A stretch of 64,000 nucleotides of DNA. It comes from an uncultured Lachnospiraceae bacterium (lineage in GTDB: Bacteria > Bacillota > Clostridia > Lachnospirales > Lachnospiraceae). The stretch lies in contig CAMXPV010000018.1 of assembly GCA_947245585.1 (NCBI GenBank), forward strand, positions 8,682 through 72,681, read 5' to 3'. The notes beneath the pieces are model-generated. The model saw only the letters and a program-made list of their open reading frames with translations, was not told where the DNA came from and did no database searches. Positions 1 to 64,000 of this stretch are shown here, piece after piece. Made by a program: the position numbers and the translations under genes. How positions within the stretch are numbered: position 1 is the first letter of the stretch; each line of letters starts with the position of its first letter.

Positions 1-3000
1 TACTCGTTCGCCGTCCATTTTGCGTAGAAGGTCTTATCGTCCGCGTCGGTTGCCGTGAGCTCAATTACCTTCGTGTCCTGCGCAAAATCCTCGTCCGTAT
101 ACCAGCCTCCAAAGGTATATCCTGTCCTTTCTATCTGCGCCGCCGTTGGCAGAATCAGTCCCTTGCTGTATGTATATTTCTGGAAAGCAGTCTCATTCGT
201 TATGGTTCCGCCATTTTTCTCATAAGTTACAGAATAGCTGTCCGGCGTCCACCCCGCATAAAGCGTCCTGTTTGCCGTCACTGCGGTATTGAAATTGTAA
301 GGTGTCGTGCAGGCGGAATTGGTATACCAGCCCTTAATGGTATAATGTTCCCTGACCGGCGCGCCGTATACAGGTTCCACAATCTTACCGCCGCTCACCA
401 CAAGCCGGGTATCGGTATGAGACGGTTCCTCATCCTCCGCCTGCATATCGCTTTCAAATATGCCTTCGCCCGCATTCAGCGTTACGCTGCAAATTCCAGG
501 CGCAGCCTTCGTGGCCTGTTTGCCCACGCCGGAGGTGGCGGTAAACGTATATTGTCCCGCCTCATTGACGCCAAAGGTATTCCCCCGCACCGTCATGGCA
601 TAGCTGTCCCCCTGCTTTTGGCAGACTGTTCTGCCTGCGGAAGGGCCAAAGGTAACCTGCACGGAAAAGATGGCGTTAGGGCCGTCCGCCTGCGCCGCTC
701 CCAACGTGATCGTGGGCGTGATCCGGTCCAGACGCAGGGCGCTGCTGTATCCCTGCACCGTATTTCCCACACTGTCCACCGCTTTGTAATACAGATAGTT
801 GACTCCATCAGTCAGACTGGAACCTGACACTGTTCCATTGACACTTGTGCCCGTTTTCCCAAGGGAGGTCAGGCCGCCTGTGGGGTACGCGCCCTTTGTG
901 GTCACCCACTTGTACTGTAGGCTGGCAATCCCGCTGCCGCCCACATCCGTACCGTTTATGGTGACTGTCGGAGGCGATGCCTGCCATGGAGTGGGAATCG
1001 CGCTCACCGTCACCTTCGGATTCGTGCGGTCGATCTTTTCCACGGTAACCGTCTTCGTCACGTTTTTCGATCCGTTTGACAAGGTAAACACATAGTTCCC
1101 GTTGGCAGCAGCGGTATAGCTGTTTCCCGTCACGCTCTGGATTGTCCCGTCCGGCTTTTTCACGTTCAGGGTCAGCGTGCCGCTTCCCTGCTTCTCCAAT
1201 AAAATCGTGCGGCTTCTCGCCCACTGGCTGTTATCCGTGTCGGCAGTCAGTGTAAGCTTCTGCTCCTGCTCCTGTTGCTGCTGTGGCGTCACGGTAAAGG
1301 AAGTCTTTTCATAGGCCGCCTCGCCCGTGCTCCTGTTGATCGCCATGGCGTGGAGATAATAGGTCCCCGCCGTCAGCGCCGGGTTTGTGGCCGTGTAGCT
1401 TAAGCCGCCCGCTTTCAGCCATCCCGCCGCAGGCATGCCCGCATCCTGCGTAAAGCAGTACTGGAGCAGATCCGCGTTCTGCGCGCTGATCTGCGCCTTC
1501 GCCATGCCGTCCGTCACGCCGTTGTTGGTCAGGGTGATTTTGGGCGCGTTCGCACCCGTCGTCGTAATCGTCGCAGTGCCGGAGGTATTCGTGTTTGCCG
1601 TCCCGGAAGTATCGCACATATCCTTGATATAAGATGCATTGGTGATGCCCTTAAGCTGGATATCGCCGCCCTTAAACTCCGTGGTCACCTTGCCCGTAAA
1701 ATACAGCACGTTGGTATCCCCGCCGCCGCTGTAGCTTAAGTCGTTTGTCACGTTGGTCTTAATCTTCACACTGCCCAGGGTGGAATTTTTCACATCCACA
1801 ATCTCGTCAAAGACAAGCGCGATGGTGATGTTGTCACCGACCGCGTAGGCAGTCTGCGCCATGGGCGCGATGCCGAGAAGCTGCGGTTCCGTCTCGTCCT
1901 TAATCTTCGTCCAGTCCTTATACGAATTCATATACCATATGTCTTCCTTTGCCCCTGTCGCCGCAAACCATATATTTGCTTCGTCATACACACCGAAGAC
2001 CAGATAATCACCCTCTATGGCACCGCTTCTCACCGCTGTATTAAAACCATATACATTGCTTCTTTCACCTGCCCCTGGGACAGTCACTGCCGCCTCCAGG
2101 TCATCTTCCATTTCCCATCTGGCCGTATATTTTGCCGATCCGACATTGCTGTCCTCAAGGGCAACCGGGCCATCATATTCATTTCCACTGTTAAAACTGT
2201 TCGGCGCATGGTCTGCAATCCAGATATGCTCATACCCGTCGTCCTCTTCCCTGGCCGTAAATCGCAGCCGATAATAATACCCGTCCGCCGTCGCCTTGAC
2301 ATAGGCATTCACCTTGTCGTCCCACGCCGCAATCGTTCTCTGCACATTAAAGTTCTTATAACAGCCAACATTATCAAGATGACTTGTGTTGTAGCCTCTG
2401 TTATTGGAATAAAACACCTGATGGTTTTTCGTTTTGCTTCTGTCTACAACATACTTGTTATCATTGCTTGTGGAATAGCTTCTCTCCTTCTCCTGATAGA
2501 CATCCCTGCTCACCGCATAGGAGCTGTTCTTCGCCATCGTCCTTGTGGCCGTTCCCGCCAAAATCGTCGCGCCGCCCATAGGTCGATAAATTTCTAGCGA
2601 ATATGTCCTGTCGGCATTGGCATAAGCCGTGGCCGTTTCCCCGCCATAGGCGCTTGTCACCGCATGTTCCGTCACGGTGACGGTCTGGCTGCCGCTGCCG
2701 TTAAAGGTCAGCATTCCCGCCTTGTGGGTAAAGTGGGTTCCGCCCACGGCAGAGCCGTTCACCGTGCGGTAAAACACCATCTGCTCCCCCACGCCGTCCG
2801 CAAGCGTCACGGTAAAGGTATTGTCCCCGTTATTTTTCACGGAAAACTGTCCCAGATTGTCGGTCTTGCCAAAGGGAATGGCATTGCTGTAGACCACGTT
2901 TCCTCCCGCCGTCTTCACATAGGCGCGCCCGTAGTAAGTGACCGTCTTGGTCAATCCCGTGGCCGCAACAGATATCTTCTGATTCGCCGCCGTCACCGGG

Positions 3001-5891
3001 GACGCCGTTTTTGCGCTGCCGCCGTTTAAGGACAGGGTCGGGCTGCCCATGATGCCCCACACGAAGCCGGTCTCCACGATCCTGTCGCTGCCCGGCTCCA
3101 AAAGCGTGGCAGACAAGGTGTAATCACAGTCCTTCCCGGCAATTTCCGCGGCGGTCGGCGTGTCGATGGCAATCCCCTTCTCCACCGTCACCAGCGCATC
3201 CTCCGAGGGAATCCGAAACTCTGGATGCCCGTTCGCCCAGACCTCGCACCGATAGGTATACTCCCCCGGAACAGCGGTCTGCGCCGCAGACAGCGTGTAC
3301 GCAGCGCGGGTCGCGCCCGTCACCGCCTCGTAAACGTCGTTCTTTTTCTGATACCACTGGTACTGATAGGTATAGCTCTTCCCGTCCACGGAAGACACCG
3401 ACACGGAGAGCGCGCCAGTCCCTCCCTGCGGAATCACGAGATTGTCAGGACCGGTAATCCGCAAAGGAGAACTGGTCACATGAAAGACAGCCGCCTGCGG
3501 ATTGCCGCCCACCTGTTTTCCCGCCTTGTCCGCCACGGCGGCATTGTTGATGTCGATGGTGTAATCCCCCGGTGTGAAGGAATTGCTCTGCTGCGCCTCC
3601 GCCGTGTAGCGCACCACGAGCTTCTTCGTGCCCCGTCCGGAGACAATCTCCGCCTTGCTTATGAGAAGGGACGCCCCGGCGCTGTCCTTTACGGTCACGT
3701 CGTCCGTGCCCACCGTCGCCTCGTTGATCTCACCGTTCGGTGACCTGTCGGAACCGGTATAGGTGACGGTAAAGGTGTAATCACCCAGCTCCGCCACATG
3801 TTCTTTCGCATCTATGCTGAAAATCAGGCTGCCTGCAAATCCCAGATTCGGGTCCTTCCCTTCCAGCACCGTCCTCTGATTTTCTCTGGCGTCCAGCAGC
3901 CACCTTAAAATCCACGCCTTCGTATCCTTCTTCTCCTGCTCGGTTCCTTTCCAACCGTTGCTGCCATTTAGAGAATCAAAACAGTTGCAATCGCCGAGCG
4001 CCGTAATTCTTCCCCTGCCTGCCGCCTGATCCACCATCCACGGCTGTCCATTCAGCAAAAGCACCGATTCCGCGCTTCCCGTATAGGTAATCGGCGCTAA
4101 ATAATAGCAGGTAAGACTCTCCTTTACATCCTGTGTCAGAGCGGTTGCCGGCATATCGGCAGATCCCTTGGCAATACTTGTACGTGTCCCTATGAATTTG
4201 TCTTCAATTCTGAAATCAGCGCCCAGCTTTTCCGCCGCCTCCGACAGGATACGATCTTCATGAGAAAACACCGCTGAATTTTCCCCTATCATAACAATCC
4301 TGCCGCCGCCTGCCAGGAAGTCCCGCATCAGAGAGATATCCTCGTCAATCAGTGGCCACTCTGGCAAAAACAAAATCATAAGCCCGATACCGTCCATATC
4401 GTCCTCTGACAAATGTCGTACTGTGTCATCAGCTTTTAACCGTACACCATACCCTGCCTCCGAAAAGACCTGCGCCACACCCTCCACACATGGTTGTATT
4501 TCTGTATTATAGAACAGCGGATTAAGCTCGGTAGAGAAAATCAGCACATCCTTCCCGCCTGCCGTCGTCATCAGCCTGTCTTCCCCGGAAAAAAGGGCAA
4601 GCAAGGCAACCAGCTTTTCGGCGTCCACCATCTCCTGCCACTCCTTGGGGAAACCCTCATAGGTGTCAGAAAGCGCAAGAAGGCGCTCGTACAGAGCTTC
4701 GATCTCCTCCTCGCTCATCCGGGATGTCCCTGTAAACATTCCTTGCAACGCCTCTTCCACTTCTTCTGCGTCCGGCAGGGCGTCGATCTCCTCCTGCAGT
4801 CCGCAGACCGGGCAGTCCTCCCCCGCCGCCACGATGCCGTGGACACAGCCCACGCTCACTCTGATTTCCGGCAGGCTGACATCCTCCGCCAGCTCATATT
4901 CTTCCGGCAGAACGGGCGTAAAGACATAGATGCCCTCCCTATCGCCGTCATAGGCAGGCGAAGCCTCCCATACGATATCCTCTATGGTCACTTCTTCCGT
5001 TTTCGTTTCACTTTCGGTACGGACATCCTCCGACGCGTCTTTTTCCTCCGCGGGCATGGTGTCCGTGTCCTGCCCGTCTGTCATCAGTGTCCCCGCAATC
5101 AGGTCGTCCTGCGTATGTTCCGAGCCGTATGCGGGTATGACAAAGGAGCCGGTCTTTATAGAAAAACCGACTGTCTCCCGTGTGATCTGTGCCGCGCGCG
5201 CCTCATCCTGCGCATCCGCGCCCGACTCCCTGCTGCCATCTGTGCTGTCGGCATCCGGATTCTCTTCTCCGTTTCCACCAGGGTTCTCATCGTCGCCGCC
5301 AGGTTCCTTTTCTCCACTGTCGCCGCCGTCGCCCGGATTCTGCTCTTCGCCGTCGTCCCCGTCGCCCGGATTCTGCTCCCCGCTGCCGTCCCCGTCGCCC
5401 GGATTCTGCTCTTCGCCGTCATCCCCATCGCCCGGATTCTGCTCTTCGCTGTCGTTCCCATCGCCCGGATTCTGCTCTTCGCCACCGTCTCCGTCGCCCG
5501 GATTCTGCTCTTCGCTGTCGTTCCCATCGCCCGGATTCTGCTCTTCGCCTTCGTCTTCCTCCTCCGGTTCTTTAGGGGATTCAGATTCTACCCCCCACTC
5601 ATTTTCGGCATCCTCCGTAAGGACATACGCCTCCAACGTATCCGGCAGACTTAAATCCGCGATATCCGTACCCACAGGAACCCTCTGCTCCCGCACATCC
5701 GCAGACAGCGGAACAAAGCCCGTGATCCTGCACGCCTCCTCTTTCTGCTCGGCGTGCACCGAGAGAATGCCCGCAAACTCCGACTGCTGTGTCAACACCA
5801 TGGCAAGCGCCAAAACACCTGTCAAAATGCGCCGCCCGGTTTTTCTCCCCCTTTTATTCATGCCGCTGTTATGATCGTCTTTCCTGTTCAT
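1..5891 (-). CDS. Large secreted/cell-surface protein (>1960 aa, 3' end outside window) with acidic repeats, a GATase/DUF4350-like domain, Ig-like domains and Listeria-Bacteroides (InlB B-type) repeats
   Basis: Absent from the ORF track because no stop lies in the window. My translation from ATG 5891 (SD AAGGAG upstream) gives MNRKDDHNSGMNKRGRKTGRRILTGVLALAMVLTQ..., signal-peptide-like. The same frame reads ...GYTFGGWYTD...TFYAKWTANE at the window start (B-repeat signature). Confidence 0.88.
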   Translation of the reverse strand, partial: MNRKDDHNSGMNKRGRKTGRRILTGVLALAMVLTQQSEFAGILSVHAEQKEEACRITGFVPLSADVREQRVPVGTDIADLSLPDTLEAYVLTEDAENEWGVESESPKEPEEEDEGEEQNPGDGNDSEEQNPGDGDGGEEQNPGDGNDSEEQNPGDGDDGEEQNPGDGDGSGEQNPGDGDDGEEQNPGDGGDSGEKEPGGDDENPGGNGEENPDADSTDGSRESGADAQDEARAAQITRETVGFSIKTGSFVIPAYGSEHTQDDLIAGTLMTDGQDTDTMPAEEKDASEDVRTESETKTEEVTIEDIVWEASPAYDGDREGIYVFTPVLPEEYELAEDVSLPEIRVSVGCVHGIVAAGEDCPVCGLQEEIDALPDAEEVEEALQGMFTGTSRMSEEEIEALYERLLALSDTYEGFPKEWQEMVDAEKLVALLALFSGEDRLMTTAGGKDVLIFSTELNPLFYNTEIQPCVEGVAQVFSEAGYGVRLKADDTVRHLSEDDMDGIGLMILFLPEWPLIDEDISLMRDFLAGGGRIVMIGENSAVFSHEDRILSEAAEKLGADFRIEDKFIGTRTSIAKGSADMPATALTQDVKESLTCYYLAPITYTGSAESVLLLNGQPWMVDQAAGRGRITALGDCNCFDSLNGSNGWKGTEQEKKDTKAWILRWLLDARENQRTVLEGKDPNLGFAGSLIFSIDAKEHVAELGDYTFTVTYTGSDRSPNGEINEATVGTDDVTVKDSAGASLLISKAEIVSGRGTKKLVVRYTAEAQQSNSFTPGDYTIDINNAAVADKAGKQVGGNPQAAVFHVTSSPLRITGPDNLVIPQGGTGALSVSVSSVDGKSYTYQYQWYQKKNDVYEAVTGATRAAYTLSAAQTAVPGEYTYRCEVWANGHPEFRIPSEDALVTVEKGIAIDTPTAAEIAGKDCDYTLSATLLEPGSDRIVETGFVWGIMGSPTLSLNGGSAKTASPVTAANQKISVAATGLTKTVTYYGRAYVKTAGGNVVYSNAIPFGKTDNLGQFSVKNNGDNTFTVTLADGVGEQMVFYRTVNGSAVGGTHFTHKAGMLTFNGSGSQTVTVTEHAVTSAYGGETATAYANADRTYSLEIYRPMGGATILAGTATRTMAKNSSYAVSRDVYQEKERSYSTSNDNKYVVDRSKTKNHQVFYSNNRGYNTSHLDNVGCYKNFNVQRTIAAWDDKVNAYVKATADGYYYRLRFTAREEDDGYEHIWIADHAPNSFNSGNEYDGPVALEDSNVGSAKYTARWEMEDDLEAAVTVPGAGERSNVYGFNTAVRSGAIEGDYLVFGVYDEANIWFAATGAKEDIWYMNSYKDWTKIKDETEPQLLGIAPMAQTAYAVGDNITIALVFDEIVDVKNSTLGSVKIKTNVTNDLSYSGGGDTNVLYFTGKVTTEFKGGDIQLKGITNASYIKDMCDTSGTANTNTSGTATITTTGANAPKITLTNNGVTDGMAKAQISAQNADLLQYCFTQDAGMPAAGWLKAGGLSYTATNPALTAGTYYLHAMAINRSTGEAAYEKTSFTVTPQQQQEQEQKLTLTADTDNSQWARSRTILLEKQGSGTLTLNVKKPDGTIQSVTGNSYTAAANGNYVFTLSNGSKNVTKTVTVEKIDRTNPKVTVSAIPTPWQASPPTVTINGTDVGGSGIASLQYKWVTTKGAYPTGGLTSLGKTGTSVNGTVSGSSLTDGVNYLYYKAVDSVGNTVQGYSSALRLDRITPTITLGAAQADGPNAIFSVQVTFGPSAGRTVCQKQGDSYAMTVRGNTFGVNEAGQYTFTATSGVGKQATKAAPGICSVTLNAGEGIFESDMQAEDEEPSHTDTRLVVSGGKIVEPVYGAPVREHYTIKGWYTNSACTTPYNFNTAVTANRTLYAGWTPDSYSVTYEKNGGTITNETAFQKYTYSKGLILPTAAQIERTGYTFGGWYTDEDFAQDTKVIELTATDADDKTFYAKWTANE
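5320..5551 (-). repeat. 33-bp tandem repeat, about 7 copies, encoding EEQNPGDG(N/D)(D/G)(S/G)
   Basis: The unit TCGCCCGGATTCTGCTC recurs every 33 bp from about 5330 to 5550. Confidence 0.95.
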
Positions 5892-6120
5892 AGCCTGCTT
5901 CACTCCTTCTGTCAATCTCATTCCTTTTATCCTGCCTGTGAGTCGTCCCAGCCTTTGCATATTCTCACGGCCAAACTGCTGCCTGCGATTTGATATTTCA
6001 CATGCCGTATGGGACACCCGTGCGGATGTATTCGCTCTTTAACAGGATTATATATAGAAAAAAAATTGAAAAAAGGGATTTGGCATAGATTGCACTTTTG
6101 GGGGTATAGACTGTAAGATT

Positions 6121-6131
6121 GGTTTACATAA
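6121..6131. other. XerD-arm-like motif GGTTTACATAA
   Basis: Reverse complement TTATGTAAACC is a 10/11 match to the Firmicutes dif XerD arm TTATGTAAACT. Confidence 0.6.
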
Positions 6132-6187
6132 TATTAGCAGATATTAGTGGTAATACCGGAAGATATTAGAGTATTGAGATATTAGAA

Positions 6188-6725
6188 TTAGAGCAGCCTT
6201 AAAAGCTGTACCAGTTTATGCGATTCGTCTGTATCTGATGCGGCCTGCCTGGTATCAAACTGTGAAAAACGGTTGTCCTGATAGAAAGATAGCAGTTTTT
6301 CCTCATTTTCCGCTTCCAGAAATCTTATCATTTACACCATCTGTATAATTTTTTCCAAGTTGGGCAATCAGATAGGCCGACATGGTATATGTATCTGAAT
6401 TTTCGTCCAGTTCGCTGATACGCAGCAGTTTTCTTTTCATGGTATTGCTTACGGTTTCACCCCTGACTGACAAAGGCTTTAGTGCAAGGGTAAAGTATCC
6501 TAACAGTTCCTTGCTTTCCACGGAAAACACAAGATATGTAACCGATTGGCTCTTTTTGGTAAATTCTACCGCACTGTTCTTTAAAAAACGCTCCACATCC
6601 GGATTCTTCGGGCACGAAAAACCGGAAAGCACCTTGGCTAGCATTGGCTCTCCGGCTTTACTATCACTTCCTAATGCCAGATAATCACGAATGTTGATAT
6701 AGAAAAACTTATCATTGATCGGCAT
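6188..6725 (-). pseudogene. GNAT-family acetyltransferase toxin disrupted by an internal deletion/frameshift
   Basis: The 140-aa ORF ends ...KISGSGK*. The natural-looking C-terminus LEAENEEKLLSFYQDNRFSQFD...LVQLLRLL* continues in another frame to a stop at 6188-6190. Confidence 0.75.
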
Positions 6726-6903
6726 TCGCTTTCTCCCATTCTCTCATGAATTTTCTCAGTTCTTCTTCCCCTTTGATCTGCCTCGCAGCCACAGGCGTGC
6801 GTTCAGGACGGTTTTTAGCAGATTCTTCTATCGCATTGATAAACATCTCCACCTGTTCCTTGCCGGAAATGACAAAATTCTTTGTAATACTTGAAGTTGC
6901 CAT
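6712..6903 (-). CDS. Small putative antitoxin of the GNAT TA pair (63 aa)
   Basis: MATSSITKNFVISGKEQVEMFINAIEES...; SD AGGAGG upstream of ATG 6903; overlaps the GNAT start. Confidence 0.7.
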   Translation of the reverse strand: MATSSITKNFVISGKEQVEMFINAIEESAKNRPERTPVAARQIKGEEELRKFMREWEKANADQ

Positions 6904-7032
6904 AAGAAACACCTCCTTTGTTAGTATGGTTCCTTCATGATAATTCATACTTTTCTATCTCTATTTTATTATCTTATATCGGTTCATGCAACAAACATTT
7001 ATGAATTTTTATAATCTCGCTCCCCGCTTCCC

Positions 7033-9039
7033 TCACTTCTTCACAATCCGATAATACGTCCTCGCCGTCACCACATAACTCCCCGCATACAAAACCGCCA
7101 CAGCCCCCGCCACACCAACGCAGCACCGAATCAAAAGTCCGGTATCGAAAAACCGCAGTGCAGCCAACAGGCCGTTGACCATCACAAGGCCCGCCGCCGT
7201 GTGCAGAAACGCCCCCGCAAGGGGCAGGAAAAACACCAACAAAATCTGTCTGTGAATGGCCCCTTTGATCTCACTGTCACTCATGCCCACCTTTTGCATG
7301 ATCTCAAAGCTGTTTTGATCTTCATACCCCTCCGACACCTGCTTAAAATACATGATGAGCAGAAAACACATGAAAAACAAAAGGCCAAAAACGATCCCGA
7401 TAAAGAGCAGTCCGCCGTTCATGGCGCGATCCTCGTCCCTTCCCTCAAGGCCGCTGTCAATCTTTATAAAATCCGGCTGCGCCTGACACCACGCTGCCCA
7501 CTCCTCCAAAAAAGCGGTCTTTTCGCTATCCTTCCCGTCAAGCAGCAAATTCAAATGCCGCACGTCGTTTCGTCCGAAGCCCTCCAGATCGGTCACGCCG
7601 TTTGTCAACGCCCATGCGGCCACAAATCTGTCAAAGGCTTCCCAATCCTTTACCACAACCACATACTGTTCTGTAAAATGAAACATCCTGTTTTTTGCCT
7701 GCGGGAAAGGGTAAATCCGTTCCGGTTCCGCCTTGACAACCGCCTCCACGCCCAAAAAATTTACGCTGTTAAAGCCAAAGGGCCTTCCCGTCGAGTACAA
7801 AAGCACCTCCCCCTCCTGCAGACTCTGGTTCTGCCCCTCCATACGGTTATAGTCATCCAGAGTAAGCAGTGTGACGGCATACTGATCCGCAAAGTCTAAT
7901 CCGGCGGCGGACACAAACGCATTGCTCCCCTCTAGCCTGCCGCAGTTAAGCTCCGTGGCACAATACTCATCCAGTCTCGCTATGGGCTGCCCGTATTTTT
8001 CTGCAAGCTCCTGTGCCTTCTCCTGCGCCGATTCTGCCACACTGCCATTTTCCAAACAGAATGCTTCCACATCATAAGGATAATCGTAAAAAGCAATCTG
8101 CTCCATCCCCATCCACATGGTGACCGTACAGGTCAATGTAATCAACAGCATGGTAGAAAAAATACAGATATTGGACAGCCCCGCCGCGTTCTTTTTCATA
8201 CGGTACAACATACCGGAAATCGTCACCTGATTGGCCGGCCGGTAATAAAACTTTTTTCGCTTCTTTAAAAAACGCAAAAACGCCACGCTTCCCGAGGTAA
8301 ACAGAAAATAGGTGCCCACAACCACCAAAAATACCGCCAGAAAAAAGCTTGTAAAAATCATGCTGTCCACTTTACTGGTAACGGAAATATAATACCCCCA
8401 CACCATCAAAATGGCCCCGACCGCAGACCACAGCCCGATATGCCTGACTTCCCTTTCTCCCTTCTTACTCTCCGCCATGAGCTCAGTGGGTTTCATGCGA
8501 AAAACGCCCCAGAGGCTCCTGATCGTAAGACAGCCAAACACAAAGGCGAAATACCCAAGCGTCTCTTTTACCGCCTCCGCGGAAAAATAAAATTCCGCCT
8601 CCACATTCAGCCTTGTCAGGCGAAGCAGCAAAAGAAACATCAGCTTATTTAACACAAAACCCAAGATAATCCCGGCCGACACGCTGACCAGATACATGCC
8701 CGCATTTTCCCAGAAAAGCATAACGCCGATATGCTTTCTCTCCAGACCCAGAATGCTGTAAAGTCCCAGCTCCCGTCTGCGTCTTTTCTGCAAAAAGCTG
8801 CCCGCATAGAGCAGAAATAATAAGAGAATAAAAGATAGCAGGCCCTTTCCGATACTAAGCATCAGCCACGCATAAGCCGCCTTTGGCAGCCTCTTCATCA
8901 AATCGTTATGCAGAAGCGACGAGAACAGGTAATAGCTGAATACAGAAAAAAAACACGCCGCCAGATACGGTCTGTATACCAATCGGTTCTGCTTTACGCC
9001 TCTGTATGCCATGACAGGCAGCAATTTCATTTTATTCAT
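7033..9039 (-). CDS. BceB/FtsX-like ABC transporter permease (antimicrobial peptide resistance type)
   Basis: 668 aa with many TM segments, a large extracellular loop, RRRELGLYSILG and KVGMSDSEI motifs. Confidence 0.9.
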   Translation of the reverse strand: MNKMKLLPVMAYRGVKQNRLVYRPYLAACFFSVFSYYLFSSLLHNDLMKRLPKAAYAWLMLSIGKGLLSFILLLFLLYAGSFLQKRRRRELGLYSILGLERKHIGVMLFWENAGMYLVSVSAGIILGFVLNKLMFLLLLRLTRLNVEAEFYFSAEAVKETLGYFAFVFGCLTIRSLWGVFRMKPTELMAESKKGEREVRHIGLWSAVGAILMVWGYYISVTSKVDSMIFTSFFLAVFLVVVGTYFLFTSGSVAFLRFLKKRKKFYYRPANQVTISGMLYRMKKNAAGLSNICIFSTMLLITLTCTVTMWMGMEQIAFYDYPYDVEAFCLENGSVAESAQEKAQELAEKYGQPIARLDEYCATELNCGRLEGSNAFVSAAGLDFADQYAVTLLTLDDYNRMEGQNQSLQEGEVLLYSTGRPFGFNSVNFLGVEAVVKAEPERIYPFPQAKNRMFHFTEQYVVVVKDWEAFDRFVAAWALTNGVTDLEGFGRNDVRHLNLLLDGKDSEKTAFLEEWAAWCQAQPDFIKIDSGLEGRDEDRAMNGGLLFIGIVFGLLFFMCFLLIMYFKQVSEGYEDQNSFEIMQKVGMSDSEIKGAIHRQILLVFFLPLAGAFLHTAAGLVMVNGLLAALRFFDTGLLIRCCVGVAGAVAVLYAGSYVVTARTYYRIVKK

Positions 9040-9803
9040 GATTCCCCTCCCTGTTGTGCCTGAATCACCGTCAAGGCATCCGATATCATGCGGTACATTG
9101 CATCCCGGTCGTGCTCGCCGCGATAAATCTGATGGAATACACAGCCGTCCTTAATGAAAAGCACCCGCCCTGCATGGGCCGCCGCCTGAATGCTGTGGGT
9201 CACCATGAGAATCGTCTGCCCCTCCCCGTTGATTTCTCCAAACAGTTTCAAAAGTTTCCCGGAGGCTCTGGAATCCAACGCTCCCGTGGGTTCGTCCGCC
9301 AACACGATATCCGGCCTTGTAATTAAGGCGCGGCACACCGCCGCCCGCTGTTTCTGCCCTCCCGAAACTTCGTAAGGATATTTATCCAGAAGCTCTTCAA
9401 TCATCAACTTATGGGAAAGGGGCGCAAGCCGCTCCTCCATCTCCTCATAGGGCGTCCCTGACAGCACTAGCGGCAGAAAAATATTATCCCGCAAAGACAT
9501 GGTGTCAAGCAGATTAAAGTCCTGAAAGACAAAGCCCAGATGATCCCGCCTGAACACGCACAAATCCTTTTGGCTTACATGCGAAAGCTCCTGCCCGTTT
9601 AGCAGGACTTGTCCGCTTGTGGCGGTATCTAAAGAAGCCAGAATATTTAACAGTGTGGTCTTTCCGGAGCCGGACTCGCCCATAATGGCCACATACTCCC
9701 CTTTTTCCACGGAAAAGTTCACATCGTTTAAAGCCTGCACTTTGACAGAGCCGAAGCGGGTGGTATATACTTTTTTCACATTTTTTACTGTTAACAGCGA
9801 CAT
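9036..9803 (-). CDS. BceA-like ABC transporter ATP-binding protein
   Basis: Walker A GESGSGKT, signature VSGGQKQR, Walker B VLADEPTGALD. Confidence 0.95.
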   Translation of the reverse strand: MSLLTVKNVKKVYTTRFGSVKVQALNDVNFSVEKGEYVAIMGESGSGKTTLLNILASLDTATSGQVLLNGQELSHVSQKDLCVFRRDHLGFVFQDFNLLDTMSLRDNIFLPLVLSGTPYEEMEERLAPLSHKLMIEELLDKYPYEVSGGQKQRAAVCRALITRPDIVLADEPTGALDSRASGKLLKLFGEINGEGQTILMVTHSIQAAAHAGRVLFIKDGCVFHQIYRGEHDRDAMYRMISDALTVIQAQQGGES

Positions 9804-9871
9804 GACCGTCCTCCTTACAGATTTTTCTTAATTATCATAAATAAAAAGGAAATGCGCTGCCATCCATCCGG

Positions 9872-9907
9872 CTTACATTTCCTTCCCGCAACTTACATTT
9901 TTGTAAG
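9872..9907. promoter_or_regulatory. BceR/VirR-like response regulator box CTTACA-N4-TGTAAG plus an extra half site
   Basis: Perfect inverted repeat CTTACA TTTT TGTAAG at 9892-9907 and a second CTTACA at 9872-9877. They lie upstream of the ABC genes, with a -10-like TATGAT at 9834-9839 (minus strand). Confidence 0.7.
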
Positions 9908-10939
9908 AATTTCCTCCTGTGCAATTCCAAGAAACACCTTCGTCCCTTCACCCCGCTTCGACTCCACCCGGATGGTCAGCCCCAGTCTGTCCATGATCTG
10001 CCTGCATAAATACAGGCCGATGCCTGTGGACTTATTTCCCAACCGCCCGTTGTAACCGGTAAATCCCCGCTCAAAGATTCTGGGCAGATCACTCTCCTCG
10101 ATCCCGATCCCCGTATCTTCGATGACAAGATACCTGCATCCTTGTTTGACGCGTCTGCCGCTTTCATCCGTCCCGTATATGGAAACAGAACCCTTTTTTG
10201 TATATTTGATCGCATTGGACAAAATCTGTTCGACCACAAAGGAAAACCATTTGCCATCCGTAACAATCTGCGCGTGACATTCTTCCAAATAAAGGCCCAG
10301 TCCCGCACCATTAAAAAGAATCCAATATTTTTTTAAAGCACCTTTGACCAATTCCTCTACATCTAATCTGGCAAAAGCCAAATCTGCGGAAATGCTCTCC
10401 ATTCTGGCATAGTGAAGGGCCATATCCACATACTGCTCCGTCTTGAACACTTCTTCCCGAAGCTGTTTTACGATGTGCAGGTTTTGACTGGTTTCCTCAT
10501 TCTGTAACAGCAGATCCATGGCCGCAAGGGGCACCTTAATCTGATGGGTCCACATCGTATAATAATCCGACATGTTCTGTTGTCTCTCGTCAAGTTGTGT
10601 CACCAACGCCTTTTTCTCCGACTCCTGCGCTGCAATAATCTGCTGATAAGCCCTTTCCAGGGCAAGAGACGTCTGCGGCAGGCCGCCCGCCCTCTCCTGC
10701 GCCGCAAGGAGCCTTGACAGCGTGTTGACCTTTTCCCGGTATCTCATATAGTCCCACAAAAAATAGCAGCCTCCGAAAAAGGCTGTTAGTCCCAACGCGT
10801 AAGTCATATTGGCAAGCACGCCCTCGTAACCGTAGAGCGCCGCTACCATCATAAAAATGAGGGCCTCCGCAATATAGAAAAAAACAGGGACCATCCGCTC
10901 GCGCAGATATGCCGCCGGGATCTGAATTTTCTTTTCCAT
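9893..10939 (-). CDS. BceS/GraS-like intramembrane-sensing histidine kinase
   Basis: Two N-terminal TMs with no sensor loop; H-box WTHQIKVP; N-box QILSNAIKY; G-boxes DTGIGI and GIGLYL. Confidence 0.93.
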   Translation of the reverse strand: MEKKIQIPAAYLRERMVPVFFYIAEALIFMMVAALYGYEGVLANMTYALGLTAFFGGCYFLWDYMRYREKVNTLSRLLAAQERAGGLPQTSLALERAYQQIIAAQESEKKALVTQLDERQQNMSDYYTMWTHQIKVPLAAMDLLLQNEETSQNLHIVKQLREEVFKTEQYVDMALHYARMESISADLAFARLDVEELVKGALKKYWILFNGAGLGLYLEECHAQIVTDGKWFSFVVEQILSNAIKYTKKGSVSIYGTDESGRRVKQGCRYLVIEDTGIGIEESDLPRIFERGFTGYNGRLGNKSTGIGLYLCRQIMDRLGLTIRVESKRGEGTKVFLGIAQEEILTKM

Positions 10940-10942
10940 CCT

Positions 10943-11341
10943 CTAATACCGTTCCAAAAATTCTGCCATTGTAACAATCTCGGGCATATCCACATCCAAA
11001 ACCAGAAAATCTTTGTCGCCTGTCACAAATGTCTCATTGCTCTCCATAATTGCCGTTGCCAATATGGGAGAATCCTTTGCATCCCGCATTTGCGGAAACT
11101 CGCTCAAATCCAGTACTTTCGGCGTATAAACCAACTCAAACGGAAGTTCCAGAAAAAACTGATCCAGAAACTTCCGCTTTGCCGGAAATTTCCTGTCAGT
11201 CACAAGCCGTAATTCTTCAATCACATAGTCGCACACCACAATCTGATGACTATCCGCCAATCGCTTAGCCAATTTCCTTGTCTGCGTAGATGGAAAGAAA
11301 ATCATTGAAATAAAGATATTGGTATCAAGCATTACCCGCAA
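10943..11341 (-). CDS. PIN-domain toxin (VapC-like)
   Basis: N-terminal VMLDTNIFIS and C-terminal D..DSPIL...FVTGDKDFL acidic motifs. Confidence 0.9.
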   Translation of the reverse strand: MRVMLDTNIFISMIFFPSTQTRKLAKRLADSHQIVVCDYVIEELRLVTDRKFPAKRKFLDQFFLELPFELVYTPKVLDLSEFPQMRDAKDSPILATAIMESNETFVTGDKDFLVLDVDMPEIVTMAEFLERY

Positions 11342-11342
11342 A

Positions 11343-11600
11343 TTAATACCCCCTTACTTCCCTTCGGATTTCCTTCATATAATCCTGCATTTCTTCCTCT
11401 GTTGCAAACCCTGCCCTTTGCGCTTCACCAGTGAATGCTTCCTCAGCCCGCTTAAATGCCAACATTGCAGAATTTTCAAAATAAAATCTGCCGTCTTCCT
11501 CTAAAATCACAACCTTATCACCGGCTTTCAATTTCAGCGCATTTCTTACCGATACAGGAATGGTAATCTGTCCTTTGCTAGAAAGTTTTGCTACTTCCAT
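11343..11600 (-). CDS. AbrB/MazE/SpoVT-family antitoxin
   Basis: AKLSSKGQITIPVSVRNALKLKAGDKV is a swapped-hairpin signature; the gene is adjacent to the PIN gene. Confidence 0.92.
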   Translation of the reverse strand: MEVAKLSSKGQITIPVSVRNALKLKAGDKVVILEEDGRFYFENSAMLAFKRAEEAFTGEAQRAGFATEEEMQDYMKEIRREVRGY

Positions 11601-11656
11601 TCTTCATCATCCTCTCAAATACACCACTTGGTCTTCTTTACTTTCTTTACCTTTTT

Positions 11657-11685
11657 ATTATACGCAACAGAACATATAATAGCAA
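11657..11685 (-). promoter_or_regulatory. sigma-A-type promoter of the AbrB-PIN pair
   Basis: TTGCTA-17 bp-TATAAT on the minus strand. Confidence 0.6.
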
Positions 11686-11725
11686 TCTTTAATAGCAATA
11701 ATTTTTTGTAGAGAAAAAGCCGGAA

Positions 11726-12421
11726 TCAGCCTGTCTCCCCCAACAGATACCCCACGCCTTTCTTCGTTTGAATCAAATCGGAAAGGCCGATTTCCCCAAG
11801 CCGCTTACGCAAACGGTTCATATTCACCGTGAGGGTATTGTCATCCACAAAGCACTCGTCATCCCAGAGCCGCTTCATCAACAGATCGCGGCTGACCACG
11901 CCGCCTGCCGCTTCAAAGAGGGTCTGTAAAATACGGAACTCGTTTTTGGTCAGTTCAATCCGCCAAGATTCTTCTGTCTTATTCCGGCAGGAAAGCGACA
12001 TATCCGTCATATTTAACAGGACACCCTTGTATTCCAGTATCGTCCCCGGTGTCGTAAATGCGTAAGCCCTTCTTAACAACGCCTGTATCTTTGCCTGCAA
12101 AATCTCTAAATCAAAGGGCTTTACCACAAAATCGTCGCCGCCCATATTGACCGCCATCACCACATTCATGTTGTCTGAGGCCGAAGAGATAAAAATAATC
12201 GGCACCTGGGATATCTTGCGGATCTCGCCGCACCAGTAGTACCCGTTGTAAAAAGGCAGGCCAATATCCATCAACACAAGTTGGGGCTCATAAGCCGCAA
12301 ACTGTCCCGTCACATCCGCAAAATCTTTGACAGTCTCCACCTCATAGCCCCATTTCCCCAGATATTTTGCAATTTGCTCCGCAATGACTGCATCGTCTTC
12401 CACGATAAGTATTTTATACAT
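11726..12421 (-). CDS. OmpR-family response regulator (BceR/GraR-like)
   Basis: Receiver LIVEDD...LMDIGLP; winged helix ending TKKGVGY. Confidence 0.95.
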   Translation of the reverse strand: MYKILIVEDDAVIAEQIAKYLGKWGYEVETVKDFADVTGQFAAYEPQLVLMDIGLPFYNGYYWCGEIRKISQVPIIFISSASDNMNVVMAVNMGGDDFVVKPFDLEILQAKIQALLRRAYAFTTPGTILEYKGVLLNMTDMSLSCRNKTEESWRIELTKNEFRILQTLFEAAGGVVSRDLLMKRLWDDECFVDDNTLTVNMNRLRKRLGEIGLSDLIQTKKGVGYLLGETG

Positions 12422-12442
12422 AACAAAGACTCCCCGTCATTT

Positions 12443-12886
12443 CTATTGATTAAACGCCGTGATATTGGCCTCGTTCAACGTAAAGTCATAGTAATTCAAA
12501 TCCTCCCGCTTCGTCCAACCGATCTGCTTCCAGAAGGCATTGCCGATATCGTTCTTTGTAAAGGCGATCAGCGATACCTTATTGATCTGCTCTGCCTTCA
12601 GCGCCTCCATGCAGAATACCACCATGGCTTTTCCGATGCCTCTCATACGGTACTCCTCCGCCACACACACATGGTAAAGACATCCCCGCCTGCCGTCGTG
12701 TCCGCAGAGAATCGCCCCAACGATCCTGCCATCCTCCACAGCCACCACGCTGGTGTCCGGGTTTCTCATCAGAAAGCGGGCTACCCCCTCTCTGGAATCG
12801 TCCAGACTTCTAATGGCAAATCCTTTTATTGACATCCAAAGCGCTTTCACGCCATCATAATCTTCTATCGCCATTTTGCGTACCAT
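12443..12886 (-). CDS. GNAT N-acetyltransferase (YpeA-like)
   Basis: GHDGRRGCLYHVCVAEEYRMRGIG acetyl-CoA motif. Confidence 0.9.
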   Translation of the reverse strand: MVRKMAIEDYDGVKALWMSIKGFAIRSLDDSREGVARFLMRNPDTSVVAVEDGRIVGAILCGHDGRRGCLYHVCVAEEYRMRGIGKAMVVFCMEALKAEQINKVSLIAFTKNDIGNAFWKQIGWTKREDLNYYDFTLNEANITAFNQ

Positions 12887-12978
12887 CTGTATTCTCCGTT
12901 TCTCATTTTAATCAAATTATGTAAACTATTCTATTTGTTGTGTCTGTGTTATGTAAACTCATTTAGTAATTATGTAAA

Positions 12979-13563
12979 CTACTCTCCCGCTAGCTCCACC
13001 GCCGTATACTCATGCCCCACATAGGGCAGGAACTTCTCCAAAACATCTTTCATCCTAAGCTTAAGACTCGATGTGTTCACGCAGGGATGGCACCCCACAA
13101 ATTCCTCCTGCAAAAGCTCTCTGTCAATCAAAAGCCGCACTCTGTGGTCCCTATCATTCATCAGCCCCATCACGCTCACAGAACCCGGCGTAATGTCCAG
13201 AAATTCCTCCATGTACTCCTCCTCCGCAAAGGAGAGTCTCGCTACGCCAAGCTGAGAGGAAAGCTCCTTTGTCTTAAACTTTTTTAAGCCCGGCATCATA
13301 AGAAGATAGAAATCCGTCTTTTGCCTGTTGCACAAAAAGAGATTTTTACAAATATGAATGCCAAGCGCCTCATCCACTCCATGGCAGTCGTCCACGGTAG
13401 CTGCCGCCTCATGATCTACACGGAGATACGGTATCTCTAATTTATCTAGCAGCTCATATACATCCATTTCTTTTAAAAGTCTACCCTGTGGTGAGGGTTT
13501 TGTGTCAACCGGCGTTAGCGCCATGTCCCGTTCTTCCATCTCCGTAATCCCTTTCTCCCGCAA
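12979..13563 (-). CDS. Prolyl-tRNA editing protein (ProX/PrdX, YbaK family)
   Basis: CKNLFLCNRQK..FYLL, LSFA and PGSVSVMGL motifs; the true start is probably 13539. Confidence 0.9.
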   Translation of the reverse strand: MREKGITEMEERDMALTPVDTKPSPQGRLLKEMDVYELLDKLEIPYLRVDHEAAATVDDCHGVDEALGIHICKNLFLCNRQKTDFYLLMMPGLKKFKTKELSSQLGVARLSFAEEEYMEEFLDITPGSVSVMGLMNDRDHRVRLLIDRELLQEEFVGCHPCVNTSSLKLRMKDVLEKFLPYVGHEYTAVELAGE

Positions 13564-13622
13564 TCAATCGTTTGTGTTATGTCAATCTATTGTTTTAGCC
13601 GTCTTCCGCATTATGTAAACTA

Positions 13623-14111
13623 TCAATACCCGAACGTCCCTTCCAAAGACTCGTCCTCGTCAATCCAACTCTGCACCGGAATCACTCGGTATTCATCCTC
13701 GGTGTCGCGGACATACACTGTCTCAATCCCCGCGTTGATGATCTGCCTCTTACACATAGAACAGCTGCAGGAATTTTTCACGTACTCCCCGGTATCCGCC
13801 TCCACTCCGGTCAGATACATGGCGCTGCCGATCATCTTATCCCGCGACGCGCTGATGATGGCGTTGGTTTCCGCATGAACGCTGCGGCACAGCTCATACC
13901 GCTCTCCCCTTGGAATAGCCATTTTCTGCCTAATACACTCTCCCACGTCGGTACAGTTTTTCCGCCCTCTTGGTGCGCCCACATAACCTGTGGAAATGAC
14001 CTCATCGTTTTTTACAATCACCGCACCATAATGTCTGCGCAGACAGGTGGAACGCTGGGACACCATCTTCGCCAAATCCAGATAATAGTTTACCTTGTCT
14101 CTTCTCTCCAT
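13623..14111 (-). CDS. Cytidine/deoxycytidylate deaminase family protein
   Basis: Zinc motifs HAETNAI and CSCSMCKR. Confidence 0.9.
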   Translation of the reverse strand: MERRDKVNYYLDLAKMVSQRSTCLRRHYGAVIVKNDEVISTGYVGAPRGRKNCTDVGECIRQKMAIPRGERYELCRSVHAETNAIISASRDKMIGSAMYLTGVEADTGEYVKNSCSCSMCKRQIINAGIETVYVRDTEDEYRVIPVQSWIDEDESLEGTFGY

Positions 14112-14128
14112 TTCAACCTCCTGTTTAG

Positions 14129-14533
14129 TTATGTAAACTCCTTTCTCATAATAATCTCCAACGACATCCCCGGCAGCAGCAAAGAACCACAGTCCACATA
14201 TCCATTCTTTCGATAAAAAAACTGTGCCTGCTCATTTGACAAAGTGGATGTCAACACCATTTCATAACCGCTGTCCGCCATTTCCTTTTCCCCAAAAGCG
14301 ACTAGCTGTGTGCCATTGCCCCGTCCCCTGTATGACTCCAGGAAAAACAACATATTCATAAACGGTATCTCATCCCAAAACAAATTATACCGCAGCCATC
14401 CGATAAAGCAGTCATTTTGGTACATGACCAAAACTCTTTTTGAATGGACTGCCTGTTCCAGTTCCTGTTTACTGATATATTTATCGCACAGTTGTACGAT
14501 TTCCATATCCCTTTCGTCGGCATAGCGGATCAT
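14129..14533 (-). CDS. GNAT N-acetyltransferase
   Basis: YRGRGNG and AQFFYRKNGY motifs; SD AAGGAGG before ATG 14533. Confidence 0.88.
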   Translation of the reverse strand: MIRYADERDMEIVQLCDKYISKQELEQAVHSKRVLVMYQNDCFIGWLRYNLFWDEIPFMNMLFFLESYRGRGNGTQLVAFGEKEMADSGYEMVLTSTLSNEQAQFFYRKNGYVDCGSLLLPGMSLEIIMRKEFT

Positions 14534-14546
14534 AGCAGCACCTCCT

Positions 14547-15197
14547 TTACCCAAAAACCGCCCATATAAAACTAACCGTGGAAAGCAGGTTGCAAATACA
14601 GTGAAACAAAATGCTTATGGTAAAATTTTTCTTTCTGTATGCCACATACATTACCGGTGTAAATACCAAAATACGAAACACATTGTTAAACGGCAGCCAG
14701 AAATGATAAAGCGAAAACAAAACCGCGATCAGTATCGGCGTAAGCCACCCCTGCTTTTCATAATGCGATGTCAGATAACCCCGAAAAAACAGCTCCTCCG
14801 TAACTGGCCCGACGATTACATTAAAAACACCGTAATAGATACAGGTCACAACGAGCGTCATCTTGGAAAATGATTTTATGTATTCATAATTTGTCCAGTC
14901 AAATCCGGTTGGCAAATTTTGAAGTACACTGCTCCTTATCCCCGCAAATATTTGATTTTCAACAGGTGCGACAAAAGCGCTTTTCAGAGAATATGCGCCA
15001 TACTCCTTTTTACTCGCCGATAAAATGAATCCCAACTCTATCGGCACTAAAATGAAAGTCGCCAGAATACAAAACAGCAGAAGATGCGGTATCTTGCAAA
15101 AATGCCCCAAGATCAGATAGCTGCCACTCAATACTGCTGTGGGTATAAAAATCCGAAGCAAAAGTCCTTTTGTATCAATTTGAATCATTGAAGCCAA
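14547..15197 (-). CDS. CPBP (CAAX/Abi) family intramembrane metalloprotease
   Basis: EELFFRG, F.LYH and H..CN motifs in a hydrophobic protein. Confidence 0.9.
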   Translation of the reverse strand: MASMIQIDTKGLLLRIFIPTAVLSGSYLILGHFCKIPHLLLFCILATFILVPIELGFILSASKKEYGAYSLKSAFVAPVENQIFAGIRSSVLQNLPTGFDWTNYEYIKSFSKMTLVVTCIYYGVFNVIVGPVTEELFFRGYLTSHYEKQGWLTPILIAVLFSLYHFWLPFNNVFRILVFTPVMYVAYRKKNFTISILFHCICNLLSTVSFIWAVFG

Positions 15198-15244
15198 ATC
15201 CTTCCCTTCTCTGTTCCTGTCACACAGATTCCTCTCCGCCCGTA

Positions 15245-15838
15245 TCAGCCCCTCCAGACCACTACATCTTCAAGCTCTTTTCGTGGTCTCGCTTTCGGAA
15301 ATTCATCCGGATAACCAAAAGCAATCGCTGCTATTAGCTGCCCTTCGCTATTTAACCATTCACTGATTTCTGCATATGCAAAATAGATATCACAAATCCA
15401 GAGACTTCCTATTCCCTTTTCCGCAGCGGTAAGAAGCATGTTTTGTATTGCCGCGCTTATGGACTGGATATTACAGATCTCGTAAATATGTTCTTCCGGC
15501 GTCATTTCTGATAAAATATCTTTTCCCAATGTATTCACAACAAATACAGCAGCCGACGCCTCCTCCATGATATCAACCGTATATTTTGCCGCCGGAATAT
15601 GCTGCCTGCTTTGCGGAAGCAATGCGTTTCCCTTTTCTTCCCTCGCAATCCCCCTGCGGAAAACTTTCAGCATTTCTTCCTTCTCTGCTCCCTGCACCAC
15701 AATGAATTTCCACGGCTGTCTGTTTTTGGAAGAAGGCGCTTTTATCCCGCTTTCCAGAATCTCTGTCAAATCTTCCCTTGATATGGGTTTATTCAAAAAC
15801 TTTCTTATACTCCGTCTGTCATAAATTGCAGAAATCAT
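15245..15838 (-). CDS. Nitroreductase family protein
   Basis: RRSIRKF and APSSKNRQPW motifs; AIQNMLLTA..GIGSLW. Confidence 0.93.
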   Translation of the reverse strand: MISAIYDRRSIRKFLNKPISREDLTEILESGIKAPSSKNRQPWKFIVVQGAEKEEMLKVFRRGIAREEKGNALLPQSRQHIPAAKYTVDIMEEASAAVFVVNTLGKDILSEMTPEEHIYEICNIQSISAAIQNMLLTAAEKGIGSLWICDIYFAYAEISEWLNSEGQLIAAIAFGYPDEFPKARPRKELEDVVVWRG

Positions 15839-15882
15839 TTTGTTTCCTCACTCCACTCCTGATTAACAAATTCATCTTCCCG

Positions 15883-16338
15883 TCACGCTCTATGTACATA
15901 CATCCGTGACAATTTCTCTTCCCCGTCCCCCTGCGCCATACAGAAGAACTCCCAGTTATAACGCTCATAAAACGAATCATGGTCTGTCAACAGATACAAC
16001 GTATCGATTCCCCTCTTTTTCATGTCCGCACAGACATACTCAAGCAGCGCGCCCGCAATACCATTTTCGCGTTTATCCTCCTCCGTATAGACGGCGCAGA
16101 CATTTGGCGCAAGGTCTTTCCTATCATGAAAATCATTCTCAATCACGCCAAGGCCGCCGATAATCCTGTCGCCTTCCACCGCTGCATACCACTGTGGAAC
16201 CGGCTCTTTTCCCGTCAGGCTTTCCTCCATGCTTTCCAGATAAGCAGTCAGCGGAACGCCCCATTTTTCGTGAAACCACTGTGCCGCCTCTTCTTTGATT
16301 TCCGGCCTGTCCGCCACCCGTATGATTTTGTAATCCAT
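15883..16338 (-). CDS. GNAT N-acetyltransferase
   Basis: AVYTEEDKRENGIAGALL and LYLLTDHDSFYERY motifs. Confidence 0.88.
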   Translation of the reverse strand: MDYKIIRVADRPEIKEEAAQWFHEKWGVPLTAYLESMEESLTGKEPVPQWYAAVEGDRIIGGLGVIENDFHDRKDLAPNVCAVYTEEDKRENGIAGALLEYVCADMKKRGIDTLYLLTDHDSFYERYNWEFFCMAQGDGEEKLSRMYVHRA

Positions 16339-16359
16339 ATGCGTCTCCTGACAACTTTT

Positions 16360-17592
16360 CTAAATATATGCAATAGGAAGAGCCACCAGATTCTCCCGTA
16401 AATATGTCTTTTTATCAATCAGGCAGAGAATCACTCCCATTCCTCTTTGCTTCTCCTTCACTTTATCCAATACAGGATTTGCCGCTCCCATATTTGCTTT
16501 CGGATTTCCAGTCATTTTAATTTCTACAGGATATAACACTCCGTTTTCTTCGATCACAAGATCAATCTCATTTTCCCCGTCCGCCTTTTTATCTTTTCCT
16601 CTGTAATAATAAGTACTAAACTTGTAGTCTTTTCCTTCATTGGTATAAGATTTTAATATTTCCGAAACTACAAAAGTCTCAAACATACTGCCCGCAACAG
16701 CAGAGTTTTTCAACGCATCAGCAGTCAGCCACCTTGTCAGATAACAGGCAAGCCCCGTATCTCTAAAATACAGCTTCGGCGCTTTTATCGCTCTGTTTAA
16801 GGCAGAGGCGCTATAGGGCTGCAGCAAAAATACAATTCCCGTCCGCTCCAAAATAGAAATCCAAGTTTTGACTGTGGGTTCGCTTACCCCTATTTCACCT
16901 GCAATATTGGCATAGTTTAGCATCTCTCCGGTTCTTGCGGCAACAGCGGTAAGAAATTTCGTAAAAGTAATGCTGTCCGCCAAAATCAATTCGTTTATAT
17001 CTCTCTCAAGATACGTTGAAACGTAAGAAGCATAATATTCCTGCCAGTCTCTTTCCACATCATACAATTCCGGATATGCCCCTCTGTGTATGGTATCCCA
17101 TAAATCCGTATAAGGCTTCAGCTCTTTTTCACGTTCTCTCAGATATTCCTCTGTAGGCACAAAGTGCCTGTTAAACTTTATTCCATGAATTTCACGAAGG
17201 GACAGTCCCGCCAACTCCGTGACCGAAACTCTCCCCGCAAGAGATTCGCTCATCCCCTTCATCAGTTCCAGATTTTGTGAACCGGACAGAATGAACAGGC
17301 CTCTCTCATCCGTCTCATCAACAATGCGCTTCACATCTTCAAGAATACCGCTTTCTTTCTGGACTTCATCAATAAACAGGGGACAGGGGTTATTCAAAAA
17401 AAAGAGCCCGGGTTCTTCTTTGGCCTGCAGCCGCGTTAATCTGTCATCAAAATTTGCCCGGTTATAGCCGGAAAATTCATGCTTAACAAGCGTTGATTTA
17501 CCAACCTGTCTGGCTCCTGTGATAAGTATACATTTACTGGTTTCAGCCCGCTGTTTTACGATCTTAGCAACCGCCCGCTCTATATATGCCAC
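16360..17592 (-). CDS. AAA+ ATPase with DUF4143 C-terminal domain
   Basis: GARQVGKST, FIDEVQK, KLYFRDTGL and EIDLVIE...PVEIK motifs. Confidence 0.92.
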   Translation of the reverse strand: MAYIERAVAKIVKQRAETSKCILITGARQVGKSTLVKHEFSGYNRANFDDRLTRLQAKEEPGLFFLNNPCPLFIDEVQKESGILEDVKRIVDETDERGLFILSGSQNLELMKGMSESLAGRVSVTELAGLSLREIHGIKFNRHFVPTEEYLREREKELKPYTDLWDTIHRGAYPELYDVERDWQEYYASYVSTYLERDINELILADSITFTKFLTAVAARTGEMLNYANIAGEIGVSEPTVKTWISILERTGIVFLLQPYSASALNRAIKAPKLYFRDTGLACYLTRWLTADALKNSAVAGSMFETFVVSEILKSYTNEGKDYKFSTYYYRGKDKKADGENEIDLVIEENGVLYPVEIKMTGNPKANMGAANPVLDKVKEKQRGMGVILCLIDKKTYLRENLVALPIAYI

Positions 17593-17604
17593 GCTCCGCC
17601 TCCT

Positions 17605-17657
17605 TCGACTAATCTAAAATCTAATTTTATTTTAGTCGATCCATTCCATCCTGTCAA
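17605..17657 (-). promoter_or_regulatory. sigma-A promoter (TTGACA-17-TAAAAT) overlapped by a 35-bp imperfect palindrome
   Basis: -35 at 17652-17657 and -10 at 17629-17634; palindrome TCGACTAA...TTAGTCGA at 17605-17639. Confidence 0.72.
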
Positions 17658-17684
17658 ATGTATTTCCCCAATCTATCCAGTTTT

Positions 17685-18101
17685 CTACTGCCTTTCAAAA
17701 TATATCGCCTGCGAGCCGTCGTCTTCTATAAACTTTCCATTCTCAGTTCTGATCAAATAGGTTCCGACAGGAGATTTTAAATAGGGAATAATATCCGGGT
17801 CATAGTTACAGATTGTGTTTATGGCAAACACATGAAAATTGTCCGTATTATTGGAATACGCCTCGTCCTCATCCCCCTTGAAAAAATGCCAACCGCTGTC
17901 CGGCTGATTCTCTAGCGGTTCGTCCCGAAACATATATCCGACCTTCCACCCTTCTTTCGTTATCATATCTGAGGCAATACAACCTTCGCCGTTCGGTTCC
18001 TTCCATTCAATCAGCGGTTTTACCTCAATCTCTAAAAATCCGTCTTTGTTTTCCCCACTATTTTCCATATTTTTCTTTTTTAATCTATTCAAAAAACCCA
18101 T
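17685..18101 (-). CDS. DUF2185 / Imm33-like protein
   Basis: VGYMFRDEP...DSGWHFF.GDE...Y motif. Confidence 0.8.
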   Translation of the reverse strand: MGFLNRLKKKNMENSGENKDGFLEIEVKPLIEWKEPNGEGCIASDMITKEGWKVGYMFRDEPLENQPDSGWHFFKGDEDEAYSNNTDNFHVFAINTICNYDPDIIPYLKSPVGTYLIRTENGKFIEDDGSQAIYFERQ

Positions 18102-18137
18102 GCCCTTATTGCCTCCATAAATTCTGTCTGTTTTCGC

Positions 18138-18923
18138 CTACCTCTTACTCAGCTGTGCAATCGCGCCATAGTGTAAAATCGTAAATTCTTCCGGCGCAGT
18201 CTGTGCAAGCAGTTTTTTATGCTCCTCTTCCCATCTGACTATCTCCTCTTCCGAAAGAGAAGCGCCGACTCCGCGGCATGCCTTCATTCTTCCGTTCCAA
18301 CTCTCCCTTGTAAACGGTACTTTTAAAAGAAATTCCTCGTGATACGCAAGATCAAATTTTTCTTTGTAACAGTCAGGTATCGATACCGGCCGAACGGTTT
18401 CCCCGGCGCCGCTCCAGGAAGGATTATACTTTAAGACCAGTTTTTCGCTCTCTCCCGCAATCTGATCTTCAAAGGGAAGCCACGACATATATAAAACCAG
18501 AAGGCTTCCTCCCGGTTTCAACATACGGTAAAGATTCGGCATCAGTTTTTTGTGATTAAAATAGAAAAAGCACTGACAGGCCGTAACCACGTCAAAGGAA
18601 GCATCCGGAAACCCGATCTCCTCCACCGCCGCCACATGATACGCGATATCCATATCCTGAGAAAGCGCCTTTGCCTGTGCAATCTGGTTTTCCGAAATGT
18701 CCGCCGCCGTCCACTTGGCCCCGTACCGATATAGATTTCGTGGCAGAACCCCGGTCCCCGTTCCGATATCCAGAATGGCCTGTCCGGCTGTGCACAAATT
18801 CCGCAAAAGAATTTTCTGATAAAATTCCTGCGGATAAATGTCACGAAACTTCGCATAATCTGTGGATGTCCTCCCCCAGTCAAACGGGGTTCCATTATCT
18901 ATGTTTTCGTTAATTATGTTCAT
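18138..18923 (-). CDS. Class I SAM-dependent methyltransferase
   Basis: ILDIGTGTG motif I; FDVVTACQCF. Confidence 0.92.
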   Translation of the reverse strand: MNIINENIDNGTPFDWGRTSTDYAKFRDIYPQEFYQKILLRNLCTAGQAILDIGTGTGVLPRNLYRYGAKWTAADISENQIAQAKALSQDMDIAYHVAAVEEIGFPDASFDVVTACQCFFYFNHKKLMPNLYRMLKPGGSLLVLYMSWLPFEDQIAGESEKLVLKYNPSWSGAGETVRPVSIPDCYKEKFDLAYHEEFLLKVPFTRESWNGRMKACRGVGASLSEEEIVRWEEEHKKLLAQTAPEEFTILHYGAIAQLSKR

Positions 18924-18983
18924 ACCCTTTCGTGCCTTTCTCTCATGCGCGTTGTCAACACACTCCTATTTTACCACATTTTT

Positions 18984-28392: not shown

Positions 28393-28887
28393 TTATGCAG
28401 TTAATTTTGCGATTTTTTCCACGATCTCCCGGATCGAAAGTCCCCCGCAGTCCACTGTGATGTCCGCGTATTTTTTATAAAGGGGAACCCGTTCTCTATA
28501 AAGTCCTGCCAGATCCTGCCCTTTTCGCAATGTCACGCCCCGCTCGTCCAGATCGCCCAACCTTTTTCTAATCTGTGTAAGCGGCAGGGACAGATAAATA
28601 ACCGTACCGATCTGCTTATAATGCGCCATCGCCTTTGGTCCATAGACCGCGCTTCCACCCGTGGCAATCACGGTTCTGTGCGCCTCAATGGACTCGCCTG
28701 CAGATTCTTCCAATTTCCAGAAACCCTCCACGCCCTGTTCGGAAATGAGCTCATGAAGCAGTTTTCCCTCCCTGCTCTGGATCACCAGGTCTGCGTCCAC
28801 AAAGGCATAACCCAACTTTTTGGCCAAAACCACGCCCACCGTACTCTTTCCCGCGCCAGGCATGCCGATTAGGATAATATTTCTCAT
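28393..28887 (-). CDS. aroK: Shikimate kinase
   Basis: IILIGMPGAGKSTVG, VIATGGS and R.PLY motifs; ATGA overlap with ridA. Confidence 0.92.
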   Translation of the reverse strand: MRNIILIGMPGAGKSTVGVVLAKKLGYAFVDADLVIQSREGKLLHELISEQGVEGFWKLEESAGESIEAHRTVIATGGSAVYGPKAMAHYKQIGTVIYLSLPLTQIRKRLGDLDERGVTLRKGQDLAGLYRERVPLYKKYADITVDCGGLSIREIVEKIAKLTA

Positions 28888-29261
28888 TTCAAATACGCCG
28901 TCACTTCCACCTCGCACAGCACATCTTTGGGGAGCTGCTTCACCGCAACACAGCTTCTCGCCGGCTTTTCTGTGAAGTATTTCTCATACACCGCATTGAA
29001 TGCTGCAAAATCTGCCATCTGAGCAAGAAAACAGGTGGTCTTTACTACCTTGGTATAATCGCATCCCGCCTCCGCAAGAATCGCCCCCACATTCTTCATG
29101 GCCTGCTCCGCCTGCTCCGTCACATCCTTACCCGTGATCTCCCCTGTGGCGGGATCAATCGGGATCTGCCCCGAGGCAAAGAGAAAATCTCCCGCAATAA
29201 TTCCCTGCGAATAAGGCCCGATGGCCGCCGGCGCTTTGTCTGTAGAAACTTTAGCTAACAT
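28884..29261 (-). CDS. ridA: RidA/YjgF/UK114 enamine deaminase
   Basis: APAAIGPYSQG, SGQIP and PARSCV.V..LP motifs. Confidence 0.93.
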   Translation of the reverse strand: MLAKVSTDKAPAAIGPYSQGIIAGDFLFASGQIPIDPATGEITGKDVTEQAEQAMKNVGAILAEAGCDYTKVVKTTCFLAQMADFAAFNAVYEKYFTEKPARSCVAVKQLPKDVLCEVEVTAYLK

Positions 29262-29303
29262 AACTTTACCTCTCTTTCTTTTTTACAATCTCACATTCTT
29301 CTC

Positions 29304-29537
29304 TCATGAATCGCCAAATCTGGCTACCACATAATATCCTCTGGCCGTCTCCTTCACTTCGGTGACAACCCCTTCCCGCTCCAACATCCTCTCCCGGAAA
29401 GGAAAGTTCCCGGACATGGCAAGGGACGGGTCTATCGTATAGTAATAGTTACTGGGCAGAACGCCCTCCGTCACCGTGATCCGGTCGCCCTCCTTAAGAA
29501 GGCCGGGGCGTTCCATCTTAAATTCCATTTCCCGCAT
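29304..29537 (-). CDS. Small conserved hypothetical protein
   Basis: ORF with an SD upstream of ATG 29537; no family recognised. Confidence 0.65.
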   Translation of the reverse strand: MREMEFKMERPGLLKEGDRITVTEGVLPSNYYYTIDPSLAMSGNFPFRERMLEREGVVTEVKETARGYYVVARFGDS

Positions 29538-29762
29538 AAAGGATACCTCTTGTAATAAACTTGAAAGCACGTGCTCACACACTGCTCATTGCTTTCGTGA
29601 ATAGTATAGCATTATTTTTTCACACAAACAATTCCTATTTCTTATGCCTGAAACATTATTCCCACGGCATATATCGCATTTTTCACGGCATATTTTGCAT
29701 CCCACCCCTCATTTTCTCCTGCTATACTATAGATAAGTGCGCAGTCCGAATGATACCTTTTT

Positions 29763-29773
29763 AGTTTACATAA
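29763..29773. other. XerD-arm-like motif AGTTTACATAA
   Basis: 11/11 match; intergenic, upstream of the PP2C gene. Confidence 0.65.
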
Positions 29774-29861
29774 TTCACAACACAAACGCAATTCGGACGC
29801 AATGCGCACTGTCACAGAGACACAGAAATGAATCATTTTTTGAACAGACGAGGAAACGGTT

Positions 29862-31286
29862 TTGAAAAAGTACAGAAAGAAAAAAGCAGAACAAATCAGC
29901 GCGGAAGCCGAATGGATTGCCATCCGGGAAAATGAGGCCGAGGCCAACCAATATGCGGCAAAATGCCTTACTGTCTGTGCCGGTGTAGGCGCTCTGGCAT
30001 GGCTGTTTAATCTGTTGGGTATTTTTATCATTCCCCCTATGGTTATGAATATCGGCATGCCGTTCACCATCCTGTTTTTCCTGATCCCGGCCCTGCTGTG
30101 CAGACTTACAAAGGGTACGCCGGTCTGGTTAAAATACGTCATCCTGATCTGCGGCATTACCAGTATTTTTATTTTGTCCAGCGCCATGCCAAAACACGGT
30201 GTTCTTGCCTGGGCCGTGCCGATTTCCCTAAGCTGCCATTACTACTCTAAGAGGCTGACACAGCTTACCCTTGTGGCCTCATGGGTGCTTTTTTCCGCCT
30301 CCATCTATGTGGGCATGTACATCGGGGAGGGGGATCTGAACCTGTTAATTACGGAGCCGGACATCACAAGAAGAGTCATCACCGGCAAGATGCTGTTTGA
30401 GGCATCGCTTTTCTTTGTGCTGCCGCGCGCCCTGACTCTTTTGGGCATCTCTTCCATCTGTACCACCATAGCCACGCGGACCAGACGGCTTTTGGAAAAA
30501 CAGATCAAGGACAGCGAAGAACGCCAACGCATTTCCACGGAACTGGATGTGGCGACACGGATTCAGGCCGATATGCTTCCCTGCATTTTTCCGGCTTTTC
30601 CGGAGCGTCCCGAATTTGACATCTACGCCTCCATGAATCCGGCAAAGGAAGTGGGCGGCGATTTTTACGATTTCTTTATGGTGGATAATACCCATCTCGC
30701 CGTGGTCATCGCCGACGTGTCGGGAAAAGGAATTCCTGCTGCCCTGTTTATGGTGATCGGCAAGACACTGATCAAGGATCATACAAAACCGGGCTGTGAT
30801 CTGGGGGACATTTTCTCAGAAGTGAATGAACTGCTGTGCGAATCCAACAGCGAAGGCCTGTTTATTACCGCCTTTGAAGGCACCTTGGATCTCGTGACGG
30901 GAGAATTCCGCTTCGTCAACGCCGGACACGAAATGCCTTTTATCGCAAAGGCAGGAAGCGCCTACGAGCCCTACAAGCTGAAACCGGGATTCGTTCTTGC
31001 GGGCATGGAAAATATGAAGTACCAAAGCGGCTGCATTCAGCTTTCCCCGGGTGATAAGATTTTTCAGTATACGGACGGCGTAACCGAAGCCACCAACGCT
31101 GCCCACGAACTTTACGGCATGGAACGTCTTTCAAAGATCCTCGCCAAAAATACCGCAGAGCCTCCCGCAAAGCTTCTTTCTGCCGTAAAGGCGGACATCG
31201 ACGCTTTTGTAGGAGACGCGCCGCAGTTTGACGATATCACCATGCTCTGCGTCTCCTACCTTAAGAAGCTAAACTGTCCCGACTAG
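29862..31286 (+). CDS. Membrane-bound PP2C/SpoIIE (RsbU-like) serine phosphatase
   Basis: N-terminal TMs; EVGGDFYD, ADVSGKG, NAGH, YTDGVTEA and DDIT motifs. Confidence 0.93.
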   Translation: MKKYRKKKAEQISAEAEWIAIRENEAEANQYAAKCLTVCAGVGALAWLFNLLGIFIIPPMVMNIGMPFTILFFLIPALLCRLTKGTPVWLKYVILICGITSIFILSSAMPKHGVLAWAVPISLSCHYYSKRLTQLTLVASWVLFSASIYVGMYIGEGDLNLLITEPDITRRVITGKMLFEASLFFVLPRALTLLGISSICTTIATRTRRLLEKQIKDSEERQRISTELDVATRIQADMLPCIFPAFPERPEFDIYASMNPAKEVGGDFYDFFMVDNTHLAVVIADVSGKGIPAALFMVIGKTLIKDHTKPGCDLGDIFSEVNELLCESNSEGLFITAFEGTLDLVTGEFRFVNAGHEMPFIAKAGSAYEPYKLKPGFVLAGMENMKYQSGCIQLSPGDKIFQYTDGVTEATNAAHELYGMERLSKILAKNTAEPPAKLLSAVKADIDAFVGDAPQFDDITMLCVSYLKKLNCPD

Positions 31287-31693
31287 AAATCAAGCCAGGT
31301 GATATCAGCATCTTCGCTGTCTTCTCCCAACACGACGCGCACCTTTTCTGTCAGGATGTCTTCGTCGATGGGCTTTACCACATAGTCCTTTGCACCGCCT
31401 GCCACCGCCTTGACCACATGATTTTTGTCGTTGTTCGATGTGAGAAAGATAACCGGCACATCCATAAGATGCTCCTTCTCCTTGATCATCTTAAGCATCT
31501 CATATCCATTGATTTCCGGCATATCAATATCCAGAATAATCAGGTCAGGCGTTCTGTCATTTAAAAACTGAAGCGCCCGCTTTCCGCCGTTAAACACATG
31601 CAGTTCATATCTGGTTCCCAACACCTTAAGCAGCATCTTTAATACAATACCGCTGTCATCCACCGCCACAATACTTTTCTTGTTAAATTCCAC
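31283..31693 (-). CDS. Single-domain response regulator
   Basis: VAVDD, ILDIDMP and YVVKP receiver motifs. Confidence 0.92.
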   Translation of the reverse strand: MEFNKKSIVAVDDSGIVLKMLLKVLGTRYELHVFNGGKRALQFLNDRTPDLIILDIDMPEINGYEMLKMIKEKEHLMDVPVIFLTSNNDKNHVVKAVAGGAKDYVVKPIDEDILTEKVRVVLGEDSEDADITWLDF

Positions 31694-33974
31694 TTTCGTC
31701 TCCTCCTTTTTTCCGTAAAAGTTCTATTGCCTTGTCCTCGTCAAATTCATCTTCCAACGCGATCAGCACATTTTTAATCCGTTCGTGCATCTGCTGCTCC
31801 AGAGGGTTCCGGATCCAATCCTGTAACCTCTCTATGGCTTTCTGTGTCTCAAAGTCATCCAACAAAAGCGCAACGCTCTCCAGGTCGCTTTCGGACAGCT
31901 TGACTGTCTCCCCGCCGCCTGCTGCCGCGCCATACTTGTCCTCCTCCCCTTTTCCACAGTCGCTTAACAGCTCTTCAAATCCTGCAAGCGTATGCTCCCA
32001 AACACCCAGCAATTCCTCAAAATGGCTGTCCGCATAGGCTGCATTTCCCGCCTTGCTCTCCTTTTCATGGGCAAAAGCCAAATCCGCCAGTCTGTCTGCA
32101 CCGAGGGTTCTGGCATTTCCTTTCAGGCCGTGCACCTGTATTGCATAATCTTTTATATTTCCCTCCGATAAAAGCCCCCGCATCATTTCCTGCTTTGTCC
32201 GGTCCCTGACAAAGAGCCGCGCTAGCTCCAGATACATGTCCAGATCGCCTTTCGCATAGGCCAGTCCGTTTTCTATGGAAATGTCGTAAGACAGATATTT
32301 TTCCCGATCCATCTGGCCGGATTCCTCCCCCGGCTCCCCATCTGTCTCCTCCGTTCTTTTCACTAGCGTATCCGGAAGATATTTCTCCACCGTCTGCTCC
32401 AACAGATCCCCGTCGATGGGCTTGGTTAGGAAATCGGCAAATCCCTCCTTCATATACCCTTCTCTCGCGCCGGACAGCGCGTTTGCCGTCAGGACAATCA
32501 CCGGCGTGTCCGCGTTCGGATAATCCGAGAGCTTGCGCATTTCATGCAGCGTCTCAATGCCGTCCATCTCCGGCATCATATGATCCATAAAAACGGTATG
32601 GTAAGGTTCCTTTTTCACCAGTTCCAGACATTTTTTACCGGAATCCGCGGTAGTGATCTGCATCTTTGTCCGCTTCAACAGCGATTGGAATACGGTAAGA
32701 TTCATGCTGTTATCATCCACCACCAACACTTTTGCCTCCGGCGCCTCAAAGAACTGCCGCTTCTTAGACAGATTCTCCTCCCGTCTCTTTCTGATGGATT
32801 CAAAATCTCCGGTCGGTTCACCGCACACAATTCTCTGGGGAATCGTGACGGTAAAGACGGAACCTTTTCCGTATTCGCTCTCCACCTTCATATCGCCGTC
32901 CATCAGTTTCAAAAGCGACATAGTGATATTCATACCAAGGCCCGTTCCCTCGATATTGCGGTTTTTCTCCTCATCCAACCGTTGAAAACTTTCAAACAGC
33001 TTCCCCATATCTTCCTTGCGGATGCCCATACCCGTGTCCTTTACGGATATGATCAGATTCAGCGCTTCGCCTCCTGTCTTCTCATACGCCGCCCTCATTT
33101 CTATGCCCCCCTGCGGGGTGTACTTGACTGCATTGGTCAGTAGATTGGTCACGATCTGCTTGATTCTCACATCATCCCCGTAAAGCACTCTCGGCAGCGT
33201 CTCATCCAATGAAAACCGAATATCCAAGCCTTTCTCCTGGGCCCGCAGAAAGATTACATTCCACAGATCCATCATCAAACTTTCCGGCTCGTACTCCACC
33301 CGGACAATCTCCATTTTACCGGACTCAATCTTCGACATATCCAGGATATCATTGATCAGAAACAGCAATGTCTTGCCGGAGCTGCGGATATTGGCCGCAT
33401 AGGAAAGAATCTGCTTGTCCGCGCACTCTCTGAGTATCATCTCGTTCATGCCCAAAACCGCATTGATGGGTGTTCTGATCTCATGGGACATATTGGAGAG
33501 GAAAAGGCTCTTCGCCTCGTTCGCCCTGACAGCCTCGTCCTTCGCCTTCTCATACTCCACATTCAGTTTCCGTATCTTATCCAGAGCGGTCTGTGCATCC
33601 CGAAGCTCGTTTAGCTCCGTCACATCCTCCATCACCACAACCACGGACTTCTCCCCCTCGTTGTGGATATAGCTTGTGGTCAGGGACAGATTTCTCGTCT
33701 CCCCGTCAAGCATATAGTCTACCGGCATATTGCTTACTTTTTTCTTCTCATAGACCGTATCTAAAATTGCCTCGTTAAAGTCGTCCGTTCCCTCCCTGGT
33801 CAAAAATACATTGATGAAGGAATCGCCGATCTCTTCCTGGGTCAGACCAAGAATCCGCTCCGCCGACGGGTTTAACAGGGTGATCTTTCCATTCATACTG
33901 ATCACCATGACCCCCTCCAGCATATTCGTTACGATTTCCCTGTACAGCCCTTTATGGTCTCTCTGCTCCAACAT
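31683..33974 (-). CDS. Cytoplasmic hybrid histidine kinase (PAS-HisKA-HATPase-REC-HPt)
   Basis: SHEIRTP, NLLTNAVKY, FMDHMMP and HPt HGLKG motifs. Confidence 0.93.
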   Translation of the reverse strand: MLEQRDHKGLYREIVTNMLEGVMVISMNGKITLLNPSAERILGLTQEEIGDSFINVFLTREGTDDFNEAILDTVYEKKKVSNMPVDYMLDGETRNLSLTTSYIHNEGEKSVVVVMEDVTELNELRDAQTALDKIRKLNVEYEKAKDEAVRANEAKSLFLSNMSHEIRTPINAVLGMNEMILRECADKQILSYAANIRSSGKTLLFLINDILDMSKIESGKMEIVRVEYEPESLMMDLWNVIFLRAQEKGLDIRFSLDETLPRVLYGDDVRIKQIVTNLLTNAVKYTPQGGIEMRAAYEKTGGEALNLIISVKDTGMGIRKEDMGKLFESFQRLDEEKNRNIEGTGLGMNITMSLLKLMDGDMKVESEYGKGSVFTVTIPQRIVCGEPTGDFESIRKRREENLSKKRQFFEAPEAKVLVVDDNSMNLTVFQSLLKRTKMQITTADSGKKCLELVKKEPYHTVFMDHMMPEMDGIETLHEMRKLSDYPNADTPVIVLTANALSGAREGYMKEGFADFLTKPIDGDLLEQTVEKYLPDTLVKRTEETDGEPGEESGQMDREKYLSYDISIENGLAYAKGDLDMYLELARLFVRDRTKQEMMRGLLSEGNIKDYAIQVHGLKGNARTLGADRLADLAFAHEKESKAGNAAYADSHFEELLGVWEHTLAGFEELLSDCGKGEEDKYGAAAGGGETVKLSESDLESVALLLDDFETQKAIERLQDWIRNPLEQQMHERIKNVLIALEDEFDEDKAIELLRKKGGDESGI

Positions 33975-33979
33975 GTGCG

Positions 33980-34387
33980 CTACAGCTCCTTGCGTATTTT
34001 CAGGATATTCCGTCCATCCTTATATTCGTATGTAATCTCGTTCATGTTTTTCTTCACGATATAAATACCGAGCCCGCCTATTTCCCTCTCCTGTGCGGAG
34101 AGCGTCACATCCGGATCCGCCTTGGCAAGAGGATCGTAGGGTACGCCCTGATCGATAAAAGTAATCACCACCGAAAGGGGTTCCTCTAACACCTCCACCC
34201 GTACCGTAGCCGGGCCGGTGCCGGGATGATAGGCATAGTGGACAATATTGCTGAACAGTTCGTCAATGGCAATATCAATCTGCGCCTGCGCCTTCATCGG
34301 GCAGTCGTACCGGGCCAGCTGCTCGTCCACAAAATCCGTGATGACGGGAATGCTCTCCACCGTCGCCTCAACCGTTAATTCCTTCAT
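33980..34387 (-). CDS. RsbW-like anti-sigma factor/serine kinase
   Basis: AIDELFSNIV.YAY, D.GVPYDP and GGLGIYIV motifs. Confidence 0.92.
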   Translation of the reverse strand: MKELTVEATVESIPVITDFVDEQLARYDCPMKAQAQIDIAIDELFSNIVHYAYHPGTGPATVRVEVLEEPLSVVITFIDQGVPYDPLAKADPDVTLSAQEREIGGLGIYIVKKNMNEITYEYKDGRNILKIRKEL

Positions 34388-34400
34388 ACGCCGCTCCTCA

Positions 34401-34703
34401 CTATTCTATGGTCAAAATATCCATGAATCCGGTAACTTCAAAGACCTCCTGAATGGTCTCGTTGACATGTCTTATAATCATTTCGCCCGCCTGCTTCTTC
34501 ATAAAGACTTTATGCGCCGCCAACAGAATTCTCAGTCCTGCCGAGGAGAGATATTCCAACTCCTGAAAATCAAGTATCAGTCTCTCCGTTTCCTCGGAAA
34601 CCTCATTGATCTGCGCTTCCAGCTACGGCGCAGTGGTAGTATCCAGTCTCCCCGCAGGCAACAGTGTCGTTTCCTTTCCGTTTACCTTTTTTTCGATTGT
34701 CAT
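34401..34703 (-). pseudogene. STAS anti-anti-sigma factor (RsbV-like) with an in-frame TAG at codon 27
   Basis: MTIEKK...GRLDTTTAP*LEAQIN...LEYISSAGLRILL...EVFEVTGFMDILTIE*; TAG at 34623-34625; missing from the ORF track. Confidence 0.85.
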
Positions 34704-34824
34704 CCCGCATCCCTTCCTTGCTTTTTGTTTTTTCTACAATCTTTCTCAATAATATACCATAATATCTGTTATTCTTTTGTGCGGCGGGTATATATCGCAT
34801 TTTTTTTGGCATAATCCGCTATTT

Positions 34825-34835
34825 GGTTTACATAA
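34825..34835. other. XerD-arm-like motif GGTTTACATAA
   Basis: 10/11 match; intergenic between STAS and spoVAD. Confidence 0.6.
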
Positions 34836-34856
34836 TTCTACATGGTATGGTAATCT

Positions 34857-34882
34857 AAAAGGCCGGGTTCTGCCCGGCCTTT
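34857..34882. terminator. Intrinsic terminator after spoVAD
   Basis: AAAAGGCCGGG-TTCTG-CCCGGCCTTT. Confidence 0.75.
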
Positions 34883-34898
34883 ACATTTCTATACTGAT

Positions 34899-35915
34899 TT
34901 ATCCCTCATAATGCTCCAACACCACGCCGTGGGCAATCCCCGGAATGGTCTGGCCTTCGTTAAAACTGGTCTTAGAAAGAAGCGCCCCCGTAGGCACAAA
35001 GAGCACTCTCTTCCAAATGCCTTCCTCGATCTTTTTCAAGATATAAGCCGAAAGCACCGCCGCGCTACATCCACAGCCGGAACCGCCCGCATCCGTATGC
35101 TGCTTCTCGCTCTCATAGATTTCTATGCCGCAGTCCATATGCTGTCTGGTAATATCAATTTGCTTCTCCGAAAGCAGATCAAACAAAAGGTTTTGACCTA
35201 CCTCGCCCAGATCCCCGGTGATAATCTTGTCATAATCCTTCGCCTCTCTGCCGAAATCCTCCAGATTCTGCCTGATCGTATCCGCCGCGGCGGGGGCCAT
35301 GCAGGCTCCCATATTCATGGAATCCTTGATCCCATAGTCCACAATCTTACCTACCGTAACGCCCTCAAGCATCGCCCGCGTCTGCTTTCCCGGCTTGGAC
35401 GATAAAATGAATGCGCCGCTTCCCGTCACCGTCCATGTGGCGGATTTTGGTCTCTGGTTTCCGTATGCCAACGGAAAACGGAACTCCTTCTCCGCACTGG
35501 CGAAATGACTGGAAGTAATACAGGCGGCCTTCTCCACAAACCCGCCGGAAACCACCATACCTCCCACAGTCAGAGATAACCCGCAGGTGGAACAGGCCCC
35601 GTAAAGACCCACATGGGGCAGCTGATATCCCGCCATACCAAAACTGCTGGCTATGGACTGTCCCAACAGATCTCCCGCAAACACCATCTGTAAATCCTGT
35701 TTCCTGAGTTCCGCCTTGGAGAGCGCGATCTCCAACGCCTCCTTCTGGAGAATGCTCTCCGCCTCCTCCCATGTCTGTCCGCCAAACTTATCGTCATATC
35801 CAACCTTGTCGAAGAGCTCTCCCATAGGGCCCTGCGCTTCTTTGCTGCCAACGACGGACGCGCTGCTTATGATGTACGGTCTCTTTTCAAACTGAATGCT
35901 CTGCTTTCCTAACAT
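34899..35915 (-). CDS. spoVAD: Stage V sporulation protein AD
   Basis: AGDLLGQ, YGACST, SHFASAEK.FR.P and MAPAAADT motifs. Confidence 0.96.
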   Translation of the reverse strand: MLGKQSIQFEKRPYIISSASVVGSKEAQGPMGELFDKVGYDDKFGGQTWEEAESILQKEALEIALSKAELRKQDLQMVFAGDLLGQSIASSFGMAGYQLPHVGLYGACSTCGLSLTVGGMVVSGGFVEKAACITSSHFASAEKEFRFPLAYGNQRPKSATWTVTGSGAFILSSKPGKQTRAMLEGVTVGKIVDYGIKDSMNMGACMAPAAADTIRQNLEDFGREAKDYDKIITGDLGEVGQNLLFDLLSEKQIDITRQHMDCGIEIYESEKQHTDAGGSGCGCSAAVLSAYILKKIEEGIWKRVLFVPTGALLSKTSFNEGQTIPGIAHGVVLEHYEG

Positions 35916-35949
35916 AACGGCATACGATCCTTTCTTACATGATTAAGGA

Positions 35950-35979
35950 TAGTATGCCGTCTTTTCTTACAAAATATAC
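35950..35979 (-). promoter_or_regulatory. sigma-G/sigma-F-type forespore promoter of spoVAD
   Basis: GTATA-18 bp-CATACTA on the minus strand matches the B. subtilis sigma-G consensus. Confidence 0.75.
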
Positions 35980-35980
35980 G

Positions 35981-36928
35981 TTATGAAATACCCGTCCGGA
36001 TATCTTCCTTCATATCGAGCACTGCCGCCCGCGCCGCATCCGCAAAGTTTTCCTCCCCGTACTTTGCATATTTCTCCTGTTGGTACGCGGCAATGATTCC
36101 TCTTGAGGAATTGACGATCGCGCCCAACCCGTCCTCGTTGAAAAAGGGTTTTAAATCCTTTCCTTTGCCGCCCTGCGCGCCGTAGCCTGGCACCAGAATA
36201 TAGGACTTCGGCATAATCCGCCGCAGAATTTTTCCCATTTCAGGGTAAGTCGCGCCCACCACAGCGCCCACATAGCTGTACGTTTCGCCCATGCAATCGG
36301 CGGCCCACTCAGCCACCTTCTCGCCCACAACTTCATAGAGCGGTCTGGCCTTTTCCGCGTCTGTGCTGTCCTTCGGCAGTACAAGACGATCCTGGAATTC
36401 CCCGCTGCTAGGATTCGATGTCTTTACCAGAACGAATATCCCCTTCTTCTGTTCCTTACAAACCTTGATAAAAGGCTGCACCCCGTCGGAACCAAGATAG
36501 GGATTCACCGTCGCAAAATCTTCATCAAATCCACGGCACATGGTATTTCCCACCTGCACCTGTCCAAGATGTGCTATGGCGTAGGACTCGGAGGTGGAAC
36601 CGATATCACCGCGTTTGATATCCCCGATCACCACCAATCCCTTTTCCTTACAGTAGGCAACCGTCTTCTGAAAGGCAATCAGCCCCTCTACGCCGAACTG
36701 CTCATACATGGCGATCTGCGGCTTCACCGCAGGCACCAAATCGCAGACTGCATCCACAATTCCTTTATTGTAAGCAAAAATTGCCTCTGCCGCGCCTTTT
36801 TGCGTCTCGCCGTAGTCCGCAAAGGCCTGTTTTTTGATCTGTTCCGGCACAAACTTCATGGTGGGATCAAGTCCCACCACGATAGGCGCTTCCAGTTTCT
36901 TAATTTTTTCTGTCAGTACGTTAATCAC
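35981..36928 (-). CDS. pyrF: Orotidine-5'-phosphate decarboxylase
   Basis: VGLDP, KPQIA.YE, D.KRGDIGST, VGAT and LVPGYGAQGG motifs. Confidence 0.96.
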   Translation of the reverse strand: MINVLTEKIKKLEAPIVVGLDPTMKFVPEQIKKQAFADYGETQKGAAEAIFAYNKGIVDAVCDLVPAVKPQIAMYEQFGVEGLIAFQKTVAYCKEKGLVVIGDIKRGDIGSTSESYAIAHLGQVQVGNTMCRGFDEDFATVNPYLGSDGVQPFIKVCKEQKKGIFVLVKTSNPSSGEFQDRLVLPKDSTDAEKARPLYEVVGEKVAEWAADCMGETYSYVGAVVGATYPEMGKILRRIMPKSYILVPGYGAQGGKGKDLKPFFNEDGLGAIVNSSRGIIAAYQQEKYAKYGEENFADAARAAVLDMKEDIRTGIS

Positions 36929-37329
36929 AGTTTCTTCCCCTCCAAATCTTTCAACACATACTGATTCTCAATATATTTTTTGAAATCTTTTCTTTTCACC
37001 CACTCGTAGCTCCCGTACTCCTCCGGCAAAACGATATGGGACTCCTCACCCTCCGGAATGGAGCAAATATAGGCAATACCTACACAGTGCGTCTCCCCGA
37101 GAAGCTGAGACCATGTGTACTCAATTTTCTCGATTTTACCATTGACGGAGAGAAATTCAGAGATCGCGGACAGCATCGTGTCGTCAGGTGCATCCCCGTG
37201 GGGCACCTCCGCGTCGATAAACTCCCAGACAAAGGGTTCCGGAATATGGTCGTCCACCCACCTCTTTAGCAGAAGATACGTATCCCCCTTTTTGATAATG
37301 CCCTTTACGCGCACATAAGTGTCTTTCAT
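36925..37329 (-). CDS. NUDIX-fold protein with a degenerate Nudix box
   Basis: VRVKGII...YLLLKR...WEF and E...YEWV pattern, but the GX5EX7REUXEE motif is absent. Confidence 0.6.
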   Translation of the reverse strand: MKDTYVRVKGIIKKGDTYLLLKRWVDDHIPEPFVWEFIDAEVPHGDAPDDTMLSAISEFLSVNGKIEKIEYTWSQLLGETHCVGIAYICSIPEGEESHIVLPEEYGSYEWVKRKDFKKYIENQYVLKDLEGKKL

Positions 37330-37361
37330 AATATATCCTCCTTTCAGGTTTGAATCTGTTG

Positions 37362-38423
37362 TTATCTTGTCTGTAAAAACTCATACTCCCGCTTCGCCGT
37401 CTCATCATCCGGATAGCTGCGCAGATAACTGTTCATGAGAGCCGCCGCCGTCTTATAGTCCCCCATGTACTCATAGGTGACCGCCTCGTTGAATTTCAGG
37501 GTCTGCATCATGTCGTTCCCCTCAATATTCATCCCCGTCTGAAATGCGGACAGCGCAGCGTCGTACTCCTTTAACTGCATACGGCACAGGCCCAACTGAT
37601 TGTAGATCTCCGCCTTCGTCTGGTCGTATTCCGAATATCCCGCGTAAATACTCGCCGCGTAATTGTAATCCCCAAGTGCTTCATAAGTCCTGCCAAGATA
37701 GAGCGCCGCGCCGTAGTCCGTCGTGGTCTTTAGCTTCTCCAGAAACCCTCTGGCATTCTCATAATCCCCCATATAGTAACAGATACGCCCCATATCATAG
37801 TCGGAGATGGATTTCTCATTCTCCTTCAAGGCATTTTGCAGATAAACCAACCCGGCCTCTTTGTAGCCGTACTCTTCAAGCACCATGTAAATGCGGATCA
37901 TGCGGTCGTAATTTTTCGGATCTTTGCTGATCGCCGTATCAAAGTCCGCCTGCGCCGCATCAAAATTTCCCTCCGCAAGCTTCACGCATCCCCGCAGATA
38001 ATAGGCGTTCGTCTCCTCGGGCCGAAGCCCCAGAATCGCGTCATATACGCCTACGGCCTCCTGCATCCGCCCGTTTCTATAATATGCCGTGGCGAGGTAA
38101 TAATTGATATCGAAATCCAGGTCTTCCACCCTGCCGTCCCCAAGCTGCAGTGCCGCCTCCAGATAAGCGACGGCCGCCTCATAGTCGGTTTTTCCAAGGT
38201 AGGCAAGGCCCATCCCCCGATAGAGAAGCCTCTTTTCCTCCCCGTTTTCCTCCGCTGTCTGGAAAAGGGTGAGCGCTTTGTCATAATCGAGGGCTTCCAC
38301 AGCCTCCATCCCCTGTTTGGTATAACTGGGCGGCGCATCCGACCCGCATCCTGCCAGACAGACGCACAACATGAATGCCGCAATACCTGTTCTTTTTCCG
38401 CCTTTTCTCCTCTGTCTCTCCAC
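37362..38423 (-). CDS. TPR-repeat lipoprotein
   Basis: Lipobox LAGC; repeated TPR helices. Confidence 0.85.
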   Translation of the reverse strand: MERQRRKGGKRTGIAAFMLCVCLAGCGSDAPPSYTKQGMEAVEALDYDKALTLFQTAEENGEEKRLLYRGMGLAYLGKTDYEAAVAYLEAALQLGDGRVEDLDFDINYYLATAYYRNGRMQEAVGVYDAILGLRPEETNAYYLRGCVKLAEGNFDAAQADFDTAISKDPKNYDRMIRIYMVLEEYGYKEAGLVYLQNALKENEKSISDYDMGRICYYMGDYENARGFLEKLKTTTDYGAALYLGRTYEALGDYNYAASIYAGYSEYDQTKAEIYNQLGLCRMQLKEYDAALSAFQTGMNIEGNDMMQTLKFNEAVTYEYMGDYKTAAALMNSYLRSYPDDETAKREYEFLQTR

Positions 38424-38518
38424 TTTTTATCTCCAAGTTAATTTCGTCATACTTTCATCTGTACTTGTTTTATTCTAACTGCATTTCCGCCTGCCCGTCA
38501 AGGGAGATTTGCACCCAT

Positions 38519-40138
38519 TTACCAATGGCAGAAACTCCATGCAAGGTCTTCCTCCTCCATCCACGCTTTTTCGATGCCGAGTTTCTCCGCGCGCTGTTCG
38601 ATCAGCCCTTTGATTTCCTCCTCCGTGACAATGTTTTCGCCGTGCTCTTCCAGATAGGCCCTGTATTCCTGACAAAGCTGCTCCGAGACTTCCTCCCCGA
38701 ACTCCAACGTCGAGTAATACGCCTCCCCGATTTCGTAAGTGATCACAGTGGCCCCATACTTGGAGCTATCGTCCCCCTCGCGATTGTCATATTCCAGACA
38801 TCCTTTCATATCCCATACGGTATAACTGAGCTGATCAGCGCCGTAAACGCTCTGAATGTCGCCGTTTTCGTCGATATAATCCCTGCCGAAAGCCTGACAC
38901 ATCGCACCACTTGAACCATAATACCGGATGCCTCCGTGATACTGGAGCAGATCCTGACTTCTGCTCCACGATTCGCGGGCGTATACGATTTCCGGCGTCC
39001 CGTCATGACAGGCGATCACCATCGTCAAATCACTGTCGTCCCCGGAAAGGTCTATGCCCACACCCACAAAGCGGATGGCCAGCTCCTCCACCCCGTCGCC
39101 GCCGCAGTCCAGACAGGCATACTCCACATAAGGCCAGAATCCTGTTCTCTCCAGATAGTAATCGTGCACCATATACTGGAGATCACGAAACGTCCACGCC
39201 CTGTCCTTATCCACATCCTTGTCTTCATCATATCTATGCCAAACGCCGTCCCGTATGCGCACGGAAAGTTCATTATTCAGGAATCGGTCGTAAACATCCG
39301 AATCGTTAAAATGATAAACACCGTAATCGCCGGGATAGGAAGCGCCCATATCATCATTCCATACCTGTAACCGCAGAAGCTCCCGATACCCTTTGGCCTT
39401 CGTAAGATTCTGGTAGACACCCTGCCCGCTGTTTAAGACAGCTTCCCTGTCAAGGTTTATCCCGTATTCGGCAAACAGTTTTCCGATCTCGTACCGATAG
39501 AAAGCAAGATCGAGCCCCCGCTCTCCTTTCTCCCTCTCGTCAAAAATAACCTCCTCCGAATGCTTCATGCGATCCGCATCATACCAGTATGCCGTATAGG
39601 CTACGCCTCCATCATAGCGATCAGCGGTTTGTCTGACCGCCAAAGGCATGTAGATCTTCCAACCGTCATAGCGGTACAGTTCCGCGTTTTTCAAATCGTA
39701 ATCACGCATAAACCCATGATAATTGTCGGTAAAGAAAATATAAGCCTTATCATCCTCCCCGCGAAGCACCGCCCAAAAAAGATCATACTCCGACAGATCA
39801 GACGGGCGTTCCCACTTGGTTTCGGCATTTCTGCATACTTTTCCGTCTTTCAGCTCATAAATGCGCATGATAATCTGCTCATTTTCAAGCAGCATAACAA
39901 GGAGTTCCTCGCTGCCGTCACCGTCAAGGTCACAGATTTCTGTGGCGGCCACGCCATTCGTATCCTTCCAAATCTCTCTTTTCTCCGGCTCCTCCACGTG
40001 ATTCTCCAAAACGGCGTACCCGATACCACCCGCCAAAGCCGCCCCAACCACGAAAGCTGCAAGAGCGATAACGCAGACCGCATTCAAAGACACGCTTTTC
40101 TTTTTCTCTTTTTCTTCATTCATAGTAGGTTTCCGCAC
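38519..40138 (-). CDS. Membrane-anchored extracellular hypothetical protein
   Basis: N-terminal TM; two D.DGDG.EEL loops (DLDGDGSEELL, DCGGDGVEELA). Confidence 0.75.
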   Translation of the reverse strand: MRKPTMNEEKEKKKSVSLNAVCVIALAAFVVGAALAGGIGYAVLENHVEEPEKREIWKDTNGVAATEICDLDGDGSEELLVMLLENEQIIMRIYELKDGKVCRNAETKWERPSDLSEYDLFWAVLRGEDDKAYIFFTDNYHGFMRDYDLKNAELYRYDGWKIYMPLAVRQTADRYDGGVAYTAYWYDADRMKHSEEVIFDEREKGERGLDLAFYRYEIGKLFAEYGINLDREAVLNSGQGVYQNLTKAKGYRELLRLQVWNDDMGASYPGDYGVYHFNDSDVYDRFLNNELSVRIRDGVWHRYDEDKDVDKDRAWTFRDLQYMVHDYYLERTGFWPYVEYACLDCGGDGVEELAIRFVGVGIDLSGDDSDLTMVIACHDGTPEIVYARESWSRSQDLLQYHGGIRYYGSSGAMCQAFGRDYIDENGDIQSVYGADQLSYTVWDMKGCLEYDNREGDDSSKYGATVITYEIGEAYYSTLEFGEEVSEQLCQEYRAYLEEHGENIVTEEEIKGLIEQRAEKLGIEKAWMEEEDLAWSFCHW

Positions 40139-40875
40139 ACCAGATCCTTCGCAATCCCGAAAAACTCCCGCACCAGATTGTTGGGCTGAAAATAGATATT
40201 CGACCGGGCCGAAATGCCGCAGGCGTTCTCAAACCCCGCGTGTCTGGCAAGCATCATCCCCCGGAACACATGAAAATTGTTGGTGACAATCCCCACGTCA
40301 TAATCGGTTCCGCCGATAATTTCCGCGCTGAATGCTATGTTCTCGGAGGTGTCCGTGGACTTGTCCTCCATCAGGATTCTTTCCGGTGCAATGCCTTTTT
40401 CCACCAGATAATCATACATCCCCTGGGCCTCCGTGCAGGGCTCATTGGGCCCCTGACCGCCGGACACCACGCAGATGGTATTTTCGTTCTCTACCAAATA
40501 GTCATAAGCCGCGTCCAGTCGGAATTTCAGCACGATACTGGGGCCTGCCGGCTTCATCTGCGCGCCCAACACAATAATATAATCCAGATCCGGACGGCCC
40601 GCATCCCTGTAATGGACAAAGATACAGCCCTCCGCCACTACAAAGGCCAGTATCCCCACGATCAGGCCGCCGCAGATGATCCGGCGTAACAGCAAAGGAA
40701 GTTGACTCCACAAGTCAAATCGTATTCCCAATGCAAGACCGATGAAAAACAGGCCGCCCAATCCCCAAATCAGATAAAACTTGCTGCCCGACCGGATGCG
40801 GAACACAATAAAACAATAGAGCAAGCACAAAAATGCCGCCAGAATACACAGACAGATCATCACCTTTTTCCTCAT
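40120..40875 (-). CDS. YdcF/DUF218 (SanA-like) protein
   Basis: IIVLGA, VSGGQG.NE, S..TSENI and VTNNFH motifs. Confidence 0.9.
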   Translation of the reverse strand: MRKKVMICLCILAAFLCLLYCFIVFRIRSGSKFYLIWGLGGLFFIGLALGIRFDLWSQLPLLLRRIICGGLIVGILAFVVAEGCIFVHYRDAGRPDLDYIIVLGAQMKPAGPSIVLKFRLDAAYDYLVENENTICVVSGGQGPNEPCTEAQGMYDYLVEKGIAPERILMEDKSTDTSENIAFSAEIIGGTDYDVGIVTNNFHVFRGMMLARHAGFENACGISARSNIYFQPNNLVREFFGIAKDLVCGNLL

Positions 40876-43787
40876 ACAAGCATACCCTCAAACACTTCCT
40901 CCGGCACCGGTTTACAGTAGCGGTAACCCTGCGCGACATAAGCGCCGATCTCCATCATCAGTTCCGTGTCCTGCTGTGTCTCCACACCCTCGCAGACCAC
41001 CTGCGCATCCAAATCTTTTGCCAGATTGACTATATTTTTCATGATCTGCACCTGTCTTGTGCGGTTTTCATTATTTAATAAAAAGGACCTGTCAAGCTTA
41101 ATCACCGAGGCGGGAATCTGCTCAAAAACGCCCAGAGAAGAGTAGCCCGATCCGAAATCGTCGATGGAGAGGTGAATGCCGTTTGCCCTTAAAATTTCCA
41201 CATTCTCCTTCACCTTCTGCTGCTGTAATTCTTCCACCACCAAAGTTTCCGTGATCTCCACCTCTATCAGATCTTTGGGAATCCGGTATTTTTCTATCAC
41301 AGCCTCGATATGGGCCGGAAACTCTTCCCGCACAAAATGGGATCTGGAAAAATTACAGGACACGGGAACCACCGAAAGCCCCTGATCCAACCGCCTGCGC
41401 AGCATTTTACAGACGCTTTCCATCACAAAGAAATCGATCTCCATGATCCTGCCGGTCTGTTCATAGTAAGGAACAAAAAAGCCGGGCGCACGGATCGCGC
41501 CGTCAGCCGTAGGGTCTTTAAAACGGACCAGCGCCTCCGCTCCCACCACATGCTCGCTGCGGATATCCACTTTCGCCTGATAGTATGCCACAAAATCCCT
41601 TTGCAAATCCGCAGAATCCAGAAGCGTCTCACGCTCCTGCTGCTCCTTTAACTTCTTTCGCATCTCCTCGTCGTAAACCCGAACCACATTGTTTCGGCTG
41701 TTTTTAATCGGATCCACGGTCTGGATCGCGTAAGAGAGGGCAAGCTGGATGTCCGTCGCCCCCTCGCCGATGGCGCAGACTCCCATAGCCTGCGTCATGC
41801 GAATCTCCTCTTTCTCATAGATATAACCGGAAATCCGGTCTGCCATATCCTGCATCCGCCTCTCTAGCTGCGCCATATCCTCATAGCACACGAAGAGCAC
41901 AAAATGGCTGCCGTAGCTTCTGGCATAAAGCTCTTTCTCACTGTCAATCTCCGAAGACAGCTCCTCTATGGTCAGCTCCAAAAGACGCTGCCCCGCGCTC
42001 CATCCATAAAGCGCATTGTAACTCTTAAACTGGCAGATATCCGTGTACACAATCGCATACTTTTCGTTGGCGCCCGTTCCCAGTTTCAGAGATGCCCTGT
42101 ATTTCAGGTAGTTGAGATTCCAGATATTGAAATCCGTGTCCTTGTACATCAGCTTCTCAATCCGCCTGCTGTTTTTCAGCATCCGATAGAGCGTAAAAAT
42201 GACGAGGGCCGCAGCCAGAAGCAAAATCAATATAATGACAATACTGTGATCCCTGATAAAGCTGTCTATGCTCATGCGGGAATAAAAGTTATCCTGCAGC
42301 ATATAGTCGTTCACCATTGTGTCAGTAACGTCCAGAAGTTCTTTATTTAAGATTCCCAGAAGAGGAGAATCCGGATCATTGCGCACCACCATGCGGATAT
42401 TGTGAGCCTCGCTTAAGACCGTGTGAATCTCCATCTGCCCGTAGCCAAACTGGGATCCCATCAGGTACTCCGCCATGTAGCCGTCGCAGAGCGCCGCAGA
42501 GGCCTTGCCTGTGCGCACCGCTTCCAGACATTCCCTCTGGTCCTTCTGAAATAAAAGCTCGGTTCCCTCTCCGTAAGAGACTCCGCCCTCCTGCGAGAAA
42601 ATGTCATCCGTCACCGCAAGCGAGCTAATTTCCTCCGTCCTGCTGCCCCGCTCCATCACCACCACTTGGGGCACCCTCGCGTAAACCTTCGTCAAGGCAC
42701 CGCCGCGCTGTCTGATATCGCCCGCCCCTTCACTGCAATACTCGATAATATCAATCGTTCCATTCTCAAGATCCTGTTTTGCTTCCTCCATATCCTTCAC
42801 ATGAATATAGGTAAAGGTCAGCCCCGTGCTCACGGAGACCTCCTCCAACATCTGCGGCACAAGCCCTTTATATTCCCCCTCTTCATCAATATAGGAAAAA
42901 GGATAGTGTCCGTCCAGACAACCCACCGTCAGCGTCTTTGTCTCTTTTATGTAATCCTTCTCCTCACTGGTGAGCAGAATCGTATGATCCAGGCGGCTGT
43001 CATAATACTTTGCCATCAGCTCGTTTTCCAACTCCGGGCGGTTCATCTTCAAATCCGCAATTCCCTGATTCAGCTCCCGCAGCAATTCCCCGTTTTCGGG
43101 ATAGGTTATGTAATAGAACGGCATCGGCGCAAAACGGCCGATCACCCGCTGCCCCTCCTTAATCTCCGTGAGGGAGTGCACCAGTGCGTCGATCTCTCCC
43201 GCAGCGAGGGCCTCCTGCAGCGCGGCCGTATTCTCGTACTCGCGCACCTTGGGACTTTTCACCCCATGTCCCTCCAGATACTCAAAAAACTCCTGCTTTC
43301 TCACATAGGTTCCTACAACGCCGTAAGTGATGTCGCGCATGGCCTCAAAATCTTCGTAGGCAAGAGCGCTGTCTCCCCGCACCGCGATGGTGCCGAAGGT
43401 ATAACCGCTCGCCAGATCGGCATAGCGGTAAACCTCCGCCCGCTCCTTGGAATACTGGGCGGAGCCCACCAGATCCACTTCCTGGTCGGCCAGCATTTGC
43501 AGGGCCTCATCCCAACTCTCGCAGGGCACATATTCCACATTCCAACTTACATAATCACATAAATTCTCCAGATATTCCACGTCCATGCCGGAAAAGTTTC
43601 CATCCGGCAGTGTCTCGTGATACCCGCCCATAGGGAAAAAGCTCACCCGCACGGGCCGTTTCCCGGCCCCTTGCACCACACCCGCTTCTCCCTGTTCAAG
43701 AGGAAAAGAAAGCGGGAAAGCCGCCGCCATGAATCCGGCCGCCGCCCTCACTGTTCCCTTCCATTTTTTTCCAAATTTTTTCCCCAT
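40872..43787 (-). CDS. Membrane c-di-GMP phosphodiesterase: two solute-binding domains, TM, degenerate GGDEF, EAL
   Basis: EALVRF, EITET and DDFGSGYSS are intact; the GGDEF position reads YGSHF. Confidence 0.9.
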   Translation of the reverse strand: MGKKFGKKWKGTVRAAAGFMAAAFPLSFPLEQGEAGVVQGAGKRPVRVSFFPMGGYHETLPDGNFSGMDVEYLENLCDYVSWNVEYVPCESWDEALQMLADQEVDLVGSAQYSKERAEVYRYADLASGYTFGTIAVRGDSALAYEDFEAMRDITYGVVGTYVRKQEFFEYLEGHGVKSPKVREYENTAALQEALAAGEIDALVHSLTEIKEGQRVIGRFAPMPFYYITYPENGELLRELNQGIADLKMNRPELENELMAKYYDSRLDHTILLTSEEKDYIKETKTLTVGCLDGHYPFSYIDEEGEYKGLVPQMLEEVSVSTGLTFTYIHVKDMEEAKQDLENGTIDIIEYCSEGAGDIRQRGGALTKVYARVPQVVVMERGSRTEEISSLAVTDDIFSQEGGVSYGEGTELLFQKDQRECLEAVRTGKASAALCDGYMAEYLMGSQFGYGQMEIHTVLSEAHNIRMVVRNDPDSPLLGILNKELLDVTDTMVNDYMLQDNFYSRMSIDSFIRDHSIVIILILLLAAALVIFTLYRMLKNSRRIEKLMYKDTDFNIWNLNYLKYRASLKLGTGANEKYAIVYTDICQFKSYNALYGWSAGQRLLELTIEELSSEIDSEKELYARSYGSHFVLFVCYEDMAQLERRMQDMADRISGYIYEKEEIRMTQAMGVCAIGEGATDIQLALSYAIQTVDPIKNSRNNVVRVYDEEMRKKLKEQQERETLLDSADLQRDFVAYYQAKVDIRSEHVVGAEALVRFKDPTADGAIRAPGFFVPYYEQTGRIMEIDFFVMESVCKMLRRRLDQGLSVVPVSCNFSRSHFVREEFPAHIEAVIEKYRIPKDLIEVEITETLVVEELQQQKVKENVEILRANGIHLSIDDFGSGYSSLGVFEQIPASVIKLDRSFLLNNENRTRQVQIMKNIVNLAKDLDAQVVCEGVETQQDTELMMEIGAYVAQGYRYCKPVPEEVFEGMLV

Positions 43788-43802
43788 AGAAACCCTGCCT
43801 TT

Positions 43803-44789
43803 CTATCCCTGCAGATACCGTTTCAAAAATGCGTCAATCCTTCCGTAGTAATCCTCCGGGTCCTTATCCTGCGCCTGTGCATGACCCGCCCCTTCCACGA
43901 TAAAGAGTTCCTTCTCACAGGCTGCCGCCTCAAACAATTCGTAAGACATGCCCACATCAATCATCCGGTCCTGATCCCCGTGGATAAACAGTGTGGGAAC
44001 ACCGCTTCTTGCCACAGCCCGAAGGGGTGAAGCGTCCCGCAGATCATAGCCGCCCCGAAGCTGCAGCATCAGGCAGGCTGAATCCACAAAGACCGCCGCC
44101 GGCAGATGGAACCACTCCGTTATTTTATCGCCAAACATCTCGTAGGCTTCCGTGTAGGCGCTGTCTGAAACCACCGCCGCAATGTGTTCGGAAACTTCGG
44201 GAGAACCTGCCATAATGAGGGCCGTCGCCGCGCCCATGGACTGTCCGTGGAGCACAATCTTGGCTTCCGGCGTCTGCGCCAAAATATGGGCAATCCAAAG
44301 CTCGCAGTCATAGTGATCCGTCCATCCCATCCCGATAAAATCGCCCTCGCTCTCCCCCTGACAGCGAAGATCCGGCACAAGCACATGAAAGCCCTGCTCA
44401 TAATACCAGTAGGCGAACTGATACATTTCCTCTTTCCACCCCGTATACCCATGCAGGAGAAGCGCCCATTTATCGCTCTCCTGTTTCGGCGCAAATTCCG
44501 CCGCAATCAGGGTATACCCGTCTCTCGTCCGGGCAGAAATCTTTTTGCGGTCCGCCGTTTCCAGCCACTCGGCGGTATCGGCAAGAAGTTTGCTTTGATT
44601 TTCCTTGATATCCGATGTCTGTACCTGTTCGGCATAACATTTTCTCGTGATATCCTCAAACGCATTCAGCCGGTCCATAAAGGACGGAACCAGACAGGCG
44701 CTCACCAGAAAATAGACAAATACGGTATACACCGCAAAGAGCGCCGCGAAGCATACCGCCGCGGCCCGTATTCTCTTTTTCTTTTGCAC
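43803..44789 (-). CDS. Alpha/beta hydrolase
   Basis: LLHGY, nucleophile GQSMG, IHG..D and H motifs. Confidence 0.92.
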   Translation of the reverse strand: MQKKKRIRAAAVCFAALFAVYTVFVYFLVSACLVPSFMDRLNAFEDITRKCYAEQVQTSDIKENQSKLLADTAEWLETADRKKISARTRDGYTLIAAEFAPKQESDKWALLLHGYTGWKEEMYQFAYWYYEQGFHVLVPDLRCQGESEGDFIGMGWTDHYDCELWIAHILAQTPEAKIVLHGQSMGAATALIMAGSPEVSEHIAAVVSDSAYTEAYEMFGDKITEWFHLPAAVFVDSACLMLQLRGGYDLRDASPLRAVARSGVPTLFIHGDQDRMIDVGMSYELFEAAACEKELFIVEGAGHAQAQDKDPEDYYGRIDAFLKRYLQG

Positions 44790-44805
44790 TGTGCCATTCC
44801 CTCTT

Positions 44806-45480
44806 TCAAAACAACTGTACCGGTATCATGCTGTATGCCATGTCCCCGCTCTCCTGCGCGCAGACCGCCGTACAGTACCCCTCAATCTCCCGGTATTCTC
44901 TCATATAGTAGTATTTTGCGTCAAAAGAATGCCTTACCCTTGCCCTGCCAGACTCCTCGTCCATGTGGATCACAAAATCCTTTAAGGACAGGGACATCCC
45001 TCTTCCGATCGCCTTTAAAAAGCTCTCCTTCATGGTCCAGAGGCGAAACATCCGTTCTGTTCTCTCATCCTGTGTTTTCACATCGTAAAGCCATGCGAGT
45101 TCCTCCTCTGCAAAGAAACGGTCCGCCACCTTAAGCCGCCCTTCCTTCACATACTCAATATCATTTCCCACCGGCCTGTCCCCTATGGTGCAGATCGCAT
45201 AATCCCCGGAATGGGACAGGGAAAAACAAATTTCCGGATGGTATTTCAAGGTGGGTTTTCCCCACTCGCCGATCTCGTACTCCACGCTTCTTTCCTGCAG
45301 GCCGTAAACCGCAAGACCATGATCCAGGAGAAGCCCCGCTCCAAGACTTCTGTTCTTATCTTTTTCGTGCTGCAAAATGGCAATCTTCTGCTGCCTGTAC
45401 GGCGAGAGCCGCTTTAATTTTTCCCGAAACAGCGCCTCCCTTTCCAGACATCTGACATCCGCATAATACGTATGGATCAT
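44806..45480 (-). CDS. 4'-phosphopantetheinyl transferase (Sfp type)
   Basis: GKP, FSLSHSG, VGNDIE and WTMKESFLKA.G.G motifs; TAATG coupling to the helicase. Confidence 0.9.
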   Translation of the reverse strand: MIHTYYADVRCLEREALFREKLKRLSPYRQQKIAILQHEKDKNRSLGAGLLLDHGLAVYGLQERSVEYEIGEWGKPTLKYHPEICFSLSHSGDYAICTIGDRPVGNDIEYVKEGRLKVADRFFAEEELAWLYDVKTQDERTERMFRLWTMKESFLKAIGRGMSLSLKDFVIHMDEESGRARVRHSFDAKYYYMREYREIEGYCTAVCAQESGDMAYSMIPVQLF

Positions 45481-47498
45481 TATCCTTCCCTCTCCATCTT
45501 CCGATAGCACCGGTCGCAAACCGGATACGCAGCATTCCATGCAAGCGGTCTTCCACAGATGCGGCACTTCTTTTCAAACTGCCCCTTATCGTCCTTTAAC
45601 AGCTCCCCAATCTCATGTTGGGCCCACTCCCTGTTGGCGGCCACCTCGTCCTTGTCGATCACCCAACCCATTCTGGCCGAAAACTGCGTGTACAAGTCCA
45701 ACTGTTTGTAATAAGATTCCAACCCCTCCAGAGAAAAATCCCGCGGCAGCATAGGACAATTCTGCTGTTTTTCCGGTTTTTCGCAATAGCGCAGCCACAG
45801 CTTTAACACCTCCCTGTCCTTCACGTCAAAGGGACAGGTAATCAGGGTAAGCAGAAGCTTTCTGTCGTCCATATAGGGGATTTTCTTTCGGTAATCCCGC
45901 AAATACCGGTACTTATCCACGCTCTCCTTCATGGATATCTTATCGTACATGGGCGGATTTCCCGTCTTTTCCCACGCCTCTATGATCTGGTCAAGCTCTA
46001 TGTCAATGTCAAGCAAAATCTCAGGAAACCCGACCCGCGCTCTCCTGATCGGATAAAAAGGCTCCGCCAGTTTCCTGCCAACATAGTCCATGTCCATCGC
46101 GGACTGCACATAGCCGGTATCGTAAAACCCGTATCTTCCCGCCCGGCCTGCAATCTGCCTGATCTCCTCCGCCAAAAGCCGCCTCTTTCCCACGCCGTCA
46201 AACTTGGTCGTATTCATGAAGACCACCCTGCGGATCGGCAGATTGATTCCCATGCCGATGGCATCCGTGGCGACAACCACCTGATTGACCCCTTCCGTAA
46301 ACAGCCGTACCTGCTCCTGTCTGGTCTGCGGCGGCAGGTTTCCGTAAATCACGCTGGCCTTAATGCCGCGGCCCTCAAGGGCAGCCGCGATGGCAAGCAC
46401 ATTTTTCTTGGAGAAGGCAATCAGCGCATCTCCCTGTTCCACATCCGTGGCCATATCGTAGCGCTCCGGGACAAATACCAGTTTGGTATTCCGCTCGTGA
46501 CGGACAATTTCGATCTCGTCCCCGCAGCGTGTCAGCATCTTCGTCAAAATCTGCTCCGCCGTGCCGGAACAGCACACATGCACTTCACTGGCGCGAATAC
46601 CGAGGATCGCCCTGGTCCAGTAACTTCCCCTGCTCTCGTCCGCCATCATCTGCGCCTCGTCGATGACGGCGATATCATAGACCTCCCGGATATCCATAAT
46701 TTCCACCGTGGAAGCCTGCACAAAACTTCCCGGCGTGCGGATGCTCTCCTCACCGGTAACCATATCGCAGGGAATCCCGTCCGTCATCATACGGTCGTAA
46801 ACCTCCAGCGCCAAAAGGCGAAGAGGCCCAAGATAGATGCCGTGGTAGGCCTGCTTTAACCGCTGTAATGCCTCGTAGGTCTTGCCGCTGTTGGTGGGGC
46901 CCACATGGAGAATAAAATGCCGCTTCATGCCTCTGGCTTCCGGATACTGTTTCTCCGGCTCCGCCTCCATCAGCTCCTCGATCCGCTGTCCCACCAGATA
47001 CTGCATATATTCGTCTTTATAGATCTCGTAAAGCGACTTTGTCCGAAGAAGCGCAGCCGTCTTCTCCATCCCCGCCACGTCCTCCGGCACTGCCGAAGCC
47101 GCCATCCTTTTCAGAAAGCTGATATCCAGTCTGGCAAGGCGGCGCACCGCATAGCGGTATCTTTTCAGATACCTGGTATCCCGCAAAACCACCGTGTACC
47201 CGATCTGCGCCACTTTTTTATGTAATTCCTTCATGTCCCCAAGCACCTGATGGGTTTCCTGTTTTTTCTTTCGGGCGATCCGTCGTTCCAACTGCCCCAG
47301 CTGCTTTTCCACGCTTCTGGTAAACCTGCGGTTTTCCTCCTTCTGAAATGAGAAAAAGGCCTTCTCGTATGCCGCCCAGAGTTTTTTCGGAATGTCGTCC
47401 GGCTGCCCCTGTTTTTGCTGCGGGTCCTTATCTCCCGCTCTCTTCTCATCCTGCATTTTCGTACCTGTTTTTCTGCTTTTGTTAAAACTTCCTCTCAC
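45480..47498 (-). CDS. Suv3-like SF2 RNA helicase
   Basis: GPTNSGKT, GPLRLLA.EV, VIDEAQM, ATDAIGMGINL and QIAGRAGR motifs; the start may be 47456. Confidence 0.9.
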   Translation of the reverse strand: MRGSFNKSRKTGTKMQDEKRAGDKDPQQKQGQPDDIPKKLWAAYEKAFFSFQKEENRRFTRSVEKQLGQLERRIARKKKQETHQVLGDMKELHKKVAQIGYTVVLRDTRYLKRYRYAVRRLARLDISFLKRMAASAVPEDVAGMEKTAALLRTKSLYEIYKDEYMQYLVGQRIEELMEAEPEKQYPEARGMKRHFILHVGPTNSGKTYEALQRLKQAYHGIYLGPLRLLALEVYDRMMTDGIPCDMVTGEESIRTPGSFVQASTVEIMDIREVYDIAVIDEAQMMADESRGSYWTRAILGIRASEVHVCCSGTAEQILTKMLTRCGDEIEIVRHERNTKLVFVPERYDMATDVEQGDALIAFSKKNVLAIAAALEGRGIKASVIYGNLPPQTRQEQVRLFTEGVNQVVVATDAIGMGINLPIRRVVFMNTTKFDGVGKRRLLAEEIRQIAGRAGRYGFYDTGYVQSAMDMDYVGRKLAEPFYPIRRARVGFPEILLDIDIELDQIIEAWEKTGNPPMYDKISMKESVDKYRYLRDYRKKIPYMDDRKLLLTLITCPFDVKDREVLKLWLRYCEKPEKQQNCPMLPRDFSLEGLESYYKQLDLYTQFSARMGWVIDKDEVAANREWAQHEIGELLKDDKGQFEKKCRICGRPLAWNAAYPVCDRCYRKMEREG

Positions 47499-47658
47499 AT
47501 GATTTTCATTCTAATCATATCACATTTTAAGACCTTTGCGCAAACCTTTCCCCCTGTTAATATCTTCCCGCTTCCTGCCCTGTCCTTTCTTGATTTTATC
47601 CCAAGTTTGTTTTACAATGAAATCATATAAAATAAAGTAGGAAAAGAGGATTATTCCT

Positions 47659-48723
47659 GTGAAAAATGTCATTCTGGTGGTGGACGACGACAAGACCAAT
47701 CTGTCGCTCGCCCAACGTATTCTCGGACCGCAATACCGCATCGCTGCCTGCAACAGCGGCACGGCTGCCTTAACCTATCTGGAGACCCATCGTCCCGATC
47801 TGATTCTTTTGGATATCAATATGCCGGAAATGAACGGTTTTGAAGTCATGCAAAAAATCCGTTCCAACATACAGACCGAATTGATTCCCGTCATCTTCCT
47901 GACAGCGGACAATCTGGCGGAGACGGAGATCAAATGTTTCCAGTTGGGGGCGATGGATTTTGTGACCAAACCCTTTGTGCCAGACATTCTGTTAAGCCGC
48001 GTGAGCAAGACCATCGAGCTTGACCAGTATCGTCATCACCTGGAGGAGATGGTGAACGCGCAGGCAGAAAAAATCACGGAGGATGCCCTGCGTCTTGGCC
48101 GCATTCAGGATTCTGTCATCATCGGCATGGCCAACCTGATCGAAAGCCGCGACGGAAGCACCGGAAAACACGTCAAAAACACCCAGACTTACGTGGGCAT
48201 GATCGCCAACGAGCTTCTGTCCCGGGGCTATTTTACGGACGAGCTCACCCCCGCCTATATTGAGGATCTGTGCAAGGCAGCCCCTCTCCACGATGTGGGA
48301 AAAATCAAAATTCCCGATGCCATCCTGCAAAAACCCGGCAAGCTGACGACGGAAGAGTTTGAGACCATGAAGTTACATACCACCCACAGCCGGAAAATCA
48401 TTCAGACCATCATCGGAGACATCGAGGACGAGCACTATGTGCGGTTGGTGGAGGACATCGCCCTCTACCACCATGAGCGGTGGGACGGCACCGGCTATCC
48501 GGCCGGCCTCACGGAGGACAACATCCCGCTCTCCGCACGGATTATGGCTGTCGCCGACGTATTCGACGCCCTCTATGAGGAGCGCTGCTACAAACCGCCC
48601 GTCCGTCCCATCGAACGAATTATGCAGATCATGGCGGAGGGCCGCGGCACACAGTTTGACCCTGTCATCATCGACGTGTTTATGGACATGCTGCCGCAGC
48701 TGAAAAACATATTGGAAAAGTAA
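47659..48723 (+). CDS. RpfG-like response regulator with HD-GYP domain
   Basis: Receiver domain; HDVGK and HHERWDGTGYP motifs. Confidence 0.93.
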   Translation: MKNVILVVDDDKTNLSLAQRILGPQYRIAACNSGTAALTYLETHRPDLILLDINMPEMNGFEVMQKIRSNIQTELIPVIFLTADNLAETEIKCFQLGAMDFVTKPFVPDILLSRVSKTIELDQYRHHLEEMVNAQAEKITEDALRLGRIQDSVIIGMANLIESRDGSTGKHVKNTQTYVGMIANELLSRGYFTDELTPAYIEDLCKAAPLHDVGKIKIPDAILQKPGKLTTEEFETMKLHTTHSRKIIQTIIGDIEDEHYVRLVEDIALYHHERWDGTGYPAGLTEDNIPLSARIMAVADVFDALYEERCYKPPVRPIERIMQIMAEGRGTQFDPVIIDVFMDMLPQLKNILEK

Positions 48724-48744
48724 GTAAAGGAAGGGTGATTTGTC

Positions 48745-51531
48745 TTGGACAACACGCAGCTGAAAACGGAACGGAACGAAAAGAAACTGGAACGGATTGT
48801 ATTGGCGATCCTGAGTCTCTATGCCATCGCCGCCTTTCTCACAGGGCTGCTATCCGATTGGAGCATATTTATTCTGGAAATGATTTTTCTGCCGCCTCTT
48901 GTGGGTTGGTTTGTCCACGGGCGTGAATACTGGGATCACCCCAGACGGGCTTCTTTCATCAGTATTATGTGTTGGACGGAATTCATCATCTACGCCCTGT
49001 TTACCACAAGTTTTTCCTCCCTGCTCATCACTATGGCGGGAGTGATTGTGTTGTTGAGCATCTTTAACAGTAAACAGCTTCTCTATCCGGGATTCATCAT
49101 CCCGATTTTTCTCCTTTTATATCACGGCTTTATTGCAAAAACCATCGGCGTTAGCGGCCCCCGCGGCGCTCTGCGGCTCTTCGTCCAGTTTTTTTCCCTG
49201 TACACGGTTTCCTCTGTCATCTTAATTATCCAGAAAAACCGGCAGGAAGCCAGCGATCTTCTGGTGGACAACATCCGGGAGTTAGAGATCGCCGAGCGCA
49301 GCAAGGACGACTTTTTAGTCAACATTTCCCACGAGATCCGCACGCCCATCAATGCGGTCTGCGGCATGAGCGAGGCTATTTTACAGGAGGATCTTCCCAT
49401 AGACGTGCGCCGCGATGTGGTGGATATTCAAACCGCAGGCAGAAATCTCCTCTCCACGGTAAGCAATATTTTGGACTTCTCGGAACTTGAGACAGGACGG
49501 ATGGAACTGGCAGAGGAAAGCTACAACATCACCTCCACCATCACCGATATCATCAACATGGCATTGACCATGGACAACGGCAGGCATCTGGAGCTGATCG
49601 TGGACTGCGACACCGATCTGCCAAGCAATCTTTTGGGGGACGAGCAGAAATTCCGGCGCATTGTCATGAACCTGCTTGGCAACGCCATCAAATTTACCAG
49701 GGAGGGCGGCGTGATTCTGCGGATCAAAAGCCGCAGGGAGGAGTACGGCATCAACCTGCAAGTCAGCGTGAAGGACTCCGGCATCGGCATCGAGCGCGCC
49801 GACATGGAAAAAATCTTCACCAGTTTCAGCCAGGTCAACTCCAAAAGAAACAGGGAGGAGGGCGGCGTTGGTCTGGGTCTTGCCATCACGCAGGCCCTTG
49901 TCCGCAGCATGGGCGGCTTTTTGACGGTGGAGAGCACGCCCGGTACGGGCAGCGAATTCCGCTTTACCATTCCCCAAAAAGTGTTGGACGAGACGCCCAT
50001 CGTCTCCATCAAAGATAAGAGCCAGCTCTTTGCAGCCTGCTATATCAATCTTGACAAGTACGACTATACCGTAGTGCGTGAGGGCTATGAATCCTGTATG
50101 CAGCACATTGTCAGCCAGTTCGGTTTTCCCTTCCGCATCTGCCGGAATCTGGCGGAACTGAAACGGCGCATGGAGCGCGAGTCCTACACCCACATTTTCA
50201 TCGGTTGGGAGGAGTACAGCGAAGACCGCAGCTTCTTTGACCGACTTTCCAGGGAGAGGACCGTCGTGCTTTTGCTTGATTACGATCAGGAAATGTTGGT
50301 GCAGGGCAATATGCTCCGCATTTATAAGCCCTTCACGGTTTTGTCCATCGCCGCCGTCTTCAACGGGCAGAAAATTTTGAACGGCGAGGACCGGCAAACA
50401 AGTTTACATAATAAATTTATTGCCCCCCAGGCAAGCGTGCTTGTGGTGGACGACAACGCCATGAATTTAAAGGTCATGGCCAGACTGCTTCTGCCCTACC
50501 GGCTAAAGGTAACCATGGCCAGCAGCGGCCAGGAAGCGTTGGAAAAACTGAATGCGCCGGAGTTCGACTGCGTCTTCTTGGATCACATGATGCCGGACAT
50601 GGACGGCGTGGAAACATTACACAAGCTTCGGCAAAAACCCGGCCTGTACTACCAGTCCCTCCCCGTCATCGCCTTCACGGCCAACGCCATCGGCGGCGCC
50701 AGGGAAATGTTTATTGCCGAGGGATTCGACGACTTTATCGCCAAACCCATCGAACTGAGTGTGTTGGAGCGGATTCTCAGGCGCTATATCCCGACCCAGA
50801 TGCAGATTCCCGTGGAAGACGTGGAAGCAGCCCAGGCGGATACGCCGGAAAGCGAGACGGACCGGGGCCGTCTGCATCTGACCAGGGCAGGCGTCAACTT
50901 AGAACAGGCCCTTGCCTACTGCGGGGATGAAGACGGATTCCGGGAAATCATCGCCATCTTTCACGGGGAGGGCAAAAAGCGCCGGGAAAATCTGAACCAC
51001 TATTATCAGGAAGAGGATTGGAAAAATTACGTCATCTGCGTCCACGCCCTGAAGGGCAACGCCAAGGGCATCGGCGCAGGCGACCTCTCGGAGATGGCCA
51101 GAGAACTGGAAATGGCCGGCAAAGAAAACCGGATTGATTACATTCATGAACACCACGAGGAAATGATGGAAAGCCATGACCGGCTGCTTGCGGCACTCGA
51201 CGGCAATGTCTTTGTCTACCCTGACGGGGAGGGGCCTGCCTTAACCGCCGCCTCAGACGAGGCATCGCTGAAAACAGGCGGTGAGAAGGACACGGCCGAC
51301 ATGGAAACAGGCGGCGCAGCGGACGATTCCGCCCTGCAGACACTGCTTTCGCAGATCAGCGAAAAACTGTCCTCCTTTGAGAGCGAAGGGTTGGGCGAAC
51401 TGCTTGACCGACTGTCCGCCTCCCGTCACCAGGACGGTTCTCTCTCCCAGGCGGCGGAAGAAATACGGAAGATGACCTCCGACTTTGATTTTCTTGGTGC
51501 CTCTGAAATTCTGGAAAGGATAGGGAAATAA
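48745..51531 (+). CDS. Membrane hybrid histidine kinase (TM-HisKA-HATPase-REC-HPt)
   Basis: SHEIRTP, NLLGNAIKF, FLDHMMP and HALKG motifs. Confidence 0.93.
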   Translation: MDNTQLKTERNEKKLERIVLAILSLYAIAAFLTGLLSDWSIFILEMIFLPPLVGWFVHGREYWDHPRRASFISIMCWTEFIIYALFTTSFSSLLITMAGVIVLLSIFNSKQLLYPGFIIPIFLLLYHGFIAKTIGVSGPRGALRLFVQFFSLYTVSSVILIIQKNRQEASDLLVDNIRELEIAERSKDDFLVNISHEIRTPINAVCGMSEAILQEDLPIDVRRDVVDIQTAGRNLLSTVSNILDFSELETGRMELAEESYNITSTITDIINMALTMDNGRHLELIVDCDTDLPSNLLGDEQKFRRIVMNLLGNAIKFTREGGVILRIKSRREEYGINLQVSVKDSGIGIERADMEKIFTSFSQVNSKRNREEGGVGLGLAITQALVRSMGGFLTVESTPGTGSEFRFTIPQKVLDETPIVSIKDKSQLFAACYINLDKYDYTVVREGYESCMQHIVSQFGFPFRICRNLAELKRRMERESYTHIFIGWEEYSEDRSFFDRLSRERTVVLLLDYDQEMLVQGNMLRIYKPFTVLSIAAVFNGQKILNGEDRQTSLHNKFIAPQASVLVVDDNAMNLKVMARLLLPYRLKVTMASSGQEALEKLNAPEFDCVFLDHMMPDMDGVETLHKLRQKPGLYYQSLPVIAFTANAIGGAREMFIAEGFDDFIAKPIELSVLERILRRYIPTQMQIPVEDVEAAQADTPESETDRGRLHLTRAGVNLEQALAYCGDEDGFREIIAIFHGEGKKRRENLNHYYQEEDWKNYVICVHALKGNAKGIGAGDLSEMARELEMAGKENRIDYIHEHHEEMMESHDRLLAALDGNVFVYPDGEGPALTAASDEASLKTGGEKDTADMETGGAADDSALQTLLSQISEKLSSFESEGLGELLDRLSASRHQDGSLSQAAEEIRKMTSDFDFLGASEILERIGK

Positions 51532-51534
51532 CCG

Positions 51535-54228
51535 ATGCGTAAAAATATACAGCACTTTTTTCAGACGATGTTTTCCGGACAGCTCGACTTTAAGGAGCGA
51601 ATCAACCGCCTGGTCATGCTTCTGGTCTTTGCCTGCTCTGTGATCGGCGTCATTCTCGTTCTCTTAGGCGCTGACCACAGGGTTTTATATGCACTGCTGC
51701 CCATCGGTGCAATTTCCGGTCTTTCCATCCGGATCACCCTCAGGCAGCATAACAGCAGACAGGCTTCCTGGCTCCTCGCCATCGGCACCAACGTGGTCTT
51801 CTTTCCCCTGCTCTTTATCACAAGCGGCGGCACCCAGAGCGGTATGCCGGTGTGGTTTGTGTTGGGACTGGTTTATATTTTCCTTTTGTTTGAGGGACGC
51901 TCTTTTGCAATCGCCATGACCCTTTCCCTCCTGGCCTATCTGGGAACCTACCTGTTGGCCTACTACCGCCCGGAACTGATACCGGCCTCCACCCGCTTCT
52001 ACACTTTTTCAGACTCCTTTGTCGCGCTGATCTGTGTAAGCCTTTTTATCGGCATCCTCTTAAAACTGCAGTCCAAAACCTATGAACAGGAAAAGCAGAT
52101 TGCCGAACAGCAGCGCAGAGAGGTAGAACAGATTGCCCGCTCCAAGGACACCTTTTTCGCCAATATGAGCCATGAGATCCGCACCCCCATAAACACCATT
52201 ATCGGCCTGAATGAAATGATCCTGCGGGAAGATATCTCCGACGAGATTGCGGAGAATGCAATCAACATCCAAAACGCCAGTAAGATGCTGCTCACCACCA
52301 TCAATGACATTCTCGATCTCTCCAAACTGGAATCCGGCAAAATGGATATCATGCCAACCCAGTATGAGATCAGCTCCATGTTCAGCGATCTGGTCAATTT
52401 GATCTGGATTCGGGCACATCAGAAAAATCTGGAATTTAAAGTGGATATCGACCCGGAAATCCCCTCCATGCTCTACGGCGACGAGGTGCGGATCAAACAG
52501 ATCATCACCAATATGCTGACCAATGCAGTCAAATACACGGACTCCGGCTCCGTCACCCTGCACGCCAAGGGAGAGCGCGTCTCGGCGGATCAGATTCTGC
52601 TGCGCATCTCCGTGGAGGACACCGGCATGGGCATCCGCAAGGAAAGCCTGGACGATCTCTTCCGCTCCTTCAAGCGCGTGGACGAATCGGATAACCGAAA
52701 CATCGAGGGAACCGGTCTGGGACTTACCATATCCAAACAGCTCATAGAGATGATGGGCGGCAAAATCACTGTGGACAGCGTCTACCACAAGGGTTCCGTC
52801 TTTACCATCGAGTTACAGCAGCGCATCATCAATGTGCGCCCCATCGGCGTCATCAATTTCGCCGCCCAGAAACAATTGAGCAACCGGACCCGCTACCAAC
52901 AGAGCTTTATCGCTCCCGATGCCCGCATTCTGGTGGTGGACGACAACTCTATGAATCTGATGGTGGCAGTCAAACTCCTGCGGGATACCAAGGTAAAAGT
53001 GGATACGGCGGAAAGCGGCAGGGAAGCTCTGAAAAAGACAGCTCAGACCGCTTACCATGTGATCCTGATGGATCACATGATGCCGGATATGGACGGAGCC
53101 GCCACCCTGCGCGCCGTCCGCAGCCAGACAAAGGGGTTCTGTCAGAAAACTCCCGTCATCGCCCTGACCGCCAACGTGATGTCGGACGCGGAACAGGTCT
53201 ACCAGAACATGGGCTTCGACGGTTATCTGGCAAAACCGATCAGCGCGCCGCTTTTGGAAGCGGGCCTCCTAAAATACCTGCCCGCCGACCTGATCGAGTA
53301 TATGGCCCAACCGGAAGAGGCGGCCGAGGACAATATGGAAGGCATCAACCAGGTAAGCAGTCTCCGGAAACGAAAAATTGCCATCACGGCGGACTGTATC
53401 TGCGACCTTCCGGCGGATCTTCTTTCGCGTTTCCACATCCGCCTGATGTACTGCTATGTTCATACAAACGAGGGGCGCTTTTGCGATCTCTTTGAGATCT
53501 CCTCCGACAGTCTGCTGTCCTACCTCCAGACAGAGGGCAGCCACTCCCACTCCTCCACGGCTGATCCTTCCGAGTACGAGTATTTCTTTGCGGAGACATT
53601 GGCGGAGGCGGAACATGTCATTCACATCACCGCCACCGTGGATTTGAGCGGCGCTTATCCCAACGCAACCCAGGCCGCCAAAACCTTCGACAACGTCACT
53701 GTCATTGACTCGACCCACATCAGCAGCGGCCATGGCTTCATGGTTCTCTACGCCGCCATGTTGGCGGAGGAGGGCAAGAGCGTGGAAGAGATTTGTCTGG
53801 CAATGGAAGAATTCCGGGATCGCGTTTTCTCCAACTTCCTGGTGCCCAGCACCGCTACGCTCTACCGCAACGGCAAGGTGAGCGGCGGCGTCCACAGACT
53901 CTGTACCCTGTTAAATCTCCATCCGGTTCTGGCCATGTCCAAAAACCGTCTAAAGCTATGGCGCATGGAATCGGGCAGCATGCACCGGGTTGTCAGGCAG
54001 TATATTAAAAAGCTGTTTCAGCACAGTAACCAGATTGACACCCACATCCTCTTTGTCACTTACGCGGGATGCAGCGTGAAACAGCTCAACGAGATTGCAG
54101 AGATCGCTGAAAAATACATCCACTTTGACAAGGTGATCTTCCAGAAGGCCTCCGCCACCGTATCAAGCAACTGCGGCATCGGCACCTTCGGATTGATGTT
54201 TGTAAGGAAAGAAAAACAGGAGGCGTAA
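51535..54228 (+). CDS. Membrane hybrid histidine kinase with a C-terminal DegV domain
   Basis: SHEIRTP, HATPase and REC, then IAITADCICDLP...LSGAY...DS..ISSG.G...CG.G DegV pattern. Confidence 0.88.
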   Translation: MRKNIQHFFQTMFSGQLDFKERINRLVMLLVFACSVIGVILVLLGADHRVLYALLPIGAISGLSIRITLRQHNSRQASWLLAIGTNVVFFPLLFITSGGTQSGMPVWFVLGLVYIFLLFEGRSFAIAMTLSLLAYLGTYLLAYYRPELIPASTRFYTFSDSFVALICVSLFIGILLKLQSKTYEQEKQIAEQQRREVEQIARSKDTFFANMSHEIRTPINTIIGLNEMILREDISDEIAENAINIQNASKMLLTTINDILDLSKLESGKMDIMPTQYEISSMFSDLVNLIWIRAHQKNLEFKVDIDPEIPSMLYGDEVRIKQIITNMLTNAVKYTDSGSVTLHAKGERVSADQILLRISVEDTGMGIRKESLDDLFRSFKRVDESDNRNIEGTGLGLTISKQLIEMMGGKITVDSVYHKGSVFTIELQQRIINVRPIGVINFAAQKQLSNRTRYQQSFIAPDARILVVDDNSMNLMVAVKLLRDTKVKVDTAESGREALKKTAQTAYHVILMDHMMPDMDGAATLRAVRSQTKGFCQKTPVIALTANVMSDAEQVYQNMGFDGYLAKPISAPLLEAGLLKYLPADLIEYMAQPEEAAEDNMEGINQVSSLRKRKIAITADCICDLPADLLSRFHIRLMYCYVHTNEGRFCDLFEISSDSLLSYLQTEGSHSHSSTADPSEYEYFFAETLAEAEHVIHITATVDLSGAYPNATQAAKTFDNVTVIDSTHISSGHGFMVLYAAMLAEEGKSVEEICLAMEEFRDRVFSNFLVPSTATLYRNGKVSGGVHRLCTLLNLHPVLAMSKNRLKLWRMESGSMHRVVRQYIKKLFQHSNQIDTHILFVTYAGCSVKQLNEIAEIAEKYIHFDKVIFQKASATVSSNCGIGTFGLMFVRKEKQEA

Positions 54229-54241
54229 GCCTCCTGTTTTT
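54212..54241. terminator. Bidirectional intrinsic terminator
   Basis: AAAAACAGGAGGC-GTAA-GCCTCCTGTTTTT. Confidence 0.85.
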
Positions 54242-54256
54242 TATGATTTCTGCCCA

Positions 54257-54538
54257 TTATTTTGCAAACAAATCCGCATGTGTCCCTGTTCTGGATGCCG
54301 TCAATATCAACTGCTTTTGATCGATTGCATAAACCAAAAGCCAGTCTGGCAAAATATGACATTCACGAAAGCCAAGATAATTTCCCGCCAATCCATGATC
54401 CCGATACCGTTCTTCAAGCGCTTCTCCCTGCAAAAGACGATTGATCACCTCTTCCAACAGTCCCATATCATATCCTCTCTTTTTTACACGCTTATAATCC
54501 TTACGGAATTGGCCGGTCGTTACCAGTTCCAACATCAC
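54257..54538 (-). CDS. YafQ-family mRNA interferase toxin
   Basis: F.KDYK, RDH.L.G, RECHI.PDWLLVY and RTGTHADLF motifs. Confidence 0.93.
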   Translation of the reverse strand: MMLELVTTGQFRKDYKRVKKRGYDMGLLEEVINRLLQGEALEERYRDHGLAGNYLGFRECHILPDWLLVYAIDQKQLILTASRTGTHADLFAK

Positions 54539-54828
54539 TCGTTTTCTCCTTCCGCATCTAATTCCTCAAAAAGCGAATGTGCATCCGGATATCGCTTTGC
54601 CTGGATCTGCCCTTTCATAATAGCTCTCGCCTCATCCACAGCCGCTTCCGTCTCCGTATTGTAACGCGGCTGCTTCATCTCAAAGGGCAATCCTCCCTCC
54701 ATAATAGATTTCCGAAGGAAAATATTGATTGCGTCCGTAACTGTAATTCCAAAACTGGAAAAGAGCTCTTCGGCACTTGATTTTGTCTCAGGATCAATTC
54801 TGATATTAATGTTTGCAGTCTTCGCCAT
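54535..54828 (-). CDS. DinJ/RelB-family antitoxin
   Basis: NIRID...K..A..LF..FG....DAINIFL.......GLPF motif; promoter TTGACG-17-TATACT at 54876-54904. Confidence 0.92.
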   Translation of the reverse strand: MAKTANINIRIDPETKSSAEELFSSFGITVTDAINIFLRKSIMEGGLPFEMKQPRYNTETEAAVDEARAIMKGQIQAKRYPDAHSLFEELDAEGENE

Positions 54829-54922
54829 GTAAGCTGCCTCCTTCATCTCACGCGAGTATACATTTTCTATTTCTTAGTATACCCATTATTGCAAGCAACG
54901 TCAACACAACGTGAAACTTTTA

Positions 54923-57427
54923 TCAAAGCTGCTCTCCCGTCGTTTCCTGTCCATCTAGCGGAAACCGCACCGTCACCGTAAACAGATCCGCATCCGTCTC
55001 CACCGCAAATCTCCCGCCGCAGGCCTCCGTAAAACTCTTCGCAATGGAAAGTCCCAACCCGCTTCCGCCGTCCGTCCGGCTCTCATCGCCCCGCACAAAC
55101 CGCTCGGTAAAGTCCTTCTCCCCGGAAAGCTCCACACTGGAAGTATTCTTGATGCACGCCACCGCCTGTCCGTCCTCCTGTGTGAGCGCAAGATAAATTC
55201 TGGAGCCCGCCAGCGAATACCGCAAAGCATTCTGTAACAGATTCTGGAACACCCGGTAAAGCCTCTGGCCGTCCGCCAGTACCGACACAGGCGCATCGGG
55301 AATGGCCGTCCGCACCGTCAGTCCGCTCGCCTCAATCTTATCATTCATATCTGCCATGGTCTGGCGAAGAAGCTTGCCCATATCCAACAGTTCCATTTTG
55401 ATGGGAAGCTGTCCGGAGGTTGCCTTGCTGACCTCAAACACATCCTGCACAATGCCTCGCAGGCGTTCCGCCTTTTCCTCCAATATCTGAATATACTCCT
55501 TCACATGTTGGGGAAGGTTTTCTTCCTGACGCAACAGTTCCACATAGCTGACGATGGAGGTGAGGGGTGTCTTGATATCGTGGGACACATTGGTCACCAG
55601 ATCCACCTTCATGCGCTCACTCTTCATACGCTCCGCAAGCGCCGTCTCCATGCCCTTTTGTATCTGGTTTAAGTTTTCCGCCGCTTCCCGCAAATCGGTG
55701 TCCTCAGACAAAACCAACTCCTGCGTCAAATTGCCTTCCCGCACCGCAAGGATCTGGTCTGTCAGCGCGCCGATCTCTCTGGCCAGCCGATGGTTTTTCT
55801 TTAAACTGACTACCGTTATCGCGGTAAAGACAAACAGCGCGGTAAAAATCACACAGGCTGTCAGCATATAGGCATCCCCTATGGAAAAGGAATAGCCCAT
55901 CTCTTCCGCTACCGCCTCATATACACTTACATCATACGCTACGTCGTAAGCATAGCCTCCCGTAAGCCAGTTAGACAACTCCTCCTGATAAATCCAGAGC
56001 GCACAGAGCGCCGCCGCAAACAACAGCAAAAGACTCATTTCCGCAATCAGCGTGCGCCGCTGTCTTTTCACCAACCGTTTCTGAATCGGATATTGAAAGT
56101 CCTTTTCCTTCAATAAATCAAAAACAGGGGTTTTCTGCTTTTTTCTGTTGATCCGAAAGTCCAGTACGGCCAGATAGAAAAGCCAGAACCAGAGGGCCAG
56201 ATATGCGCCGGCCTTTGTCATCCTTGCGATCTCATAGATATAATCGCCGCTCCAGTTATAGTAGGAAAGTCCGTTTCTGATCCACCAGCCAAGCTGTCCC
56301 AACACACCCCCACTCATTCCTGTGAGAAGCACCACCAGGACAAGCGAAATGAGAATCTTGACCTCCAGGCAGATCTTCCCCAACAAGTCTGCAATCCGTT
56401 CCACCGCCTGTCTTCTGCTCTTTCGCATCAGAAAAGCGATCGCCAGAAGCAGTATGGCGGTTGACATAACAATACCAATCCGTTCTGCCGCGCTGTTTAA
56501 AGTATTCAAATTCTGCTGCATCTGGTACATCCTGCCGCCATACTGGGCAGTATGACTGCTCCCGTCGCTTTTTACCCGATACAGTTTCGGGTCTTTGGCC
56601 GCCGCCAGAAAGATCACCGCATCCTTTGTCGATTCTCCTATGGTATAGTTGGCGTAACCCGGCACCCACCAACGGCTGTTTTCACTGAACATGCCGTCGC
56701 CGTACACTTCATCGTACACATCCTCCTGCAGGCCGTCCTTCGTGATCTCCACCCTGCCGTCGCCGCCCCTGTTAAACCAGAGCGTAAAATTATAGACATT
56801 CTTATCTAGCGACTCATAGAAATCTGCGCCTGTCCATTCCTCCCCCGCCTTTTCCGTAAAACCGTCGATATTGGAATAGAGGAGCTTATTCTGATAGATG
56901 ACCGCGTAACGCAGGTTTTTGTTCTGTGCCATATCCGCCATATAGCGGTCCAGGATTTCCGGATCGCTGTAATAATAGCCGCTGTAATTGCCGCCCTCGC
57001 TCGCATATCCATATCCCATGTCGGCCATCATTTCCTCATAGTACGTCTGCTGTTCCGCAAGATAGGCCTCATAGTCGTCCCAGTTGCCGCCAAAATCCTC
57101 TATGGTTACCGAGGTTACCGGACCGCCATCAGCCTCCGCAGACTCCTCCACCGCGTACTGCTCCACGCCAGTCACCTCCGACACCGAAGAATCGCCGCGG
57201 TAAGCTTTTCCCCCGGTGGCCACCCCCAACAGATCAGAAAGCTTCTCGCTGATCAGGTAGCGGAACTCCCCGCTCTCCTGATAGTCCATCGGCCCATGAA
57301 AGACCTCCATGCTAAAGGCCGCCGCCATACCCGCAGCCGGAACCAAATTTGTGACCACCATGGTCAATCCCATAACAAAAGTCAAAAAGCTGATTGCAAT
57401 TTTACATTTTTTCCATTTTGTATCCAA
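54923..57427 (-). CDS. Membrane sensor histidine kinase
   Basis: NVSHDIKTPL, NLLQNALRY, FVRGD.SR and GLGLSIA motifs. Confidence 0.93.
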   Translation of the reverse strand: MDTKWKKCKIAISFLTFVMGLTMVVTNLVPAAGMAAAFSMEVFHGPMDYQESGEFRYLISEKLSDLLGVATGGKAYRGDSSVSEVTGVEQYAVEESAEADGGPVTSVTIEDFGGNWDDYEAYLAEQQTYYEEMMADMGYGYASEGGNYSGYYYSDPEILDRYMADMAQNKNLRYAVIYQNKLLYSNIDGFTEKAGEEWTGADFYESLDKNVYNFTLWFNRGGDGRVEITKDGLQEDVYDEVYGDGMFSENSRWWVPGYANYTIGESTKDAVIFLAAAKDPKLYRVKSDGSSHTAQYGGRMYQMQQNLNTLNSAAERIGIVMSTAILLLAIAFLMRKSRRQAVERIADLLGKICLEVKILISLVLVVLLTGMSGGVLGQLGWWIRNGLSYYNWSGDYIYEIARMTKAGAYLALWFWLFYLAVLDFRINRKKQKTPVFDLLKEKDFQYPIQKRLVKRQRRTLIAEMSLLLLFAAALCALWIYQEELSNWLTGGYAYDVAYDVSVYEAVAEEMGYSFSIGDAYMLTACVIFTALFVFTAITVVSLKKNHRLAREIGALTDQILAVREGNLTQELVLSEDTDLREAAENLNQIQKGMETALAERMKSERMKVDLVTNVSHDIKTPLTSIVSYVELLRQEENLPQHVKEYIQILEEKAERLRGIVQDVFEVSKATSGQLPIKMELLDMGKLLRQTMADMNDKIEASGLTVRTAIPDAPVSVLADGQRLYRVFQNLLQNALRYSLAGSRIYLALTQEDGQAVACIKNTSSVELSGEKDFTERFVRGDESRTDGGSGLGLSIAKSFTEACGGRFAVETDADLFTVTVRFPLDGQETTGEQL

Positions 57428-58100
57428 TGCCCCACACCACCTTTATATATTCTGGCTCTTTTGGATTGAGTTCAATCTTCTCGCGGATATGGCGAATGTG
57501 CACCATCACCGTATTTTCCGGGGAAAAGGAAGGCTCCTCCCAGACCCGCTCATAGATCTCCTCAGCGGGAAAAATGCGGCCCCTGTTCTTCATGAGAAGC
57601 TCCATGATCTTCGTCTCCGTGGCGGTCAGCCTGACCGGCTCCCCGTCAGCGTAGAGCGTGCGCTCTTTCAGGCGGTAACAGAGTCTGCCGTTTGTGATCT
57701 CCTCTTCCTCGTTCTGCGCGTGAATGCCGCCAAGACAAGTATACCTGCGAAGCTGGCTTTTCACCCTTGCCGCCAGCTCCTGCGGGTGGAAGGGCTTCGC
57801 CACATAATCGTCCGCCCCCATGGAGAGTCCCAAAATCTTGTCCGTGTCCTCCGTCTTCGCGCTCAGAACGATAATAGGCAGGTTTTTCCGCTCCCTGATC
57901 TTCATCATGGCAGACAGGCCGTCCAACTTCGGCATCATCACATCCATGATGATCAGATGCACCTCGTTCTCCGAAAGAACCCGCAGCGCCTCCATGCCGT
58001 CGTAAGCCTTCAGCACCCGATAGCCCTCCTTTTCCAAGAGAAGCGCGATCGCCTTTACAATCTCCCTGTCATCGTCCACCACAAGCACACTTTCGTTCAT
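57402..58100 (-). CDS. OmpR-family response regulator
   Basis: VLVVDDD, IMDVMMP and KVVWGIGY motifs. Confidence 0.95.
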   Translation of the reverse strand: MNESVLVVDDDREIVKAIALLLEKEGYRVLKAYDGMEALRVLSENEVHLIIMDVMMPKLDGLSAMMKIRERKNLPIIVLSAKTEDTDKILGLSMGADDYVAKPFHPQELAARVKSQLRRYTCLGGIHAQNEEEEITNGRLCYRLKERTLYADGEPVRLTATETKIMELLMKNRGRIFPAEEIYERVWEEPSFSPENTVMVHIRHIREKIELNPKEPEYIKVVWGIGYKMEKM

Positions 58101-58149
58101 CTGAAAATTTTCCTCCTCCTTAAGCCTGTCCTCATCATAAAGTGAAGTC

Positions 58150-58189
58150 CTTATAAAAAAGTCGTTGGATTTCTTATAAAAATCTTAAC
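58150..58189 (-). promoter_or_regulatory. Probable OmpR-family autoregulatory direct repeats
   Basis: CTTATAAAAA occurs twice; the minus strand reads TTAAG-N6-ATAAG upstream of the regulator. Confidence 0.45.
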
Positions 58190-58195
58190 ATCCGC

Positions 58196-64000: not shown

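What the first reader, a model, noticed from the sequence alone, without database searches (positions are those of the whole stretch)
12917..14139. XerD-arm motifs sit exactly on gene 3' ends, like cassette junction sites
Seen: all five copies are in direct orientation. On the coding (minus) strand AGTTTACATAA supplies the GNAT stop (GAG TTT ACA TAA, 14129), overlaps the proX stop (TAG TTTACATAA, 12970-12981) and starts 1 nt after the deaminase stop (13611-13621). Three copies are stacked 32 and 21 bp apart upstream of the next GNAT. Similar short flanks (ACACAAACG, ACACAGAC) follow copies at 13577, 12949 and 29763. Inference: one site per gene boundary, with extra stacked sites, resembles the scars of repeated site-specific insertion and excision seen in integron attC arrays and pdif modules.
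Basis: partly seen in the sequence, partly recalled or inferred. Interest (0 to 1): 0.75.

Follow-up and report, generated by a model that had tools for sequence, protein, structure and literature searches.

The report
Clustered XerD half-sites, not cassette scars
The repeated 11-letter word is the XerD-binding half of the chromosome's dimer-resolution site. It is scattered through this gut Clostridia chromosome as isolated, often stacked, protein-landing sites, and these most likely organise the chromosome rather than mark places where gene cassettes were cut in and out.

Summary
AGTTTACATAA occurs five times in direct orientation at 12917-14139, on or next to the stops of the GNAT, deaminase and YbaK/ProX genes. 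The window holds 11 copies at up to one mismatch, against 0.8 expected. The word is exactly the XerD arm of Firmicutes dif, but no copy has a XerC arm or a central region.

The cassette reading is only partly supported. Gene content around the copies does differ between relatives. However, only 3 of the array's 16 junctions carry the motif, and a sister lineage has the same genes without it. Single-gene indels between 98%-identical strains have motif-free borders. Three copies lie inside genes, and no integrase or attC-like structure is present.

A scan of genomes found stacks of 2-12 direct copies in short intergenic spacers, about half of them in Lachnospiraceae. Spacings peak at about 21 and 33 bp, and neighbouring genes are ordinary housekeeping genes. 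In other phyla, extra half-sites sit beside true dif or xer genes. In 657 kb of related DNA the motif is absent.

Best explanation: non-recombining XerD landing sites, functionally like XDS (sites where XerD unloads SMC at the terminus). They lack the inverted inner half of canonical XDS. Whether the window lies near the terminus could not be tested.

The parts
12917..12927 (-). Exact XerD-arm half-site, proximal copy of the three-copy stack, 30 nt upstream of the GNAT ATG (12886).
   Evidence: The same position holds AGTTAACATAA in L174 and GGTTAACATAA in L003. It reads GGTTTACATAA in the strain of run X11.
12949..12959 (-). Exact half-site, middle copy of the stack (32 bp from the 12917 copy), followed by CACAGACAC.
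   Evidence: It is homologous to the L175 copy AGTTAACATAAcacgagac.
12970..12980 (-). Exact half-site overlapping the TAG stop of YbaK/ProX (21 bp from the 12949 copy).
   Evidence: The same overlap is seen in L174 and L175/L177. In L176 the motif's own TAA is the YbaK stop.
13577..13587 (-). Degenerate copy GATTGACATAA (3 mismatches; the ACATAA part is kept), followed by CACAAACG.
   Evidence: family D2.
13611..13621 (-). Exact half-site starting 1 nt after the deaminase TGA stop.
   Evidence: It lies in a 65-bp segment (13560-13624) that is absent from the L003/L004 lineage. L175/L177 have two copies at this junction.
14129..14139 (-). Exact half-site whose TAA is the stop of GNAT 14129-14554, 17 nt upstream of the deaminase ATG.
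   Evidence: L003 has AGTTTACAATA here. L175 has an exact copy at the same distance from the deaminase ATG, but behind a nitroreductase gene.
13560..13624 (-). 65-bp lineage-specific intergenic segment that carries the 13611 copy and the degenerate 13577 copy.
   Evidence: Alignment A1.
6121..6131 (+). One-mismatch copy GGTTTACATAA, intergenic, upstream of the giant surface-protein gene.
21237..21247 (+). Exact copy inside the methyltransferase gene 21010-21747, antisense to it.
   Evidence: It reads GGTTTACATAA in the L003 lineage.
29763..29773 (+). Exact copy in the divergent intergenic region between a 77-aa ORF and the SpoIIE-type phosphatase gene.
34825..34835 (+). One-mismatch copy GGTTTACATAA in the 511-bp spacer between spoVAD and an anti-sigma-type kinase gene.
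50401..50411 (+). Exact copy inside the hybrid histidine kinase gene 48745-51531, sense strand, in frame as AGT TTA CAT AA.
59847..59857 (+). Exact copy inside the EF-G-like/YacP fusion gene 58316-60931, antisense to it.
12443..14554 (-). The four genes whose boundaries carry the cluster: GNAT (12443-12886), YbaK/ProX-type tRNA-editing protein (12979-13563), dCMP-type deaminase (13623-14111), GNAT (14129-14554).

Best explanation
The 11-mer is the XerD-binding arm of the Firmicutes dif site, present here as isolated half-sites with no partner arm.

The five copies at 12.9-14.1 kb are a cluster of such half-sites that keeps its position across lineages. The cluster is one node in a set of about seven sites or clusters spaced roughly every 8 kb through the window.

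Inferred mechanism: XerD binds each half-site on its own, without XerC and without recombination. Stacked copies at about 21 and 33 bp put several XerD molecules on roughly the same face of the DNA. Such loaded sites would act on DNA-translocating machines, most likely by unloading or blocking Smc-ScpAB as XDS sites do in the B. subtilis terminus region. They might also stop FtsK/SpoIIIE.

The copies sit on gene 3' ends because short intergenic spacers, and the first bases after a stop codon, are the only places in a tightly packed operon-like array where an 11-bp site can be fixed without damaging a protein. The word itself contains TAA in one frame on each strand.

Shown: the identity of the word, the lack of a partner arm, the clustering, the stacking and spacing, the conservation of the cluster with turnover of single copies, and the co-occurrence with dif and xer genes elsewhere.

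Inferred: XerD occupancy, the effect on SMC, and a terminus-proximal position.
For: 1. The word is an 11/11 match to the XerD arm of B. subtilis and S. aureus dif and of many predicted dif sites.

2. There are 11 copies against 0.8 expected. No information lies outside the 11-mer in 381 sites, and there is no XerC arm.

About half of the hits (61 of 120) are labelled Lachnospiraceae and 13 more are Oscillospiraceae and relatives. Stacks hold 2-12 copies in short spacers.

4. Spacings are non-uniform, with peaks at 20-22 and 32-37 bp. The window's 21 and 32 bp fit these peaks.

5. Genes flanking the stacks are diverse housekeeping genes. The only enriched family is Xer-type recombinases (4 of 135), each with the stack 0-90 bp past its 3' end.

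6. Extra half-sites sit beside true dif sites in L041, L090, L091 and L128.

7. In 657 kb around deaminase homologues of related bacteria there are 0 exact copies, so this is not a common word in such DNA.

8. The cluster recurs in four further loci of about three lineages (L174, L175/L177, L176), with the number and exact places of copies changing. That pattern is typical of a binding-site cluster.

9. Degenerate copies keep ACATAA and vary in the outer bases (GGTTTACATAA, AGTTAACATAA, GATTTACATAA). This matches the known stronger conservation of the inner XerD-arm bases.

10. Three copies lie inside genes, in either orientation.

11. Sites are spaced more evenly than random (CV 0.40, p about 0.02).

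12. XerD-only sites that unload SMC are established in B. subtilis and S. aureus.
Against: - The window shows no GC-skew switch, and its distance from the terminus or dif could not be measured. The attempt to walk leftwards failed.
- Only one closed genome was hit. Its stack lies at 45% of the length, which is suggestive only.
- Canonical XDS have a degenerate centre followed by the inverted five innermost bases of the XerD arm. That feature is absent here (5 of 381 sites; 1 partial among the 11 window sites).
- Orientation relative to the replication strand is only weakly biased, 40:20.
- The sister lineage L003 lacks the cluster, so the sites are not indispensable at this locus.
- Homology breakpoints between lineages do fall at or next to copies at two junctions.
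- There is no binding or Hi-C data for any Lachnospiraceae.
Confidence: 0.5

Rival explanations
1. Cassette junctions. The copies are recombination sites of a Xer-type system, and small gene cassettes are inserted and excised between them, as in integron attC arrays or pdif modules.
For: - Copies are direct and abut the 3' ends of three consecutive small genes.
- Gene content between or next to copies differs among lineages. Upstream of the deaminase copy lies either nitroreductase or GNAT. In L174 the 64-aa ORF is flanked by 2+2 copies, while the window lacks the ORF and keeps 3 copies. YbaK is flanked by copies in the window and L175, and is absent in L178-L191.
- The surrounding array of GNATs, toxin-antitoxin pairs and immunity genes looks like cassette cargo, and it varies gene by gene.
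Against: - No XerC arm, no conserved centre, no inverted-repeat structure.
- No integrase gene found among the window's annotated ORFs.
- Thirteen of 16 junctions lack the motif.
- All four indels between 98%-identical strains have motif-free borders, one with a ribosome-binding-site microhomology.
- The L003 lineage has the same genes without copies.
- YbaK-less relatives have no residual site.
- Excision between two copies leaves one copy, not stacks 10-21 nt apart.
- Stacks elsewhere are gene-free arrays next to housekeeping genes.
- No joints at copies in assembled contigs of four metagenomes, which is weak evidence because only contigs were available.
Confidence: 0.12
2. Operator or other binding site of a protein unrelated to XerD (a transcription factor or nucleoid protein), whose recognition word happens to equal the XerD arm.
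For: - Many copies lie just upstream of start codons, 17-30 nt before the ATG at 14129 and 12917.
- The 12949 copy provides a TTTACA -35 box with a TAGAAT -10 box 18 nt downstream.
- A phage-like 29% GC contig (L166) has 27 copies, including inverted pairs beside promoters, which looks like operator usage.
Against: - The 11/11 identity to a very widely conserved XerD arm is unlikely to be chance.
- The same stacks adjoin true dif sites and xer genes in other taxa.
- Stacks occur in sense, antisense, convergent and divergent contexts, and copies occur inside genes.
- No regulator family recurs beside the stacks.
- Only one promoter-like match among the five copies.
Confidence: 0.13
3. RNA-level signal. 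On the mRNA, AGUUUACAUAA marks cistron boundaries. For example it could be a processing site, since UACAU is the recognition pentad of the B. subtilis MazF/EndoA-type endoribonuclease (stated from my own knowledge, not checked here).
For: In the window cluster all copies are on the coding strand, at cistron boundaries.
Against: - Across Lachnospiraceae stacks the motif is more often antisense (41) than sense (26) to the flanking genes, and it also lies between convergent or divergent genes.
- Six of the window's copies are antisense or in promoter regions.
- No Rfam family matched.
- The conserved unit is 10-11 nt, not 5.
Confidence: 0.04
4. Footprints or ends of a small mobile element (MITE-like or IS target sites) that has inserted repeatedly into intergenic spacers.
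For: - The 13611 copy came in with a 65-bp segment that is absent from the sister lineage.
- Copies 12917 and 12970 share 17 of 18 nt with their flanks (family D1).
- Short flank similarities exist (CACARAC).
Against: - No common flanks beyond the 11-mer in 381 sites.
- No terminal inverted repeats and no transposase gene found among the window's annotated ORFs.
- Spacers within stacks are all different.
Confidence: 0.04

Closest known systems
XDS, the XerD-specific binding sites of the B. subtilis and S. aureus terminus region (Karaboja et al. 2021, as described in PMC11840125, PMC11894783, PMC10945525, PMC9226527)
   Same: Both have a bona fide XerD arm without a XerC arm. Both occur as several copies per region and act, or are proposed to act, without recombination. 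More sites work better, and an artificial XDS array blocks SMC.
   Different: Canonical XDS carry a 5-6 bp degenerate centre plus the inverted five innermost bases of the XerD arm, and that feature is absent here. Here the sites form direct-repeat stacks of 2-12 copies with preferred spacings of about 21 and 33 bp. Terminus location and an effect on SMC are untested.
Chromosomal dif (XerC arm, 6-bp centre, XerD arm)
   Same: The XerD arm is identical, TTATGTAAACT.
   Different: There is no XerC arm and no conserved centre. There are many copies instead of one, and they are not at a GC-skew switch.
matS/MatP of E. coli
   Same: Both are a short word repeated at kilobase intervals over a chromosomal domain, and multiple sites are needed to exclude a condensin.
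   Different: matS is a different, palindromic 13-mer bound by a different protein. The sites are single, not stacked, and the system is enterobacterial.
pdif (dif) modules of Acinetobacter plasmids
   Same: Both involve Xer-type arms next to small accessory genes whose content varies.
   Different: pdif sites are complete XerC-centre-XerD sites that alternate in orientation around each module, on plasmids. Here the sites are half-sites, all direct, on a chromosome, and most variable junctions have none.
Integron attC cassette arrays
   Same: Both show co-oriented small promoterless genes with a repeat at the 3' end of some of them, and variable content.
   Different: There is no attC hairpin structure, no GTTRRRY/RYYYAAC cores, and no intI, attI or Pc. 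Only 3 of 16 junctions are marked.
Iteron or centromere-like arrays (for example the 11-bp parC repeats of plasmid R1; stated from my own knowledge)
   Same: Both are short direct repeats at spacings related to the DNA helical repeat, and both bind many copies of one protein.
   Different: The context here is chromosomal, with no partition or replication genes nearby, and the word is the XerD arm.

Membership tests
dif site (XerCD) | 11-bp XerD-binding arm (Firmicutes form TTATGTAAACT) | tested here: met
   Nine exact copies plus two one-mismatch copies. Identity to published dif sequences.
dif site (XerCD) | XerC arm (ending ...ATAA) separated from the XerD arm by a 6-bp central region | tested here: not met
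   None of the 11 window copies has it. There is no information at those positions in 381 sites.
dif site (XerCD) | One copy per replicon, at the GC-skew switch | tested here: not met
   Eleven copies. GC skew is negative along the whole window.
XDS (XerD-specific sites, SMC unloading) | Bona fide XerD arm with no XerC arm, in several copies in one region | tested here: met
XDS (XerD-specific sites, SMC unloading) | [quoted passage not shown] | tested here: not met
   TTATG at offset 5-6 occurs in 5 of 381 sites, no more than at control offsets. In the window there is one partial match (50401) among 11 copies.
XDS (XerD-specific sites, SMC unloading) | Location in the replication terminus region | not testable with these tools
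   No skew switch in the window. The leftward walk failed. The only closed genome hit has a stack at 45% of its length. Extra half-sites sit next to dif in four other taxa.
XDS (XerD-specific sites, SMC unloading) | XerD occupancy in vivo and XerD-dependent loss of SMC | not testable with these tools
   Needs ChIP-seq and Hi-C.
pdif / dif modules | Complete XerC-centre-XerD sites flanking each module in alternating (inverted) orientation | tested here: not met
   Half-sites only, all five direct.
Integron cassette array | attC sites: imperfect inverted repeats with RYYYAAC/GTTRRRY cores able to fold | tested here: not met
   No inverted repeats in or around the spacers. GTTTACA does not fit GTTRRRY, as seen directly in the sequence.
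Integron cassette array | Adjacent integrase gene (intI) with attI and a promoter | tested here: not met
   No tyrosine recombinase domain in any annotated ORF of the window.
Integron cassette array | One recombination site at every cassette boundary, with indels bounded by sites | tested here: not met
   Only 3 of 16 junctions carry the motif. Four indels between 98%-identical strains have motif-free borders.

The most novel reading that the evidence does not exclude
Lachnospiraceae and related Clostridia use a variant of the XerD/XDS system that has not been described in the literature I could search. It would consist of direct-repeat stacks of pure XerD half-sites, 2-12 copies at about 21 and 33 bp spacing, set at roughly regular kilobase intervals. 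These would mark a terminus-side chromosomal domain and unload or block SMC (and perhaps FtsK/SpoIIIE), playing the role that matS/MatP plays in E. coli.

A still bolder reading is not excluded: the same half-sites also serve as crossover points for exchange of the small accessory genes beside them.
Probability: 0.3. Interest if true: 0.7.

Novelty: new variant of a known kind. Interest (0 to 1): 0.5.

Why it matters
If the stacks are XerD landing pads, the second job of XerD, unloading condensin at the terminus, would extend well beyond Bacillus and Staphylococcus into the dominant gut Clostridia. It would do so with a different site architecture: direct, roughly helically phased arrays instead of dif-like pseudo-palindromes. 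That would give a sequence-only way to delimit a 'Ter domain' in thousands of uncultured genomes. It would also supply natural multi-site arrays for testing how many XerD molecules are needed to stop a loop extruder.

For annotation, the result warns that XerD-arm words next to variable accessory genes should not be read as pdif-like or integron-like modules without a partner arm and site-bounded indels.

Tried and rejected
- **Promoter or terminator element.** Only one sigma-70-like match uses a copy (TTTACA-N18-TAGAAT at 12957-12928), and there are no terminators at the copies. Orientation relative to genes is mixed in 120 loci. Rejected.
- **Structured RNA.** No Rfam hit and no tRNA in the window.
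- **Full dif hidden at one copy.** None found in the window.
- **Canonical XDS architecture** (inverted inner 5 bp). Not present.
- **attC-like hairpins.** None.
- **Frequent word across these genomes.** Rejected: 0 exact copies in 657 kb of related DNA and 0 exact copies in the 20-kb orthologous region of the L003 lineage.
- **Evidence of excision in public data.** Only assembled contigs were available. No joint coincides with a copy, and the listed joints come from short contigs of other organisms. This shows presence, not absence.
- **Walking left towards the terminus.** A >3400-aa surface-protein gene at the window's left end blocks 10-kb flanks. The homology search with its N-terminus returned only distant proteins, so this was abandoned.
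- **Primary XDS paper** (PMC7897262). Not held. Its content was taken from papers that cite it.
- **Kono et al. supplement.** It lists no Lachnospiraceae dif.
Full report
**1. Observation**

The sequence shows five exact AGTTTACATAA on the minus strand at 12917, 12949, 12970, 13611 and 14129. They sit among four co-oriented minus-strand genes:
- GNAT, 12443-12886
- YbaK/ProX-type editing protein, 12979-13563
- dCMP-type deaminase, 13623-14111
- GNAT, 14129-14554

The 14129 copy ends in the GNAT's TAA stop. The 12970 copy overlaps the YbaK TAG stop. The 13611 copy starts one base after the deaminase TGA stop. Three copies are stacked 32 and 21 bp apart. A degenerate copy lies at 13577-13587.

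At up to one mismatch the window holds 11 copies against 0.81 expected, and none of 100 shuffles reached that number. The other six copies are on the plus strand at 6121*, 21237, 29763, 34825*, 50401 and 59847 (* = GGTTTACATAA). Three of these are inside genes: the methyltransferase (antisense), a hybrid histidine kinase (sense) and an EF-G-like/YacP fusion (antisense).

Nothing outside the 11-mer is conserved.

**2. What the word is**

TTATGTAAACT is the last 11 bases, the XerD arm, of B. subtilis dif (ACTTCCTAGAATATATATTATGTAAACT) and of S. aureus dif. It also ends many predicted dif sites in several phyla.

No window copy has the other half of dif, an arm ending in ATAA six bases away. The copies are isolated XerD half-sites.

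The window is ordinary chromosome of a spore-forming mouse-gut bacterium:
- Genes include argG, pyrF, shikimate kinase, spoVAD and many signalling genes.
- The DNA is found in mouse-gut metagenomes.
- GC skew is negative throughout, so there is no terminus switch inside the window.
- No tyrosine recombinase was found among the annotated ORFs.
- There is no Rfam hit and no tRNA.

I did not verify the family assignment 'Lachnospiraceae' directly.

**3. Test of the cassette idea with relatives**

Contigs that encode the identical deaminase fall into two groups. One is a window-like lineage (L001, L002, L006). The other is a sister lineage with about 87% DNA identity (L003-L005, L007-L010).

The 11-21 kb region is a co-oriented array of small accessory genes: GNATs, MazE/PIN, Imm33, methyltransferases, DUF3800, DUF4143, nitroreductase and a CAAX protease. 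Its content differs gene by gene between the groups. The sister lineage keeps deaminase-YbaK-GNAT but has none of the five junction copies.

Alignment A1 shows how the two lineages differ at each copy:
- The 13611 copy lies in a 65-bp segment that the sister lineage lacks.
- The 14129 copy corresponds to AGTTTACAATA in the sister lineage.
- The 12917 copy corresponds to GGTTAACATAA.
- The 12949 and 12970 copies occupy the place of a 64-aa ORF.

Within the sister lineage, two strains that are 98% identical (L003, L004) differ by four single-gene indels: HicAB, DUF4143, nitroreductase and MazE/PIN. None of the borders holds the motif, and one border shows a 10-bp ribosome-binding-site microhomology, GTCGAAGGAG. 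In the window itself only 3 of 16 junctions of the array carry the motif at up to two mismatches. Gene turnover in this array therefore does not need the motif.

**4. More distant relatives**

A metagenome scan with the deaminase gave 80 loci.

In 76 of them (657 kb, deaminase 78-93% identical) there is not one exact copy. The word is therefore not common in related DNA.

The four closest loci (L174, L175/L177, L176), which represent about three other lineages, carry copies at the same junctions:
- Before the deaminase ATG. In L175 this copy lies behind a nitroreductase gene instead of the GNAT.
- Between the deaminase and YbaK.
- On the YbaK stop. In L176 the motif's own TAA is the YbaK stop.
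- Before the GNAT.

In L174 the 64-aa ORF is flanked by two copies on each side. In L175 only a remnant of that ORF is left. In the window it is gone and three copies remain. YbaK is missing in L178-L191, and no copy is left at that junction.

Gene content between copies does vary, and two homology breakpoints fall at copies. But the cluster behaves like a binding-site cluster: the cluster is kept while single copies come and go. Empty sites, motif-free lineages and motif-free indels all argue against site-specific cassette exchange.

Degenerate copies keep ACATAA and vary in the outer bases (GGTTTACATAA, AGTTAACATAA, GATTTACATAA). This is the pattern expected for XerD arms, whose inner bases are the most constrained.

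**5. The same thing elsewhere**

- 61 of the 120 loci are labelled Lachnospiraceae, and 13 more are Oscillospiraceae or close relatives.
- Stacks hold 2-12 copies. L025 has 12 copies in 430 bp with different spacers, and L059 has 7.
- There is no information outside the 11-mer.
- Stacks lie in short spacers between genes in every arrangement: antisense 41, sense 26, convergent 12, divergent 9.
- Neighbour spacings are bimodal, at 20-22 and 32-37 bp with a minor peak at 42-45. The distribution is non-uniform (p = 0.004), and the best period is about 11-12.5 bp. The window's 21 and 32 bp fit.
- The flanking genes are diverse housekeeping genes. The one enriched family is Xer-type recombinases (4 of 135, none in Lachnospiraceae), each with the stack 0-90 bp beyond its 3' end. 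L056 has a palindromic AGTTTACATAA-AAATAG-TTATGTAAACT.
- True dif sites with extra half-sites beside them occur in a Zixiibacteriota genome, a Desulfobacterales genome, a Defluviitaleaceae genome (ACTTCCTATAATATATATTATGTAAACT) and an Acididesulfobacter genome.
- The only closed genome hit has its stack at 1.47 of 3.24 Mb.
- Orientation relative to the G-rich strand is biased 40:20 but not strict.

In viral contigs the pattern is rare (43 loci). One phage-like contig of 29% GC uses a similar word like an operator. Not every stack need be the same phenomenon.

**6. Explanation**

The closest known system is XDS. These are XerD-only sites in the terminus region of B. subtilis and S. aureus where XerD unloads Smc-ScpAB without XerC, without catalysis and without dif. 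Several sites are thought to be needed because the extruder moves in large steps.

The sites here share two features with XDS: the bona fide XerD arm without a XerC arm, and multiplicity. They differ in lacking the inverted inner five bases that canonical XDS have and in being arranged as direct, roughly helically phased stacks.

Within the window, sites and clusters are spaced about every 8 kb, more evenly than chance. The coefficient of variation of the gaps is 0.40 (p about 0.02), though this test was chosen after seeing the data.

I therefore propose non-recombining XerD landing sites that act on translocating machines. Their placement on stop codons is a by-product of packing an 11-bp site into very short spacers. 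XerD binding, the effect on SMC and proximity to the terminus are all inferred. The last could not be tested, because a gene of more than 3400 codons blocks flank retrieval at the window's left end and the homology search did not return that protein.

**7. Public reads**

Only assembled contigs were available. A strain about 98% identical (run X11) is colinear across the cluster. It differs by T>C at 12927, 13621 and 14139, which is the same first motif position (A to G) in three of five copies. No joint coincides with a copy. The parallel change remains unexplained. It could reflect a weak constraint on the outermost base, or lineage-specific tuning of the sites.

**8. Verdict**

- Observation: confirmed.
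- Interpretation: partly supported. The XerD-arm identity and the variable gene content hold. The cassette mechanism does not.
- Most likely explanation: an XDS-like array of XerD half-sites.
- Novelty: a new variant of a known kind.
- Interest: moderate.

Noticed in passing
window 10943-21780 (and L001-L010): A co-oriented array of about 17 small accessory genes: PIN/MazE, four GNATs, Imm33, two methyltransferases, DUF3800, DUF4143 ATPase, nitroreductase and a CAAX protease. Its content changes gene by gene between lineages. Strains that are 98% identical differ by four single-gene indels whose borders sit at ribosome-binding sites, one with the 10-bp microhomology GTCGAAGGAG. The array resembles an integron in cargo but has no sites and no integrase.
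   Followed up: partly
window 12927, 13621, 14139 (run X11): A strain about 98% identical carries the same change, A to G at the first motif position (GGTTTACATAA), in three of the five copies. The probability by chance is about 3e-4. The same variant occurs at 6121 and 34825 in the window, and in the methyltransferase copy of the L003 lineage.
   Followed up: partly
window 13623-14111: The deaminase protein is 100% identical between lineages whose DNA is only about 87% identical. This indicates very strong purifying selection on a gene embedded in an otherwise fluid accessory array.
   Followed up: no
window 3-5891 (minus strand, runs off the left end): N-terminal 1963 codons of a surface protein of more than 3400 aa with Flg_new (Listeria-Bacteroides) repeats. 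GC is 56%, against about 47% in neighbouring DNA. No close full-length homologue was returned by the word-based search.
   Followed up: partly
window 6121 ... 59847: The seven sites or clusters are spaced 5.1-15.6 kb apart (CV 0.40). This is more even than random placement (p about 0.02), but the test was post hoc on seven points.
   Followed up: partly
L025 2650-3250: A Lachnospiraceae MAG has 12 half-site copies in about 430 bp of gene-free DNA, with all spacers different. Directly upstream are 3-4 tandem copies of a second unrelated repeat (TATGTAGTTGTTTTCTT).
   Followed up: no
L020, L056, L063, L077: Xer-type tyrosine recombinase genes with a stack of half-sites 0-90 bp past their 3' end, in Bacillales, Oscillospiraceae and other Clostridia. 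L056 has a perfectly palindromic arm-6 bp-arm site plus one extra half-site. This looks like a single-recombinase Xer system linked to its site, as with XerS/difSL.
   Followed up: partly
L166 (IMG/VR contig, 29% GC): A phage-like contig with 27 copies at up to one mismatch in 14.8 kb. Many are inverted pairs around GC-rich spacers, next to promoters of small genes. This looks like operator use of a near-identical word.
   Followed up: partly
window 58316-60931 and 51535-54228: Two unusual domain fusions: EF-G-like GTPase fused to a C-terminal YacP/NYN nuclease domain, and a histidine kinase fused to a receiver domain and a C-terminal DegV domain.
   Followed up: no

Follow-up and report, generated by a model that had tools for sequence, protein, structure and literature searches.

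To our knowledge, DegV/FakB proteins have been described solely as carriers of fatty acids for the Fak kinase. Such a carrier, exemplified by FakB1 and FakB2 of S. aureus, FakB2 of S. suis (7W7H) and the T. thermophilus protein 2DT8, is a free protein of ~280 aa with a two-lobed EDD fold. In FakB2, the carboxylate of the fatty acid is held by a hydrogen-bond network of Thr61, Ser93 and His266 (PMC10848957, PMC8892158). Arg170, located at the tunnel entrance, is essential for Fak activity, and Arg202 and Leu181 are the residues on which FakA docks (PMC10848957). FakB proteins also depend on lipid for their stability (PMC8892158). A literature search gave only unrelated mentions of stand-alone DegV proteins and no paper in which DegV is fused to kinases, receivers or HPt domains, or linked to c-di-GMP.

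Relays in which several kinases act on one HPt are exemplified by LuxN, LuxQ and CqsS of Vibrio, which signal to LuxU, by LadS of P. aeruginosa, which uses the HPt of GacS, and by RcsC/RcsD. EDD-fold kinase subunits serve as ligand sensors in L. lactis (DhaQ with DhaS, PDB 2IU6) and in E. coli (DhaK/DhaL with DhaR). Lipid-responsive two-component signalling is represented by DesK of B. subtilis. In the case of S. aureus, SaeRS is inhibited by free fatty acids upon the loss of FakA (PMC5539427).

Here, we analysed a window of 64,000 nucleotides from an uncultured Lachnospiraceae bacterium (GenBank assembly GCA_947245585.1, contig CAMXPV010000018.1), in which a DegV domain is joined to a membrane-bound kinase.

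Domain composition of the DegV kinase and organization of its operon

The ORF at 51535-54228 (+) starts with ATG, 3 nt past the stop codon of the upstream gene, and codes in one uninterrupted frame for a protein of 897 aa, which we call the DegV kinase. In this protein, about six TM helices precede HisKA, HATPase and REC, and a DegV domain of full length follows at the C-terminus. The Pfam search revealed HisKA at residues 204-268 (E 5e-16), HATPase_c at 315-429 (7e-26), Response_reg at 465-574 (1e-22) and DegV (PF02645) at 614-891 (E 3e-44; 151.9 bits versus a cut-off of 27), the last covering positions 1-279 of the 280 in the model. The DegV assignment was also obtained with NCBIfam TIGR00762 (E 2.6e-47; 161.4 bits versus a cut-off of 99.7), and the scores of equivalog profiles were all far under their cut-offs. 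In a hydropathy scan, the ~6 TM helices were placed within residues 26-176, with short loops between them; no Pfam family was found for this region and nothing credible appeared at E up to 10. The architecture proposed in the sequence-only reading, TM sensor-HisKA-HATPase-REC-DegV, was thus confirmed.

The core motifs of the kinase are complete by sequence, with His213 in the H-box, the N-box at 330, G1 at 362 (DxGxG) and G2 at 392 (GxGxG). The same is true of the REC pocket, which contains DD at 469-470, the phospho-acceptor Asp in LMDHMMP (~513), Thr545 and Lys567. As judged from these predicted features, the protein is a hybrid histidine kinase of the HisKA family.

The DegV kinase gene is the last of three. 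It is preceded by the genes of a REC-HD-GYP response regulator and of a partner kinase with the composition TM-HK-pseudoREC-REC-HPt, with 21 nt between the first two genes and 3 nt between the last two. At the other end, the predicted terminator overlaps the stop codon of the DegV kinase (54226-54228). By its layout, this is a tightly coupled operon with a terminator as its boundary, in agreement with the earlier assignment of the HD-GYP regulator, the HPt-containing hybrid kinase and the DegV kinase to one operon. Upstream of the operon there is a 160-nt gap, with a divergent Suv3-like helicase gene on one side and the GTG start at 47659, preceded by an RBS-like AAGAGG, on the other. The candidate promoters listed in Table 1 lie in this gap, where the count of promoter-like sites is no higher than the shuffled expectation.

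In the product of the first gene, Response_reg (5-115, 1.5e-29) and HD_5 (158-336, 9e-33) were found by Pfam, and both HD at 211 and HHERWDGTGYP at 271 are intact. This regulator is the best-conserved neighbour across ~65 orthologous loci (63-95% identity), and the relay probably has its output here. The connection with c-di-GMP turnover suggested in the earlier reading is reinforced by this conservation and by the HD-GYP or GGDEF neighbours of the variants described below.

Table 1. Features of the DegV kinase operon, in window coordinates
Feature	Position	Strand	Basis
Two overlapping sigma-70-like promoter matches before the operon	47590..47638	+	9/12 consensus each; weak evidence
Response regulator, REC + HD-GYP, predicted c-di-GMP phosphodiesterase	47659..48723	+	Pfam, motifs
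Partner hybrid kinase: TM sensor, HisKA, HATPase, pseudo-receiver, REC, HPt	48745..51531	+	Pfam, motifs
Asp-less pseudo-receiver ("mid") domain of the partner kinase	49990..50424	+	AF2, Foldseek, alignment
Sensor region of the DegV kinase, membrane-embedded, ~6 TM	51535..52104	+	Hydropathy scan
Histidine kinase core of the DegV kinase (HisKA + HATPase_c)	52144..52821	+	Pfam, intact boxes
Receiver domain of the DegV kinase, active site complete	52927..53256	+	Pfam 1e-22
DegV (EDD-fold, FakB-like) domain, relay-associated "NCG" clade	53374..54207	+	Pfam, TIGR00762, AF2, Foldseek, tree
Predicted intrinsic terminator ending the operon	54211..54242	+	14-bp stem, 6 GC pairs, T-run

Fold and pocket of the DegV domain

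The AF2 model of the DegV domain had a pLDDT of 94.8 and a pTM of 0.91. When it was submitted to Foldseek, the top 45 matches were all DegV/FakB structures (TM 0.76-0.90), with the fatty-acid-loaded crystal structures 2dt8, 4x9x, 5uto and 7w7h_E at TM 0.83-0.90, and the two-lobed EDD fold is shared with these proteins over the full length. According to the model, the domain belongs to the DegV/EDD-fold family and its two-domain fold is intact. Weak fold matches to DhaK/DhaQ (2IU6, 3CT4) were also obtained. There, a fold of the DhaK/DegV superfamily is the small-molecule-sensing partner of a regulator, as would apply here. However, DhaQ and DhaK are paralogues of Dha kinase that control transcription factors, whereas the present domain is of the DegV branch and lies inside a His-Asp phosphorelay.

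The TM region of the DegV kinase evolves fastest among orthologues and the kinase core is its most conserved part. The DegV fold appears to be under purifying selection, because its identity among orthologues (72% in one example) lies between that of the TM region (51%) and that of the core (87%), and because motifs including QKASAT[VI]SxNCGxG are conserved clade-wide.

The comparison with FakB2 gave the pairs S673 = T61, S705 = S93, K781 = R170, S813 = R202 and N879 = H266. In the first phmmer alignment, which was gapped, Thr61 fell on T675; the clade alignment favours the ungapped register on the conserved S/T at S673. The hydroxyl groups of Thr61 and Ser93 in the carboxylate network thus have equivalents in S673 and S705, whereas His266 is replaced by Asn879, and Asn occupies this position in 73 of the 93 fused clade members. 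The Arg170 position is variable in the clade (R35, Y13, K9, L9, Q7). The residue in place of the FakA-docking Arg202 is hydrophobic or small across the clade and stands beside a near-invariant glycine (Gly814); at the position of Leu181, Leu or Phe is found. Strong conservation was observed for S/T at the T61 position and for the clade-specific Asn of the pocket-mouth motif. With His266, Arg170 and Arg202 replaced, the domain is, on the residue evidence, probably not a FakB substrate carrier. Of the residues that bind the carboxylate in FakB, two differ here, and the pocket may accordingly take another ligand or none that can exchange. Sensing of fatty acids is still plausible, given the intact fold and the retained S/T and Ser positions of the network.

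The genome has its own FakA and canonical FakBs apart from the DegV kinase. The fakA gene is located on another contig, where it adjoins a canonical fakB, and has no linkage to the DegV kinase gene. The separate stand-alone DegV noted earlier at 24270 proved real and occupies 24270-25145 (-) in the window. All three stand-alone DegVs of the genome have Arg at the Arg170 position; the motifs of the genome's own FakBs were checked directly, the MAFFT alignment being unreliable for them near residues 806-821. The FakA-linked FakBs of this genome are canonical, and the NCG-DegV is linked genetically to phosphorelay genes and not to fakA.

Distribution and architectures of the NCG clade

In a quick ML tree with SH-aLRT support, from which neither a root nor a succession of fusions is read, the NCG-DegV domains, marked by an "NCG" motif, formed a clade separate from the canonical DegVs of the same family (SH-aLRT 100, branch length 0.9), including the canonical FakBs of the same genomes. 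This separation, the replacement of H266, R170 and R202 and the presence of canonical FakBs elsewhere speak against the earlier view of the domain as a FakB-type fatty-acid binder serving the Fak system. When clustered at 50% identity, the NCG branch comprises at least 93 clusters, from Lachnospiraceae and one further family of Clostridia.

The fusion might in principle be an artefact of assembly or gene calling, or an accident of a single strain. We consider this vanishingly improbable, in view of the uninterrupted frame and the high confidence of the model. Moreover, there are 625 protein clusters of fused length, full-length relatives occur in at least 70 GTDB species genomes, isolates included, at identities down to 40%, and a contiguous REC+DegV frame is present in ~50 of the 401 Lachnospiraceae genera sampled (about one in eight).

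The placement of the domain differs among members of the clade. It was found behind REC at the C-terminus, between REC and HPt, ahead of the TM region at the N-terminus, behind a dCache kinase, with an HPt only, and as a stand-alone protein; the small "DegV-HPt" and "REC-DegV(-HPt)" proteins come from short metagenome contigs, and some of them may be truncated gene calls. Stand-alone NCG-DegV genes were seen right after the partner kinase, in place of the whole DegV kinase. Such freedom of position, as read from the predicted proteins, is typical of a sensor domain. The shuffled variants adjoin HD-GYP or GGDEF regulators. Most of the inspected kinase pairs have exactly one HPt, which is carried by the partner kinase, the DegV kinase or a separate protein. 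Locus L096 departs from this, as the adjacent HPt-REC-HD-GYP regulator has a further HPt and an upstream kinase has yet another.

Partner kinase and its pseudo-receiver

In the partner kinase, Pfam located HisKA at 187-251, HATPase at 298-412, REC at 565-677 and Hpt at 734-805, and both His196 and the HPt residue His767 are present. The catalytic cores and receivers of both kinases are complete, and the sole HPt of the operon sits on the partner. Its TM region gave nothing credible in Pfam at E up to 10. The TM sensors of the two kinases were considered as possible duplicates; this was rejected, as the two regions are unrelated.

Between the kinase core and REC of the partner there is a "mid" domain for which Pfam gave no REC match and nothing credible at E up to 10. 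The AF2 model (pLDDT 78) has a (beta-alpha)5 fold, and every top Foldseek match was a receiver domain (TM 0.5-0.65). We regard it as a pseudo-receiver because the fold is receiver-like but the Pfam REC match and the Asp at the end of beta3, the phospho-acceptor position, are both absent. Its invariant residues are R30, H68, Y76 and P114. The domain was detected in 61 of 401 Lachnospiraceae genomes. About 62 of its 71 matches in these genomes lie at most 4 kb upstream of an NCG-DegV, and in every locus inspected the pseudo-receiver kinase is encoded directly upstream of the DegV gene. The two form a near-obligate pair.

The multi-kinase relays described above likewise combine two hybrid kinases with different sensors and one HPt, one kinase being without an HPt of its own, and RcsC has an extra receiver-like domain, as the partner kinase has. 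In contrast, there is no sequence orthology beyond generic domains, and only the present system has the DegV module and the Asp-less pseudo-receiver. The output is also different, as those relays act on a transcription factor and here an HD-GYP or GGDEF enzyme is found.

Discussion

We lean, by a modest degree, towards the DegV kinase being an active hybrid kinase with DegV as a cytoplasmic ligand-binding regulatory module, forming one half of a two-kinase phosphorelay. The NCG-DegV domain is probably a lipid-type sensor rather than a protein of lipid metabolism. It would act close to the membrane, most likely on a fatty-acid-like lipid or amphiphile. As the bookkeeping of domains suggests, the receivers of both kinases would pass phosphoryl groups to the one HPt of the operon, on the partner (His767). 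This HPt would phosphorylate the REC-HD-GYP regulator and so set c-di-GMP hydrolysis. The ligand state of DegV would gate the transfer, perhaps by touching the partner's pseudo-receiver, with which DegV co-occurs, and membrane or cellular lipid status would thereby be coupled to c-di-GMP. Two further membrane-level inputs could come from the TM sensor regions, which are unrelated to each other. Control of c-di-GMP by the lipid or amphiphile relay is proposed because the neighbouring regulators are of the HD-GYP or GGDEF type. The sequence-only reading of a fatty-acid-sensing phosphorelay with output to c-di-GMP stands as to architecture, operon and c-di-GMP link, with fatty-acid sensing plausible from the retained residues; its equation of the domain with FakB and the Fak system is not supported in that form. 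The pseudo-receiver of the partner kinase, the near-obligate pairing and the sharing of one HPt by the two kinases were absent from that reading. A functional tie of fatty-acid or membrane status to a sensor kinase is also found in SaeRS and DesK. There, however, lipid is sensed by the membrane part and the kinase has no lipid-binding protein domain, unlike the DegV kinase. As a tentative extension, the NCG clade could be a signalling module wholly outside fatty-acid metabolism, which is loaded with a membrane-derived lipid or with acyl-phosphate, docks on the partner's pseudo-receiver and gates transfer to the shared HPt, so that lipid status is translated into c-di-GMP.

The near-obligate pairing with the pseudo-receiver kinase could also mean that DegV is a ligand-independent adaptor, a pseudo-carrier that offers a docking surface joining the kinases, for instance through the partner's pseudo-receiver, and reports no metabolite. 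The stand-alone genes that replace the whole DegV kinase and the relaxed carboxylate and kinase residues of FakB fit such a role, and a permanently bound lipid could be purely structural, given that FakB needs lipid for stability (PMC8892158). We find this rather doubtful, as the S/T matching T61 and the pocket-mouth Asn are conserved beyond the needs of a scaffold, and the domain moves as sensor domains do.

The order REC-then-DegV recalls a response regulator with its output domain. Phosphorylated REC could accordingly control fatty-acid uptake or release by DegV, or the access of FakA, and in this way the incorporation of exogenous fatty acids. The FakB-like fold and the presence of FakA in the genome agree with this idea, but Arg202 and Arg170 are not conserved, His266 is Asn, some variants have DegV far from any REC or on its own, and fakA is unlinked, on another contig beside a canonical fakB; we judge it improbable. 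Direct phosphoryl chemistry is less probable still. Small acyl phosphates are used by receivers for autophosphorylation, acyl-phosphate is present on FakB once FakA has reacted, and EDD-fold proteins of the related Dha kinases take part in phosphoryl transfer. An acyl-phosphate held by DegV (the Fak/PlsX product) could thus be the phosphodonor to REC or HPt, or the reverse, and the relay would read the acyl-phosphate pool. The weak DhaK/DhaQ matches and the frequent position of DegV beside REC or HPt point in this direction. Against it, stand-alone DegV and DegV placed ahead of the TM region lie away from REC and HPt in sequence, and the R170 position does not conserve the positive residue that would be expected to help hold phosphate.

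Here a whole branch of the DegV family is tied to His-Asp phosphorelays. If the tentative extension is true, two-component systems would gain a new class of cytoplasmic sensor domain, for lipids, on a par with PAS or GAF. Dietary and host lipids are encountered by Lachnospiraceae as dominant commensals of the gut. Host or dietary lipid, or the status of the cell's own phospholipid synthesis, would be translated directly into c-di-GMP levels, which would give a testable route from lipid to c-di-GMP for tuning motility, adhesion or biofilm in these bacteria. The pseudo-receiver pairing and the wandering single HPt are handles for biochemistry.

In addition to the HD-GYP and GGDEF neighbours, a protein of 252 aa with a C-terminal REC was found next to some of the variants. 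Its N-terminal half gave nothing credible in Pfam at E up to 10. Because these variants adjoin such a regulator, c-di-GMP may not be the sole output.

The DegV kinase and its operon

The last gene of the three-gene operon is an open frame of 897 residues, referred to here as the DegV kinase. A Pfam search and a hydropathy scan confirmed the architecture described in the sequence-only reading: a transmembrane (TM) sensor followed by HisKA, HATPase_c, Response_reg and a complete DegV domain. The NCBIfam model TIGR00762 (DegV) scored above its own cut-off, and no named hybrid-kinase equivalog of NCBIfam came close to its cut-off. The loops between the TM helices are short; therefore, the sensor part is predicted to be membrane-embedded and to have no periplasmic domain. 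No Pfam family matched this region. Judged by sequence, the full set of kinase and receiver catalytic residues is present.

The HD-GYP regulator and the HPt-bearing hybrid kinase (the partner kinase) were found upstream, as the same reading had claimed, with intergenic gaps of 21 and 3 nt. Each of the three starts is preceded by a purine-rich run resembling a ribosome-binding site, a terminator closes the operon, and the genes on either side lie on the opposite strand. These features allowed us to conclude that the three genes form a self-contained operon. Promoter-like matches 5′ of the REC-HD-GYP gene were weak. The operon encodes two complete hybrid kinases, whose membrane sensors are unrelated to each other, one HPt and one REC-HD-GYP regulator. 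The divergent upstream genes had no evident tie to the relay. The ~600-residue N-terminal region of the third histidine kinase, encoded downstream, had no Pfam match.

Coordinates of the features (window positions unless a locus or protein is named)
Feature	Location	Strand	Details
REC-HD-GYP regulator	47659-48723		First operon gene; HD and HHERWDGTGYP motifs intact
Partner kinase	48745-51531	+	HisKA, HATPase, REC, HPt
Pseudo-receiver of partner kinase	49990-50424	+	~130 residues, between ATPase and receiver
DegV kinase	51535-54228	+	897 residues
TM helices	DegV kinase 26-176		~6 (hydropathy)
HisKA	DegV kinase 204-268		Pfam
HATPase_c	DegV kinase 315-429		Pfam
Response_reg	DegV kinase 465-574		Pfam
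DegV, complete	DegV kinase 614-891		Pfam, E 2.9e-44; model positions 1-279 of 280
Terminator	54211-54242		14-bp stem; overlaps final stop codon of operon
Divergent upstream genes	44806-47498	-	Suv3-like DEXQ helicase (672 aa), Sfp-type 4′-phosphopantetheinyl transferase, then alpha/beta hydrolase
Third histidine kinase, convergent	54923-57427	-	834 aa; HisKA 607-672, HATPase 719-825
Stand-alone DegV	24270-25145	-	291 aa; Pfam DegV, E 8e-58
~252-aa C-terminal-REC protein	L094:10396-11154	+	
~252-aa C-terminal-REC protein	L093:7386-8156	-	
~252-aa C-terminal-REC protein	L098:9928-10686	+	
~252-aa C-terminal-REC protein	L100:4593-5351	-	
DegV-coding part with in-frame stop	L048:9813-10673	+	Kineothrix-labelled MAG
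Split DegV kinase	L104:6684-9363	+	Genome G332; 631-aa TM-HK-REC gene and 257-aa DegV gene, 10 nt apart

Distribution and conservation of the fusion

A search with the DegV part for fused-length proteins yielded 625 clusters, of which the best 120 were all HisKA-HATPase-REC-DegV proteins, from Lachnospiraceae wherever a source was named. On one-genome-per-species contigs, full-length relatives (identity down to 40%) occurred in at least 70 species, among them the cultured isolates Bacterium 1xD42-87 and Lachnospiraceae bacterium NC2004, and also in many gut MAGs of mouse, rabbit and ruminant origin. When one genome per genus was sampled, a contiguous REC+DegV frame (E ≤ 1e-84) was present in about 50 of 401 family genomes, several of which carry 2-3 paralogues. 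A class-wide sample added one further family (2 genomes), and in a phylum sample of 144 families the fusion was found only in the window's own family. The numbers of clusters, species and genera exclude an artefact of a single strain, which the sequence-only reading had named among its refutations.

Identity between orthologues was 51% in the TM part, ~72% in DegV, 79% in the receiver and 87% in the kinase core. At the sequence level, the intermediate DegV value is the pattern a functional accessory domain would show. The in-frame stop in the DegV-coding part of the orthologue from the Kineothrix-labelled MAG may mark a pseudogene or a sequencing error, and the split gene of L104 reflects either natural gene fission or a frameshift.

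Comparison of the DegV domain with FakB

The AF2 model of the DegV domain (54-sequence input; pLDDT 94.8, pTM 0.91) superposed on the fatty-acid-loaded DegV/FakB crystals 2DT8, 4X9X, 5UTO and 7W7H chain E with TM-scores of 0.83-0.90. Both profile and fold place the domain in the DegV family. In FakB, the subunit that presents fatty acids to FakA, Thr61, Ser93 and His266 make up the hydrogen-bond network around the carboxylate, Arg170 lies at the tunnel mouth and is required for kinase activity, and Leu181 and Arg202 dock FakA (PMC10848957, PMC8892158). The Thr61 position is S673 in the DegV kinase (S/T conserved in the clade) and the Ser93 position is S705 (S or G). Arg170 is replaced by K781, which is K in close orthologues and, among 93 fused members, R in 35, Y in 13, K in 9, L in 9 and Q in 7. 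Arg202 corresponds to S813 (hydrophobic or small in the clade), and His266 to N879 (N in 73 of the 93), which falls within the clade-wide motif QKASAT[VI]SxNCGxG. Since the three FakB-defining features tested (Arg170, Arg202 and His266) are all missing, the domain, as judged by these residues, should not be classed as a FakB despite sharing its fold.

The source genome encodes FakA and two canonical stand-alone DegVs (motifs TSQP/TSQV, GGRI[TS], ART/IRT and H[IT]GPG), one of which adjoins fakA. A quick ML tree, its rooting not interpreted, was built from 73 DegV domains: 58 relay-associated and 15 other stand-alone ones of the family (12 from other family genomes and the source genome's three, including at least two canonical FakBs). 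A branch of length 0.9 (SH-aLRT 100) splits the two sets, and fused DegVs are nested among close stand-alone forms. The separate stand-alone DegV claimed at 24270 is present and atypical, with SSCP in place of TSQP and NGRLS in place of GGRIS; a pattern search did not find H-x-G-P-G in it.

Domain shuffling and pairing with the partner kinase

When the DegV domain alone was searched against 1.84 billion cluster representatives, 93 of the best 150 matches bore kinase, receiver or HPt domains. The commonest Pfam architecture was TM-HK-REC-DegV (~890 aa), and others were dCache-HK-REC-DegV, TM-HK-REC-DegV-HPt (~1150 aa), DegV-TM-HK-REC-HPt (~1040 aa), DegV-dCache-HK-REC-HPt (1568 aa), HK-DegV lacking REC, REC-DegV(-HPt) and DegV-HPt. 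Some of these short forms may reflect gene calls cut off on short contigs. The same freedom of placement is seen in PAS, GAF and similar sensor modules. Because its position varies between proteins, a role of DegV tied to one neighbouring domain is disfavoured.

The operon is kept in ~65 orthologous loci, with the HD-GYP gene as its best-conserved member. In each of eight variant loci, a partner-type kinase immediately precedes the DegV kinase, and most of these pairs have exactly one HPt. The single HPt is located on the partner kinase (the window and a second Clostridia family), the DegV kinase, a separate small protein or the regulator. L096 has two additional HPts, one on the adjacent HPt-REC-HD-GYP regulator and one on a kinase encoded upstream. 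In 3 genomes, a stand-alone DegV gene (283-289 aa) of the relay-associated NCG branch directly follows the partner kinase in place of the DegV kinase, and 1 genome encodes the kinase-receiver and the DegV part in two genes next to each other. Regulators at the variant loci are REC-GGDEF, REC-GGDEF-REC, REC-REC-HD-GYP, HPt-REC-HD-GYP and a conserved ~252-aa protein with C-terminal REC. The last, whose N-terminal ~130 residues had no Pfam match, follows HPt-bearing DegV kinases in 4 genomes and may be an alternative relay output.

The domain between the ATPase and the receiver of the partner kinase had no Pfam match. Its predicted fold is (beta-alpha)5, with weak structural matches solely to receiver domains; R30, H68, Y76 and P114 (domain numbering) are invariant. 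The receiver-like fold and the missing phospho-acceptor Asp make this domain a pseudo-receiver. Of the 401 family genomes, 61 contain it, and ~62 of its 71 matches are followed within 4 kb by an NCG-DegV coding region on the same strand; thus, the pseudo-receiver kinase and the NCG-DegV are a near-obligate pair.

Proposed mechanism and alternatives

Several kinases can share one HPt, as LuxN and LuxQ do with LuxU, and as LadS does by using the HPt of GacS. By analogy, both operon kinases would feed the single HPt, which would phosphorylate the HD-GYP regulator. The DegV domain would sample the membrane surface for a lipid-like ligand, bind it and modulate relay flux, possibly via the pseudo-receiver. 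FakB samples its ligand at the membrane surface (PMC8892158). We give this scheme slightly better than even chances.

The main rival, in which DegV is a ligand-independent adaptor, appears rather unlikely. FakB-type fatty-acid delivery under receiver control is improbable, as Arg170, Arg202 and His266 are lost and stand-alone and N-terminal DegV variants exist. Direct acyl-phosphate chemistry between DegV and REC or HPt is speculation of very low probability. There are two conceptual relatives: DhaQ/DhaS, in which an EDD-fold kinase subunit is reused as a sensor (weak fold match to the DegV domain), and SaeRS of S. aureus, a two-component system affected by fatty acids (PMC5539427). Full-text literature searches turned up no work on DegV as part of kinases, receivers or HPt proteins, or in signalling by c-di-GMP. 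The database label of the fused proteins is merely 'DegV family EDD domain-containing protein'.
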